NCBI GenBank assembly: GCA_934500865.1
Contig: CAKSUD010000003.1
Location: 9,817-41,816, forward strand
Reading direction: 5' to 3'
DNA length: 32,000 nucleotides
From: an uncultured Clostridia bacterium
GTDB taxonomy: Bacteria; Bacillota; Clostridia; TANB77; RGIG9151
Shown here: piece by piece, positions 1 through 32,000 of the stretch
Numbering within the stretch: the stretch's first letter is position 1
How the letters are laid out: every line of letters begins with the position of its first letter
Position numbers and translations under genes: made by a program
Notes under the pieces: generated by a model
What the model saw: only the letters and a program-made list of their open reading frames with translations
Told to the model about the DNA's origin: nothing
Database searches by the model: none

Positions 1-1
1 T

Positions 2-523
2 GTTGGACAAACGGCAATTAAAACTACAGAGAAAGTTAAAGAGGCTTTTGGTGGTGTGTTATTTATTGATGAGGCATATACATTATCGCAAGGTGGAGCA
101 AATGATTTCGGCAAAGAGGCAATAGACACTTTGTTAAAATTGATGGATGATAATAGAGATAAGTTGGTTGTAATTCTTGCTGGGTATACTGAGGAGATGA
201 TGGGATTTTTGAATGTAAATCCAGGACTTAGCTCAAGATTTCCTAATGTTATTGAATTTGAGGATTATAATTTGGATGAGCTTGTTGAAATTGGAATTAA
301 GATGTTTGAGGGTAATGGATATAAAATTTCGGATGGTGCAATAGATAAATTAATCGAGGTACTTGATAATGCACGTGGAAATTATAAATTTGGAAATGGC
401 AGATATGTAAGAAATGTATTTGAGAGGGCAATTAATAACCAAGCTGTTAGGATTGCCAATAATAATATATTTACAAAGGAGATATTAGTTAATATAGAAG
501 CTGAAGACATAGAACAGGTATAA
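2..523 (+). CDS. spoVK: AAA+ ATPase of the SpoVK/CbbX family (stage V sporulation protein K-like), C-terminal part; the 5' end lies outside the window
   Basis: The frame is open from nt 2 (VGQTAIKTTEKVKEAFGGVLFIDEAYTL...), so the track start at 56 (GTG) is internal. Walker B 'VLFIDEAY', 'FGKEAIDTLLKLMDDNRDKLVVILAGY' and 'NPGLSSRFPNVIEFEDY' are the SpoVK/CbbX signature. Confidence 0.8.
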   Translation, partial: VGQTAIKTTEKVKEAFGGVLFIDEAYTLSQGGANDFGKEAIDTLLKLMDDNRDKLVVILAGYTEEMMGFLNVNPGLSSRFPNVIEFEDYNLDELVEIGIKMFEGNGYKISDGAIDKLIEVLDNARGNYKFGNGRYVRNVFERAINNQAVRIANNNIFTKEILVNIEAEDIEQV

Positions 524-536
524 TCAATAATTTCCA

Positions 537-565
537 TTGACGTGAAAATTTGAAAATAGTAAGAT
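537..565 (+). promoter_or_regulatory. sigmaA-type promoter for the SLH-protein operon
   Basis: TTGACG (537-542), 17 nt spacer, TAAGAT (560-565), about 20 nt upstream of the AAGGA Shine-Dalgarno and the ATG at 586. Confidence 0.55.
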
Positions 566-585
566 GAATTTAAGGATGTGGTCTG

Positions 586-1128
586 ATGAAAAAAATTATT
601 TGCAGTATTTTAATTTGTATAATGTTATTTTCTTGCTCTTTTGCAGGAGTTATAGATGATTCGGCTGATGTTTTGGTTAAAATGGGATTTATAAAGGGGT
701 ATCCTGATGGAACATTACAACTTGAAAATAATATAACTAGAGCTGAGTTTTGTTCTATAATAGTAAGAATGGTAGGCAAGAACCAAGCCCCTGAAAGAAA
801 TAGATTTTCTGATATAAAAGAAAATCATTGGGCATATGGAGTTATAAATAGAGCTGCTGAATTAGGTTATTTAAAAGGATATGAGGATGGTACTTTTAGA
901 CCTTCCAATAATATTACTTATGCTGAATGTTGCTCAATACTCGTAAATTTACTTGGATATAGTGATGAAGTAGATGGGGTATGGCCTACTAATTTTATGA
1001 ATAAAGCAGAGGAATTGAAGTTAAATGTTAATTTAGAAAATACTGAATCTTCTTATCTTATGACTAGGGGAGAAGTGAGTGTTATGCTCGTAAATAGTAT
1101 GAATGTTAAATTAAAAGGTGAAATATAA
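586..1128 (+). CDS. Small lipoprotein with two S-layer homology (SLH) repeats
   Basis: Signal peptide with lipobox 'MLFSC'. Two SLH-type repeats are present: 'GFIKGYPDGTLQLENNITRAEFCSIIVRM' and 'GYLKGYEDGTFRPSNNITYAECCSILVNLL'. Confidence 0.8.
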   Translation: MKKIICSILICIMLFSCSFAGVIDDSADVLVKMGFIKGYPDGTLQLENNITRAEFCSIIVRMVGKNQAPERNRFSDIKENHWAYGVINRAAELGYLKGYEDGTFRPSNNITYAECCSILVNLLGYSDEVDGVWPTNFMNKAEELKLNVNLENTESSYLMTRGEVSVMLVNSMNVKLKGEI

Positions 1129-1559
1129 TGAATAAATCCGAGTTTGATGAAATACAAGCGAATTTAATAAAAAAATCTTTGGAACAAAATGAAAGAGAAG
1201 TTATTGTGCCTCCTGAAAGAAGAAAAGGCGATGACGGAGTATTAAAGTTTATAAATTTAATGAGTTTTTGGCTATGGGGAGCTTTGTTTATTGTTCTTGC
1301 AATAATAACTAAAGCCGGACGAAGTGTTGCATATATCCAAGAGAACCAATTGCTTTGGCTTCCACTACGATTTTGGAGAGCTAACTTATTAAAAATATCT
1401 TTAGTAGTTACAATTGTTTGCATGTGCGTATGTACAATGAGTATAATTTTGAATTTCGCAAGGCATAGAAGAAAAACTGATAGAATAAAAAGAAATTTAA
1501 TTGTATGTGAAGTTATTTCGTTTATTTTGGGAATTTTTCTTATTTTGAAACTTTATTAA
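1128..1559 (+). CDS. Hypothetical membrane protein (about 3 TM segments), translationally coupled to the SLH gene
   Basis: Its ATG overlaps the upstream stop (ATAATG). Hydrophobic segments are 'FWLWGALFIVLAIIT', 'ISLVVTIVCMCVCTMSIIL' and 'VISFILGIFLILKL'. No family was recognised. Confidence 0.55.
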   Translation: MNKSEFDEIQANLIKKSLEQNEREVIVPPERRKGDDGVLKFINLMSFWLWGALFIVLAIITKAGRSVAYIQENQLLWLPLRFWRANLLKISLVVTIVCMCVCTMSIILNFARHRRKTDRIKRNLIVCEVISFILGIFLILKLY

Positions 1560-1677
1560 TTATAATTAGATAAGGACTTGAAAAATACCTATTAGATATA
1601 GTAATATAATCGTATCCGACATAAAGATTTTTATCTGAGTTGAAGGACGGTTACTTATATTTGGATTTTGTTTTGGT

Positions 1678-1710
1678 AAAGCCGTACCTTTGTTTGGGTA
1701 TGGCTTTTTT
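1678..1710 (+). terminator. Intrinsic terminator inside the 5' leader of the hyd maturase operon (candidate attenuator)
   Basis: Stem AAAGCCGTACC (1678-1688) pairs with GGTATGGCTTT (1697-1707), including one G-U pair. The loop is TTTGTTTG and the T-tract reaches 1710. It lies 25 nt upstream of the AGGAGG SD of the next gene. An upstream segment AAGGACGG (1643-1650) can pair with CCGTACCTT (1682-1690) as an alternative antiterminator helix. Confidence 0.6.
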
Positions 1711-1736
1711 GTCGCTAAAGTTAAAAATAAGGAGGA

Positions 1737-2000
1737 ATGCATGTGGAAAAAAGAGTTGCAGTCATGGGTATTATAGTAGAAAACAAAGAAACAGTAGAAA
1801 GTTTAAATGCACTTTTGCATAATTATGCAAAATATATTATCGGGAGAATGGGGATTCCGTATAGAGAAAAAAACATAAATATAATAAGTATAGCAATTGA
1901 TGCTCCACAAGATGAAATTTCTGCATTATCCGGAAAAATCGGAAAGCTTTCTGGAATTAGTGTAAAAACTGCATATTCAAATGTAATTTCAAATGAATGA
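1737..2000 (+). CDS. TM1266-family iron-only hydrogenase system regulator (small ACT-like protein)
   Basis: 'RVAVMGIIVENKETVESLNALLHNYAKYIIGRMGIPYREKNINIISIAIDAPQDEISALSGKIGKLSGISVKTAYS' matches the family found in front of hydE/G/F. The SD AGGAGG (1730-1735) is better placed for the in-frame GTG at 1743 than for the ATG at 1737. Confidence 0.85.
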   Translation: MHVEKRVAVMGIIVENKETVESLNALLHNYAKYIIGRMGIPYREKNINIISIAIDAPQDEISALSGKIGKLSGISVKTAYSNVISNE

Positions 2001-3051
2001 TAATATAAAATATTTAATAGATTTACTTTATGAAAATAATTCTTTAAAGCTTTCCGAATACGAAAATTTAGTTAAAGGATATTCTGCAGTTACGGCAGAA
2101 TATGTGGCACAAAAGGCTGATTCTGTAAGAAAATCGATTTATGGAAATAAGGTTTATATAAGAGGATTAATTGAGATAAGTAATATTTGTAAAAATAATT
2201 GCTTATATTGCGGTATTCGTAAGGGCAATAAATTGTGTTCCCGATATAGATTAAGCAAAGAAGAAATCTTGGATTGTTGTGATGTAGGGTATAACCTAGG
2301 TTTTCGTACATTTGTTATGCAAGGTGGGGAGGATCTCTACTATACGGATGAAGTTATGTGTAAGATAATAAGAGAAATTAAACTAAGATATGATGATTGC
2401 GCCATTACCCTTTCTTTAGGTGAGAGGAGCTACGAAAGTTATAAAAATATGTTTGAGGCTGGTGCAGATAGATATTTGCTTAGACATGAGACTGCTGATC
2501 CTGAACATTATGGTAGACTACATCCAAGCGAGATGTCTTTTCAAAATAGAATGAAATGTCTTAGAGAATTAAGAGAAATTGGTTATCAAGTTGGGTGTGG
2601 ATTTATGGTAGGTTCTCCTTATCAAACATCATTAACAATTGCAAAAGACTTGAAATTTATAGAAGAGTTTAAACCGGATATGTGTGGGATAGGACCATTT
2701 ATACCACATAATGCTACACCTTTTAAATATGAGAAACCAGGTGATGTTAGGTTTACTTGTTTCCTTTTATCGATAATTAGACTTATACATCCTAATATAT
2801 TGCTACCGGCTACAACTGCACTTGGAACACTTTCTAAGAATGGGAGAGAGAAGGGAATATTGGCTGGTGGAAATGTTGTTATGCCCAACCTTTCACCTAT
2901 GTCTGTAAGAGGAAAATATGAGCTTTATAATAATAAAGCTTATACAAATTTAGAATCTGCGCAATGTAAGCGTGAGTTGGTAAAAGAAATGGAGAAAATA
3001 GGATATAGAATTGTAGTAGATCGAGGCGATATAGCAAACATTTCCTGCTAA
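1993..3051 (+). CDS. hydE: [FeFe]-hydrogenase H-cluster radical SAM maturase HydE
   Basis: Radical SAM motif 'CKNNCLYCGIRKGN', about 350 aa, biotin-synthase-like fold motifs. The start overlaps the upstream stop (ATGAATGA). It sits in the order regulator-hydE-hydG-hydF. Confidence 0.9.
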   Translation: MNDNIKYLIDLLYENNSLKLSEYENLVKGYSAVTAEYVAQKADSVRKSIYGNKVYIRGLIEISNICKNNCLYCGIRKGNKLCSRYRLSKEEILDCCDVGYNLGFRTFVMQGGEDLYYTDEVMCKIIREIKLRYDDCAITLSLGERSYESYKNMFEAGADRYLLRHETADPEHYGRLHPSEMSFQNRMKCLRELREIGYQVGCGFMVGSPYQTSLTIAKDLKFIEEFKPDMCGIGPFIPHNATPFKYEKPGDVRFTCFLLSIIRLIHPNILLPATTALGTLSKNGREKGILAGGNVVMPNLSPMSVRGKYELYNNKAYTNLESAQCKRELVKEMEKIGYRIVVDRGDIANISC

Positions 3052-3078
3052 AAAGTGAAAAAAGAAAGGGGTTTTAAA

Positions 3079-4527
3079 ATGGCTAGTTATAATCCAAAAT
3101 CATTAAAGGCGGAAGAATTCATTAATGATGCTGAAATTAATGAAACTATCGAATATGCAGAAAAAAACAAAAATAATTTGGAACTTATTAATAAAATTTT
3201 AGAAAAAGCACGTCCCAAAATAAATGGAAAAAATGTTAGATGTGAGGGGCTTACACATAAAGAGGCAGCTGTTTTACTTTGCTGTGAAATACCGGAAAAA
3301 GTTGAGGAGATGTACCGTATTGCAGAAGAAATAAAATTAGCTTTTTATGGGAATCGTATTGTAATGTTTGCACCGTTATACTTATCTAATTACTGCGTAA
3401 ATGGGTGTGTATATTGTCCATATCATTTAAAAAATAAACATATAGCAAGGAAAAAATTAACCCAAGATGAAATAAGGAATGAAGTTATTGCGTTACAAGA
3501 TATGGGACACAAGAGATTAGCTATAGAGGCGGGTGAAGATCCGGTAAATAATCCTATTGAATATATATTGGAGAGCATAAAAACTATATATAGTATAAAT
3601 CATAAAAATGGTGCTATACGTAGGGTAAATGTAAACATTGCTGCTACTACAGTAGAAAATTATAGAAAGTTGAAAAATGCCGGTATAGGCACATACATTC
3701 TGTTCCAAGAGACGTATCACAAGAATAGTTATTTGGAACTTCATCCAACTGGACCAAAACATGATTATGATTATCATACAGAAGCTATGGATAGAGCTAT
3801 GGAGGGTGGAATTGATGATGTTGGGCTAGGTGTATTATTCGGATTGGAAAAATATAAATACGAATTTGTTGGATTGATTATGCATGCAGAACATTTAGAG
3901 GCAGTGCATGGTGTTGGGCCACATACGATAAGTGTTCCAAGAATAAAACATGCCGATGATATTGACCCAAATGCTTTTGACAATTCAATTCCTGATGATG
4001 TTTTTGCTAAAATTACAGCGTGTATAAGAATAGCAGTTCCGTATACAGGAATTATAATTTCAACTAGAGAATCTGAATTGGTTCGCGGAAAACTTTTGAA
4101 GCTTGGAGTTTCACAAATAAGTGGAGCATCGCGTACATCTGTGGGTGGATACACAAACGAGGAAAGAGTGCATGATACAGAACAATTTGATGTTTCAGAT
4201 CAGAGGACGTTGGATGAAGTTGTACGTTGGCTTATGGAAAACAATCATATTCCTTCGTTTTGCACGGCTTGTTACAGAGAGGGACGAACAGGCGATAGAT
4301 TTATGAGTTTATGTAAGAATGGACAAATATTAAATTGTTGTCACCCTAATGCATTGATGACATTAACAGAGTATTTAGTAGATTATGCATCTCAAGAAAC
4401 GAGAGAGATAGGATTTAAGATGATTGAAGAGGAACTAAAGAAAATACCTAATGAAAATGTTAGAAATATTACAATGACTAATATTGAAAAAATTAAGATA
4501 TCAAGTGATAGAGATTTTCATTTCTAG
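3079..4527 (+). CDS. hydG: [FeFe]-hydrogenase H-cluster radical SAM maturase HydG
   Basis: 'CVNGCVYCPYH' radical SAM cluster plus the C-terminal auxiliary cluster motif 'CTACYREGRTGDRFMSLC'. The start at ATG 3079 (MASYNPK) follows the AAAGGGG SD; the track start at 3055 has no SD. Confidence 0.9.
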   Translation: MASYNPKSLKAEEFINDAEINETIEYAEKNKNNLELINKILEKARPKINGKNVRCEGLTHKEAAVLLCCEIPEKVEEMYRIAEEIKLAFYGNRIVMFAPLYLSNYCVNGCVYCPYHLKNKHIARKKLTQDEIRNEVIALQDMGHKRLAIEAGEDPVNNPIEYILESIKTIYSINHKNGAIRRVNVNIAATTVENYRKLKNAGIGTYILFQETYHKNSYLELHPTGPKHDYDYHTEAMDRAMEGGIDDVGLGVLFGLEKYKYEFVGLIMHAEHLEAVHGVGPHTISVPRIKHADDIDPNAFDNSIPDDVFAKITACIRIAVPYTGIIISTRESELVRGKLLKLGVSQISGASRTSVGGYTNEERVHDTEQFDVSDQRTLDEVVRWLMENNHIPSFCTACYREGRTGDRFMSLCKNGQILNCCHPNALMTLTEYLVDYASQETREIGFKMIEEELKKIPNENVRNITMTNIEKIKISSDRDFHF

Positions 4528-4540
4528 GAAGGAGAAAGAT

Positions 4541-5725
4541 ATGGGGTTAAACGATTTAGTTTCAGCAGAACGTTTGCATATTGGTTTTTTTGGCTTGCGA
4601 AATGCAGGTAAGTCAAGTGTAGTTAATGCAATAACAAATCAGAATATAGCAGTTGTTTCAAATATTCCAGGAACGACTACGGATCCGGTTAAGAAAACCA
4701 TGGAAATATTACCCATAGGACCTGTTGTAATTATAGATACACCCGGAATAGATGATGAAGGGTATTTAGGTGAGATGCGTGTTAAGAAAACGAGGCAAGT
4801 ACTAGCTAGTGTGGATGTTGCAGTATTGGTTGTCGATATAAATTTAGGGCTAGGAAAGCTTGATAAAGAATTGATTTCAGAATTTATATCTAGAAATATT
4901 CCCTATATAGTGGTGTATAATAAATGTGATACTCTTAAGACTGAGATGGATACGGATGAGAATAGTATTTATATTAGTGCATTGACTGGCGAAAATATAA
5001 ATGACTTGAGAATACGGATATCTAAAATGAAAAAGAGTGAGGATAAGGGAAAGAATATAGTATTTGATTTAATGAATAAAGATGATATTGCAATTTTGGT
5101 TACACCTATTGATTCGTCTGCTCCAAAGGGAAGACTTATTCTACCACAACAAATGGTAATAAGAGAGATAGTTGAAAATGGTGGAATTGCAATTGTGTGT
5201 CAATGTTATGAATTGGAAAATGTGTTACAGTCAATGAGTAGGAAGCCACGGATTGTTATTACTGATTCACAAGCCTTTGAAGAAGTGTCTGAAATCGTAC
5301 CAAATGACATCGCTCTTACATCATTTTCAATACTGTTTGCTAGATATAAGGCGGATCTAGAAGAATTTGTAGCAGGAGCTAAGCATCTTGAATTATTAAA
5401 TGATGGGGATAAAATATTGATTTCTGAGGGATGTACACATCATAGACAGTGTGAAGATATAGGCACGGTAAAAATTCCAAAGTGGGTTAGTAATTATACA
5501 AGTAAAAAATTGATATTTGATTTCTCTTCCGGAAATGATTTCCCTGAAGATGTGTCGAAATATGCTTTAATTATACATTGTGGAGGGTGTATGTTAAATA
5601 GAAAAGAAGTTGGGCATAGAGTAAAAATGGCGCAAGAGAATTCTGTGCCTGTAACAAATTATGGTGTTATTATTGCTTATATGAAAGGAATTCTCGGTAG
5701 GAGTGTTGCAATGTTTAAAAAATAG
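4541..5725 (+). CDS. hydF: [FeFe]-hydrogenase maturation GTPase HydF
   Basis: G1 'GLRNAGKSS', G3 'DTPG', G4 'NKCD', and C-terminal cluster ligands 'CTHHRQC ... HCGGC'. The start at 4541 (MGLNDL) follows AGGAAGGAG; the track start at 4484 overlaps the hydG end. Confidence 0.9.
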   Translation: MGLNDLVSAERLHIGFFGLRNAGKSSVVNAITNQNIAVVSNIPGTTTDPVKKTMEILPIGPVVIIDTPGIDDEGYLGEMRVKKTRQVLASVDVAVLVVDINLGLGKLDKELISEFISRNIPYIVVYNKCDTLKTEMDTDENSIYISALTGENINDLRIRISKMKKSEDKGKNIVFDLMNKDDIAILVTPIDSSAPKGRLILPQQMVIREIVENGGIAIVCQCYELENVLQSMSRKPRIVITDSQAFEEVSEIVPNDIALTSFSILFARYKADLEEFVAGAKHLELLNDGDKILISEGCTHHRQCEDIGTVKIPKWVSNYTSKKLIFDFSSGNDFPEDVSKYALIIHCGGCMLNRKEVGHRVKMAQENSVPVTNYGVIIAYMKGILGRSVAMFKK

Positions 5726-5726
5726 A

Positions 5727-5755
5727 GGTATACCTTTGGTATACCCCTATTTTTA
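5727..5755. terminator. Bidirectional intrinsic terminator between hydF (+) and the coat-protein genes (-)
   Basis: The self-complementary GGTATACC (5727-5734) pairs with GGTATACC (5738-5745). It is flanked by an upstream A-run and a downstream TATTTTT. Confidence 0.65.
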
Positions 5756-5760
5756 ATGTG

Positions 5761-6003
5761 TTAATTTAAAAACTTTTGTTTTGTACTGTCTATTTTGTTT
5801 TGGGCTACTGTTTCAGTTTTGTACCAACCTTTTTCACTCATAAGGTTATAAATTTTGTTTTGAATATCAAGAGTCTCATTTAAGGCGTCTTTAAATGCGG
5901 AATGTACTTCGGCTGTAGAAGATTCAACTGCCCCATGCATATATAGGTCTGAAACTCCTTTGATTACTAATAATTGCTCTTCAATTAAATTTCTGTCTTC
6001 CAT
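5761..6003 (-). CDS. CotF-family spore coat protein
   Basis: 80 aa. 'LLVIKGVSDLYMHGAVESSTAEVHSAFKDALNETLDIQNKIYNLMSEKGWY' is the Coat F domain pattern. It is preceded by an AGGAGG-like SD (rc of 6004-6013). Confidence 0.75.
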   Translation of the reverse strand: MEDRNLIEEQLLVIKGVSDLYMHGAVESSTAEVHSAFKDALNETLDIQNKIYNLMSEKGWYKTETVAQNKIDSTKQKFLN

Positions 6004-6013
6004 AGTAAACCTC

Positions 6014-6187
6014 CTATAATAAGTTTAAAAATTTGTTATACAACTCGTTATGCTTTGTTTGTAGTTGTTCCATGTAATTTGAAAGTGCTGGGTCTTGAAG
6101 TTGGGCTGAAGCTTTTTGACTGCTTGTTTCCATAAATTTTTCATGACCTAATGCGTCTTCAACATATAAAAGTTCTTTATCTGTCAT
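6014..6187 (-). CDS. Small protein co-operonic with the CotF-like gene (likely a spore coat-associated partner, comparable to the small B. subtilis yra coat-gene pairs)
   Basis: The ATG at 6187 (MTDKELLYVEDALGHEKF...) is 6 nt after AGAGGTG. The track start (GTG 6196) lies inside the SD. It is 10 nt from the downstream CotF-like gene. Confidence 0.5.
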   Translation of the reverse strand: MTDKELLYVEDALGHEKFMETSSQKASAQLQDPALSNYMEQLQTKHNELYNKFLNLL

Positions 6188-6235
6188 TATTATCACCTCT
6201 TGGGAATATTATTTCCAAAAAAACTAAATATATAC

Positions 6236-6268
6236 AAAAAGGAGCTATAAAAAATTTTATAGCTCCTT
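6236..6268 (-). terminator. Intrinsic terminator ending the GT2-mgtC-murA-MBL operon
   Basis: Perfect palindrome AAGGAGCTATAAAA/TTTTATAGCTCCTT (6239-6268). On the minus strand it is followed by a TTTTTG T-tract. Confidence 0.8.
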
Positions 6269-6272
6269 AAAA

Positions 6273-7028
6273 TTATGGTTTTGCAACTTCTATTGAAATT
6301 CCGGATAAATCTACGTTATTTGTCAGTAGTCTACTTCTGACTGTTTCTAACGCTAATTCCGGCAAGTTATTTTCTTCACTCAAATGTGCAAGAATAAATT
6401 TTTTTGTTCCTTTTTTTATCAAATACTCTACTGCTTCTGCGGATAAAGCATTTGATAAATGTCCGAAGGTACCTATTACTCTTTCTTTTAGAAAATAAGG
6501 ATAATTCCCGGAACGAAGCATTGCTACGTCGTGGTTTGCTTCAAGTAATATAGAGTCACTTGCTTCAAAGTTATATAAAAGTTCAGGGGTTAAATGTCCC
6601 ATATCAGTGGCAACAGTAACCTTATTCTTTCCACTAGTCATACTAAATCCGCATGGATCTATTGCATCGTGTGGAATGGAAAAAGGGTGAATACATATAT
6701 CGTCTATATTAAATGTTTCCCCGACAGTAAATTCATGTTTTAGGGCGTCTGGTATTTCTAATGAAACTAGAGTTCCCCATGTTTTTTCACTTGCAAATAC
6801 AGGAATGTTATATCTTTTTGAAAACACACGAATTCCTTTTATATGATCTGAATGCTCGTGTGTGATTAAAATAGCCTGAATTTCTTCAGGCTTTATATTA
6901 TTTTTTTCTAAATTTTCTACAAGTCGTTTTGAACTAACACCTATATCAACCAAAATTTTGGTTGTATCTGAAAATACATAAGTGCAATTCCCTTTACTGC
7001 TACTAAAAAGGGAGTGTATATCAAGCAT
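6273..7028 (-). CDS. MBL-fold metallo-hydrolase (YycJ/WalJ-like)
   Basis: 'ILITHEHSDHIKG' HxHxDH zinc motif, later His/Asp ligands ('HPFSIPHDA', 'AHLS'), 251 aa. It starts 2 nt after the murA stop. Confidence 0.8.
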   Translation of the reverse strand: MLDIHSLFSSSKGNCTYVFSDTTKILVDIGVSSKRLVENLEKNNIKPEEIQAILITHEHSDHIKGIRVFSKRYNIPVFASEKTWGTLVSLEIPDALKHEFTVGETFNIDDICIHPFSIPHDAIDPCGFSMTSGKNKVTVATDMGHLTPELLYNFEASDSILLEANHDVAMLRSGNYPYFLKERVIGTFGHLSNALSAEAVEYLIKKGTKKFILAHLSEENNLPELALETVRSRLLTNNVDLSGISIEVAKP

Positions 7029-7030
7029 AA

Positions 7031-8290
7031 TTAATCATCAACTCTTTCGATTTTGGCACCTAGTGCTTTAAATTTTTCTTCAATATTTTCGTAACCTCTA
7101 TCGATATATTCAATTTTAGAAATATCAGTAGTTCCTTTTGCAGCTAGTCCTGCGATGACCATGGCTGCTCCGGCTCTAAGGTCGGTACATTTTACAGGAG
7201 CACCATTTAAACTTTTAACCCCTTCTATAATGGCTGAACGACCTTCTGTTCTAATTGTAGCTCCGAATTTTCTTAGTTCGTCAACATATTGGAATCTGTT
7301 ATCCCAAATAGATTCTGTTAAAATGCTCATACCTTGTGCTATTGAAAGTAAAACTGCCATTTGAGGATGCATATCTGTTGGGAATCCAGGATAAGGCATC
7401 GTTTTTAAGTTAACATGCTTTGGTCTTTTATCACATTTAACATGAACTGCATCTCCTAATTCTTCTACGGTGATACCCATTTCCACAAGTTTTGCAGATA
7501 TAGAATCCAAGTGCTTTGGAATACAGTTTTTTATAGTAACATCTCCACCGGTAGCTGCCGCAGCAATCATAAATGTACCTGCTTCTATTTGGTCCGGTAT
7601 TATTGAGTATGTTGCATTACCAGGTAGGGAAGGCACACCTACAATTCTTATTGTGTCAGTACCTGCACCTTTAATATTAGCTCCCATAGTATTTAAAAAG
7701 TTAGCTAAATCAACTATATGTGGTTCTTTAGCAGCATTTTCAATGATAGTAGTACCTTCAGCCAATACTCCCGCTAAAATCATATTAATAGTAGCTCCAA
7801 CACTAACTATATCAAGATAAATAGATGTACCTACCAGTTTTTTAGCAGTCGCACGGATTATTCCTTGATTTGTGTTTATTTGAGCGCCTAGTGCTTCAAA
7901 CCCTTTTATATGTTGGTCGATTGGTCTTGCACCGAAGTTACATCCACCCGGAAGAGGAACTTCAGCTGACTTATATTTTCCAAGTAAGGCTCCGATTAGA
8001 TAATATGATGCACGCATTTTACTACAAAGGTCTAAGTCACATTTTGTTGAGGAAACCTTATTATTTTTTATTAAAATTTCTCCAGGATGCTCCTCAATAA
8101 CTGTCACACCAAGTTTCCTTAAAACATCGATATATTTTTTTACATCACTGATGTTAGGTAGGTTTTCAATTCTACACCATCCATCAACTAATAATGCTGC
8201 CGGAATAATGCAGATAGCAGCATTTTTTGCACCGCAAATAGTAACTTCTCCTTTAAGTGGTTTCCCACCAGAAATTCTTAGTTTTTCCAC
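7031..8290 (-). CDS. murA: UDP-N-acetylglucosamine 1-carboxyvinyltransferase MurA
   Basis: '[22 protein letters not shown]', active-site loop '[14 protein letters not shown]' with Cys, and '[12 protein letters not shown]'. The likely start is the GTG at 8290 (VEKLRISGG), 8 nt after GAGTGAGG. The track start at 8332 would overlap the upstream gene by 32 nt. Confidence 0.9.
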
Positions 8291-8300
8291 AGTATTAACC

Positions 8301-9020
8301 TCACTCTTCACTTTTAATAGATTCTTTTTCACTCATATTAACTGAAATAATATCAGGTAAAGTACAAATTTGACTAACTATTGCGGCAGTATTAGCTGCT
8401 GCGTTTACAGATATCTTAAATGATACAGAAGATATATTATCATCAATTGGTTTTAATGATATGTTGTTTATTTCAACAGAATTAGAAAAAAGTTTTTTCT
8501 CAATTTCTACTGCCACATCAGGATTACTTGTTGTAACAGAAAGTGAGAATTTTTTAGTTTCATAAGATTTTGTACCGTTTTTTACATATGATAATGCTAT
8601 AAAGATAGCTAATGTACAAACTGTTGCACCTAGATAAAAACCTACACCAGTAGCAAGTCCTATACAAGCAACTGCCCAAACACTGGCAGCAGTAGTTAAA
8701 CCTTTTACTGATGAACCGTTTCTAATAATAGTTCCGGCACCCAAAAAACCAATACCACTAATTACTTGAGCCCCAAGACGATTTATATCCATATTAGGAG
8801 AAAACTGATGATATTCACTATATGTGAATTCAGAAGTAAGCATAACCAAACATGCACCCACACAAACTAATATATGTGTCCTAAGCCCGGCAGGTCTATG
8901 AGCGTGTTCACGCTCCATTCCGATTAAAGCACCGAAACAAATCGCTAACAGGATTCTTAAAACCACCTGTGTTGTTTGAGAATTTAATATATCATATAGG
9001 AATAATGCAGCATCATTCAT
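8301..9020 (-). CDS. MgtC/SapB-family membrane protein with C-terminal ACT-like domain
   Basis: '[27 protein letters not shown]' and '[12 protein letters not shown]' are MgtC-family hallmarks. There are 4-5 TM segments followed by a soluble tail. Confidence 0.85.
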
Positions 9021-9030
9021 ATTTTATCTC

Positions 9031-10317
9031 CTAACTAGCAGAACTTTTTGCTTCTGCTTGTAGATTATTGGATATTTCATTCATATTTATTTTTCTTGTA
9101 TGTGCTGTATGGCTCCATTCCTTTTTATCTGAATGTAGCATACCTACTATTGTTATAGGAACCCAAGTTAAGTTATAAAATGGATAAACTAAATAAGCAA
9201 ATAATACTTTTAGATTAAATCTTCTCTCTGACATTATTATTAATGGACCATATAAGAATTGAGCTACCAAGAATACCATCCAAACATAATTAGGAATAAT
9301 GTAATTCATTTGGAATATTCCGCCTTGCGGGTAGAAGAATTGCATATAGGCAAGAATTGTTACTATGCCATAAACAATAATTCTAAGTGGTTGCAATAAA
9401 TAAGTAGCACAGTCAAACGCAACTAAGTTTTTTTCTTTAATTGCTTTATGCATAAGTTGGAAGAAAAATCTTCCTGTACAATCTGCATATCCTTGCATCC
9501 AACGAATTCTTTGATTCCAAGATTGTTTTAATGTAAGTGGTTTTTCGTCATATACAATGGCATCATGAGACCAGCCTACATAAATACCACGTAATGCAAG
9601 TTTCATAGTGAACTCTAAGTCTTCTGTAAGACAAGTTGCTCCCCAACCCATTTCACGAATAAGTTCAGAATCTACACAAAATCCTGTTCCACAAAGCCCA
9701 CAGGACATATGCAAATATGAACGTGGTAACTGATAAAGTCGGTTTGCTGTCCAGAAAGCAATTGAGTAAGATGCTGTTATCCAAGAGTCAAAAGGATTTT
9801 TGCTATCGATATATCCTTGAATAACTCTATATCCTTCGAGCATTCTTTTATTCATTTCCATAAGGAATCGTGGGTCTACCAAGTTGTCCGCATCAAATAC
9901 ACAAAAGGCATCATATTTCTTTTCCATCTTGAAGATTTTATCGAATGCCCATTCTAATGCGAAACCTTTACCTTTTTCAATTTTATTAAATCTTCTTAAA
10001 ACAATTGCGCCATGCTCTTGGGCAATGTCTGCTGTTTTATCGGTACAGTTATCTGCAACGACAAAGATATCATATAATTCATTTGGATATTTAATATTTT
10101 TTAAGCTGTCAACTAATTCACTAATAACAATTTCTTCATTGTGTGCAGCAACTACCATAGCAAATTTCTTAGTAGGCTTAAATGAAGAAGCAGGTTTTTC
10201 TTTACGCTTTATCCACCCCACAATAGAAATAGAGAAAAAGTATATAGCTAATATTAAAATTAAAAATTGAAGTAACATGCTTAAAAAATATAATAATCCT
10301 TCTTTAATAACTAACAT
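9031..10317 (-). CDS. Membrane-embedded processive family-2 glycosyltransferase (IcaA/PgaC/NodC-like synthase)
   Basis: The GT2 catalytic motifs occur in order: 'VVAAHNEE', 'VVADNCTD', 'FDADN', 'TEDLEF' and 'QRIRWMQG' (QxxRW). There is one N-terminal TM and about four C-terminal TMs. The start at ATG 10317 (MLVIKEG) lies downstream of the mapped promoter; the track start at 10416 lies upstream of that promoter. Confidence 0.8.
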   Translation of the reverse strand: MLVIKEGLLYFLSMLLQFLILILAIYFFSISIVGWIKRKEKPASSFKPTKKFAMVVAAHNEEIVISELVDSLKNIKYPNELYDIFVVADNCTDKTADIAQEHGAIVLRRFNKIEKGKGFALEWAFDKIFKMEKKYDAFCVFDADNLVDPRFLMEMNKRMLEGYRVIQGYIDSKNPFDSWITASYSIAFWTANRLYQLPRSYLHMSCGLCGTGFCVDSELIREMGWGATCLTEDLEFTMKLALRGIYVGWSHDAIVYDEKPLTLKQSWNQRIRWMQGYADCTGRFFFQLMHKAIKEKNLVAFDCATYLLQPLRIIVYGIVTILAYMQFFYPQGGIFQMNYIIPNYVWMVFLVAQFLYGPLIIMSERRFNLKVLFAYLVYPFYNLTWVPITIVGMLHSDKKEWSHTAHTRKINMNEISNNLQAEAKSSAS

Positions 10318-10353
10318 TAAAAAACATCCTTTCAAGAGAATTACCACCAAGCT

Positions 10354-10382
10354 ATAATAACTTTTTTTTGCCAAAATGTCAA
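10354..10382 (-). promoter_or_regulatory. sigmaA-type promoter of the GT2-mgtC-murA-MBL operon
   Basis: On the minus strand: TTGACA (10382-10377), 17 nt spacer, TATTAT (10359-10354). Confidence 0.65.
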
Positions 10383-10451
10383 TATAAACTACTAGAGCTA
10401 TATTCTCTTGTTGCAATGGTATTCAATATTGAAACGTACCCTTTTAAAATG

Positions 10452-10479
10452 TTGCAAAATTGCATAATTATGATAAAAT
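10452..10479 (+). promoter_or_regulatory. sigmaA-type promoter (extended -10) of the rimO operon
   Basis: TTGCAA (10452-10457), 16 nt spacer containing TG at 10471-10472, TAAAAT (10474-10479). It is divergent from the GT2 operon promoter. Confidence 0.6.
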
Positions 10480-10510
10480 ATAGAAGAAAAATTATTAAAG
10501 GGGAATAAAT

Positions 10511-11818
10511 ATGACAAAAATTGCTGTTGTTTCATTAGGATGTAATAAAAATTTGGTTGATTCCGAAATGATTTTGGGATTGCTTGTAAAGCGTGGATAT
10601 GAAATCGTTTCAGACGAGGCTTTAGCAGATATAATTATAATCAATACTTGCGCTTTTATTCACGATGCAAAACAGGAATCAATAGATAAAATTATAGAAA
10701 TTGGAAAACTAAAATCCGGAAATTGTAAAGGAATAATTGCTACCGGTTGTTTGGCTACAAGATATGAAAAAGAAATAAAGGAGTCTTTGCCGGAAGTCGA
10801 CTGCGTTGCAAAGATTAATGACTATGATGAAATAATAGATTTCATAGATAAAAAAATGAAAGATAGTGAAATAGATAAAAACATAAGAAGAATTAAATTT
10901 GGAGAAAGAATAAGATCTACAGCTCCATATTCTGCATATGTAAAAATTGCAGATGGATGTGATAATTGCTGTACATATTGTGTAATACCGTCTATAAGAG
11001 GGAAACATAAGAGCCGTAGTATTGAAGATATTGAAGAAGAAGTAAAAAGTCTAGTTAATGACGGTGTTACAGAGATAATTTTAACTGCTCAAGATACTAC
11101 TTATTATGGTATAGATAATTATGGAGAAAGAAAACTTGCAGAACTTATAGAAAAATTAGTAAAGATTGACGGTGTTCATTGGATTAGATTCCAATATTCT
11201 TATCCGGAAGGAATTACTGATGAATTATTAAAAGTAGTAAAGGAAAACGATAAGGTATGTAAATATTTTGATATACCGCTTCAACATTGTAACGATGAAA
11301 TGTTAAGACTAATGGGAAGAAAAACTACTAAGAAAGAAATAATGTCACTAATACAGAAAATAAGAAACGAAATACCGGAAGCTGTAATTAGGACATCATT
11401 AATTGTCGGATTTCCTACTGAAACAGAGGAACAATTTAATGAGTTAAATGAGTTCGTAAAAGAAGTAAAACTAGATAGATTAGGAGTTTTTACTTATTCG
11501 AAAGAAGAAGGAACACCGGCTGCTAAGTTAAAAGGACAAGTAGCTTCAAAAATAAAAAAGCAAAGACAAAGCATAATTATGGAAAATCAGCAAAAAATAT
11601 CTTTAGAAAAAAATAAAGAAAAAATAGGAAAAGAATTTGAAGTATTAGTAGAAGGAGCATTAGAGGACGGAACATTTTTCGGAAGAACATATCAAGATGC
11701 TCCGGAAGTTGATGGATTAGCTTTTATAGAATCGGAACGTGAATTGGTACTTGGAGAATATTATATGGTTAGAGTAATTGATGCAAAAGAGTATGATGTT
11801 GTATGTGAGCTAATTTAA
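10511..11818 (+). CDS. rimO: Ribosomal protein S12 methylthiotransferase RimO
   Basis: N-terminal UPF0004 cluster cysteines ('SLGCNKNLVDSE', 'NTCAFI', 'TGCL'), radical SAM 'CDNCCTYC', and a C-terminal TRAM domain. 435 aa. Confidence 0.85.
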   Translation: MTKIAVVSLGCNKNLVDSEMILGLLVKRGYEIVSDEALADIIIINTCAFIHDAKQESIDKIIEIGKLKSGNCKGIIATGCLATRYEKEIKESLPEVDCVAKINDYDEIIDFIDKKMKDSEIDKNIRRIKFGERIRSTAPYSAYVKIADGCDNCCTYCVIPSIRGKHKSRSIEDIEEEVKSLVNDGVTEIILTAQDTTYYGIDNYGERKLAELIEKLVKIDGVHWIRFQYSYPEGITDELLKVVKENDKVCKYFDIPLQHCNDEMLRLMGRKTTKKEIMSLIQKIRNEIPEAVIRTSLIVGFPTETEEQFNELNEFVKEVKLDRLGVFTYSKEEGTPAAKLKGQVASKIKKQRQSIIMENQQKISLEKNKEKIGKEFEVLVEGALEDGTFFGRTYQDAPEVDGLAFIESERELVLGEYYMVRVIDAKEYDVVCELI

Positions 11819-11831
11819 GAGGTGAAGACTG

Positions 11832-12602
11832 TTGGAAATAAAGGTTAATGGAATAAATGTAAATTACATAGATGAGGGAGAAGGAACACCGGTTTTATTT
11901 CTACAAGGTTGGGGAACGAATATTGAACTCTATAAAAAACTTACAAATAAGATTGCAACTTTAGGGAGAATTATAGCTCTGGACTTGCCTGGATTTGGTA
12001 AAACAGCTGAGCCGAATGAAGCATGGAATGTAGAACAGTATTCTGAATTCGTTAAATTATTTATTAAAGCACTTGGATTAAAAAATGTAGTTTTAATGGG
12101 TCATTCTTTTGGGGGAAGAGTAATTATTAAACTTATGTCTAATTTAGATAGTGAGTTTAAAGTGGAAAAAATAGTTTTACTTGATAGTGCCGGAATAAAA
12201 CCTAAGGCGACACTAAAACAACAATTAAAGCAAAGATGGTTTAAAGTATGCAAAAAGGTGGCAAACTCTAAAATATGCAGAAAAATAAAACCAGGTTTGG
12301 TTGAAAAGCTTCAAAGTAAGCATGGCTCTGCAGATTATAGAAAAGCTACCCCGTTAATGCGACAAGTTATGGTAAAGGCAATAAATGAGGACTTAACGGA
12401 GTATTTACCTAATATAAAAGTTCCGACCTTGCTTGTGTGGGGTGATATGGATACTGCAACACCACTTTCTGATGCTAAAATTATGGAGGAGCGTATACCT
12501 GATGCCGGATTAGTAGTGCTAAAGAATACAGGACATTACTCTTTTTTAGAGGACTTTTATACTTTTAGCAGGGTTATAGAATCGTTTTTGGGAGGAAAGT
12601 AG
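11832..12602 (+). CDS. Alpha/beta-fold hydrolase
   Basis: Nucleophile elbow 'GHSFGG', 'LLVWGDMD' and 'TGHYSF' (Asp/His). TTG start 6 nt after GAGGTGA. The stop abuts the next ATG. Confidence 0.75.
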   Translation: MEIKVNGINVNYIDEGEGTPVLFLQGWGTNIELYKKLTNKIATLGRIIALDLPGFGKTAEPNEAWNVEQYSEFVKLFIKALGLKNVVLMGHSFGGRVIIKLMSNLDSEFKVEKIVLLDSAGIKPKATLKQQLKQRWFKVCKKVANSKICRKIKPGLVEKLQSKHGSADYRKATPLMRQVMVKAINEDLTEYLPNIKVPTLLVWGDMDTATPLSDAKIMEERIPDAGLVVLKNTGHYSFLEDFYTFSRVIESFLGGK

Positions 12603-14153
12603 ATGATTATTGCAATAGGCTTTTTGTTATTGATGTTTTTTATAAATATAAATTTAACAATGCTTTATTATATTCATATGTACCAACTTAATTCTTATCA
12701 AGCGTTATCTCATATAAATTGGATTAAATCTAAATTTGTAAAAGACATAGTTTTTAGAAATTGTTGGTTGGTGATTCCTGTTGTAATAAGTTTTTCAGAC
12801 AATTTAGTTTTATTTGTAACAGGAACTATAATGAGTTATGTGTTAACGTTTACTGTAAATAGAAAGAAAGTGCAAAAAAAGCCGTTAGTTTATACCGGTA
12901 GAGCAACTAGATTAATAATAACATTGGGAATATTAAATTTAGTTGTATGTATTTTATCAATGAGATATTTAACTATATGGCAGACTTCAATTTTATTAGC
13001 TGCTTGGACGATATTACTGCCTGTTTTAGTTATGTTTGCCGGAATTATTAATTCTCCAATAGAGAAAAGTATTAATAATAAATTTATAAAAGAGGCAAAA
13101 AAAATAATTGATGATATGCCACAACTTACGGTTATAGGCATAACAGGTAGTTACGGTAAAACTAGTACAAAATATTTTTTGAATAAAATCTTGTCTGTAA
13201 AATATAATGTTTTGATGACACCGGGAAATTATAATACAACATTAGGTGTTGTAAGAACTATTAGAGAAAAATTAAATGCGACACATCAGATTTTTTTATG
13301 TGAAATGGGAGCAAGACATGTAAATGATATAAAAGAAATTTGTGATTTGGTGAAGCCTAAATACGGTATAATTTCTTCAATAGGTCCTCAACATCTAGAA
13401 ACTTTTTTCACAATAGATAATGTTATAAAAACAAAATTCGAGTTGGCAGATGCAATTCCAAGTGATGGTGCAATATTTTTAAACTATAATAACGAATATA
13501 TTAAGAATCATAAAACCGATAAAAATACTGTGACATATGGCTTTAACAACGAAGAATATGCAGCTTATGATATAAAAGTTAATTCAAAAGGAAGCAGTTT
13601 TACAGTTAAGTCTAAGACAGGAGAGGTAGAGACTTTTAAAACAAAACTTATCGGTAGACACAATGTTGAAAATATTTTAGGTGCAATCGCAGTTGGAAAT
13701 AAATTGGGAATTTCTTTGAGTGATATGGTTTATGCGGTAAAAACATTAGAAGCAGTACCTCATAGATTGGAGTTAGTGAAAGGAAATAATGCCACATTAA
13801 TAGATGATGCATATAATTCAAATCCTGTTGGTGCAAAGGCTGCACTAGATACATTAAACTGTTTTGAAGGTATAAAGATTTTAATAACTCCCGGAATGAT
13901 AGAATTAGGAGATAAGCAGTTTGAATGTAATAAAGAATTTGGTAAGCAAGCAACAGCAGTTTGCGACTATATAGTTTTAGTTGGTAAAGAGCAAGCCAAA
14001 CCTTTAATGGAAGGTATAGAGGAAACTAAGTTTGATATGAGTAAGTTATTTGTTGCCGACAATTTTAACGAGGGAATAAAGTGGATTTCTGAGTTAAAGT
14101 GTGATAAAGAAAAGTTTGTATTAATAGAAAATGACTTGCCGGATAATTATTAA
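12603..14153 (+). CDS. murF: MurF-like UDP-MurNAc-tripeptide--D-alanyl-D-alanine ligase with an N-terminal polytopic membrane domain
   Basis: Residues from about 175 to the end align by eye with MurF: 'GITGSYGKTSTK', 'GNYNTTLGV', 'EMGARHVNDI', 'GPQHLETF', 'GRHNVENILGA', 'PHRLE', 'DDAYNSNP', 'GMIELG'. The first 150-160 aa are four or five hydrophobic helices instead of the soluble MurF domain 1. Confidence 0.75.
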   Translation: MIIAIGFLLLMFFININLTMLYYIHMYQLNSYQALSHINWIKSKFVKDIVFRNCWLVIPVVISFSDNLVLFVTGTIMSYVLTFTVNRKKVQKKPLVYTGRATRLIITLGILNLVVCILSMRYLTIWQTSILLAAWTILLPVLVMFAGIINSPIEKSINNKFIKEAKKIIDDMPQLTVIGITGSYGKTSTKYFLNKILSVKYNVLMTPGNYNTTLGVVRTIREKLNATHQIFLCEMGARHVNDIKEICDLVKPKYGIISSIGPQHLETFFTIDNVIKTKFELADAIPSDGAIFLNYNNEYIKNHKTDKNTVTYGFNNEEYAAYDIKVNSKGSSFTVKSKTGEVETFKTKLIGRHNVENILGAIAVGNKLGISLSDMVYAVKTLEAVPHRLELVKGNNATLIDDAYNSNPVGAKAALDTLNCFEGIKILITPGMIELGDKQFECNKEFGKQATAVCDYIVLVGKEQAKPLMEGIEETKFDMSKLFVADNFNEGIKWISELKCDKEKFVLIENDLPDNY

Positions 14154-14168
14154 ATGGGAGGAATTTGT

Positions 14169-15347
14169 ATGAAAATTAAAGTTGGAGTGTTTTTTGGCGG
14201 TAAAAGTGTAGAACATGAAATTTCAATAATAAGTGCTGTTCAGGCAATGCTTTCGTTAGATACTGAAAAGTATGATGTAATTCCTGTGTATATGACTAAA
14301 GATAATAAGTTTTATACAGGTGAACAATTAAAAGATATAGAGAATTATAAGGATATAAAAGCATTACTTGAAAAAGCACAAAGAATAGTTCTTCAAAACA
14401 TAGACGGAAAGGCTACATTACTTTCTTATCCGTTTAAGAAGTTTGGAAAGAATGAAGTGGATTATATAGATGTGGCTTTACCGGTTGTGCATGGAACGAA
14501 TGTTGAAGATGGAAATTTACAAGGATATTTACATATGCTTGAAGTCCCTTATTGTGGTTGTGACGTAATTTCCTCGGCTGTTGGAATGGATAAATTTGCT
14601 CAAAAAGCTATAATGGCATCAAACGGAATTCCGGTTTTACCTGCAAAATGCTTTGATATGAAGAAATATAATAAGGAAAGTAAGCAAATATTAGAGGATA
14701 TAGAAAAGGACATAAGATATCCTATGATTGTTAAGCCTGTAAATTTAGGTTCAAGTGTAGGGATAAGAAAAGTAAAAAATAGAGAAGAATTAGAGGATGC
14801 AATTGACTATGGGTTTGAATTCTCTATGAGGGTTTTAGTTGAACATGCAGTAGAACATTTAAGAGAAATTAATTGCTCTGTGTTAGGAGATTTTGAAAAT
14901 GCAAAGCCTTCTGTTTGTGAGGAACCAGTGAATGCAGATGAAATATTAAGCTATCAAGATAAGTATTTAAGCGGTGAAAAGGGTGGCTCTAAAGGAATGA
15001 GTAGTACCAAACGAAAACTTCCGGCAGATATTCCAACGGAAATATCAGATAAGATAAGAAAATATGCTGTGGAGACTTTTAAAGCATTGGGCTGCAATGG
15101 TGTAGTTAGAATTGACTTCTTAATGGATAATGAAACAAAAGATGTTTGGGTTAATGAAATAAATACGATACCGGGTTCTTTAGCGTTTTACTTATGGGAA
15201 GCTACTGGGCTTAAATATAGGGATATGTTGGATGAGGTAATTAATTTGGGATTAAAGAGAAGTAGAGAGGAAGCTAGTGTTACTTACTCATTTGATACAA
15301 ATGTTTTATCCGGAATAAAATTAGGTGGAAGTAAAGGTAAGTTATAA
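14169..15347 (+). CDS. ddl: D-alanine--D-alanine ligase (long form)
   Basis: 'KVGVFFGGKSVEHEISIISA', 'VVHGTNVEDGNLQGYLHMLEVPYCG', and ATP-grasp motifs 'MIVKPVNLGSSVGI' and 'VRIDFLMD...VNEINTIPG'. The start at ATG 14169 is 6 nt after GGGAGGA. Confidence 0.85.
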   Translation: MKIKVGVFFGGKSVEHEISIISAVQAMLSLDTEKYDVIPVYMTKDNKFYTGEQLKDIENYKDIKALLEKAQRIVLQNIDGKATLLSYPFKKFGKNEVDYIDVALPVVHGTNVEDGNLQGYLHMLEVPYCGCDVISSAVGMDKFAQKAIMASNGIPVLPAKCFDMKKYNKESKQILEDIEKDIRYPMIVKPVNLGSSVGIRKVKNREELEDAIDYGFEFSMRVLVEHAVEHLREINCSVLGDFENAKPSVCEEPVNADEILSYQDKYLSGEKGGSKGMSSTKRKLPADIPTEISDKIRKYAVETFKALGCNGVVRIDFLMDNETKDVWVNEINTIPGSLAFYLWEATGLKYRDMLDEVINLGLKRSREEASVTYSFDTNVLSGIKLGGSKGKL

Positions 15348-15365
15348 AAAAGGTGAACTAAAGTC

Positions 15366-15393
15366 GAGGCTACTTTTCAGCAGCCTCTTTTTT
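15366..15393 (+). terminator. Intrinsic terminator after ddl
   Basis: GAGGCT (15366-15371) pairs with AGCCTC (15382-15387), followed by TTTTTT (15388-15393). Confidence 0.8.
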
Positions 15394-15401
15394 CTTTGTG
15401 T

Positions 15402-15430
15402 TTGACATACATATTTATAAAAGATATAAT
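15402..15430 (+). promoter_or_regulatory. Perfect consensus sigmaA promoter
   Basis: TTGACA (15402-15407), exactly 17 nt spacer, TATAAT (15425-15430). It lies inside the track's over-extended ORF 15396..17204, so the real start must be downstream. Confidence 0.8.
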
Positions 15431-15482
15431 GACTTTACCAACTAAATGTTTTAGTTTTCGAAACCATAAAAAATCAATAAGG

Positions 15483-17204
15483 ATGGTGTGTATTTTGAAA
15501 GATAAAGTTATAAAAAGATTTAAGAATATAAAAGAGCTACTTTATCATTCTGCAAAAATTTATGCTGATAATGTAGCTTTTATGGTAAAAAGCAAAAGTA
15601 AAGAAGGTATTAAATATACGGAACATACCTATTTGGATTTATTAAATGATATAAATTGCTTTGGTACAGCCTTACATAAACTTGGATTAAAAGAGAAAAG
15701 GGTTGCGGTAATTGGGCATAATTGCTATGAATGGGCGGTAGCACATTTAGCTAATTTAATGGGTGATATAGTTTCTGTTCCATTAGATAAGGGACTTCAA
15801 ATTGGAGAATTAGAAAGCTCTTTAATTAGAAGTAAGGTCGACGCAGTAGTATTCGACCATAAATTAAAGGATATTATAAGGGAAATAAAAGAAAGAGGAA
15901 ATACCCAAATACATCACTATATATGCATGGAAAAAACAGATGAGTTCTTATATTTCTATGATTTACTTGAGAGTGGTAAAAAGGAAATAGAAGATGGAAA
16001 TAACGAATATGTAAATTGTAAAATCGATGAATATAAAATGAGCATATTATTATTTACGTCCGGTACTACATCTAGGTCTAAAGCTGTTATGTTAAATCAA
16101 TATGGAATAGCTACCAATATATATGATATGCAATTAGTTGAAACGTTTTACACGGACGATGTTAACATTGCATTTTTACCGTTTCATCATATTTTTGGTT
16201 CTACCGGAATGCTTGTTATGCTAGCTTCAGGAGTGAAAACTGTTTTCCCTGACGGGTTAAAATACATACAACAAAATTTAGTTGAGTATAAAGTATCTGT
16301 ATTTATAGGTGTACCTATATTAATAGATAAAATGTATTCAAACATAATGAAGGAATTAAAAAAACAGAAGAAAGATAAAATTATTAAATTTTTAGTGAAA
16401 TTTAGCAACCTATTATTAAAGTGTCATATAGATGTAAGAAATACTTTCTTTAAGCCTATTAATAATGCGATAGGTGGCAATATGAGAACTATTATATCTG
16501 GAGGAGCTCCGCTTGATGCGAATGTAGCTAAGTGGTTTAATGAAATTGGTATACGTCTTGTTCAAGGGTATGGGCTAACTGAGACGTCTCCTGTTATAGC
16601 TGCAGAAAATGATTATTTAATAAAGAGTGGTACGGTAGGATTACCTATGAAAAATGTCGAAATTAAGATTGAAAACGCCGATGCAAATGGTATAGGTGAA
16701 ATAAAGGTAAAAGGACCTAATGTAATGCTAGGGTATTATGAAGATGAAGAACAAACAAAAGAAGTATTAAAAAACGGATGGTTTTATACAGGTGATTTGG
16801 GTTTTATAGATAAAGATGGGGTTTTATCTATTACAGGAAGAAAAAAAGATTTGATAGTATTAAAAAACGGTAAAAAAGTTTTTCCTGAGGAAATTGAAAT
16901 ATTAATAAATCGATTGGAAGAAGTTGAAGAATCGTTTGTTTATGGATTACCTGATGAAAATGATAAAAATGATGTGAAAGTGGCTGTTAAAATTGTCTAT
17001 GATGAAAAAACAGTTAAATCAAAATATCCGAATGCCTCTTTGGAAGAGTTAAACAAGATAATTTGGGATAAAATTAAGGAAATAAATCAAACTCTTCCTA
17101 TGTATAAACATGTAAAGAAGTTAAGTTTGACAAGCGAACCGTTAATAAAAACATCTACAAATAAGATAAAAAGAAACGAAGAATTAAAGAAAATTTTAAT
17201 GTGA
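15483..17204 (+). CDS. AMP-dependent long-chain acyl-CoA synthetase/ligase (FadD/FAA1-like)
   Basis: Adenylation motifs 'LLFTSGTTSRSKAVML', 'GYGLTETSP', 'YTGDLGFIDKDGVLSITGRKKDLIVLKNGKKVFPEEIE' and the C-terminal 'NKIKR'. The start is ATG 15483, or the in-frame GTG 15486 or TTG 15495, all just after AAGGATGG. Confidence 0.8.
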   Translation: MVCILKDKVIKRFKNIKELLYHSAKIYADNVAFMVKSKSKEGIKYTEHTYLDLLNDINCFGTALHKLGLKEKRVAVIGHNCYEWAVAHLANLMGDIVSVPLDKGLQIGELESSLIRSKVDAVVFDHKLKDIIREIKERGNTQIHHYICMEKTDEFLYFYDLLESGKKEIEDGNNEYVNCKIDEYKMSILLFTSGTTSRSKAVMLNQYGIATNIYDMQLVETFYTDDVNIAFLPFHHIFGSTGMLVMLASGVKTVFPDGLKYIQQNLVEYKVSVFIGVPILIDKMYSNIMKELKKQKKDKIIKFLVKFSNLLLKCHIDVRNTFFKPINNAIGGNMRTIISGGAPLDANVAKWFNEIGIRLVQGYGLTETSPVIAAENDYLIKSGTVGLPMKNVEIKIENADANGIGEIKVKGPNVMLGYYEDEEQTKEVLKNGWFYTGDLGFIDKDGVLSITGRKKDLIVLKNGKKVFPEEIEILINRLEEVEESFVYGLPDENDKNDVKVAVKIVYDEKTVKSKYPNASLEELNKIIWDKIKEINQTLPMYKHVKKLSLTSEPLIKTSTNKIKRNEELKKILM

Positions 17205-17206
17205 AT

Positions 17207-17253
17207 AAAAAGCTCTTTTTTTACCAATAATAATGGTAAAAAAGGGGCTTTTT
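17207..17253 (+). terminator. 20-bp hairpin (terminator-like) that contains the Shine-Dalgarno of the glucan synthase gene
   Basis: 17207-17226 pairs continuously with 17234-17253 (18 Watson-Crick plus 2 G-U pairs, 7-nt loop). It has a 5' A-tract and a 3' T-tract. The SD AAGGGG (17242-17247) is in the 3' arm, and the ATG is at 17255. Confidence 0.55.
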
Positions 17254-17254
17254 T

Positions 17255-20200
17255 ATGAAAAATAATAAAGATAAATCGATACTTAAAATGAATAAGGACT
17301 TTTTTGCTATTTATTCTATTTATAGAAGGTTAAATGATACAAAAAATTCTAAAACCCAATTAGTACCTGCAAGTGAGTGGCTTTTGGATAATTTCTATAT
17401 AATTGAAGAACATGCAAAGCAAATAAAAAGGGATTTTAATAAGAAAATATATAGGGATTTGCCTATTGTAAGTTCCGGATATACAAGAGTTTTTACGATT
17501 GCAAGAGAAATTGTAGAAAAAAATGATGGAAAAATTGATGAGAATATTATAGAAAACTTTATAAAAAAGTATGAGGAAGTTACACCATTATATATGCGTG
17601 AAATATGGAATTTAGGTGTAACATTAAGAATATCCCTTATAGAAAAAATAAGAAAAATAAGCGAAGAAATAGTAAGAACGTATAGTAAATGGGAACAAGC
17701 AGAAAAGTGGTTAGAAGATTATAACGAAAATTCAGAATTAAGGTTACCGGGTGTTGACGATAATTATTCTTTTTATGAGCATCTTGCTTTTAAACTAAGG
17801 AGAATGGGGAAAGACGGAATCATAGTTCTAAACCGTATTGATAATTACATAGAGAAATACGGTACAAGTATTGAAGCTATTTCGAGGAAAGAGCATAGCA
17901 TTCAAGCTGAAATGAAAATTTCTATAGGAAACTCTATTCAAAGTTTAAAATATATTTCTAATATTAATTGGAATGAGCTTTTTAATAAAATAAGTGAAAT
18001 TGAAAACATTTTTAATACAGAAAAATCAGGTATTTATCCTAAAATGGATTTAGAGAGTAAAAATGCATACAGGAGCAAGGTAGAAAAAATCGCAAAAACC
18101 TTTGAGATTTCTGAATTGCATGTAGCTAAAAAATGTGTGGCATGTGCAGATGAAAATTATGATGATGAAAAAGCCGGACACGTCGGATATTATCTATTAG
18201 ATGAAGGTAAGGAGGTCCTAATAGATAATTTAGATGTGAAAGTTCCATTTTTATATAAACTAAAAAACTTTTTTGTGAAAAATCCATTCCCTATCTATTT
18301 AACAACAATGATTTTATTTGCACTTATTTCTACTGTATTATTGTATTTACTTTTTTATTTTACGACAGGGATTACAAGACTTTCTTATATCGGATTAGTA
18401 TTTGGATTTATTATTGCGTTTGATGGAGGAGTATGTTTTGCGAATTACCTATTTAGTAGAATGTTTAAGCCTAGAGTGATACCACGACTAGATTATATGG
18501 AAGGTATTCCTGAGAATTCGGCTACTATGGTTATTGTTCCTACATTACTATCAAGTAAAAAAAGAGTAAGTGATATGCTAAGTAATTTAGAAAAATATTT
18601 TGTAGCAGTATCGTCTGAAAATGTGTTTTTTACATTGGTAGGGGATGCAAAAGAGAGTGAAACAGAAGATATAGAAGAGGATGAAGAAATTGTAAAAAAA
18701 GGGATAAGTACCGTAAATAGGTTAAATGAAAAGTATGGTGCTAAAAAGTTCTTTTTTGTATATAGAAAAAGATTTTTTAATGCGTCAGAAGAAAAATGGC
18801 TTGGATGGGAAAGAAAACGTGGAGCAATACTAAAATTTAATGAATTTTTGATTGACGGCAAAAAAGAAGATTATAGATGTGTTTCGGATGGTTTTAATAC
18901 TTTGCCGAAAATAAAATATGTATTAACAGTTGATGCAGATACAATAATTCCTATAAATGAAGCCAGAAAGTTAATTGGAGCGATTTCACATCCTGTAAAT
19001 AAACCTGTATTAAATGAGGAAGAAACTGCTGTTGTTTCGGGGTACGGACTAATTCAACCACATATAGGAATAGATGTGGTAAGTGCAAACCAGAGTAAAT
19101 TCTCACAGGTATTTGCCGGAACCGGAGGAATAGACCCATATGTTTGTGCATCATCAGATATTTATCAAGATTTATTTGGGGAAGCAATCTTTACAGGAAA
19201 AGGAATTTATGATTTGGAAGTATTTCAAAAGGTTTTAAAGGATACTTTACCGGATAATGCTATTTTAAGCCATGATTTACTTGAAGGATCATATCTTAGA
19301 GCGGGGCTGGCAACAGATATTGAACTAATAGATGGTTATCCTTCTAGATATAATGCTTATGCAATGCGTGCACATAGATGGATAAGAGGCGATTGGCAGA
19401 TACTTTCTTGGATGTTTGGAAAGGTAAAAAATAGAGCGAATGAAACTATAAAAAATCCAATAAATAAAATATCAAAGTGGAAAATATTCGATAACCTAAG
19501 AAGAAGTTTAACAGCACCGTTTATGATGCTACTGATATTTTTGGCATTTTGGATATTGCCCGGAAATCCATTAATATGGACTGCTTTTGCAGTAATACTC
19601 GGAATAAGGGGAAACAAAAAACAATTTTTATATCAGTTTTTATTTCTTCCGTTCCAAGCTTGGCTTATGTTTAGTGCAATATGTATAACGCTATATAGAA
19701 TGGTTTTTATAAAGAAAAACTTATTAGAATGGGTTACAGCAGCAGATATGGAAACTAAGTTAAAAAATACTTTAGGTAGTTTTTATTTTCTTATGAAATC
19801 TAACTTAGTTCAAGGACTTGCAATTTTTTTACTTGCGTATTTCGTAAAGGGAGACAGAGTATCGATAATTACAGGGTTATTCTTATTTGCAGTTTGGACA
19901 ATTTCACCGATAATTGCATTTTATATAAGTAAACCACGTCATAATAAAAATGAAAATTTAAGTGATGATGAAAAGGAAGAACTAAAAATATTTGCAAAGA
20001 ATACTTGGAGCTATTTTGAAACATTAATGAACGCTGAAAATAATTTCCTTCCACCTGACAATTTTCAAGAAGATCCACCAAATGGGGTAGCATATAGAAC
20101 ATCTCCTACAAATATTGGATTGGGGATGCTTGCAATTTTGTCAGCTTACGATTTAGGATTTATAGATAAAAATGAGTTGATAGATAGGTTTGAAAAAATA

Positions 20201-22225
20201 TTAAATACAATTGAAAAGCTGGAGAAATGGAATGGGCATTTGCTTAATTGGTATAATACTAAAACGCTAAAGCCTTTATTTCCAAGGTATATTTCTACTG
20301 TAGATAATGGAAACTTTTTAGCTTATGCTATTACAGCTAGAGAAGGAATTAAGGAAATACTATGTGACGAGGATGAGAAAAAGAAGGAGTTTGTAGAAAA
20401 ACTTGAGCAAATAATTAAAGAAATGGATTTCTCAATTTTATATGATAAAAAGAAAAATGTATTTTCTATCGGGTATAACCTAGAAGAAGGAAGGCTTACA
20501 AATTCATATTATGATTTACTGGCTTCAGAGGCAAGGCAGACAAGTTTTTTAGCTGTTGCTCGTCATGAAGCGCCGGTAAAACATTGGTTTTCTTTAGGTA
20601 GAAGTTTAACGAAGTTAAACGGGCATAAAGGGCTGGTATCTTGGACAGGTACGATGTTTGAATATTTAATGCCACTTTTAGTTATGAAAAATTATTACAA
20701 AACTTTACTTGATGAAACGTATGATTTTGTAATAGAAAGCCAAATGATATATGCAAAAAAGAAAAATGTCGTATGGGGAATTTCCGAATCAGCATTTTAT
20801 AACTTTGATATTAATTTGAATTATCAATATAAAGCGTTAGGCGTTCCTTGGTTAGGCTTAAAAAGAGGACTTATAGATGATACTGTTATCTCACCTTATT
20901 CTACTATGCTAGCACTTATGGTAAAGCCGAAAGAGGCATATAAAAATTTAGGGGTAATGTTGGATTTTAATATGTTTGGAAAGTTTGGCTTTTATGAAGC
21001 AATTGATTTTACTCCTGGAAGGCTTAAATTTATAACAGGTGATAAGAATTATGCACAAATAAAAAGTTATATGGCACATCATCAAGGAATGAGCTTGGTT
21101 GCAATTAATAACGTAATAAATAATTTTGTTATGCAAGAAAGATTCCATAGAGATGTTTATGTAGAGTCAGCAGAGGTACTTCTGCAAGAAAAAGTTCCCG
21201 GAGATATAATTTATACTAAGGATAGTAAGGAAAAGGTTGTACCACCAAAGCAAGTTGTTTATGAGAGTATTGATACCGATCGTGAAATAGAGATAAAAGA
21301 AAATATAAGACCTGAATTTAATGTGCTTACGAATGGAAGTTATTCGGTAAGAATAAATGATAGAGGTATAGGAGTTTCCCAACTTAGCAATGTATCAATT
21401 TCAAGATATAGAAGTGATTATTTAAACGAAATATATGGGCAGGTATTTTATATAAGATGCATTAATACAGGTGAAATATGGTCACCAACATATCTCCCGT
21501 ATTTTAAGAAACCGGATAAATATATGACAGTTTTTTCAGGAGATAAAACTAAGTTTATTCGTAGAGATGGAAATATAGAAACTAATTATGAAGTGGTAGT
21601 AGCGACTGAGGATAACCTAGATATAAGGCGTATTTCAATAGTAAACCATAATGATATGGCACTAGACTTTGAAGTTACAGGATTACTTGAAATTGTTAAT
21701 GGAGACCAAAACGCAGATATTGCACACAGAGCTTTTTATGGACTATTTGTTACTACTGAACAAGAAAACGAAGTATTACTTGCAACTCGTAAACCTAGAA
21801 ATAGCAACGAAGAAAATTTTGTGGTATTTCAAACGTCTTTTGTGAATGGAGACAGTGTTGGAGATTTTCAGTTTGAAACAGACAGAATGAAGTTCTTAGG
21901 CAGAGGAAGAAGCAATAAAAACCCAAGTGCAATATTGGAAGGAAAACCTTTACTAGGAAGTGTAGGCGGAGTTTTAGACCCAATATTTGCACAAAGAAGA
22001 ATTATACGAGTAAAACCAAATGAAACAGCAAGTGTAAACTTTATTACCGGTATACAGCCGGAACGGGAAAAAGCACTGGAAACAGGTACTCGGTATAGAA
22101 AAGATGAAATGATTTCAAGAGTGTTTAGATTAGCGTATGCTAGAAATCAAGTTGAATTATCATACCTTAATGTTACTTCTGATGAAGTGAAATTTTTTGA
22201 CGATATGATAAAATATTTAGTTTAA
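17255..22225 (+). CDS. Cyclic beta-1,2-glucan synthase (Cgs/NdvB/ChvB-like), N-terminal 1656 aa: GT84 glycosyltransferase, TM segments, (alpha/alpha)6 cyclization domain and the first GH94-type beta-sandwich
   Basis: N-terminal 'SEWLLDNFYIIEEH'. GT84 motifs 'TMVIVPTLL', 'LTVDADT', 'LSHDLLEG' and 'HRWIRGDWQ'. Several TM clusters. Glucoamylase-like middle domain motifs 'YRTSPTNIGLG', 'NGHLLNWYNT', 'STVDNGNF', 'YDLLASEARQ', 'WTGTMFEYLMP', 'WGISESA', 'GFYEAIDF' and 'AHHQGMS'. Confidence 0.85.
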   Translation: MKNNKDKSILKMNKDFFAIYSIYRRLNDTKNSKTQLVPASEWLLDNFYIIEEHAKQIKRDFNKKIYRDLPIVSSGYTRVFTIAREIVEKNDGKIDENIIENFIKKYEEVTPLYMREIWNLGVTLRISLIEKIRKISEEIVRTYSKWEQAEKWLEDYNENSELRLPGVDDNYSFYEHLAFKLRRMGKDGIIVLNRIDNYIEKYGTSIEAISRKEHSIQAEMKISIGNSIQSLKYISNINWNELFNKISEIENIFNTEKSGIYPKMDLESKNAYRSKVEKIAKTFEISELHVAKKCVACADENYDDEKAGHVGYYLLDEGKEVLIDNLDVKVPFLYKLKNFFVKNPFPIYLTTMILFALISTVLLYLLFYFTTGITRLSYIGLVFGFIIAFDGGVCFANYLFSRMFKPRVIPRLDYMEGIPENSATMVIVPTLLSSKKRVSDMLSNLEKYFVAVSSENVFFTLVGDAKESETEDIEEDEEIVKKGISTVNRLNEKYGAKKFFFVYRKRFFNASEEKWLGWERKRGAILKFNEFLIDGKKEDYRCVSDGFNTLPKIKYVLTVDADTIIPINEARKLIGAISHPVNKPVLNEEETAVVSGYGLIQPHIGIDVVSANQSKFSQVFAGTGGIDPYVCASSDIYQDLFGEAIFTGKGIYDLEVFQKVLKDTLPDNAILSHDLLEGSYLRAGLATDIELIDGYPSRYNAYAMRAHRWIRGDWQILSWMFGKVKNRANETIKNPINKISKWKIFDNLRRSLTAPFMMLLIFLAFWILPGNPLIWTAFAVILGIRGNKKQFLYQFLFLPFQAWLMFSAICITLYRMVFIKKNLLEWVTAADMETKLKNTLGSFYFLMKSNLVQGLAIFLLAYFVKGDRVSIITGLFLFAVWTISPIIAFYISKPRHNKNENLSDDEKEELKIFAKNTWSYFETLMNAENNFLPPDNFQEDPPNGVAYRTSPTNIGLGMLAILSAYDLGFIDKNELIDRFEKILNTIEKLEKWNGHLLNWYNTKTLKPLFPRYISTVDNGNFLAYAITAREGIKEILCDEDEKKKEFVEKLEQIIKEMDFSILYDKKKNVFSIGYNLEEGRLTNSYYDLLASEARQTSFLAVARHEAPVKHWFSLGRSLTKLNGHKGLVSWTGTMFEYLMPLLVMKNYYKTLLDETYDFVIESQMIYAKKKNVVWGISESAFYNFDINLNYQYKALGVPWLGLKRGLIDDTVISPYSTMLALMVKPKEAYKNLGVMLDFNMFGKFGFYEAIDFTPGRLKFITGDKNYAQIKSYMAHHQGMSLVAINNVINNFVMQERFHRDVYVESAEVLLQEKVPGDIIYTKDSKEKVVPPKQVVYESIDTDREIEIKENIRPEFNVLTNGSYSVRINDRGIGVSQLSNVSISRYRSDYLNEIYGQVFYIRCINTGEIWSPTYLPYFKKPDKYMTVFSGDKTKFIRRDGNIETNYEVVVATEDNLDIRRISIVNHNDMALDFEVTGLLEIVNGDQNADIAHRAFYGLFVTTEQENEVLLATRKPRNSNEENFVVFQTSFVNGDSVGDFQFETDRMKFLGRGRSNKNPSAILEGKPLLGSVGGVLDPIFAQRRIIRVKPNETASVNFITGIQPEREKALETGTRYRKDEMISRVFRLAYARNQVELSYLNVTSDEVKFFDDMIKYLV

Positions 22226-22241
22226 TTATGGAGGAGAAAAT

Positions 22242-24956
22242 ATGAAAAATACTAAGGGTATCCTCTGGAGTCATGGAATTTCAGGTGATTTACCGATTGT
22301 GCTTATTGTTATAAAAAAATACGAAGACTTAGATGTTATTTACGATATGATAAAAGCACACGAGTATTGGAGAACAAAGGGGATTTTTGTTGACCTTGTT
22401 ATTTTAAGTTACGAGGAAATTAGTTATAATCATCCTTTGTGGAACAGCATATTTGAAATTGTGTCCGGCAGCCATTTAGGTAACTTACAAAATGTGTCCG
22501 GTGGAGTTTTTATGTTACGAGGAGAAATTTTAGATAAACAAGATATAGAAGAACTTATCAGTATTGCTAATATTGTGTCAGAAGATGGTGGAGTTAGGTT
22601 ACCTGAAGATGTAAAAGCAGAAGAACCATATAATGATAGTTTGTTAAGAACTGGCGGAAAAAGTATAGATAAAAGAAAACTTGAGTTTTTTAATGGAATT
22701 GGTGGCTTTGATGAAAAGGCAATGGAATATGTTATATATCCCACAAAAAATGAATACACTCCCCTTCCTTGGAGCAATGTAATGTGTAATAAGGATTTTG
22801 GCTGTATAATGACAGAAGCGGGTGGCGGATATACATGGGCATTTAACAGTAGAGAATATAGGCTTACTCCTTGGAGTAATGATGCAGTTAGTGACTTACA
22901 AGGAGAATATGTATATCTTGAGGATTTAGACAGTAAAGAACGCTTTGGGGCCTATTTACTTCCTTACGAAACTAATGGAGGATATGAAGTGTCTTTTGGG
23001 CTTGGATACTGTAAATATCTATCTATAATATCCGATTTATTAATTGAGCTTACTGTTTTTGTGCCAAGAAAAGAGCTTGTAAAAATTTCTATGATAAAGA
23101 TTAGAAATCTAAGTGGCAGAAAAAGAAAGTTAAGTTTAAGGTATTATATTAATCCGGTACTTGCATTTAGTAATAATTTTAGAGAAAAAAATATAAAGAC
23201 GACAGTTGATAATGATAAAATAATTTTTGAAAATAAATACGAAAGAGAATTTTTTTATAGTAAGGTTTATTTAACAACGGGCAAAGGAAGCAATTTTTAT
23301 AAGAAAAATATTGGGGTAGAATCGTATATTAATGTTGAAATAAATGATAATGATGAACTAAATAAAGTGTTCCTTTTGGGGGCTTGTGAAAATGAAGTGA
23401 TTGCAGATAAATTTTTAGAATGGGAGAAAGCAAGTACTGAATTAGATGAAGTAAAAAAGTTTTATAAAAAAGATGTACAAAAAATAAAAGTTAACACTCC
23501 GGACAAAGCTACTAATTTATTATTAAATGGTTTTTTACTATATCAGGCACTTGTTTGCAGAATTTTTGGTAAGAGTTCATTTTATCAGTCTGGAGGAGCT
23601 ACCGGATTTAGAGACCAACTTCAAGATGTTATGCCGTTTTCGTTTATTATGCCGGAGCTTACTCGTGAGCAAATTTTATACCACGCCAGACATCAGTTTG
23701 ATGAGGGAGACGTCTTGCATTGGTGGCACAAAGAAGCTCAAAAGGGAACACGAACGAGATTTTCGGACGATTTGCTATGGTTAGTTTATGTAACTAATTA
23801 TTATATAAAAGTAACTAATGATAAAAGTATTTTAGATGAACAGGTTTCGTTTGTAGAGGGGGTAGAGCTTGAGGATTATGAGGATGAAAAATATATTGAA
23901 TTTGAATATTCTCAAAATAGCGCCTCTTTATTTGCACATTGTATTTTTTCAATTGAACATGCATTAAAATTTGGAGAACATGGACTTATATTAATGGGAT
24001 CAGGTGACTGGAACGACGGAATGAATGAGGTCGGAAATAAAGGAAAAGGTGAGAGTGTATGGCTTTCGTGGTTTTTATATAAAATACTTGTTGATTTTTC
24101 TCCCATTTGTACAGAACAAGGTAGGGCTGATTTAGCGGAAAAATATAATGAAATTGCGATAAAGTTAAAAGAACAGATCAATACTAAAGCATGGGATGGA
24201 GAATGGTATAAAAGAGCATATTTTGATGATGGAACTCCTCTTGGTTCGATAGAAAATGATGAGTGTAAAATAGATTCTATTTCACAGTCTTGGAGTGTTA
24301 TTTCCGGTGCAGGAGATGAAAATAAAAAAGAGAAGGCTATGAATTCACTGGATAATTATTTAATAGATAAAGAAAATGGAATTATAAAATTACTCACTCC
24401 TCCATTTTCAGAAGGCGAATTAAAGCCAGGATATATAAAGAGCTATTTAGAGGGAATTCGTGAAAATGGTGGTCAATATACTCATGCAGCTATTTGGGCA
24501 GGAATTGCTTATGCAATAATGAAAAAGGGAGATAAAGCATTTTCTATATTTGAAATGTTAAATCCTATTAATCATAGTAGAACAGACAGTGAAATGAAAA
24601 AATATAAGCTAGAGCCGTATGTTATTTCAGCTGACATATATACTAACCCGCTTCATATAGGGCGGGGGGGTTGGAGTTGGTATACTGGTGCAGCATCTTG
24701 GATGTATAGGTTTGGAATTGAATATATATTAGGAATAAAATTTAGAGGAAAAACGGTTATTATTGAGCCGTGTACAAGCTCTGATTGGAATGAATATACT
24801 TTGGAGTATAAAATTAAGGATACAACATACAACATTAATGTTAAGCTTAACTCCGGCAAAGAAAATAAGATTGTTATTGACAATGTGTTAGAAGAGGGAA
24901 ATAGCTTTACTATAAGTGAAGACGGAAAGTTTCATTTTATAGAGGTATATTGCTAA
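22242..24956 (+). CDS. GH94 beta-1,2-glucooligosaccharide phosphorylase-like module of the cyclic glucan synthase, encoded as a separate 904-aa ORF
   Basis: 'LWSHGISGDLPIV', 'PLPWSNVM..GGGYTWAFNSREYRLTPWSND', and catalytic (alpha/alpha)6 motifs 'GFRDQLQD', 'GSGDWNDGMN', 'RENGGQYTHAAIW' and 'GRGGWSWYTGAASW'. The ATG is 6 nt after GGAGGAG. It is in a different frame from the upstream ORF. Confidence 0.85.
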   Translation: MKNTKGILWSHGISGDLPIVLIVIKKYEDLDVIYDMIKAHEYWRTKGIFVDLVILSYEEISYNHPLWNSIFEIVSGSHLGNLQNVSGGVFMLRGEILDKQDIEELISIANIVSEDGGVRLPEDVKAEEPYNDSLLRTGGKSIDKRKLEFFNGIGGFDEKAMEYVIYPTKNEYTPLPWSNVMCNKDFGCIMTEAGGGYTWAFNSREYRLTPWSNDAVSDLQGEYVYLEDLDSKERFGAYLLPYETNGGYEVSFGLGYCKYLSIISDLLIELTVFVPRKELVKISMIKIRNLSGRKRKLSLRYYINPVLAFSNNFREKNIKTTVDNDKIIFENKYEREFFYSKVYLTTGKGSNFYKKNIGVESYINVEINDNDELNKVFLLGACENEVIADKFLEWEKASTELDEVKKFYKKDVQKIKVNTPDKATNLLLNGFLLYQALVCRIFGKSSFYQSGGATGFRDQLQDVMPFSFIMPELTREQILYHARHQFDEGDVLHWWHKEAQKGTRTRFSDDLLWLVYVTNYYIKVTNDKSILDEQVSFVEGVELEDYEDEKYIEFEYSQNSASLFAHCIFSIEHALKFGEHGLILMGSGDWNDGMNEVGNKGKGESVWLSWFLYKILVDFSPICTEQGRADLAEKYNEIAIKLKEQINTKAWDGEWYKRAYFDDGTPLGSIENDECKIDSISQSWSVISGAGDENKKEKAMNSLDNYLIDKENGIIKLLTPPFSEGELKPGYIKSYLEGIRENGGQYTHAAIWAGIAYAIMKKGDKAFSIFEMLNPINHSRTDSEMKKYKLEPYVISADIYTNPLHIGRGGWSWYTGAASWMYRFGIEYILGIKFRGKTVIIEPCTSSDWNEYTLEYKIKDTTYNINVKLNSGKENKIVIDNVLEEGNSFTISEDGKFHFIEVYC

Positions 24957-25009
24957 ATTATTTACAAAATTATCAAAATGATGTAGTATATACTTGGGAG
25001 TTGGTTAAT

Positions 25010-25432
25010 TTGGATAGAATTTTAGGCATTGACCACGGAGACAGCAGAACAGGTCTTGCTGTAAGTGATTTAATGGGGTGGACTGCCCAAGGAATTGAAA
25101 CGGTACATCATAAGGGGAATATAAAAATTCTTTTAAATAGAATTAAAGAGATTATTGCTGAATATAATGTTAATAAAATTGTTATAGGGTATCCTAGAAA
25201 TTTAAATGGTAGTATTGGTCCAAGGGCTGAAAAAACTGAAGAATTTATTAAAATTTTAATAGACAAGTTCGGTTTGGATGTGATAAAATGGGATGAATGG
25301 TTAAGTACGGTTTCTGCTCATCGAGATATGATTGATATGAATATAAAAGGCAGAAAAAAGAAAGATATTGTGGATACAATAGCGGCCGTTCATATTTTAC
25401 AGAATTATTTGGATTCAATTTCAAATAAATAA
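25010..25432 (+). CDS. ruvX: Holliday junction resolvase-like nuclease RuvX (YqgF)
   Basis: 'ILGIDHGDSRTGLAVSD', 'VIGYPRNLNGSIGPRAE' and 'DEWLSTVSA'. The likely TTG start at 25010 is 9 nt after GGGAG and gives the typical length of about 140 aa. The track start (TTG 24950) overlaps the preceding gene. Confidence 0.85.
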   Translation: MDRILGIDHGDSRTGLAVSDLMGWTAQGIETVHHKGNIKILLNRIKEIIAEYNVNKIVIGYPRNLNGSIGPRAEKTEEFIKILIDKFGLDVIKWDEWLSTVSAHRDMIDMNIKGRKKKDIVDTIAAVHILQNYLDSISNK

Positions 25433-25470
25433 TTTTAATGTTAGCTAAGCTAACAGAATGGAGGAAGAAA

Positions 25471-25761
25471 ATGAGTGAAAATGAAGAAATGAATAATGAG
25501 GAATTAGATAACATAATTGTTCTTACAGATGAAGATGGAAAAGACGTTGAGTTTGAATGGTTAGATACTATCGAAATGAAGGACAATACTTATGTTGTTG
25601 TAGTTCCGGCTGAAGAAGAAACTGATGAAGTTGTAATCTTAAAAATGGAAAAGGAAGACGAAGAAGAAACATTCGTTGGACTTGAGGATGAAAATGAAAT
25701 AAACGAAGTGTTTGAGGAATTCAAAGAAAGAAATAAAGAAATTTTTGATTTTATTGACTAA
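25471..25761 (+). CDS. DUF1292-family acidic protein (YrzB-like)
   Basis: 'IVLTDEDGKDVEFEWLDTIEMKDNTYVVVVP...VVILKME'. The ATG at 25471 is 6 nt after GGAGG. Its position next to ruvX is conserved in Firmicutes. Confidence 0.8.
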   Translation: MSENEEMNNEELDNIIVLTDEDGKDVEFEWLDTIEMKDNTYVVVVPAEEETDEVVILKMEKEDEEETFVGLEDENEINEVFEEFKERNKEIFDFID

Positions 25762-25765
25762 AAAA

Positions 25766-25794
25766 GAATAAAATCCTGTAAATTGCACATATTA
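25766..25794 (+). promoter_or_regulatory. Forespore sigmaG/sigmaF-type promoter of the SASP gene
   Basis: GAATA (25766-25770), 17 nt spacer, CATATTA (25788-25794). This matches the GnATr-N17/18-CATnnTA forespore consensus and lies about 40 nt upstream of the SASP start. Confidence 0.7.
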
Positions 25795-25836
25795 ACTCTG
25801 TAACATATATTTGCAATTTGCAGGAGGTGAATCTAA

Positions 25837-26031
25837 ATGGCAAACAGAAAGAAATTAGTTCCAGAAGCAAGTGGTGCTATGAACAATTTCAAGTATGAAA
25901 CAGCTAGTGAAATGGGTCTTAACTTAAAAAAAGGTTATAATGGAGAAATGACTGCAAAACAAGCTGGTTCTATCGGTGGTAATATGGTAAAGAAAATGAT
26001 TCAAAAAGCACAACAAGATATGGCTAAGTAA
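25837..26031 (+). CDS. Alpha/beta-type small acid-soluble spore protein
   Basis: 64 aa. 'KKLVPEASGAMNNFKYETASEMG' and 'GEMTAKQAGSIGGNMVKKMI' are the two conserved SASP blocks. Strong AGGAGGTG SD. Confidence 0.9.
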   Translation: MANRKKLVPEASGAMNNFKYETASEMGLNLKKGYNGEMTAKQAGSIGGNMVKKMIQKAQQDMAK

Positions 26032-26088
26032 TTAAAACCATTTTTGGGGGCGAGTTTTCGCCCTATACATAGAATAGGGGTTTATAAT

Positions 26089-26349
26089 ATGGATAACAAT
26101 ACTATTTTTATGAATTTGCAGGATTTGCAAAAGAAAGAAAAGCACGAAAAAATAAAGAGCATTATGAAGGAAGTATATCAAGCATTAAAAGAAAAGGGAT
26201 ATAATCCTATTAATCAGCTTTGCGGATACTTTGTTTCTGCGGACCCTACATATATTACTAATCACAACAATGCTAGAGCGCTAATTACCCAAGTTGAAAG
26301 AGAAGATATATTAGAAGCTATTACTGAAGAATATATTGAAAAAATGTGA
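26089..26349 (+). CDS. ireB: IreB-family regulatory phosphoprotein (UPF0297/YrzL)
   Basis: 'IMKEVYQALKEKGYNPINQLCGYFVSADPTYITNHNNARALI' is the UPF0297 core. The ATG at 26089 is 8 nt after GGGG. The track start at 26044 runs through a hairpin. Confidence 0.8.
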   Translation: MDNNTIFMNLQDLQKKEKHEKIKSIMKEVYQALKEKGYNPINQLCGYFVSADPTYITNHNNARALITQVEREDILEAITEEYIEKM

Positions 26350-26361
26350 GGAATGGTAAAT

Positions 26362-26619
26362 ATGGAAAACGAAATAGTTATGATTTATAAAACTAATGAA
26401 AAATATCAAGAGGTAGAAGGACTAATAAGCTTTTTAGCATCAGCAGGTATAAATGCACTTCGTTCGCCTCACTCTGTTATTGGTTCGGCTCTAGACCAGG
26501 TTAATGGGATATGTATATTTGTAAATAAAGAACAAGAAGAAGAGGCAAAAATTCTTATAAATGAATATTTTAATAAGAATCCTGAGTTTGTAGACTTACC
26601 GGATGAATTAAAAGATTGA
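26362..26619 (+). CDS. Small hypothetical protein, possibly DUF2007-like (beta-alpha-beta signal-transduction fold)
   Basis: 85 aa. It has two beta-alpha units, 'IVMIYKTNEKYQEVEGLISFLASAGINA' and 'ICIFVNKEQEEEAKILINEY'. The family assignment is by pattern only. Confidence 0.4.
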   Translation: MENEIVMIYKTNEKYQEVEGLISFLASAGINALRSPHSVIGSALDQVNGICIFVNKEQEEEAKILINEYFNKNPEFVDLPDELKD

Positions 26620-26625
26620 AAATTA

Positions 26626-26656
26626 TGGCTACCTAACGGTAGTCATTAATTTTTTT
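26626..26656 (+). terminator. Intrinsic terminator after the ruvX-to-DUF2007 gene string
   Basis: TGGCTACC (26626-26633) pairs with GGTAGTCA (26638-26645), including one G-U pair, followed by TTAATTTTTTT. Confidence 0.7.
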
Positions 26657-26684
26657 GACAAAAAATGCAAATTATAACTAAATT

Positions 26685-26717
26685 CGACACTAGCCTTCAA
26701 GTGTCGTTATTTTTTTT
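26685..26717 (+). terminator. Second tandem terminator-like hairpin upstream of agrB
   Basis: CGACACT (26685-26691) pairs with AGTGTCG (26700-26706), followed by TTATTTTTTTT. Confidence 0.55.
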
Positions 26718-26739
26718 GTCGAAATATGATGTAATAAAA

Positions 26740-26748
26740 TGGTAGAAT
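26740..26748 (+). promoter_or_regulatory. Candidate extended -10 promoter element for agrBD
   Basis: TGgTAGAAT (26740-26748). No good -35 occurs at 17 nt; TTGTCG is 21 nt away. It is about 75 nt upstream of the agrB start. Confidence 0.3.
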
Positions 26749-26824
26749 ACCCATTGACTGGAAGAAAAAGCCGAGTTATTATATAAGTGTCAAAACACAA
26801 GACTGTTGTGAAGGAGTGAGTGAT

Positions 26825-27442
26825 ATGTTAGAAGAACTCGGTGAAAAAATTGGAAATGCAGTTGAGAATAATCTTGATGATATAACGCCTACTCAAAAAG
26901 AGATTATTCAATATACAGTAGTACAAGTTTTTGGAGAACTCATAAAAATGGCAATAATGTTTGCTATTGTATGGCCGTTTGGAGTAGCACATTTATTATT
27001 AATAGCGATTTTTTCCATGGCGATATATAGAGTCCCATCAGGCGGGGTACATTCTAAAAGCCATATCGCTTGCTTTGTCACAAGTATGATTTTATTTATG
27101 GGAAATGTTTTAATTTCATCATTAGTAAAAGGACCACATTTAGATATTATATATATATTAATTTTTTTGATAAATATTCCTATTATTCATTATTTTGCTC
27201 CGGCAGATACAGAAATGAAACCGGTAGTAAGCAAGAAACAAAGGTTACTACTGAAAATTATTTCTTATATATGTATGACTGGTACGATATTAATCGGAAG
27301 ATTTGCTATTAATGATATAGTTATAAGAAATATATTTATATTCGGAACATTAATTCAAAGTATAACAATGTTACCATTTATATATAAAATTCTGGGAACA
27401 AGATACGGGTACAGAGACGGGATAGTAGTTCCACAAATTTAG
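26825..27442 (+). CDS. agrB: AgrB-family accessory gene regulator B (AgrD-processing membrane cysteine endopeptidase)
   Basis: Polytopic membrane protein. 'YRVPSGGVHSKSHIACFVTS' carries the His and Cys spaced 7 residues apart, as in the AgrB catalytic pair. The ATG at 26825 is 8 nt after AAGGAG; the track start (GTG 26816) lies in the SD. Confidence 0.85.
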   Translation: MLEELGEKIGNAVENNLDDITPTQKEIIQYTVVQVFGELIKMAIMFAIVWPFGVAHLLLIAIFSMAIYRVPSGGVHSKSHIACFVTSMILFMGNVLISSLVKGPHLDIIYILIFLINIPIIHYFAPADTEMKPVVSKKQRLLLKIISYICMTGTILIGRFAINDIVIRNIFIFGTLIQSITMLPFIYKILGTRYGYRDGIVVPQI

Positions 27443-27500
27443 ATTTTTTTAGAGTGGCGCGTGCTCTAAGAATATATAAAAATTAAAGGAGGAGTTTTTT

Positions 27501-27629
27501 ATGAAAAAAATGTTATGTAAGTTAACAAACAGGGTAGCAAATGTATACGGAGGAATGACAAGTAGTGCATCTATGTTCTTATTCTTAGGACAAGTAAAAA
27601 CACCGGCTTGCTTAATTAAAAAAGACTAG
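27501..27629 (+). CDS. agrD: AgrD-like cyclic autoinducing peptide precursor (42 aa), not in the ORF track
   Basis: The ATG is 6 nt after AAAGGAGGAG and 58 nt after agrB. Translation: MKKMLCKLTNRVANVYGGMTSSASMFLFLGQVKTPACLIKKD. It has a basic/amphipathic leader, a hydrophobic core 'SSASMFLFL', and a Pro-containing charged tail 'GQVKTPACLIKKD'. Confidence 0.8.
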   Translation: MKKMLCKLTNRVANVYGGMTSSASMFLFLGQVKTPACLIKKD

Positions 27630-27698
27630 TACATAAGTGACTTTACTATAAGCATAGCTTAATTATTGGCTACATAAGTTCTTAATTTGTAATTCATT

Positions 27699-27736
27699 AA
27701 AAAAGCCTCTCGACCGGTCCTCGAGAAGCTTTTTTT
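27699..27736. terminator. Bidirectional terminator between agrD (+) and the anti-sigma gene (-)
   Basis: A-run 27699-27704. GCCTCTCGA (27705-27713) pairs with TCGAGAAGC (27721-27729) with one mismatch. T-run 27730-27736. Confidence 0.8.
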
Positions 27737-28340
27737 ACTTTAATTCATATACAAACCCATCTTTTAACTCATAGAAAATTTCAACATTGTCTTTTATTAT
27801 ACTATATCCGTTTTCTGTCTTTTTAGCATCCGGATTATTTCTTAAAAATTCTTCTTCTGGAATCTCGGTCGTAACTGAATCATTATAAGGGTTTGCTAAA
27901 TCTTGTGTTATAGGGCTAAAAGAAGAGGAACGCGTAAGGCCATCGGCGATATTATTTAATGTATTTTCCAGGGTATAATATGATGACTCTAATTCTTTTA
28001 ATGGAGATGATGATTTAATCATCATTTTACGCTCCGGAAGGGTGTCAAATTTAACTGCTGTATCATCCGTACTTTGTAAAATGTATTCTCCGGTATGTAG
28101 TTTTGGAGAAAATTCATCATTAGAACTTTTACTAAATATGTTTTTATTATTTACTACATATATAGATAAACAAAGGCAAGTTACAACAAAAACCGCTGCA
28201 CAATTTTTTATCCAATAAGGTAAGTGATAAACATTATTTTTAGAATATATATTGTTTAACGTTCTTTCCTTTAGTTCATTTGACACTGTAATATTTTTTA
28301 ATTTTTTTTCAAATTCTTTCTTTAATTCTTCTTTTTTCAT
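27735..28340 (-). CDS. Putative single-pass membrane anti-sigma factor
   Basis: It starts 17 nt after the ECF sigma gene with its own AAGAGGTGA SD. It has a short cytoplasmic N-terminus, one TM ('AAVFVVTCLCLSIYVV') and an extracytoplasmic C-terminal domain of about 135 aa with no recognisable family and no HxxxCxxC zinc motif. The call is by position and topology only. Confidence 0.55.
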   Translation of the reverse strand: MKKEELKKEFEKKLKNITVSNELKERTLNNIYSKNNVYHLPYWIKNCAAVFVVTCLCLSIYVVNNKNIFSKSSNDEFSPKLHTGEYILQSTDDTAVKFDTLPERKMMIKSSSPLKELESSYYTLENTLNNIADGLTRSSSFSPITQDLANPYNDSVTTEIPEEEFLRNNPDAKKTENGYSIIKDNVEIFYELKDGFVYELK

Positions 28341-28357
28341 AATGTTTTCACCTCTTT

Positions 28358-28864
28358 CTATTCTTCTAAAATTATCTTTAGTTTTTCTTTAAGAATTTCT
28401 CTTGCTCTTTTCATTCGAGTTCTTACAGTGGCTTCAGGAATATTTAATACATTAGAAATTTCAATTGTCGAAAAATCTTTATAATAGTAGAGAATTAAAA
28501 CATCTTTATATTTAGTAGGTAATAGTAAAATTTCATTTAATACCATATTCGCAGTCTCATTATCTATTATACTTTCATCAAAACTCACAGTTTCTATTGG
28601 ATCATTAAAGTTTTCAATAGAAACTACTTTCTTTCTCCAAGCACTTTTTAAATAGTCTTTACATGTATTTATTGTTATTTTTATAATCCATGTTTTTTCA
28701 GAACTTTTTCCTTGAAATGAGCTAAGATATTTATTAACTTTTAAAAAAACATCTTGAAATATATCTTCGGCTGTGCTAGGATTTTGCATGTATAGTGTCG
28801 CTATGCGAAGAACATCATTACCGTAAAGCTCAATTAAGTTTTCAAGCTTTTCTTTATTATTCAT
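28358..28864 (-). CDS. ECF-type sigma-70 family RNA polymerase sigma factor
   Basis: Region 2 is 'AEDIFQDVFLKV...WIIKITINTCKDYL'. Region 4 HTH is 'YKDVLILYYYKDFSTIEISNVLNIPEATVRTRMKRAREIL'. 168 aa. Confidence 0.85.
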   Translation of the reverse strand: MNNKEKLENLIELYGNDVLRIATLYMQNPSTAEDIFQDVFLKVNKYLSSFQGKSSEKTWIIKITINTCKDYLKSAWRKKVVSIENFNDPIETVSFDESIIDNETANMVLNEILLLPTKYKDVLILYYYKDFSTIEISNVLNIPEATVRTRMKRAREILKEKLKIILEE

Positions 28865-28891
28865 AACTTCAACTCCTACGGTTAATTATTA

Positions 28892-28918
28892 GACGAATTA
28901 ACGCTTAATTTTGTTTCA
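28892..28918 (-). promoter_or_regulatory. ECF-type (autoregulatory) promoter
   Basis: On the minus strand: TGAAAC (28918-28913), 17 nt spacer, CGTC (28895-28892). This is the AAC...CGT architecture of ECF promoters, about 25 nt upstream of the sigma-factor SD. Confidence 0.65.
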
Positions 28919-28973
28919 ATTATAGTATGACATATTTTTTAATATTTTTCAAAGGGATTTTGGAGGGACTTGT

Positions 28974-30308
28974 ATGGACTATTATATTTTAACACCAATT
29001 TCATTTTTATTGAGAATTTTGGAGGCATTTTCTCAATTTAGCTTAGTTTTAGTTATTTTAGACAAAAACATTTTTAATAAGAAACATCTTTTTGGAGCAA
29101 TATTGTTTTCGGTAATTTTTGAATTAGGAAAGTCGATTTGCCCACAATATTTATCTGGATTTTTAGCCATTATATTAGGTGTTCCTTTTATATCTATATA
29201 TTTTAAAGAAAAAGTATGGAAAGTTGGGATATCTTATATAATTACCGGAATAGGTGTGGCATTTTTAGATTTTATAGTTTTACTATGTTTATCATTGATA
29301 TTTCACATTCAAAAGTTTGATGATATTGCAAATATGCCATTGTTATATAACTTAGGCTGTTTAATAATTTCCATGTCTTTATTAGGAATAAGTTATGTGA
29401 TTTATTTAGTAAAGAGAAAGCGTAATATAAAACTTGAAGCTTTACCTAAGGCTACAACAGGATTGATTAATGCAATTGCAACATTTTTATTGTTAGTACC
29501 GAACCTAGTTATGCTTTTATATTATCATGATGATAAAAATATACCACTTATAATTATAATCATAAATATTCTTGCAATTATAGCAATGTTCTTTGTAAGT
29601 ACATATAACACTAAGAAAGGCTTTGAATTAGTAACTGCTGAGCAAGAATTAGTAACTCAAAAGACGTATAATAAAACTCTACAAAATCTTGTAGATGGAC
29701 TACGTACGTTTAAACATGATTATAACAATACACTTCAAACGATGTATGGTTATATACAACTAAATAATATGACTGCACTACGAGAATTTTTTGAACAAAT
29801 ATTGGATGAGTCAAGAGCCATAACGGCATTAGATAAATTAAATCCTGATCTTTTTAAAAATCCAAGTTTGTTTGGATTAATTACTGCGAAATATGAATAT
29901 GCAAGACAAAATAATGTTAATATAAACTTTGAAATGTATGGAAAACTTGAAAATGCTAATATGCAAATATATGATTTGACAAGAACTCTTGGAATATTTT
30001 TAGATAATGCAATTGAGGCATCTGCCGGAAGCGATAAGAAAAAGGTTAACTTTATGGTATGTGAAAGAAGAGGGAAAGTAGTTATCGAAATTACTAATTC
30101 ATATTCAGAAACAGGGTTAACGATAGAAAATATAAATGATAAGGGTATGTCTTCAAAAGGAGAAAATAGAGGATTAGGTTTATATAAAGTTAAGGAAATA
30201 TTAAAGAAGTACTCTAATGTTAAGCATGAAACAACAGCGTCAAAAGGTATGTTTATGCAAAGACTTACCATAAGTAAAATAAAAGAAAATTCAAAACAAA
30301 AATGTTAG
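28974..30308 (+). CDS. AgrC-like (HPK10 family) membrane sensor histidine kinase
   Basis: About six N-terminal TM helices. H-box 'FKHDYNNTLQTMYGY', N-box 'IFLDNAIEAS', G-box 'NRGLGLYKV'. The ATG is 6 nt after GGAGGG. Confidence 0.8.
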   Translation: MDYYILTPISFLLRILEAFSQFSLVLVILDKNIFNKKHLFGAILFSVIFELGKSICPQYLSGFLAIILGVPFISIYFKEKVWKVGISYIITGIGVAFLDFIVLLCLSLIFHIQKFDDIANMPLLYNLGCLIISMSLLGISYVIYLVKRKRNIKLEALPKATTGLINAIATFLLLVPNLVMLLYYHDDKNIPLIIIIINILAIIAMFFVSTYNTKKGFELVTAEQELVTQKTYNKTLQNLVDGLRTFKHDYNNTLQTMYGYIQLNNMTALREFFEQILDESRAITALDKLNPDLFKNPSLFGLITAKYEYARQNNVNINFEMYGKLENANMQIYDLTRTLGIFLDNAIEASAGSDKKKVNFMVCERRGKVVIEITNSYSETGLTIENINDKGMSSKGENRGLGLYKVKEILKKYSNVKHETTASKGMFMQRLTISKIKENSKQKC

Positions 30309-30320
30309 GAGGAAATTTAT

Positions 30321-31310
30321 ATGTTAAAAGTAACCGTTTTTGATACAAAGCAATATGATATTGCCGGTTTTGAAAAATACGGAAAGGAAAATGATATTAA
30401 TTTTAAGTTTTTTGACACAAAACTTACAGAGGATACTGTGGGTTTAACAAGAGGATCTGACGCAGTAGTAGTGTTTGTAAACGATACTGTAAATGAAAAG
30501 GTTATAAAGGAGTTATGCGAAAATGGAGTTAAATTAATAGCATTAAGATGTGCCGGATTTAATAATGTGGATTTAAAAGCTGCACAAGGCAAAATAGCTG
30601 TTGTAAGAGTTCCGGCATATTCTCCATACGCGGTAGCTGAACATACAATGGCACTACTACTTACATCACTTAGAAGAATTCATAAGGCATATAACAGGAC
30701 AAGGGAATTTAATTTTAGTCTTAACGGACTTACCGGGTTCGATTTACATGGAAAGACGATAGGGGTAGTAGGAACAGGAAAAATAGGAAAGATATTTATT
30801 AATATTTGTAAGGGTTTTGGAATGAACGTAATAGCATATGATTTATACCCTGACAATAATGCAGATATAAAATATGTAAGTTTAGATGAATTATTTGCGA
30901 ATAGTGATATTATTTCTCTTCATTGTCCACTTACAGCAGACAATAAGTATTTAATTAATAAAGAAACAATTGCTAAGATGAAGAAAGGTGTTTATATTTT
31001 AAATACTTCTAGGGGAATGTTAATTGATGCAGAAGCATTAATTGAGGGAATAAAAGAGAAAAAGGTTGGCGCAGCTTGTCTGGATGTTTATGAGGAAGAA
31101 AATGATATCTTCTTTAAAGATTATTCGGGACATATATTGCAGGACGATATTTTAGCTAGACTTATTTCTATGCCAAATGTTATCATTACATCTCATCAGG
31201 CATTTTTAACTGAGGAAGCTTTGGATAATATAGCGAATACTACTGCAAAAAATATAAAGACTTTTTTTGATGATGGAAAATGCGAAAATGAAATAGCATA
31301 TAAAGAGTAA
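30321..31310 (+). CDS. ldhA: Fermentative D-lactate dehydrogenase (D-2-hydroxyacid dehydrogenase)
   Basis: It is collinear with E. coli LdhA along its whole length: 'STKQYD', 'IALRCAGFNNVDL', 'VRVPAYSPYAVAEH', 'GVVGTGKIG', 'SLHCPLT', 'NTSRG', 'LDVYEEE', 'SHQAFLTEEAL'. It starts 12 nt after the kinase stop, with an AGGAGG SD. Confidence 0.9.
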   Translation: MLKVTVFDTKQYDIAGFEKYGKENDINFKFFDTKLTEDTVGLTRGSDAVVVFVNDTVNEKVIKELCENGVKLIALRCAGFNNVDLKAAQGKIAVVRVPAYSPYAVAEHTMALLLTSLRRIHKAYNRTREFNFSLNGLTGFDLHGKTIGVVGTGKIGKIFINICKGFGMNVIAYDLYPDNNADIKYVSLDELFANSDIISLHCPLTADNKYLINKETIAKMKKGVYILNTSRGMLIDAEALIEGIKEKKVGAACLDVYEEENDIFFKDYSGHILQDDILARLISMPNVIITSHQAFLTEEALDNIANTTAKNIKTFFDDGKCENEIAYKE

Positions 31311-31317
31311 AAAATGA

Positions 31318-31343
31318 CGCAAAGCTTAGCTTTGCGCCATTTT
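31318..31343. terminator. Bidirectional terminator between ldhA (+) and the repeat-protein gene (-)
   Basis: CGCAAAGC (31318-31325) pairs with GCTTTGCG (31329-31336), with a TTA loop. AAAA lies upstream and CCATTTT downstream. Confidence 0.75.
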
Positions 31344-31349
31344 ATGTTA

Positions 31350-32000
31350 TTAATAAATTCTTAATTTGATGTATTCTGTATCGCCTGTGTTGTACTTTAC
31401 TTTTAATTCAGTAGTCCCTTTTTTCTTAGGAGTTACTGTAATTTTTTCTGATTTTGTTAGGCTAGTTTTAGATAAACTAACATAGCTACTATCATAAGTT
31501 ATTGTTGCACTTTTTGCATCGAAAACATCTAAGTTTATTGCAAGAGCAAGATTTCCGTTATAGCTAAAGCTTATTTCACGAGAAGTTGTTGTATTGTCAT
31601 CGTCATCTATAATAACATCAATATAATCTGTATCTCCTGTATCATATTTGATCTTTATTGTAGTTTCTCCGGCTTTTTTAGCAGTTACAGTAACTTTACC
31701 TGAACTTGTAAGTTTTGTTTTAGATAAACTGATGTATTTGTCATCATAAGTTAAAGTAGCTTTGTCTGCATCGTAATCTTCAAGATCTATATAGATAGTA
31801 TCTTTTTCACCAACACTAAGTTTTATTTCATCATCGTTATCGTCGTCATCATCGTCTTCAATGATAACATCAATGTATTCTGTATCACCTGTATTAAATT
31901 TAACTTTAATTGTGGTTTCGCCTTCTTTTAGGGCTTTAATAGTAACTTTACCTGAACTTGTAAGCTTTGTTTTAGATAAACTGATGTATTCATCGTCATA
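31350..32000 (-). CDS. C-terminal 216 aa of a surface protein made of tandem bacterial Ig-like (Big_2-type) modules joined by poly-Asp linkers; the 5' end lies outside the window
   Basis: The minus-strand frame is open from 32000 to the TAA at 31352-31350 and contains no Met, so it is absent from the track. Translation: YDDEYISLSKTKLTSSGKVTIKALKEGETTIKVKFNTGDTEYIDVIIEDDDDDDNDDEIKLSVGEKDTIYIDLEDYDADKATLTYDDKYISLSKTKLTSSGKVTVTAKKAGETTIKIKYDTGDTDYIDVIIDDDDNTTTSREISF...LKVKYNTGDTEYIKLRIY*. Confidence 0.75.
   Translation of the reverse strand, partial: YDDEYISLSKTKLTSSGKVTIKALKEGETTIKVKFNTGDTEYIDVIIEDDDDDDNDDEIKLSVGEKDTIYIDLEDYDADKATLTYDDKYISLSKTKLTSSGKVTVTAKKAGETTIKIKYDTGDTDYIDVIIDDDDNTTTSREISFSYNGNLALAINLDVFDAKSATITYDSSYVSLSKTSLTKSEKITVTPKKKGTTELKVKYNTGDTEYIKLRIY
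31390..32000 (-). repeat. 252-bp (84-codon) tandem repeat, about 2.4 copies in the window
   Basis: GATAAACT recurs at 31471, 31723 and 31975, exactly 252 nt apart. GTAACTTTACCTGAACTTGTAAG is identical in the two right-hand copies. The leftmost copy is more diverged. Confidence 0.8.

Follow-up and report, generated by a model that had tools for sequence, protein, structure and literature searches.

A conserved split of a predicted Cgs-type glucan synthase into two adjacent genes in uncultured Clostridia

The analyzed DNA stretch of 32,000 nucleotides (the window) originates from an uncultured Clostridia bacterium (contig CAKSUD010000003.1 of the assembly GCA_934500865.1). Its forward strand carries two adjacent genes matching consecutive parts of the Agrobacterium tumefaciens cyclic glucan synthase Cgs (AtCgs). 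The genes, their junction, and the predicted domains and residues of their products are listed below in window positions.

17255..22225, + strand: cgs part A (ORF1, 1656 aa), membrane-anchored by prediction; phmmer vs AtCgs (8rf9), E 1e-300
18644..19378, + strand: putative GT84 active-site and primer residues D464, D560 (VDADT), Y629 (primer tyrosine), D674 (SHDLLEG), and R708 (HRW); alignment to AtCgs
20528..20788, + strand: putative cyclase (GH189) catalytic glutamates E1092 and E1178; alignment to AtCgs E1300 and E1386
21311..22051, + strand: GP1, first GH94 supersandwich, ORF1 residues 1353-1599; Pfam PF06165, E 1e-59
22223..22225, + strand: ORF1 stop codon TAA; aligned position (after K-Y/F-L-V/I) common to eight of eight lineages
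22226..22241, + strand: intergenic spacer of 16 nt with the Shine-Dalgarno (SD) sequence GGAGGAG at 22230-22236; read from the sequence
22242..24956, + strand: cgs part B (ORF2, 904 aa), soluble by prediction; phmmer vs 8rf9, E 7e-192
22260..22571, + strand: RFL (Rossmann-fold-like) subdomain, ORF2 residues ~7-110; AF2 secondary structure and alignment to AtCgs RFL
22572..22679, + strand: variable low-confidence linker between RFL and GP2, ORF2 residues ~111-146; pLDDT about 31 at residues 110-138
22761..23279, + strand: GP2, second GH94 supersandwich, ORF2 residues 174-346; Pfam PF06165, E 2e-43
23463..24734, + strand: GH94 catalytic (alpha/alpha)6 domain, ORF2 residues 408-831; Pfam PF17167, E 8e-120
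24015-24017, + strand: putative GH94 catalytic Asp D592 in GDWNDGMN; aligns to AtCgs D2528

ORF1 ends with ...FFDDMIKYLV, followed directly by the TAA. The frame of ORF2 is shifted by +1 relative to ORF1 and is closed by a TAG at 22218-22220, so that it is open from 22221 (F-N-Y-G-G-E-N-M). Since no further ATG, GTG, or TTG occurs within this open stretch, the start of ORF2 is unambiguous; its N-terminal residues are MKNTKGILWSHGISGDLPIV. The SD sequence begins 4 nt past the ORF1 stop and is separated from the ATG by 5 nt. The nearest homopolymer, T6 at 22193-22198, lies outside the 5-nt window 22221-22225 where a frame change would be needed. The window scan revealed no terminator-like site between ORF1 and ORF2 on the forward strand, and RNA structure in the 16-nt spacer was not significant (fold z-score -0.05). 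In the promoter scan, sigma-70-like sites were rarer than in shuffled sequence (35 vs a mean of 45); therefore, the match at 22187-22214 is no evidence for an internal promoter. The statements of an earlier note on the ORF limits, stop, frame, SD, ATG, and junction homopolymer all proved correct on recheck. It had erred in placing the break before the GH94 module, as the supersandwich GP1 is encoded by ORF1.

ORF1 consists of an N-terminal domain (NTD), GT84, TM helices, a GH189-type cyclase (CY), and GP1. A simple hydropathy scan detected TM-like segments at ORF1 residues 349-396, 752-813, and 871-889, and none in ORF2. The ORF1 segments match in position the TM regions of AtCgs; in the Cgs family, about six TM helices on either side of the GT domain anchor the enzyme in the membrane. 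The GT84 residues D464, D560, D674, and R708 align to D527, D624, D739, and R773 of AtCgs, which represent its UDP-binding aspartates, catalytic base, and RW motif. Y629 in the motif GIDPYV, the putative primer tyrosine, aligns to Y694, which is autoglycosylated in AtCgs and belongs to the IF1-homology loop; all five are named GT84/primer residues of AtCgs (PMC10901819). The AtCgs cyclase catalytic glutamates E1300 and E1386 (PMC11842490) correspond to E1356/E1442 of TiCGS and are kept in ORF1, whose cyclase matches the TiCGS-Cy structure 8wy1 (E 4e-100) with E1092/E1178 inside the match.

ORF2 comprises RFL, GP2, the GH94 catalytic barrel (GP3), and a C-terminal domain. Its D592 is invariant in 16 split-clade proteins. 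Judging by the alignments, all catalytic residues checked (GT84, both GH189 Glu, and GH94 Asp) as well as the primer tyrosine are intact. The AF2 model of ORF2 was of moderate quality (mean pLDDT 70, alignment of 16 sequences) and was used for secondary structure and domain limits only; its best Foldseek match was 8rf0_A (TM 0.71). In this model, RFL is a beta-alpha-beta-alpha-beta-alpha unit (E19-24, H27-45, E51-56, H65-75, E89-92, H99-110). As GP1 is located on ORF1 but GP2 and the GH94 catalytic domain on ORF2, the GP region itself is cut, between GP1 and RFL. ORF1 residues 1053-1655 align to 8rf9 chain index 1242-1843 (phmmer); in native AtCgs numbering, ORF1 ends at ~1862 and ORF2 residue 7 aligns to 1885, the AtCgs RFL being given as 1847-2012 (PMC10901819). 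Placed by alignment on the cryo-EM structure of the Agrobacterium Cgs, the break falls where GP1 and RFL meet.

Alignment of the junction with homologues and relatives revealed the break after ...K(Y/F)L(V/I) in eight lineages, namely the window, L091, L088, L089, L005, L090, L003, and L001. The ORF2 identity of the seven other lineages was 97, 91, 84, 67, 64, 60, and 53%. In the order of listing, the spacers were 16, 16, 16, 17, 10, 13, 122, and 144 nt long, and the relative frames were +1, +1, +1, +2, +1, +1, +2, and 0. The ORF1 stop varied between TAA, TAG, and TGA, and all eight lineages possessed a purine-rich SD-like stretch and an ATG, GTG, or TTG start codon at ORF2. In L001 (frame 0), the spacer read in the ORF1 frame holds four further stops beyond that of ORF1 itself. 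The long L003- and L001-type spacers contain stable hairpins, so tight coupling is not universal. Part A and part B genes adjoined in every locus examined, whereas the surrounding genes differed. The same break in seven further lineages is far more than could be expected by chance.

In the protein database, 41 clusters of ORF2-like proteins (885-936 aa, 100-53% identity) and 18 clusters of ORF1-like proteins (1652-1687 aa, 97-59% identity) were found; in public records, the split genes are labeled either "DUF3131 domain-containing protein" or "hypothetical protein". Purifying selection on the two genes is strong, with dN/dS of 0.06 (ORF1) and 0.10 (ORF2) vs L091 and of 0.04 for ORF1 and ORF2 alike vs L088. 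Synonymous sites are saturated between the split subclades, which indicates that the split clade is old. No split-clade members were present among the genome-contig matches listed in a profile search with the ORF2 alignment, where the relatives had at most 45% identity and were nearly all fused. Nor were any found in a metagenome-contig scan with ORF2 (relatives at most 51% identical, full-length matches at most 45%).

Distance-based NJ trees of the ORF1 and ORF2 regions placed the split genes in one clade (30/30 bootstraps for the ORF1 region, 50/50 and 30/30 for the ORF2 region). In both trees and with the same bootstrap support, its sister was formed by two fused proteins, P0140 and P0141 (2676 and 2679 aa). 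These uncharacterized metagenomic proteins share 55-56% identity with ORF1 but, unlike the split pair, are single ORFs in which 11 linker residues, FNKPIKKHQLA, occupy the site of the break. A linker of 11-16 extra residues between the break points occurred in 97 out of 97 fused homologues examined and was absent from the split clade; the linker pattern of fused homologues is (Y/F)xSPxRRKYxxxI. These data demonstrate that the split is real, conserved, monophyletic, and maintained by purifying selection with catalytic residues intact.

In our opinion, these genes very probably encode a two-subunit Cgs which arose by one ancient gene fission and reassembles non-covalently. The fission would have occurred in a spore-forming, uncultured lineage of Clostridia, where the 11-16-residue GP1/RFL linker presumably gave way to a stop codon and a new start codon, with a short spacer bearing the SD between them. 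Part A would be the membrane-embedded synthesis and cyclization machine (NTD, GT84 with the primer tyrosine, TM, GH189 cyclase, and GP1), and part B the soluble RFL, GP2, and GH94 phosphorylase. In the window lineage, the 16-nt spacer, the SD sequence 4 nt past the stop, and the lack of an intervening terminator suggest that ORF1 and ORF2 are co-transcribed and probably translationally coupled. Part B is proposed to dock non-covalently on GP1 and NTD of part A, which would rebuild the rigid GP "glucan-binding landscape" and position the growing chain for cyclization and for phosphorolytic trimming of its length. We infer the physical assembly of the two parts, their coupling, and cyclic beta-1,2-glucan as the product. 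Of the three readings that the earlier note put side by side without a choice, a genuine two-gene enzyme with its own SD and ATG is supported at the genomic and evolutionary level. Its separately translated "GH94 phosphorylase module" holds for RFL, GP2, and GP3, all on ORF2, but not for GP1, which stays on ORF1. No earlier account of a two-gene Cgs was found in literature searches of PMC and bioRxiv.

A functionally uncoupled pair is quite unlikely. Part B would then be a free cytosolic beta-1,2-oligoglucan phosphorylase (SOGP-like) and part A a lone synthase/cyclase with the product size set in a different way, and no stable complex would be formed. Stand-alone SOGP enzymes do exist (5h3z was among the matches), the TiCGS cyclase domain forms cyclic glucans even when isolated (PMC10834661), and the long structured spacers of two lineages could allow unequal expression. 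Moreover, GH94 catalysis is dispensable for cyclic glucan synthesis in A. tumefaciens, where the catalytic mutant D2528A is nearly wild type (PMC10901819). Nevertheless, the two genes remain neighbors at every locus examined despite differing surroundings. Part B retains RFL, the subdomain that guides the chain in AtCgs and is in contact with the NTD there; GP1, one rigid body with GP2/GP3 in the fused enzyme, stays on part A under selection. In addition, the A. tumefaciens truncation Cgs1-1846 is inactive (PMC10901819). Inactivity of this truncation together with the nearly wild-type behavior of D2528A suggests that the missing piece is needed as a scaffold, and by analogy speaks for an obligatory binding of part B to part A, although a result from a distant fused enzyme may not transfer to the split pair.

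The other two readings of the earlier note did not withstand the comparison. Under the first of them, a very recent inactivating frameshift left a pseudogene with ORF2 unexpressed. An enzyme normally made as one chain but found in two pieces usually points to a pseudogene, and the inactive Agrobacterium truncation fits this reading; however, the conserved break spans 97-53% ORF2 identity, ORF2 remains intact throughout this range at 899-936 aa with dN/dS of the two genes at 0.04-0.10 and the catalytic Asp invariant, start codon and SD are present in every lineage, and the split clade is old. Neither scattered stops in the ORF2 of relatives nor an ORF2 dN/dS near 1 was seen, which leaves this explanation hardly credible. 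Equally negligible is the probability of a sequencing or assembly indel, i.e., of a single 2560-aa ORF with a 1-nt error near 22221-22225. A single-base change within these five nucleotides would indeed fuse the frames, and genuine error-type breaks exist in the family (L014, at the same junction, and L007). However, the identical break recurs in independent assemblies from four sources (ENA, NCBI, JGI, and Logan), even where the proteins diverge by as much as 47%, with spacers of 10-144 nt, three frames, three stop codons, and an in-frame case with four extra stops; there is no homopolymer at the site, and a repair would yield the peptide FNYGGEN, which bears no resemblance to the linker of the ancestor. 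Programmed recoding into a single polypeptide (+1 frameshift, stop-codon readthrough, or protein trans-splicing) is excluded for practical purposes despite a one-codon overlap of the ORF2 frame with the ORF1 stop in the window (GTT TAA T), which superficially resembles a +1 site. The relatives would need shifts of +1, +2, or 0 over 10-144 nt with multiple stops, which rules out a conserved slippery site; the SD follows the stop, whereas that of prfB precedes it; and split-intein halves would have no space, since ORF1 and ORF2 align flush to the fused homologues.

A second, independent class of split genes (type II) was represented by L006, L092, and L093, with products of 2117-2129 aa and 797-845 aa. 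Like the window pair, these Cgs are encoded by two genes, with a separate one for the GH94 core; their metagenomic contigs are Clostridia-like. They differ in that the break follows RFL (it maps to residues 113-146 of the window ORF2), the gene ends overlap by 4-23 nt, and in the tree they form a separate clade, not nested inside that of the window. Location of this break on the other side of RFL indicates that both RFL linkers tolerate a chain break. Two further candidates were rejected. L014, considered as a more distant lineage with the window-type split, comes from a low-coverage MAG, lacks a start codon in the ORF2 frame, and is broken again at 3654-3679; it is probably an error or a pseudogene. 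L007 (P0092) is a long-read contig shattered into many ORFs and was not used as evidence of gene organization; its GH94 part falls within the type II clade.

If a two-piece Cgs is naturally selected, the enzyme presumably stays functional when its chain is cut at the GP1/RFL edge, and the type II clade would imply the same for the RFL/GP2 edge. Descriptions of Cgs portray a self-contained assembly line in a single chain of about 2800 residues, whose size and flexibility hamper expression and study. The split pair offers a ready-made system, part A with or without part B, for testing the proposed scaffold role of the C-terminal half. A further, rather doubtful idea is that the RFL-GH94 piece is a dissociable, separately dosed subunit. 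Its level or binding would tune cyclization of the glucan by the membrane part, both its occurrence and the chain length concerned, and the unbound protein could act as a cytosolic beta-1,2-oligoglucan phosphorylase. Were it true, selection for adjustable stoichiometry, and not neutral fission, would lie behind the two independent fissions flanking RFL and the long structured spacers of some lineages. The occurrence of Cgs-type genes is extended here to gut and rumen-type uncultured Clostridia. Annotation pipelines may take such gene pairs for frameshifted genes.

AtCgs shares with ORF1 and ORF2 the NTD, GT84, six-TM region, CY, GP1, RFL, GP2, and GP3, in the same order and with end-to-end alignment. 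It is one chain of ~2830 aa, while here two chains of 1656 and 904 aa are cut at the GP1/RFL edge with the loss of ~13 linker residues. The host is a Gram-positive anaerobe, unlike Agrobacterium, and no cyclic-glucan exporter gene (ChvA/NdvA-type) is adjacent to the split cgs locus. The known Cgs product is cyclic beta-1,2-glucan with a DP of ~17-25, made from UDP-glucose, which would also be the predicted product of the split pair. The closest characterized relatives are the fused CGS of Clostridia/Thermoanaerobacter (TiCGS, the founding member of GH189, PDB 8WY1; P0150 and P0153) with 41-46% identity over ORF1; they differ in being single chains of 2800-2890 aa with the (Y/F)xSPxRRKY linker. 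The GP region of Cgs resembles LpSOGP (PMC10901819), and SOGP has the same GH94 fold as ORF2 and the same kind of substrate. SOGP, however, is a stand-alone enzyme that lacks RFL and has a GP1-like N-terminal domain of its own, whereas ORF2 is without such an N-terminal supersandwich, carries the Cgs-specific RFL, and is always located beside part A; its match to SOGP 5h3z is weak (E 5e-6) vs E 7e-192 to Cgs. GT84, primer Tyr, the GH189 Glu pair, GP1-RFL-GP2-GP3 with the Asp, and TM anchoring, the features of the Cgs family, are all recognizable in ORF1 and ORF2 together, and what sets them apart from the single-polypeptide "self-contained assembly line" is the presence of two genes in eight lineages. 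On these sequence grounds, we regard the split pair as a variant organization of the Cgs family and not as an error or a dead gene.

[quoted passage not shown]

17255-22225, ORF1 (cgs part A), 1656 aa, C-terminus ...FFDDMIKYLV
22223-22225, ORF1 stop codon TAA
22230-22236, SD GGAGGAG, 5 bases 5' of the ORF2 ATG
22242-24956, ORF2 (cgs part B), 904 aa, N-terminus MKNTKGILWSHGISGDLPIV

ORF2 is read in frame +1 with respect to ORF1. Upstream, a TAG at 22218-22220 closes this frame, which is open from 22221 and contains no alternative start codon from there to the ATG. Between the two ORFs, the + strand of the window lacks a terminator-like site, and no significant RNA folding was found; with the SD beginning four bases past the ORF1 stop codon, the two genes are likely to be co-transcribed and translationally coupled.

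The search with ORF2 retrieved 41 clusters of 885-936 aa at 100% down to 53% identity, and longer proteins appeared only under 53%. With ORF1, 18 clusters of 1652-1687 aa were found (97% to 59%), followed by two fused metagenomic proteins of 2676 and 2679 aa (P0140 and P0141; 55-56%) and then by about 100 more fused proteins, most of them 2650-2890 aa long. The junction was compared in the window and in the DNA of seven split relatives (L091, L088, L089, L005, L090, L003, and L001) from independent assemblies (ENA, NCBI, JGI, Logan). This alignment, suggested by the earlier note, showed that the split, an SD-like stretch and a start codon are kept throughout. The ORF1 homologue was immediately 5' of the ORF2 homologue in 7/7 relatives, and ORF1 ended at one aligned residue, ...K(Y/F)L(V/I), in all split loci. 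The stop codon was TAA, TAG or TGA. ORF2 began with ATG, GTG or TTG, and every locus had a purine-rich SD-like stretch of its own ahead of this start. Listed in the above order, window first, the spacers were 16, 16, 16, 17, 10, 13, 122, and 144 nt, and the ORF2 frames relative to ORF1 were +1, +1, +1, +2, +1, +1, +2, and 0. The in-frame case, L001, had four more stop codons in the spacer in the ORF1 frame, beyond ORF1's own stop. A sequencing or assembly indel and a recent frameshift, both considered in the earlier note, cannot yield such varied stops, spacers (10-144 nt) and frames in independent assemblies, and were rejected. Error or decay does occur in the Cgs family: L014 (44% identity, low-coverage MAG) is broken at the same junction (7138-7170) with no start codon and again at 3654-3679, and L007 (2965-11340, long-read contig) is chopped into many small ORFs.

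The long spacers of L003 (7879-8000) and L001 (7857-8000), the two most divergent split lineages, form stable hairpins (z -3.2 and -3.5 vs. shuffles) and no T-run follows them; such elements might act in processing, in stability or in attenuation to set the A:B ratio. In public records the proteins of split relatives are named "hypothetical protein" or "DUF3131 domain-containing protein", and their uncultured sources "Clostridia bacterium" or "Clostridiales bacterium". The neighbourhoods of the split loci include sporulation genes (SASP, SpoIIID, DpaA, BofA, Coat_F), in keeping with spore-forming Clostridia as hosts. Split-clade members were absent among the matches listed in two large scans, of genome contigs and of metagenome contigs.

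Nei-Gojobori dN/dS between the window and its 97% relative was 0.06 for ORF1 and 0.10 for ORF2, and 0.04 for both against the 91% relative; synonymous sites were saturated among deeper split subclades. In neighbour-joining trees with 45 fused proteins, the split genes formed a single clade (bootstraps 50/50 and 30/30 for the ORF2 region, 30/30 for the ORF1 region), with the fused pair P0140/P0141 as sister at equal support. In 97/97 fused homologues with both flanks placeable (P0140-P0240), 11-16 residues lay between the positions of the ORF1 C-terminus and the ORF2 Met, typically of the form (Y/F)xSPxRRKYxxxI. The ORF2 N-terminal MKNTKG is homologous to KNTKGQ after this linker. Together, these comparisons indicate that the split clade lost the linker and acquired a spacer with a stop codon before it and a start codon after it. 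FNYGGEN, the peptide obtained by a 1-nt "repair" of the window, bears no relation to this linker. The most economical history is a single, old fission of an ancestral fused gene.

Pfam domains in ORF1 and ORF2 (residues)
ORF1 914-1298, glucoamylase-like/DUF3131 region, preceding the first supersandwich
ORF1 1353-1599, first GH94 supersandwich (PF06165)
ORF2 174-346, second GH94 supersandwich
ORF2 408-831, GH94 catalytic domain

The break had been placed before the GH94 module. The catalytic domain is indeed on ORF2; the first supersandwich is on ORF1, and the break is therefore inside the phosphorylase (GP) region, not ahead of it. Alignments of ORF1 and ORF2 covered the cryo-EM chains of Agrobacterium tumefaciens Cgs (AtCgs) end to end: 8rf9 chain index 1242-1843 corresponded to ORF1 1053-1655, 1866-2193 to ORF2 7-314, and 2279-2789 to ORF2 366-872. 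The GDWND aspartate has index 2509 and is D2528 in the publication, which sets native numbering at the index + 19; this puts the ORF1 end at about native residue 1862 and the first conserved ORF2 residue at 1885. In AtCgs, GP begins at residue 1536, and the Rossmann-fold-like subdomain (RFL, 1847-2012), an insertion between GP1 and GP2, touches the N-terminal domain (NTD) and is part of the glucan-binding surface (Sedzicki et al., PMC10901819). By alignment with these limits, the natural cut maps to the N-terminal edge of the RFL. A moderate-quality AlphaFold2 model of ORF2 (mean pLDDT 70) had a beta-alpha-beta-alpha-beta-alpha unit at residues 19-110, separated from the GH94 body by disorder at 110-138; its best structural match was 8rf0_A.

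A second two-gene organisation was found while checking odd lengths in the match lists:

L006, 2651-9004 / 9001-11421, 2117 + 806 aa
L092, 5001-11390 / 11369-13762, 2129 + 797 aa
L093, 1-2199 / 2177-4714, partial + 845 aa

These loci (52-72% mutual identity) break after the RFL, in a variable linker matching ORF2 residues 113-146, with an overlap of 4-23 nt between the ends of the two genes. Their GH94 parts cluster with the short proteins P0082, P0116, and P0092, apart from the window clade, and on this clustering the class appears independent of the window's split. Thus, both RFL-flanking linkers are cut in nature. The ORF2 match list also included many 1300-1570-aa proteins on long contigs with PF10091 (glucoamylase-like/CY), PF06165 and PF17167 (for example P0050 and P0108, from contigs of 343 kb and 660 kb; see also L030, L060, L068); they appear to be cyclase + GH94 without the GT84/TM part and may be a further Cgs-family architecture or a degradative enzyme.

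Catalytic residues (AtCgs, window)
GT84 active site: D527, D624, D739, R773; ORF1 D464, D560, D674, R708
Primer tyrosine: Y694; ORF1 Y629
GH189 cyclase glutamates: E1300, E1386; ORF1 E1092, E1178
GH94 catalytic Asp: D2528; ORF2 D592, invariant in 16 clade members

Hydrophobic TM-like segments were present in ORF1 at the places of the AtCgs TM helices and absent from ORF2, which points to part A as the membrane machine and part B as a soluble protein.

Downstream, a RuvX-like ORF (24950-25432) starts with TTG at 24950, seven bases before the ORF2 stop at 24954-24956, so that the pair appears to continue into a string of housekeeping genes (RuvX and DUF1292, with SASP and IreB in relatives). An ABC exporter gene of the ChvA/NdvA type was not found next to the pair in the window. 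A 460-aa family-2 glycosyltransferase (PF13641/PF13632; 9031-10416, minus strand) lay ~7 kb upstream. An AgrB homologue (26816-27442; syntenic with L091 12775-13579, a 42-aa ORF behind it in relatives) and a SpoOB-type/GHKL histidine kinase (28974-30308; syntenic with L091 15100-16434) may together form an agr-like peptide quorum-sensing locus.

AtCgs cut at 1846 loses function, D2528A with a dead GH94 active site has only a minor effect, and the authors concluded that the C-terminal half is a scaffold (PMC10901819). The ORF1/ORF2 pair stays together through differing gene neighbourhoods, the RFL is kept on part B, and GP1, one rigid body with GP2/GP3 in the fused enzyme, remains on part A. 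From these points we infer that part B would dock non-covalently on part A, rebuilding the complete enzyme. That part B is now a largely independent phosphorylase, the main rival, would agree with the dispensability of GH94 activity for synthesis in AtCgs and with the activity of the isolated cyclase domain of the fused Thermoanaerobacter enzyme TiCGS; we consider it improbable. The genuine two-gene enzyme proposed in the earlier note is thus borne out as to the split, start and SD, conserved under low dN/dS; GP1 stays on ORF1, and non-covalent assembly is the part that we infer.

Neither the GH189 paper nor the 2024 paper on the structure mentioned a two-gene Cgs, and none was found in a 2025 review, in a preprint of 2025-26 about related synthases or by full-text searches, which covered few subscription journals. 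AtCgs 1-1846 is almost exactly an "ORF1-only" enzyme. Descriptions of Cgs have until now included a single polypeptide, whereas the window pair is two genes; it has every sequence feature tested except the single polypeptide, and is a variant of the known enzyme differing in polypeptide number.

Follow-up and report, generated by a model that had tools for sequence, protein, structure and literature searches.

Clostridial agr loci without an adjacent response regulator are already known. The agr3 locus of C. difficile (phage phiCDHM1; strains NAP07, NAP08, and QCD-23m63) consists of agrC, agrB, and agrD with no response regulator, and its authors proposed that it signals via a regulator encoded elsewhere (PMC3901668). 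Agr System 1 of C. autoethanogenum (agrD1-agrC1-agrB1) likewise has no agrA, lies adjacent to a spo0E-like gene, and has a cognate regulator that "may be encoded elsewhere" (PMC8748961). That an AgrC-like kinase and a LytTR-type regulator can be unlinked yet form a cognate pair controlling agrBD is illustrated by C. difficile agrB1D1 with the orphans RgaS (AgrC-like) and RgaR, and by C. perfringens agrBD with VirS/VirR; RgaS reportedly does not serve as the AIP receptor (PMC10602386).

Here, we describe an agr locus from an uncultured gut or rumen Clostridia bacterium, analyzed within a 32-kb stretch of DNA (the window, to which all positions refer). This peptide quorum-sensing locus is intact—with a signal maker, a signal peptide, and a receptor kinase—and all of its elements (AgrB, AgrD, a terminator, an ECF sigma factor with its membrane partner, and the kinase) were located in the window at the coordinates given below. 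It is chromosomal and sits amid housekeeping genes, and no close relative was found in phage records (≤31% identity). The window also contains an alpha/beta-type SASP gene, which marks the organism as a spore former. An initial annotation knew of no described system with such a layout. AgrA-less agrB/D/C loci are in fact published (PMC3901668, PMC8748961), but the ECF association is undescribed in the literature searched; what is new is an ECF pair kept beside the receptor gene through rearrangements.

The agrBD unit and the AgrC-type kinase

The agrB gene (26825–27442, + strand) encodes a 205-aa AgrD-processing membrane cysteine peptidase (Pfam AgrB, E = 7e-31) with several hydrophobic segments. 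Its ORF was listed from a GTG at 26816; the conserved N-terminus MLEELGEK begins at the ATG at 26825, as in the initial annotation. Within the GGVHSKSHIAC motif, G77, H79, and C86 are invariant among 32 distinct AgrB sequences, confirming the His/Cys pair originally read from it. The region upstream (26719–26782, + strand) holds two tandem sigma-A-like promoters, predicted as consensus matches only (TCGAAA-N18-TAGAAT with a TG extension, and TTGACT-N17-TATTAT), and upstream of these a conserved inverted element, AATTCRACA...TGTCGRAAT. This promoter block is kept in all eight aligned agrB upstream regions, from ECF-containing and ECF-free layouts alike. These eight regions showed no recognizable LytTR-type direct repeats spaced at 21 bp, and classical autoinduction is therefore unsupported.

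The adjacent 42-codon agrD (27501–27629, + strand) was assigned as the autoinducing-peptide precursor by alignment and phmmer. All five proteins and both regulatory signals of the initial annotation proved real (HMM matches, ORFs, terminator folding, promoter scan); HMMs matched AgrB, the sigma r2/r4 regions, and the kinase, while AgrD had no match in Pfam or NCBIfam. AgrD is, however, homologous to small ORFs between kinase and agrB in sister loci of the canonical agrA-agrC / agrD-agrB arrangement (phmmer 4e-4 to 9e-4). Aligned across eight clade members and five sister-clade AgrDs, it displays a conserved leader, an invariant Ser, a hypervariable stretch (S-MFLF here), and a conserved tail LGQVKTPACLIKKD. 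The clade's invariant Ser aligns with a sister-clade Cys, and the predicted product is a Ser-lactone with the ring S-M-F-L-F.

A bidirectional intrinsic terminator (27699–27735, both strands) is common to agrBD (+) and the ECF operon (−). It folds at −14.7 and −20.0 kcal/mol (z −4.2 and −4.5), and 0 of 200 shuffles folded equally well. The reported succession of a 42-codon agrD and a two-way terminator stands on ORF, homology, and two-strand folding. Since the same hairpin core, GACCGGTCCTC, also lies 3′ of agrD in ECF-free relatives, the agrD terminator is ancestral, and agrBD and the kinase thus form distinct transcription units throughout.

The kinase gene (28974–30308, + strand) encodes an AgrC-type (HPK10-like) receptor histidine kinase, as judged by HMMs, structure relatives, and alignment. 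Its product matches HATPase_c_5 (7e-17) and SPOB_a (1.5e-9); the top NCBIfam match is staphylococcal AgrC (4.7e-35, under that model's cutoff), and among solved structures only S. aureus AgrC modules are related to it (1.7e-27). Its polytopic sensor, with six strong hydrophobic segments, is followed by a DHp domain, where H248 lies within the H-box FKHDYNNTLQ (residues 246–255), and by a GHKL ATPase domain, in agreement with the six-TM HPK10-type kinase first described. The kinase is of the AgrC type, and its association with agr extends to many Clostridia. Residues H248 and N345 and the G-box GxxRGLGL are invariant in 16 clade members that have diverged to about 40% identity, with the DHp as the most conserved part (mean pairwise identity 65%), followed by the catalytic domain (57%) and, least conserved, the sensor (33%). 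At the sequence level, this is the pattern of a receptor that keeps a conserved phosphotransfer partner while its ligand diversifies.

Upstream, a consensus scan predicted a sigma-A-type promoter, TTAACG-N17-TATAGT (28898–28926, + strand), as the putative kinase promoter; a separate kinase promoter is also present in ECF-free relatives. Downstream, a D-2-hydroxyacid dehydrogenase gene with its terminator (30321–31343, + strand; terminator 31311–31343) follows after a 12-nt gap that contains AGGAGG and no hairpin, and this gene is probably co-transcribed with the kinase. The agrBD genes, the kinase, and the ECF pair each have their own promoter/terminator signals (scan and folding), and the locus is best read as three separate transcription units: agrBD, the kinase with the dehydrogenase gene, and the ECF pair.

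The ECF pair and the response regulator among relatives

On the strand opposite to agrBD and the kinase lies a gene for an ECF (group 4) sigma factor (28358–28864, − strand). The 168-aa protein has sigma-2 and sigma-4 regions only (Pfam Sigma70_r2, 1e-15; r4_2, 1e-12; TIGR02937, 1.4e-30), its nearest solved structure is B. subtilis SigW (1.6e-18), and its orthologs form a discrete block of 73 proteins (56–97% identity). A membrane partner in the anti-sigma position (27735–28340, − strand; 201 aa, one TM segment) is encoded 17 nt downstream of the sigma gene. Its ~35-aa cytoplasmic N-terminus and its ~45-aa extracellular C-terminal domain are conserved, whereas the linker between the TM segment and the C-terminal domain varies; its predicted structure is confident only at residues ~157–200 (pLDDT 85–92), and no relative was found in Pfam, PDB, or Foldseek. 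By position and topology only, we regard it as a putative anti-sigma factor.

The ECF gene is preceded by an ECF-type promoter, TGAAAC-N17-CGTC(TAA) (28892–28918, − strand; motif scan and conservation), the single match to TGAAAC-N17-CGTC in the window (0.05 expected by chance). HMMs, TM prediction, and motif scan thus uphold the opposite-strand sigma factor with its own promoter and single-pass partner. Ahead of the ECF gene, all three ECF-containing layouts (a–c, below) retain the two hexamers but not the spacer sequence, which varies; the promoter is presumably autoregulated. It is interdigitated back-to-back with the kinase promoter, and layout a shares the conserved block GTTTCAAnTATAGTATkACATATTTTT with the L028 kinase copy that lies divergent to the ECF gene. 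No ECF-type promoter was found upstream of agrB or of the kinase gene, in the window motif scan or in aligned relatives.

ECF orthologs adjoin the kinase gene in three gene orders—layout a (the window locus, L001, L003, L027, and L068), layout b (L028), and layout c (L071)—with the partner ortholog 3′ of the ECF gene in each. Layout d (L005/L029, L069, and L070; four relatives) reads agrB-agrD-kinase with no ECF gene between or within 7–9 kb, and layout e (L006/L030 and L032) comprises basal AgrA-less members without the ECF pair, whose kinases have no agrBD nearby. The dehydrogenase gene follows the kinase in the closest relatives only (L001, L003, and L027), not in L068 or layouts b–d. An ECF gene was nearby in 7/15 close-clade loci versus 0/46 outside the clade, and 11 ECF/kinase ortholog pairs were matched on contig size and source. 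The topology (a,(b,(c,d))) received 97–100% bootstrap support, and on this tree the ECF–kinase linkage is ancestral, having arisen at the base of the subclade.

Consistent with the initial annotation, no Response_reg or LytTR domain was detected in any ORF of ≥90 aa across the 32 kb, and phmmer gave no match even at E ≤ 10. None of 15 distinct close-clade relatives has an AgrA-like regulator at the locus, versus 36 of 46 loci outside the clade—the 36 being every outside locus with usable flanks. The AgrA-less clade was recovered in 300/300 bootstraps, about 290 kb of close-clade flanks (redundancy included) held no cognate regulator, and the nearest sampled relatives of the sister-clade AgrA are themselves kinase-linked. 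Across the sequences sampled, the absence of agrA is clade-wide.

Explanations for the layout

On balance, we lean towards a functional AgrA-less agr locus that signals to an unlinked regulator and is accompanied by a persistently linked, self-regulated ECF module, the coupling between the two being putative. In such a system, agrBD would make and export a cyclic autoinducing peptide, and the AgrC-type kinase, expressed from its own promoter, would sense it and transfer phosphate to a response regulator (most likely of the LytTR type) whose gene lies elsewhere in the genome. The autoregulated ECF sigma factor and its membrane partner would constitute a signalling module of their own that joined the kinase gene at the subclade base and remained there through rearrangements; in the window, the ancestral agrD terminator lies on one side of the pair and the kinase promoter on the other. 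Signalling to a regulator elsewhere, as first proposed for this kinase, remains the most economical reading and has precedents (PMC10602386, PMC8748961), although that regulator was not found in the window or the close-clade flanks. Given the interdigitated promoters, the two modules would most likely be coupled not by phosphotransfer but through the intergenic region that they share, by transcriptional cross-talk or co-regulation. Any such coupling would be dispensable or indirect, since agrB and the kinase have no ECF-type promoter ahead of them and four relatives (layout d) are ECF-free. The functional coupling raised in the initial annotation has gained comparative but not mechanistic support, the sole ECF-type promoter being the ECF gene's own.

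A possible, though clearly less probable, alternative is neutral hitch-hiking, whereby an ordinary envelope-stress ECF module landed once near the ancestral kinase gene and the linkage reflects phylogenetic inertia. Every unit having its own promoter and terminator, the autoregulatory nature of the sole ECF-type promoter, the ECF-free layout d, and several ECF orthologs on 25–132 kb contigs that match no kinase would all fit this scenario, as would the tracing of all ECF-linked loci to a single gain on the tree, which makes the contrast with loci outside the clade one event, not many. Yet across three gene orders and no fewer than two chromosomal contexts, the pair is never more than 2.9 kb away from the kinase gene or from a copy of that gene's 5′ end, while all other non-agr neighbors differ between layout a and layouts b–d; moreover, layouts a and b share a conserved divergent ECF/kinase promoter block, and in L071 the pair is encoded on the kinase strand, 98 nt 3′ of the kinase gene, with no recognizable terminator in the gap. 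The three gene orders and the bootstrapped tree argue that the ECF pair is not a one-off insertion. Chance insertion had been expected to leave relatives with the pair at unrelated positions and a normal agrBDCA: ECF-free agrB-agrD-kinase loci do occur (layout d), but a normal agrBDCA was found in no relative. Pure chance insertion is not the best description, as L028, L071, and L068 keep the orthologous pair beside the kinase.

We consider it unlikely that the ECF sigma/anti-sigma pair took over AgrA's role as AIP-sensing output or regulatory partner in this clade, for instance with anti-sigma inactivation controlled by the kinase or by the AIP. Layouts d and e have no ECF pair, so agrA loss preceded ECF linkage and does not require it. 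Furthermore, with its phospho-accepting His invariant and its DHp highly conserved, the kinase points to a conventional receiver-domain partner, and no receiver-like domain is present in the 168-aa sigma factor or in its partner's ~35-aa cytoplasmic segment. No mechanism is known that would allow a histidine kinase to drive an ECF sigma factor in the absence of a response regulator. Such a replacement would nevertheless accommodate the complementary distribution of the two (ECF near AgrA-linked loci, 0/46; AgrA never at ECF-linked loci), an adjacency that persists through rearrangements, the possible kinase–ECF–partner operon of L071, and the interdigitated promoters of layouts a and b; another AgrA-less clostridial agr locus also has a different, spo0E-like, adjacent regulator (PMC8748961).

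Still more doubtful is the reading that the kinase does not act as receptor for the product of the local AgrD, its adjacency to agrBD then being regulatory only. Like C. difficile RgaS, such a kinase might respond to a different signal, or it might act as clostridial orphan kinases do and phosphorylate Spo0A directly, which would suit a spore former with a SASP gene in the window and the layout e kinases without agrBD. Against this, the sensor is the fastest-evolving part of the kinase, in parallel with the hypervariable AgrD ring; agrBD and the kinase are neighbors in layouts a, b, and d and in almost every outgroup locus; and H-box and DHp are AgrC-like, presumably not of the KinA/Spo0A-kinase type. 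Finally, a decaying, non-functional agrBDCA remnant, initially considered because no agrA lies in the window, is effectively ruled out, because the AgrA-less state is clade-wide yet kinases diverged to about 40% identity keep invariant H, N, and G boxes and a most-conserved DHp, the AgrB catalytic residues are equally invariant, all ORFs are intact, and promoters and terminator are conserved.

Comparison with known systems

With S. aureus agrBDCA, the locus shares the AgrB His/Cys peptidase, a short AgrD with a variable ring region, and a polytopic AgrC-type kinase. It differs in having no agrA, in the separation of agrBD and kinase into units with a terminator between them, in a predicted ring position occupied by Ser instead of Cys, and in that neither AgrA-box-like direct repeats nor an RNAIII-like RNA was recognized (Rfam identified no RNA of this or another family in the locus). 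C. difficile agr3 is mobile or phage-borne with no reported ECF cassette, whereas the present locus is chromosomal and includes the ECF pair. C. autoethanogenum System 1 resembles it as an AgrA-less agrB/D/C locus with a non-response-regulator regulatory gene conserved alongside; the neighbor there is spo0E-like instead of an ECF sigma/anti-sigma pair, and the gene order differs. In RgaS/RgaR and VirS/VirR, the kinase is unlinked from agrBD, whereas here it stays with agrBD. The ECF pair, in turn, is akin to B. subtilis SigW/RsiW-type modules in its minimal sigma-2/sigma-4 architecture, its co-transcribed single-pass membrane partner, and an autoregulatory promoter with AAC in the −35 and CGT in the −10 element; unlike in those modules, the partner has no detectable anti-sigma domain homology, and linkage of the module to an AgrC-type kinase gene has persisted.

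AgrB, AgrD and kinase of the window

All elements listed in the initial annotation—AgrB, AgrD, a terminator, an ECF sigma factor with its promoter, a membrane partner of the sigma factor, and an AgrC-type kinase—are present in the window. Checking the five proteins with HMMs bore out AgrB, sigma-70 regions 2 and 4, and a GHKL-type kinase, and failed for AgrD, which matched no curated model in Pfam or NCBIfam; the identity of AgrD therefore rests on alignment and position. The agrB ORF (Pfam AgrB, 7e-31) was listed from a GTG at 26816, and the conserved N-terminus MLEELGEK begins at the ATG at 26825, the very start that had been annotated. Within the AgrB motif GGVHSKSHIAC, residues G77, H79, and C86 are invariant among 32 distinct AgrBs from the loci fetched around kinase relatives, and the catalytic His and Cys (H79, C86) of this membrane peptidase are seven residues apart, as is usual for AgrB. 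Upstream, directly after the IreB gene, an 88-aa protein without a Pfam match is encoded at 26353–26619 (+ strand); its position is kept in three relatives of the same gene order (L001, L003, and L027).

The 42-codon agrD ORF (27501–27629; 42 aa) lies 58 nt downstream of agrB and can be aligned with small ORFs between the kinase gene and agrB in the canonical agrA-agrC / agrD-agrB loci of the sister clade. In the alignment, the AgrDs of the window's own clade share a near-invariant leader and C-terminal tail (LGQxKTPxCLIKKD), together with an invariant Ser that is followed by four residues different in nearly every sequence (MFLF, TFLV, TFLL, AILW, IFLL, AAWL, IVWL). This Ser and the hypervariable stretch constitute the predicted signature of an AIP specificity region. 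Since the Ser takes the place of—and aligns with—the Cys of sister-clade AgrDs, the AIP ring is predicted to be a lactone, not a thiolactone (ring SMFLF for the window), and the alignment supplies a series of AIP variants, predicted to be Ser-lactones, from rumen and gut Clostridia.

The kinase gene (28974–30308, + strand) encodes a polytopic histidine kinase of AgrC type (HPK10), 444 aa long, with six strong hydrophobic, putative transmembrane segments and matches to HATPase_c_5 (7e-17) and SPOB_a (1.5e-9) in Pfam. Its best NCBIfam model is staphylococcal AgrC (4.7e-35, under the equivalog cutoff), and its only relatives with a solved structure are S. aureus AgrC modules (1.7e-27). Across the clade, the sensor domain evolves fastest, at a mean pairwise identity of 33% and with 2 of 205 columns invariant; conservation is highest in the DHp domain, at 65% and with 15 of 63 columns invariant, and H248, N345, and the G-box do not vary. 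Conservation of the DHp domain points to a conserved phosphotransfer partner of the kinase. Twelve nucleotides after the kinase gene, with no hairpin between, comes a D-2-hydroxyacid dehydrogenase gene followed by a terminator, an arrangement found in the closest relatives only.

The remainder of the window holds further genes of note. Three consecutive genes at 1993–5725 (+ strand) resemble those for the [FeFe]-hydrogenase maturases HydE (radical SAM), HydG (radical SAM and BATS), and HydF (GTPase and HydF dimerisation/tetramerisation domains). A run at 12603–17204 (+ strand) encodes a Mur-ligase-like protein, a D-Ala-D-Ala ligase, and an AMP-binding (adenylating) enzyme, and could serve to modify the cell wall or a peptide. 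It is followed at 17255–24956 (+ strand) by two very large adjoining genes, for a 1656-aa protein (DUF3131, glucoamylase-like, GH94 supersandwich) and a 904-aa protein (GH94 supersandwich and catalytic domains); this split is not a frameshift artefact, because L001 and L027 show the same one. Finally, an open-ended ORF at 31366–32000 (− strand) contains internal DNA repeats of ~240 nt; its 431-aa counterpart in L001 had no Pfam match.

Absence of agrA throughout the kinase clade

The annotation had reported no response regulator near the kinase in the window, and this was upheld: no ORF of at least 90 aa in the 32 kb carries a Response_reg or LytTR domain, and phmmer over the stop-to-stop ORFs gave no receiver or LytTR match even at E ≤ 10. 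To place this absence among relatives, we mapped AgrB, AgrD, AgrA-like, ECF, and partner genes with phmmer on 83 loci fetched around kinase relatives, 61 of them with distinct kinases. An S. aureus AgrA sequence served as a phmmer seed, and its matches were corroborated with the Pfam-verified LytTR regulator of L009, a locus of the sister clade. An AgrA-like LytTR regulator is encoded no more than 900 nt from the kinase gene in 36 of the 46 distinct-kinase loci outside the window's clade, the other ten being contigs that end near the kinase. Inside the clade it was found in none of 15 loci, including those with 7–10 kb on both sides; a metagenome contig scan contributed only three of the clade's loci. 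With a bootstrap of 300/300 for the AgrA-less clade, the absence of agrA is a property of the clade as a whole.

The suggestion that the locus is a decaying remnant that lost agrA is excluded, because AgrB (G77/H79/C86), AgrD, and the kinase (H248, N345, the G-box, and a DHp domain that is its most conserved part) all show conservation of working parts; the clade-wide absence likewise speaks against it. Judged by this conservation, we take the locus to be a functional, conserved agr variant. We also searched for a cognate regulator encoded elsewhere, using the L009 regulator as query, and obtained a discrete block of proteins at 54–70% identity. The two members inspected, both on long contigs (P0124 and P0134), are not orphan regulators, since each sits in a canonical, linked agrA-agrC / agrD-agrB locus, and were rejected as a relocated AgrA. 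No close relative turned up among phages to suggest that the locus is phage-borne or mobile like C. difficile agr3, and no Rfam family, RNAIII-like or other, scored over threshold in the window.

Linkage of an ECF module to the kinase gene

The ECF sigma factor (28358–28864, − strand; 168 aa) matches Sigma70_r2 (1e-15) and r4_2 (1e-12) in Pfam and TIGR02937 (1.4e-30), its NCBIfam matches being generic ECF models; it comprises sigma-70 regions 2 and 4 only, as is usual for ECF (group 4) sigma factors. The membrane partner (27735–28340, − strand; 201 aa, one hydrophobic segment) is encoded 17 nt downstream of the sigma gene and is co-conserved with it. Its six orthologs share a conserved cytoplasmic N-terminus of ~35 aa, a transmembrane helix, a variable linker, and a conserved C-terminal domain of ~45 aa, the only part that a single-sequence AlphaFold model predicts with confidence (pLDDT 85–92; mean 48). 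Searches for anti-sigma domains, Pfam families (six orthologs), PDB-profile, and Foldseek matches returned nothing, and its position and topology suggest a putative anti-sigma role.

Five gene orders (layouts a–e) occur among the kinase relatives. In layout a—the window, L001/L002, L003, L027, and the partial L068, with kinases 66–93% identical to the window's—agrB and agrD are followed by the convergent partner and ECF genes and then by the divergent kinase gene. Layout b (L028/L072/L073; kinase 53% identical) reads ECF, partner, rplM, rpsI, agrB, agrD, kinase, all on one strand. Layout c (L071; 49%) has the kinase gene and, after 98 nt, the ECF and partner genes on the same strand. Layout d (L005/L029/L033, L069, and L070; 49–51%) consists of rplM, rpsI, agrB, agrD, and kinase, with no ECF gene within 7–9 kb, and in layout e (L006/L030 and L032; 41–42%) the kinase stands alone. 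The ECF pair is kept next to the kinase gene, or next to a copy of its 5′ end, in layouts a, b, and c and is absent from d and e.

In layout b the contig ends in an inverted duplicate of the kinase gene's opening 102 nt, identical at 101 of these positions, which is oriented divergently to the ECF gene and, in L028, lies 3.5 kb away from the full kinase gene. The copy (L028 1–210; also L072 and L073) includes ~18 nt of leader. Contigs from two independent samples stop exactly there, which suggests that the inverted repeat is genuine, that the kinase gene has a second copy, or that the segment can invert.

The kinase tree has the topology (a,(b,(c,d))) with e basal, and every relevant split received 290–300 of 300 bootstraps; the few saturated distances concern the outgroup and leave ingroup splits unaffected. 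Given this topology, and on parsimony, the ECF–kinase linkage would have been gained once at the base of a–d and lost in d. No ECF sigma gene was found in the flanks of the 46 loci outside the clade. Seventy-three ECF orthologs (56–97% identity) stand apart as one block, and 11 of them share contig size and source with kinase matches; because these pairings include 2.4–7 kb contigs with kinases only 49–52% identical to the window's, adjacency is common also in the b–d subclade. We conclude that the linked regulator was lost once in the clade and that the ECF module was acquired later by a subclade, in which it is the kinase's only stable non-agr neighbour. Several further ECF orthologs sit on 25–132 kb contigs to which no kinase match corresponds. 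A neutral ECF–kinase linkage strikes us as unlikely, if still a serious minority reading.

Promoter architecture and place among agr systems

A terminator hairpin at 27699–27735 is predicted for either strand (−14.7 and −20.0 kcal/mol), and all 200 shuffled sequences fold less well. Because its core, GACCGGTCCTC, is kept after agrD in layouts a, b, and d and is followed by a kinase promoter, agrBD and the kinase gene are predicted to be separate transcription units everywhere. In the window, the ECF pair is placed after this ancestral terminator of agrD and before the promoter of the kinase gene.

The ECF-type promoter TGAAAC-N17-CGTC (28892–28918, − strand) occurs once in the window, where 0.05 matches are expected, and has the AAC-type −35 and CGT-type −10 of ECF autoregulatory promoters. 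In layouts a, b, and c its hexamers are conserved and the spacer varies, which supports predicted autoregulation by the ECF sigma factor. Two extra matches to a relaxed pattern, antisense within the kinase coding sequence, were treated as chance. The 109 bp between the ECF and kinase genes of the window include the block GTTTCAAnTATAGTATkACATATTTTT, which is conserved in layout a and in the L028 kinase copy and contains a putative sigma-A promoter of the kinase gene (28898–28926). The −35 of this promoter falls inside the ECF promoter spacer and its −10 abuts the ECF −35, so that the sigma-A and ECF forms of RNA polymerase holoenzyme would contend for one stretch of ~40 bp.

The region upstream of agrB is strongly conserved in all layouts and contains two tandem sigma-A-like promoters; no ECF-type promoter was found upstream of agrB or the kinase gene. 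Upstream of the agrB promoters, an inverted element (AATTCRACA...TGTCGRAAT; 26660–26735) is present in 8 of 8 aligned relatives of any layout. It is unlike LytTR direct repeats, the boxes of agr autoinduction, of which no convincing example was seen upstream of agrB at 21-bp spacing; the sister clade has TATA[CT]GAAAA repeats ~20–21 bp apart. In the ECF-free L029, L069, and L070, and likewise in L071, the kinase leader carries a small hairpin and T-run ~60–20 nt before the start (for example, ATAGGTAATGAATTTTGCCTATTTTTTT in ECF-free relatives), which could be an attenuator; layout a has no equivalent.

What is both new and real in this locus is that an ECF module has stayed linked to an AgrA-less AgrC-type kinase in three gene orders; the literature searched contained no account of such a linkage. 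We lean slightly towards an agr system with an unlinked regulator and at most transcriptional cross-talk with the ECF module. That the ECF pair is functionally wired to the kinase—as an output replacing AgrA, or by gating receptor expression via the interdigitated promoters—is improbable; if true, it would be an undescribed link from agr-type signalling to ECF sigma control. That the ECF module has truly taken the place of AgrA is more doubtful still.

The agr system is the model of peptide quorum sensing in Firmicutes, and at stake is the way in which the many AgrA-less clostridial agr loci pass on their signal. The present clade offers a clean comparative case, its AgrC-type kinase being intact and under constraint. 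Were the linkage functional, it would tie population-density sensing to envelope-related transcription under ECF control, a connection so far undescribed. A locus without AgrA is nothing unusual in clostridia, and its kind is already known: like C. difficile agr3, with agrC, agrB, and agrD and no regulator (PMC3901668), and C. autoethanogenum System 1, with agrD1-agrC1-agrB1, no agrA, and an adjoining spo0E-like gene (PMC8748961), the window locus combines agrB, agrD, and an agrC homolog without a response regulator gene. In C. difficile, the AgrC-like kinase RgaS and its cognate regulator RgaR are unlinked (PMC10602386). If the ECF linkage is not functional, the locus adds one more case to this documented modular, unlinked architecture of clostridial agr systems.

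Follow-up and report, generated by a model that had tools for sequence, protein, structure and literature searches.

A putative AgrD subfamily with an invariant serine at the ring position, encoded after agrB in uncultured gut Clostridia

Results

Organization of the agrBD locus

The window, by which we mean the whole 32,000-nucleotide stretch of DNA analyzed here, carries an agrB gene on its forward strand (26825-27442) that encodes a 205-residue membrane peptidase/cyclase matching the Pfam AgrB family (PF04647, 7.1e-31). We took the ATG at 26825 as its start codon; the entry in the list of open reading frames begins at a GTG at 26816. Homologs of this protein are likewise 205 amino acids long, and in a 12-sequence alignment the motif GGVH76-x6-C83 and R69 are invariant, with the same spacing between His76 and Cys83 as in the S. 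aureus catalytic dyad His77/Cys84 (PMC10482373). A search of PDB sequences with this AgrB returned no relative.

Directly after agrB on the same strand lies a short open reading frame at 27501-27629, encoding a peptide of 42 amino acids, MKKMLCKLTNRVANVYGGMTSSASMFLFLGQVKTPACLIKKD, that begins 58 nt 3' of the agrB stop codon (which ends at 27442). A Shine-Dalgarno sequence, AGGAGG, can be read directly at 27487-27492 (forward strand), 8 nt before the ATG. Our rereading of the DNA thus agrees with the earlier note on this stretch as to the position and length of the reading frame, its distance from agrB, and its strong ribosome binding site. The translation also confirms that Cys6 and Cys37 are the sole cysteines of the peptide, as that note had stated. 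The codon for Ser24 is TCT, at 27570-27572.

Upstream of agrB, a consensus scan found a promoter-like site on the forward strand, TTGACT-17-TATTAT (26754-26782), which is a pattern match only, with 10 of 12 positions agreeing. Two terminator-like hairpins just 5' of this site (26625-26656 and 26685-26716) set agrBD apart from the preceding gene. Downstream of agrD, a terminator scan and a predicted fold place an intrinsic terminator at 27699-27735 (forward strand) that is common to agrD and the convergent gene; the scan of the region found five terminators where 0.6 would be expected. A further hairpin is predicted on the forward strand in the spacer between agrB and agrD (27446-27472), with GCGCG in its loop. 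This hairpin is present in 10 of 11 family loci, where both stem arms have diverged and the loop sequence GCGCG is retained, and there is no T-run after it. We regard it as a putative mRNA processing or stability element. RNAalifold predicted no pairs on the spacer alignment because the hairpin arms are out of register there. Rfam and tRNA scans of the window found nothing.

A conserved gene for an AgrD-type precursor

Several observations establish that 27501-27629 is a real, conserved gene. The window peptide recurs in 15 database clusters at 74-95% identity, and a homolog of agrD directly follows agrB in every related locus in which the downstream DNA was read. These homologs are 42 amino acids long in the family and in one sister clade and 38 amino acids long in the other sister clade, the AGGAGG before agrD is kept in all related loci, and the coupling of the two genes holds over a range of AgrB identity of 37-93% and in four or more genomic contexts. 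Across ten loci, pS was 0.65 and pN 0.18 (pN/pS 0.28); the gene is under purifying selection. Conservation and the pN/pS ratio together rule out a chance reading frame.

The earlier note had called the gene unannotated, which holds for its name but not for its existence in the databases: gene calls for the exact peptide already exist in assemblies from NCBI, ENA, and Logan, and none of these sources gives it a name. A literature search with the peptide sequence returned no match. A profile search of 1.84 billion representatives recovered only three true relatives and no bridge to canonical AgrDs; a further match from that search, P0018, proved to be spurious, a 246-residue repeat protein with GQVNT[SP]ACPI repeats. 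A metagenome scan with the AgrB alignment returned only two loci.

We consider it rather probable, though well short of certain, that the reading frame at 27501-27629 is agrD and stands second, after agrB, in a bicistronic unit, and that its host belongs to an uncultured, spore-forming lineage of gut Clostridia. That the gene encodes a genuine AgrD-type precursor is, on its own, very probable.

Leader, core, and follower

Positional conservation was assessed in 53 distinct family peptides, and pN/pS was calculated by segment at the pS of 0.65. The leader (codons 1-23, 27501-27569) ends in S21-x-A23, its Ala23 being invariant, and has a pN/pS of 0.28. Its residues 2-17 have a helical hydrophobic moment of 0.47, a value reached by 5.6% of shuffles; in other family members, the moment of the leader is reached by 2-4% of shuffles. 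The predicted core, S-M-F-L-F-L (codons 24-29, 27570-27587), begins with Ser24, the putative nucleophile, and ends with Leu29, the putative acyl donor. The rest of the gene (codons 30-42 and the stop codon, 27588-27629) encodes the follower, GQVKTPACLIKKD, a putative AgrB recognition tail that is net basic rather than acidic. All three segments are read on the forward strand.

Ala23-Ser24 and Gly30-Gln31 are invariant among the 53 peptides, and Ser24 is specified by either of two synonymous codons, TCT or TCA. Between these two fixed pairs, residues 25-29 are hypervariable, with the highest entropy of the peptide and 37 distinct hexamers overall, while the follower holds further invariant positions (G30, Q31, K33, P35, L38, and K40). 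The ring segment has a pN/pS of 0.61, as against 0.28 in the leader and 0.17 in the follower, which indicates relaxed or diversifying constraint relative to the flanks only and not formal positive selection.

Register relative to known AgrDs

The window peptide itself matches none of the Pfam and NCBIfam models, even at E<=10. The family to which it belongs can be linked to the NCBIfam model TIGR04223 (AgrD family cyclic lactone autoinducer peptide): 14 of 25 members match it, led by P0007, which is 83% identical to the window peptide and reaches 22.0 bits (cut-off 19), with the others at 14-19 bits. No family member matched the Pfam AgrD model. A comparison of the family with canonical AgrDs by hhalign gave an E value of 1.8e-4 at a probability of 49%.

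The matches to TIGR04223 also fix the register of the peptide. Five-ring AgrDs place their Cys at position 23 of this model and their Pro at 33, and in the C. acetobutylicum AgrD (sequence taken from the supplement of PMC10301443), Cys33 falls at position 22 and Pro44 at 33. Family peptides have Ser24 at position 22, G30 at 28, and P35 at 33, the position of the conserved proline, so that P35 corresponds to Pro38 of S. aureus AgrD-I. In a MAFFT alignment, Ser24 shares a column with Cys20 of the L015 peptide from a sister clade. Three independent alignments put Ser24 in the ring-Cys column of six-membered-ring AgrDs. They match G30 to the residue that opens the follower, which is D33 in S. aureus and H or Y in clostridial AgrDs, and place P35 six residues into the follower. 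Invariant Ser24 stands six residues before invariant G30 and 11 before P35, the latter distance being the same as that from Cys33 to Pro44 in the C. acetobutylicum protein (CA_C0079).

We regard the register of Ser24, Gly30, and Pro35 relative to the AgrD family as established at the level of sequence. Since the invariant serine is one residue more distant from the cut than is usual, the product is probably a six-residue lactone. The core of what the earlier note had proposed is upheld by these alignments, which it had itself suggested as a check: an AgrD precursor with serine instead of cysteine at the ring position, and a six-membered SMFLFL ring provided that the proline spacing is kept, now the favored reading. 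The note had also raised the prospect that orthologs might universally carry Cys at position 24, marking this allele as a loss-of-function mutant; all 53 family peptides carry Ser.

Two other residues were considered for the ring and rejected. Position 25, the column of the nucleophile in canonical five-membered rings, is Met in the window peptide and the most variable site of the family, with seven residue types; Cys6 is replaced by Ser in 5 of the 53 peptides.

Alternative readings

Other readings of the peptide differ in which residues would close the ring, or in whether a ring is closed at all. One offered in the earlier note is a five-membered lactone from Ser24 to Phe28 (SMFLF), with AgrB cutting between Phe28 and Leu29. 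Among AIPs, rings of five residues are much the most common (PMC10301443), and the sole Clostridia Ser-lactone detected so far, that of H. thermocellum, is a pentapeptide (PMC5322536). We nevertheless hold the smaller ring to be quite unlikely because the invariant G30-Q31 pair lines up with H-Q, Y-E, and D-E at the start of the reference followers, making G30 the first residue of the follower and P35 the sixth in all three alignments, whereas a cut after Phe28 would lengthen the follower by one residue relative to all references. Position 29 is also ring-like in its variability (six residue types, entropy 1.9), and invariance begins at G30-Q31. A larger ring similar to that of GBAP, joining Ser21 or Ser22 to Leu29 (nine or eight residues) with Ser24 as a mere member, appears quite improbable as well. 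The follower of FsrD, the GBAP precursor, likewise opens with GQ and carries a Pro at +6, resembling the GQVKTP of the window peptide, and Ser21 is nearly invariant (52/53). GBAP itself is a Ser3-Met11 lactone with nine ring residues (PMC7028047). However, Ser21 gives way to Arg in P0008, position 22 alternates between Ser and Asn, residues 20-23 are without the hypervariability of an AIP ring, and it is Ser24, rather than Ser21 or Ser22, that shares an alignment column with the sister-clade and C. acetobutylicum Cys.

It is also conceivable, if unlikely, that no side-chain ester is formed and that the acyl-enzyme is instead hydrolyzed to a linear peptide or is attacked directly by the free alpha-amine once the leader has been removed early, closing a head-to-tail lactam. 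The latter route (route ii) has been discussed as conceivable for clostridial cyclopeptides (Molloy et al., PMC8251862), and the S. aureus AgrB is unable to act on Ser substrates (PMC10482373). Route ii would allow any residue at position 24, yet Ser is found there in 53/53 peptides and under both codons; the position is homologous to that of a nucleophilic Cys, and linear AIP analogs are inactive in the systems tested. We can effectively exclude the C-terminal CLIKK thiolactone that the earlier note had listed, in which Cys37 would close the ring and Asp42 alone would be removed. No other cysteine lies near the C-terminus, and Cys37 occurs in 50/53 peptides, but Ser replaces it in P0017, in P0019, in the peptide of L007, and in both sister clades, and Phe does so in P0139; Cys37 lies past the conserved Pro, inside the follower removed by AgrB, and residues 38-41 are nearly invariant across the family rather than hypervariable. 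Finally, the reading frame might encode an unrelated small peptide or be a chance product of the sequence after agrB, and the window peptide indeed matches neither Pfam AgrD nor TIGR04223. This is very unlikely given the strict linkage to agrB across different genomic contexts, the purifying selection on the frame, the TIGR04223 and hhalign matches of the family, and a follower homologous to those of bona fide AgrDs.

Predicted product and proposed mechanism

Against these alternatives, a ring closed specifically between Ser24 and Leu29 is the reading to which we give a modest preference, and the product is most likely a tail-free six-residue lactone, S-M-F-L-F-L, with a predicted [M+H]+ of 739.385. 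Its formation may be pictured as follows. AgrB would recognize the basic follower and, through His76 and Cys83, cut between Leu29 and Gly30 to leave an acyl-enzyme at Leu29, which the hydroxyl of Ser24 would attack to close the lactone ring Ser-Met-Phe-Leu-Phe-Leu. Removal of the leader, probably after the invariant Ala23, would then yield the tail-free ring, which may slowly rearrange by an O-to-N acyl shift into a homodetic cyclo-hexapeptide. The signal would be read by the AgrC-like kinase described below. The invariance of Ser24 could in part reflect a leader-peptidase requirement, as the P1' residue after Ala23, rather than a role as nucleophile. Additionally, because S. aureus AgrB1 and AgrB2 are unable to process a Ser-containing AgrD (PMC10482373), use of Ser by every AgrB should not be assumed.

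A candidate receptor kinase

An AgrC-like sensor histidine kinase is encoded on the forward strand at 28974-30308, with matches to HATPase_c_5 (7e-17), to SPOB_a, and to the AgrC model NF046015 (4.7e-35, which is below the equivalog cut-off). It is probably the receptor. Three different arrangements link the kinase to agrBD, and the protein is 32% identical to the kinase of a sister clade's complete agr locus; in comparison with locus L001, its sensor half is 69-88% identical and its kinase half 92-100%. Locus L002 encodes the same SMFLFL ring, yet its kinase is only 79% identical, so that ring sequence and kinase similarity do not simply go together, at least among these few loci.

In the window, a convergent ECF sigma/anti-sigma pair stands between agrD and the kinase gene. 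We rejected this pair as a part of the system, because L005 and L007 lack it and have the kinase gene directly beside agrBD. No Response_reg or LytTR (AgrA) match was found among the window ORFs scanned, nor was a lanthipeptide-synthetase-like domain of the LanM-like type of CA_C0082, and tblastn with the regulator of the sister clade found nothing in the window or the family loci.

Discussion

Significance of the subfamily

These peptides form a new AgrD subfamily in uncultured gut Clostridia, comprising at least 53 distinct peptides with 37 different predicted ring sequences. The subfamily is missed wholly by the Pfam AgrD model and mostly by the NCBI model, and no public source names its members. 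A serine ring and a six-residue ring are each uncommon, and each is known separately. Ser-lactone AIPs (H. thermocellum, PMC5322536) and six-membered clostridial AIPs (PMC8251862, PMC10301443) have both been published, which makes the subfamily less surprising than the earlier note had suggested. With precedents for both features, the overall picture of agr signaling is unchanged.

The register does yield a concrete product to seek or synthesize, the predicted cyclo-depsi(SMFLFL) cut before Gly30, with an [M+H]+ of 739.385. The subfamily is also a natural test case both for how AgrB enzymes accept Ser, unlike that of S. aureus, and for the fate of a tail-free Ser-lactone signal. Clostridial tail-free thiolactones rearrange to lactams within minutes (t1/2 5.4 min, PMC8251862), while a tail-free lactone analog kept for 22 h at pH 7 was 36% hydrolyzed and 48% O-to-N shifted (PMC11297923). 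Because a tail-free lactone thus lasts hours where a thiolactone lasts minutes, a fixed Ser would give a long-lived six-residue depsipeptide pheromone. [quoted passage not shown] Alternatively, the signal could be a slowly maturing homodetic cyclo-hexapeptide. Either outcome, if true, would answer the question of Molloy et al. on the fate of tail-free Ser-lactone AIPs (PMC8251862).

Comparison with known systems

The nearest sequence relatives of the subfamily are the AgrDs of two sister clades from gut metagenomes, whose AgrBs are 37-39% identical. A follower ending in P-x-[SC]-L-I-K-K-D and an x-A-[C/S] junction are common to all of them. The L015/L018 AgrDs, of the form NSAC-x5-HQPKMP.SLIKKD, keep the Cys together with the six-residue spacing seen here; their followers, HQPKMP[TK]SLIKKD, are homologous to the family follower, and these AgrDs pass TIGR04223. 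Those of L014, L016, and L019 end in SASSSSYIVLIL-HQPKMPKSLIKKDEE and differ in having a core with a run of four Ser and no Cys, a different spacing, and an adjacent LytTR regulator gene.

Among characterized systems, the C. acetobutylicum type offers the same register, with the nucleophile at TIGR04223 position 22, the follower starting at 28, and the Pro at 33, as well as a hydrophobic six-residue core and a follower of the form x-[EQ]-x-K-x-P. The six-ring, tail-free AIP of C. acetobutylicum AgrD (CA_C0079) has been confirmed experimentally (PMC8251862), and Rc-AIP1 of R. cellulolyticum, CWFWSY, is another six-membered, tail-free clostridial AIP (PMC8251862, PMC10301443). The nucleophile there is Cys, in contrast to the Ser of all family peptides, and agrCA adjoins agrBD, often with a LanM-like gene downstream (PMC10301443), neither of which was found in the window.

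The Enterococcus faecalis FsrD/GBAP system similarly makes a Ser lactone with an AgrB homolog (PMC7028047). It differs in the nine-residue ring (Ser3-Met11) and two-residue tail of its product and in having fsrD in frame with fsrB, and the FsrD sequence compared here did not match TIGR04223. Closer to the present case is H. thermocellum AgrD (Clo1313_2818; PMC5322536), compared here by its published description, which comes from the same class, Clostridia, and gives a tail-free Ser-lactone AIP. The Ser directly follows an Ala in both (A24|S25 there, A23|S24 here), both followers have the conserved Pro (Pro35 here), and a tail-free product is predicted here as well. The H. thermocellum ring is, however, a pentapeptide (S25-F29) with its Ser 10 residues before the Pro, compared with 11 and a predicted six-residue ring here, and its agrD is an orphan without an adjacent agrB, whereas the agrD of our family always follows agrB.

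Lastly, Staphylococcus intermedius and S. pseudintermedius also have Ser for Cys at the ring, and their lactone is a functional autoinducer (PMC10482373). In those staphylococci, the five-residue ring carries an exocyclic tail, the follower is acidic, and the agrBDCA operon is complete. Their change to Ser appears to be a species-level switch; in the gut Clostridia of this study, an entire clade whose AgrBs are 52-100% identical has Ser fixed.

The probable agrBD transcription unit

The small ORF (agrD) occupies 27501-27629 (+), with an ATG at 27501, 42 codons and the translation MKKMLCKLTNRVANVYGGMTSSASMFLFLGQVKTPACLIKKD, and is preceded by a Shine-Dalgarno sequence, AGGAGG, at 27487-27492 (+), 8 nt 5' of the ATG. 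The gene 5' of it encodes AgrB (Pfam PF04647, 7.1e-31), whose stop at 27442 leaves a 58-nt spacer, and the peptide's only cysteines are Cys6 and Cys37. The ORF, Shine-Dalgarno, spacer and two cysteines had been described in an earlier note and were found exactly so on re-reading the window sequence. Because AgrB homologues measure 205 aa, agrB most likely starts at the ATG at 26825. With a promoter-like site before agrB (26754-26782) and a strong terminator hairpin after the small ORF (27699-27735), the two genes look like one bicistronic unit.

Two tandem terminator-like hairpins fill about 90 nt (26625-26716, +) 5' of the promoter-like site, and the second also reads as a minus-strand terminator. 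Another hairpin (27446-27472, +) falls after the agrB stop codon and before the Shine-Dalgarno of agrD, and recurs in related loci L001-L003, L005, L007, L009, L010, L012 and L017. Its loop includes GCGCG in every case, a G+C island amid very A+T-rich DNA, while the stems vary by locus with both arms altered (AGAGUG/UGCUCU, AAGUG/CACUU, AAGUA/UACUU, AGAGU/ACUCU, GGGU/ACCC). It is missing from L004, and no T-run follows it. The hairpin may act in mRNA processing or stability and so uncouple expression of agrD from that of agrB; alternatively, it may be a palindrome bound by a protein.

A conserved peptide family

Homologue clusters, linkage to agrB and selection establish the small ORF as a real gene. 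Among 5.8 billion clustered proteins, a search picked out 15 clusters of 39-42-aa peptides, 74-95% identical to the window peptide, which is itself recorded, unnamed, in NCBI, ENA and Logan assemblies. The related loci have AgrBs 37-93% identical to that of the window, and wherever the DNA 3' of agrB was read, a peptide gene preceded by a Shine-Dalgarno of its own comes 30-70 nt after agrB; the peptide has 42 aa in the family and in one of two sister clades, and 38 aa in the other. The pair recurs in at least four different gene neighbourhoods (IreB…agrBD…ECF sigma…kinase…ldhA; rplM-rpsI-agrBD-murC/spoVG; flagellin-kinase-agrBD-sodC; rluD-like-agrBD-agrCA), and thus travels together. In a comparison of ten loci, synonymous sites are close to saturated (pS 0.65; pN 0.18); pN/pS is 0.28 for the whole gene and for the leader alone, 0.61 over residues 25-29 and 0.17 in the tail. 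The source organisms are exclusively uncultured Clostridia/Eubacteriales MAGs, one from deer rectum.

Among 53 distinct 42-aa family peptides, M1, K2, K3, N10, Y16, A23, S24, G30, Q31, K33, P35, L38 and K40 are invariant, and entropy is highest at positions 25-29 (2.47, 1.73, 1.31, 2.01 and 1.90 bits). Residues 24-29 form 37 different hexamers, all beginning with Ser and otherwise hydrophobic. As a sequence pattern, a fixed nucleophile followed by a specificity-determining ring between conserved processing signals is the signature of an autoinducer peptide (AIP) core. The Ser24 codon is TCT in the window (27570-27572) and TCT or TCA across the family, so the residue has been kept through synonymous change. 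The family profile also matched P0018, a 246-aa protein from a representative library, whose ten tandem GQVNT[S/P]ACPI repeats resemble the follower motif GQVKTPAC; outside the repeats its sequence is Cys/His-rich and of low complexity. The likeness was judged to be due to chance.

The ring position

Even at E<=10, neither Pfam nor NCBIfam has a model that matches the window peptide; TIGR04223, the NCBIfam profile for AgrD-family cyclic lactone autoinducer peptides, is matched by 14 of 25 family members, including P0007 (83% identical to the window peptide), whose 22.0 bits exceed the curated cut-off of 19. We used this profile as a common ruler for ring-nucleophile and Pro positions. Family residues 3-40 map ungapped onto its positions 1-38, placing Ser24 at 22, Gly30 at 28 and Pro35 at 33. 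The S. aureus-I, C. perfringens, C. difficile and L. monocytogenes AgrDs (each confirmed as a strong TIGR04223 match) have their five-ring Cys at 23 and Pro at 33. C. acetobutylicum CA_C0079 (sequence from the PMC10301443 supplement), for which a macrocyclic AIP with six ring members and no tail has been detected (PMC8251862), has Cys33 at 22 and Pro44 at 33. An hhalign comparison of the family with canonical AgrDs (E 1.8e-4; the remaining references entered this alignment only) gave the same register, pairing Ser24/Thr27, Leu29/Met32, Gly30/Asp33 and Pro35/Pro38 with S. aureus AgrD-I.

Two peptide types lie 3' of outgroup AgrBs that are 37-39% identical to the window's. That of L015 and L018 is MLKLLAKVAEKYAKATNSAC[AFGFW/AAWFW]HQPKMP[T/I]SLIKKD (37.2 and 31.9 bits on TIGR04223); in a MAFFT alignment, Cys20 of L015 shares a column with Ser24, and GQVKTPACLIKKD is aligned to HQPKMPTSLIKKD. 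Since these nearest outgroups align so, Ser24 is, on alignment, the positional homologue of the ring cysteine in a six-ring AgrD lineage, as the main proposal of the earlier note (an AgrD precursor with Ser at the ring position) had anticipated, and Cys37 likewise the homologue of a follower Ser. The second type, …RSASSSSYIV[L/V]ILHQPKMPKSLIKKDEE, scores 23.5 bits for L014. These AgrDs (L014:4662-4790, L016:2822-2950 and L019:808-936; MIERLAKAAENCAKRSASSSSYIV[L/V]ILHQPKMPKSLIKKDEE) have four Ser in a row and lack a core cysteine, so this part of the AgrB tree seems to have lost the ring Cys more than once; in these AgrDs the predicted ring would span seven residues if the last Ser is the nucleophile.

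Predicted processing and alternative products

The catalytic dyad of the window AgrB is kept (GGVH76-x6-C83, invariant in 12 homologues, plus R69) and matches His77/Cys84 of the S. aureus enzyme, which makes an acyl-enzyme that is resolved by an internal nucleophile (PMC10482373). By homology, AgrB would cut between Leu29 and Gly30, and attack by the Ser24 hydroxyl would then yield a six-residue lactone, S-M-F-L-F-L. A five-residue ring, Ser24-Phe28 (SMFLF), also offered by the earlier note, conflicts with every follower alignment and with the variability of position 29. The note's CLIKK thiolactone closed by Cys37 is excluded for practical purposes, as Cys37, aligned with a follower Ser, gives way to Ser in P0017, in P0019 (a 40-aa peptide) and in the L007 peptide, and to Phe in a fourth relative; five peptides carry Ser instead of Cys6, and neither cysteine can therefore be essential.

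A larger, GBAP-like ring starting at Ser21 or Ser22 is possible, and we regard it as unsupported: one member carries Arg in place of Ser21, position 22 switches between Ser and Asn, and the outgroup Cys aligns to Ser24. Less probably, the product is linear or closed directly head to tail; one argument for this is that S. aureus AgrB cannot process a Ser precursor (PMC10482373), so acceptance of Ser must be a trait of the window's AgrB clade.

For the six-residue Ser24 lactone, the invariant S21-x-A23|S24 junction of the family resembles A24|S25 of H. thermocellum AgrD (PMC5322536), and clostridial AIPs detected to date have no N-terminal tail (PMC5322536, PMC8251862), so the mature peptide is probably tail-free, with a calculated [M+H]+ of 739.3847. 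Such a lactone can rearrange slowly by an O-to-N acyl shift. For a lactone analogue of the Listeria AIP kept 22 h at pH 7, hydrolysis reached 36% and rearrangement 48% (PMC11297923); the half-life of the tail-free thiolactone Rc-AIP1 is 5.4 min (PMC8251862). The active signal may be the depsipeptide or the lactam.

The probable receptor kinase and neighbouring genes

An AgrC-like kinase at 28974-30308 (+) is the likely receptor for the predicted signal. Its linkage to agrBD is seen in three arrangements, its sensor half diverges more than its kinase half, and it is homologous to the kinase in a sister clade's complete agr locus. A LytTR response regulator was found neither in the window nor in the family loci examined, whereas sister-clade loci L014, L016 and L019 carry a kinase and LytTR pair.

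Between agrD and the kinase lie a convergent ECF sigma factor and a single-pass anti-sigma-like protein (27735-28340 and 28358-28864, both -). Compared with L001, the latter is only 57% identical, against 90% for the sigma factor and 98% for the flanking IreB and LdhA, so its outer part is evolving fast. Elsewhere in the window, a GH94/cyclic beta-1,2-glucan-synthase-like protein is encoded as two ORFs of 1656 and 904 aa (17255-22225 and 22242-24956, both +), 16 nt apart and both with GH94 domains, either a true two-gene arrangement or a split gene. Three successive genes at 1993-5725 (+) resemble the [FeFe]-hydrogenase maturases HydE, HydG and HydF (radical SAM; radical SAM and BATS; GTPase with HydF domains).

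Comparison with known systems

The window peptide sequence is absent from the papers searched. Ser-lactone AIPs have been published for S. intermedius (PMC10482373), E. faecalis (GBAP; PMC7028047) and the clostridial species H. thermocellum (PMC5322536), and six-membered rings for C. acetobutylicum, R. cellulolyticum and a group of solventogenic clostridia (PMC8251862, PMC10301443); large-scale mining of gut AIPs already takes Cys or Ser as the nucleophile. What is new, judged from the alignments, is an invariant Ser at the six-ring register across a whole clade and a basic follower beginning with GQ; new, too, is that the family is largely missed by curated models. By its sequence, the window AgrD family is a subfamily within the known AgrD type.
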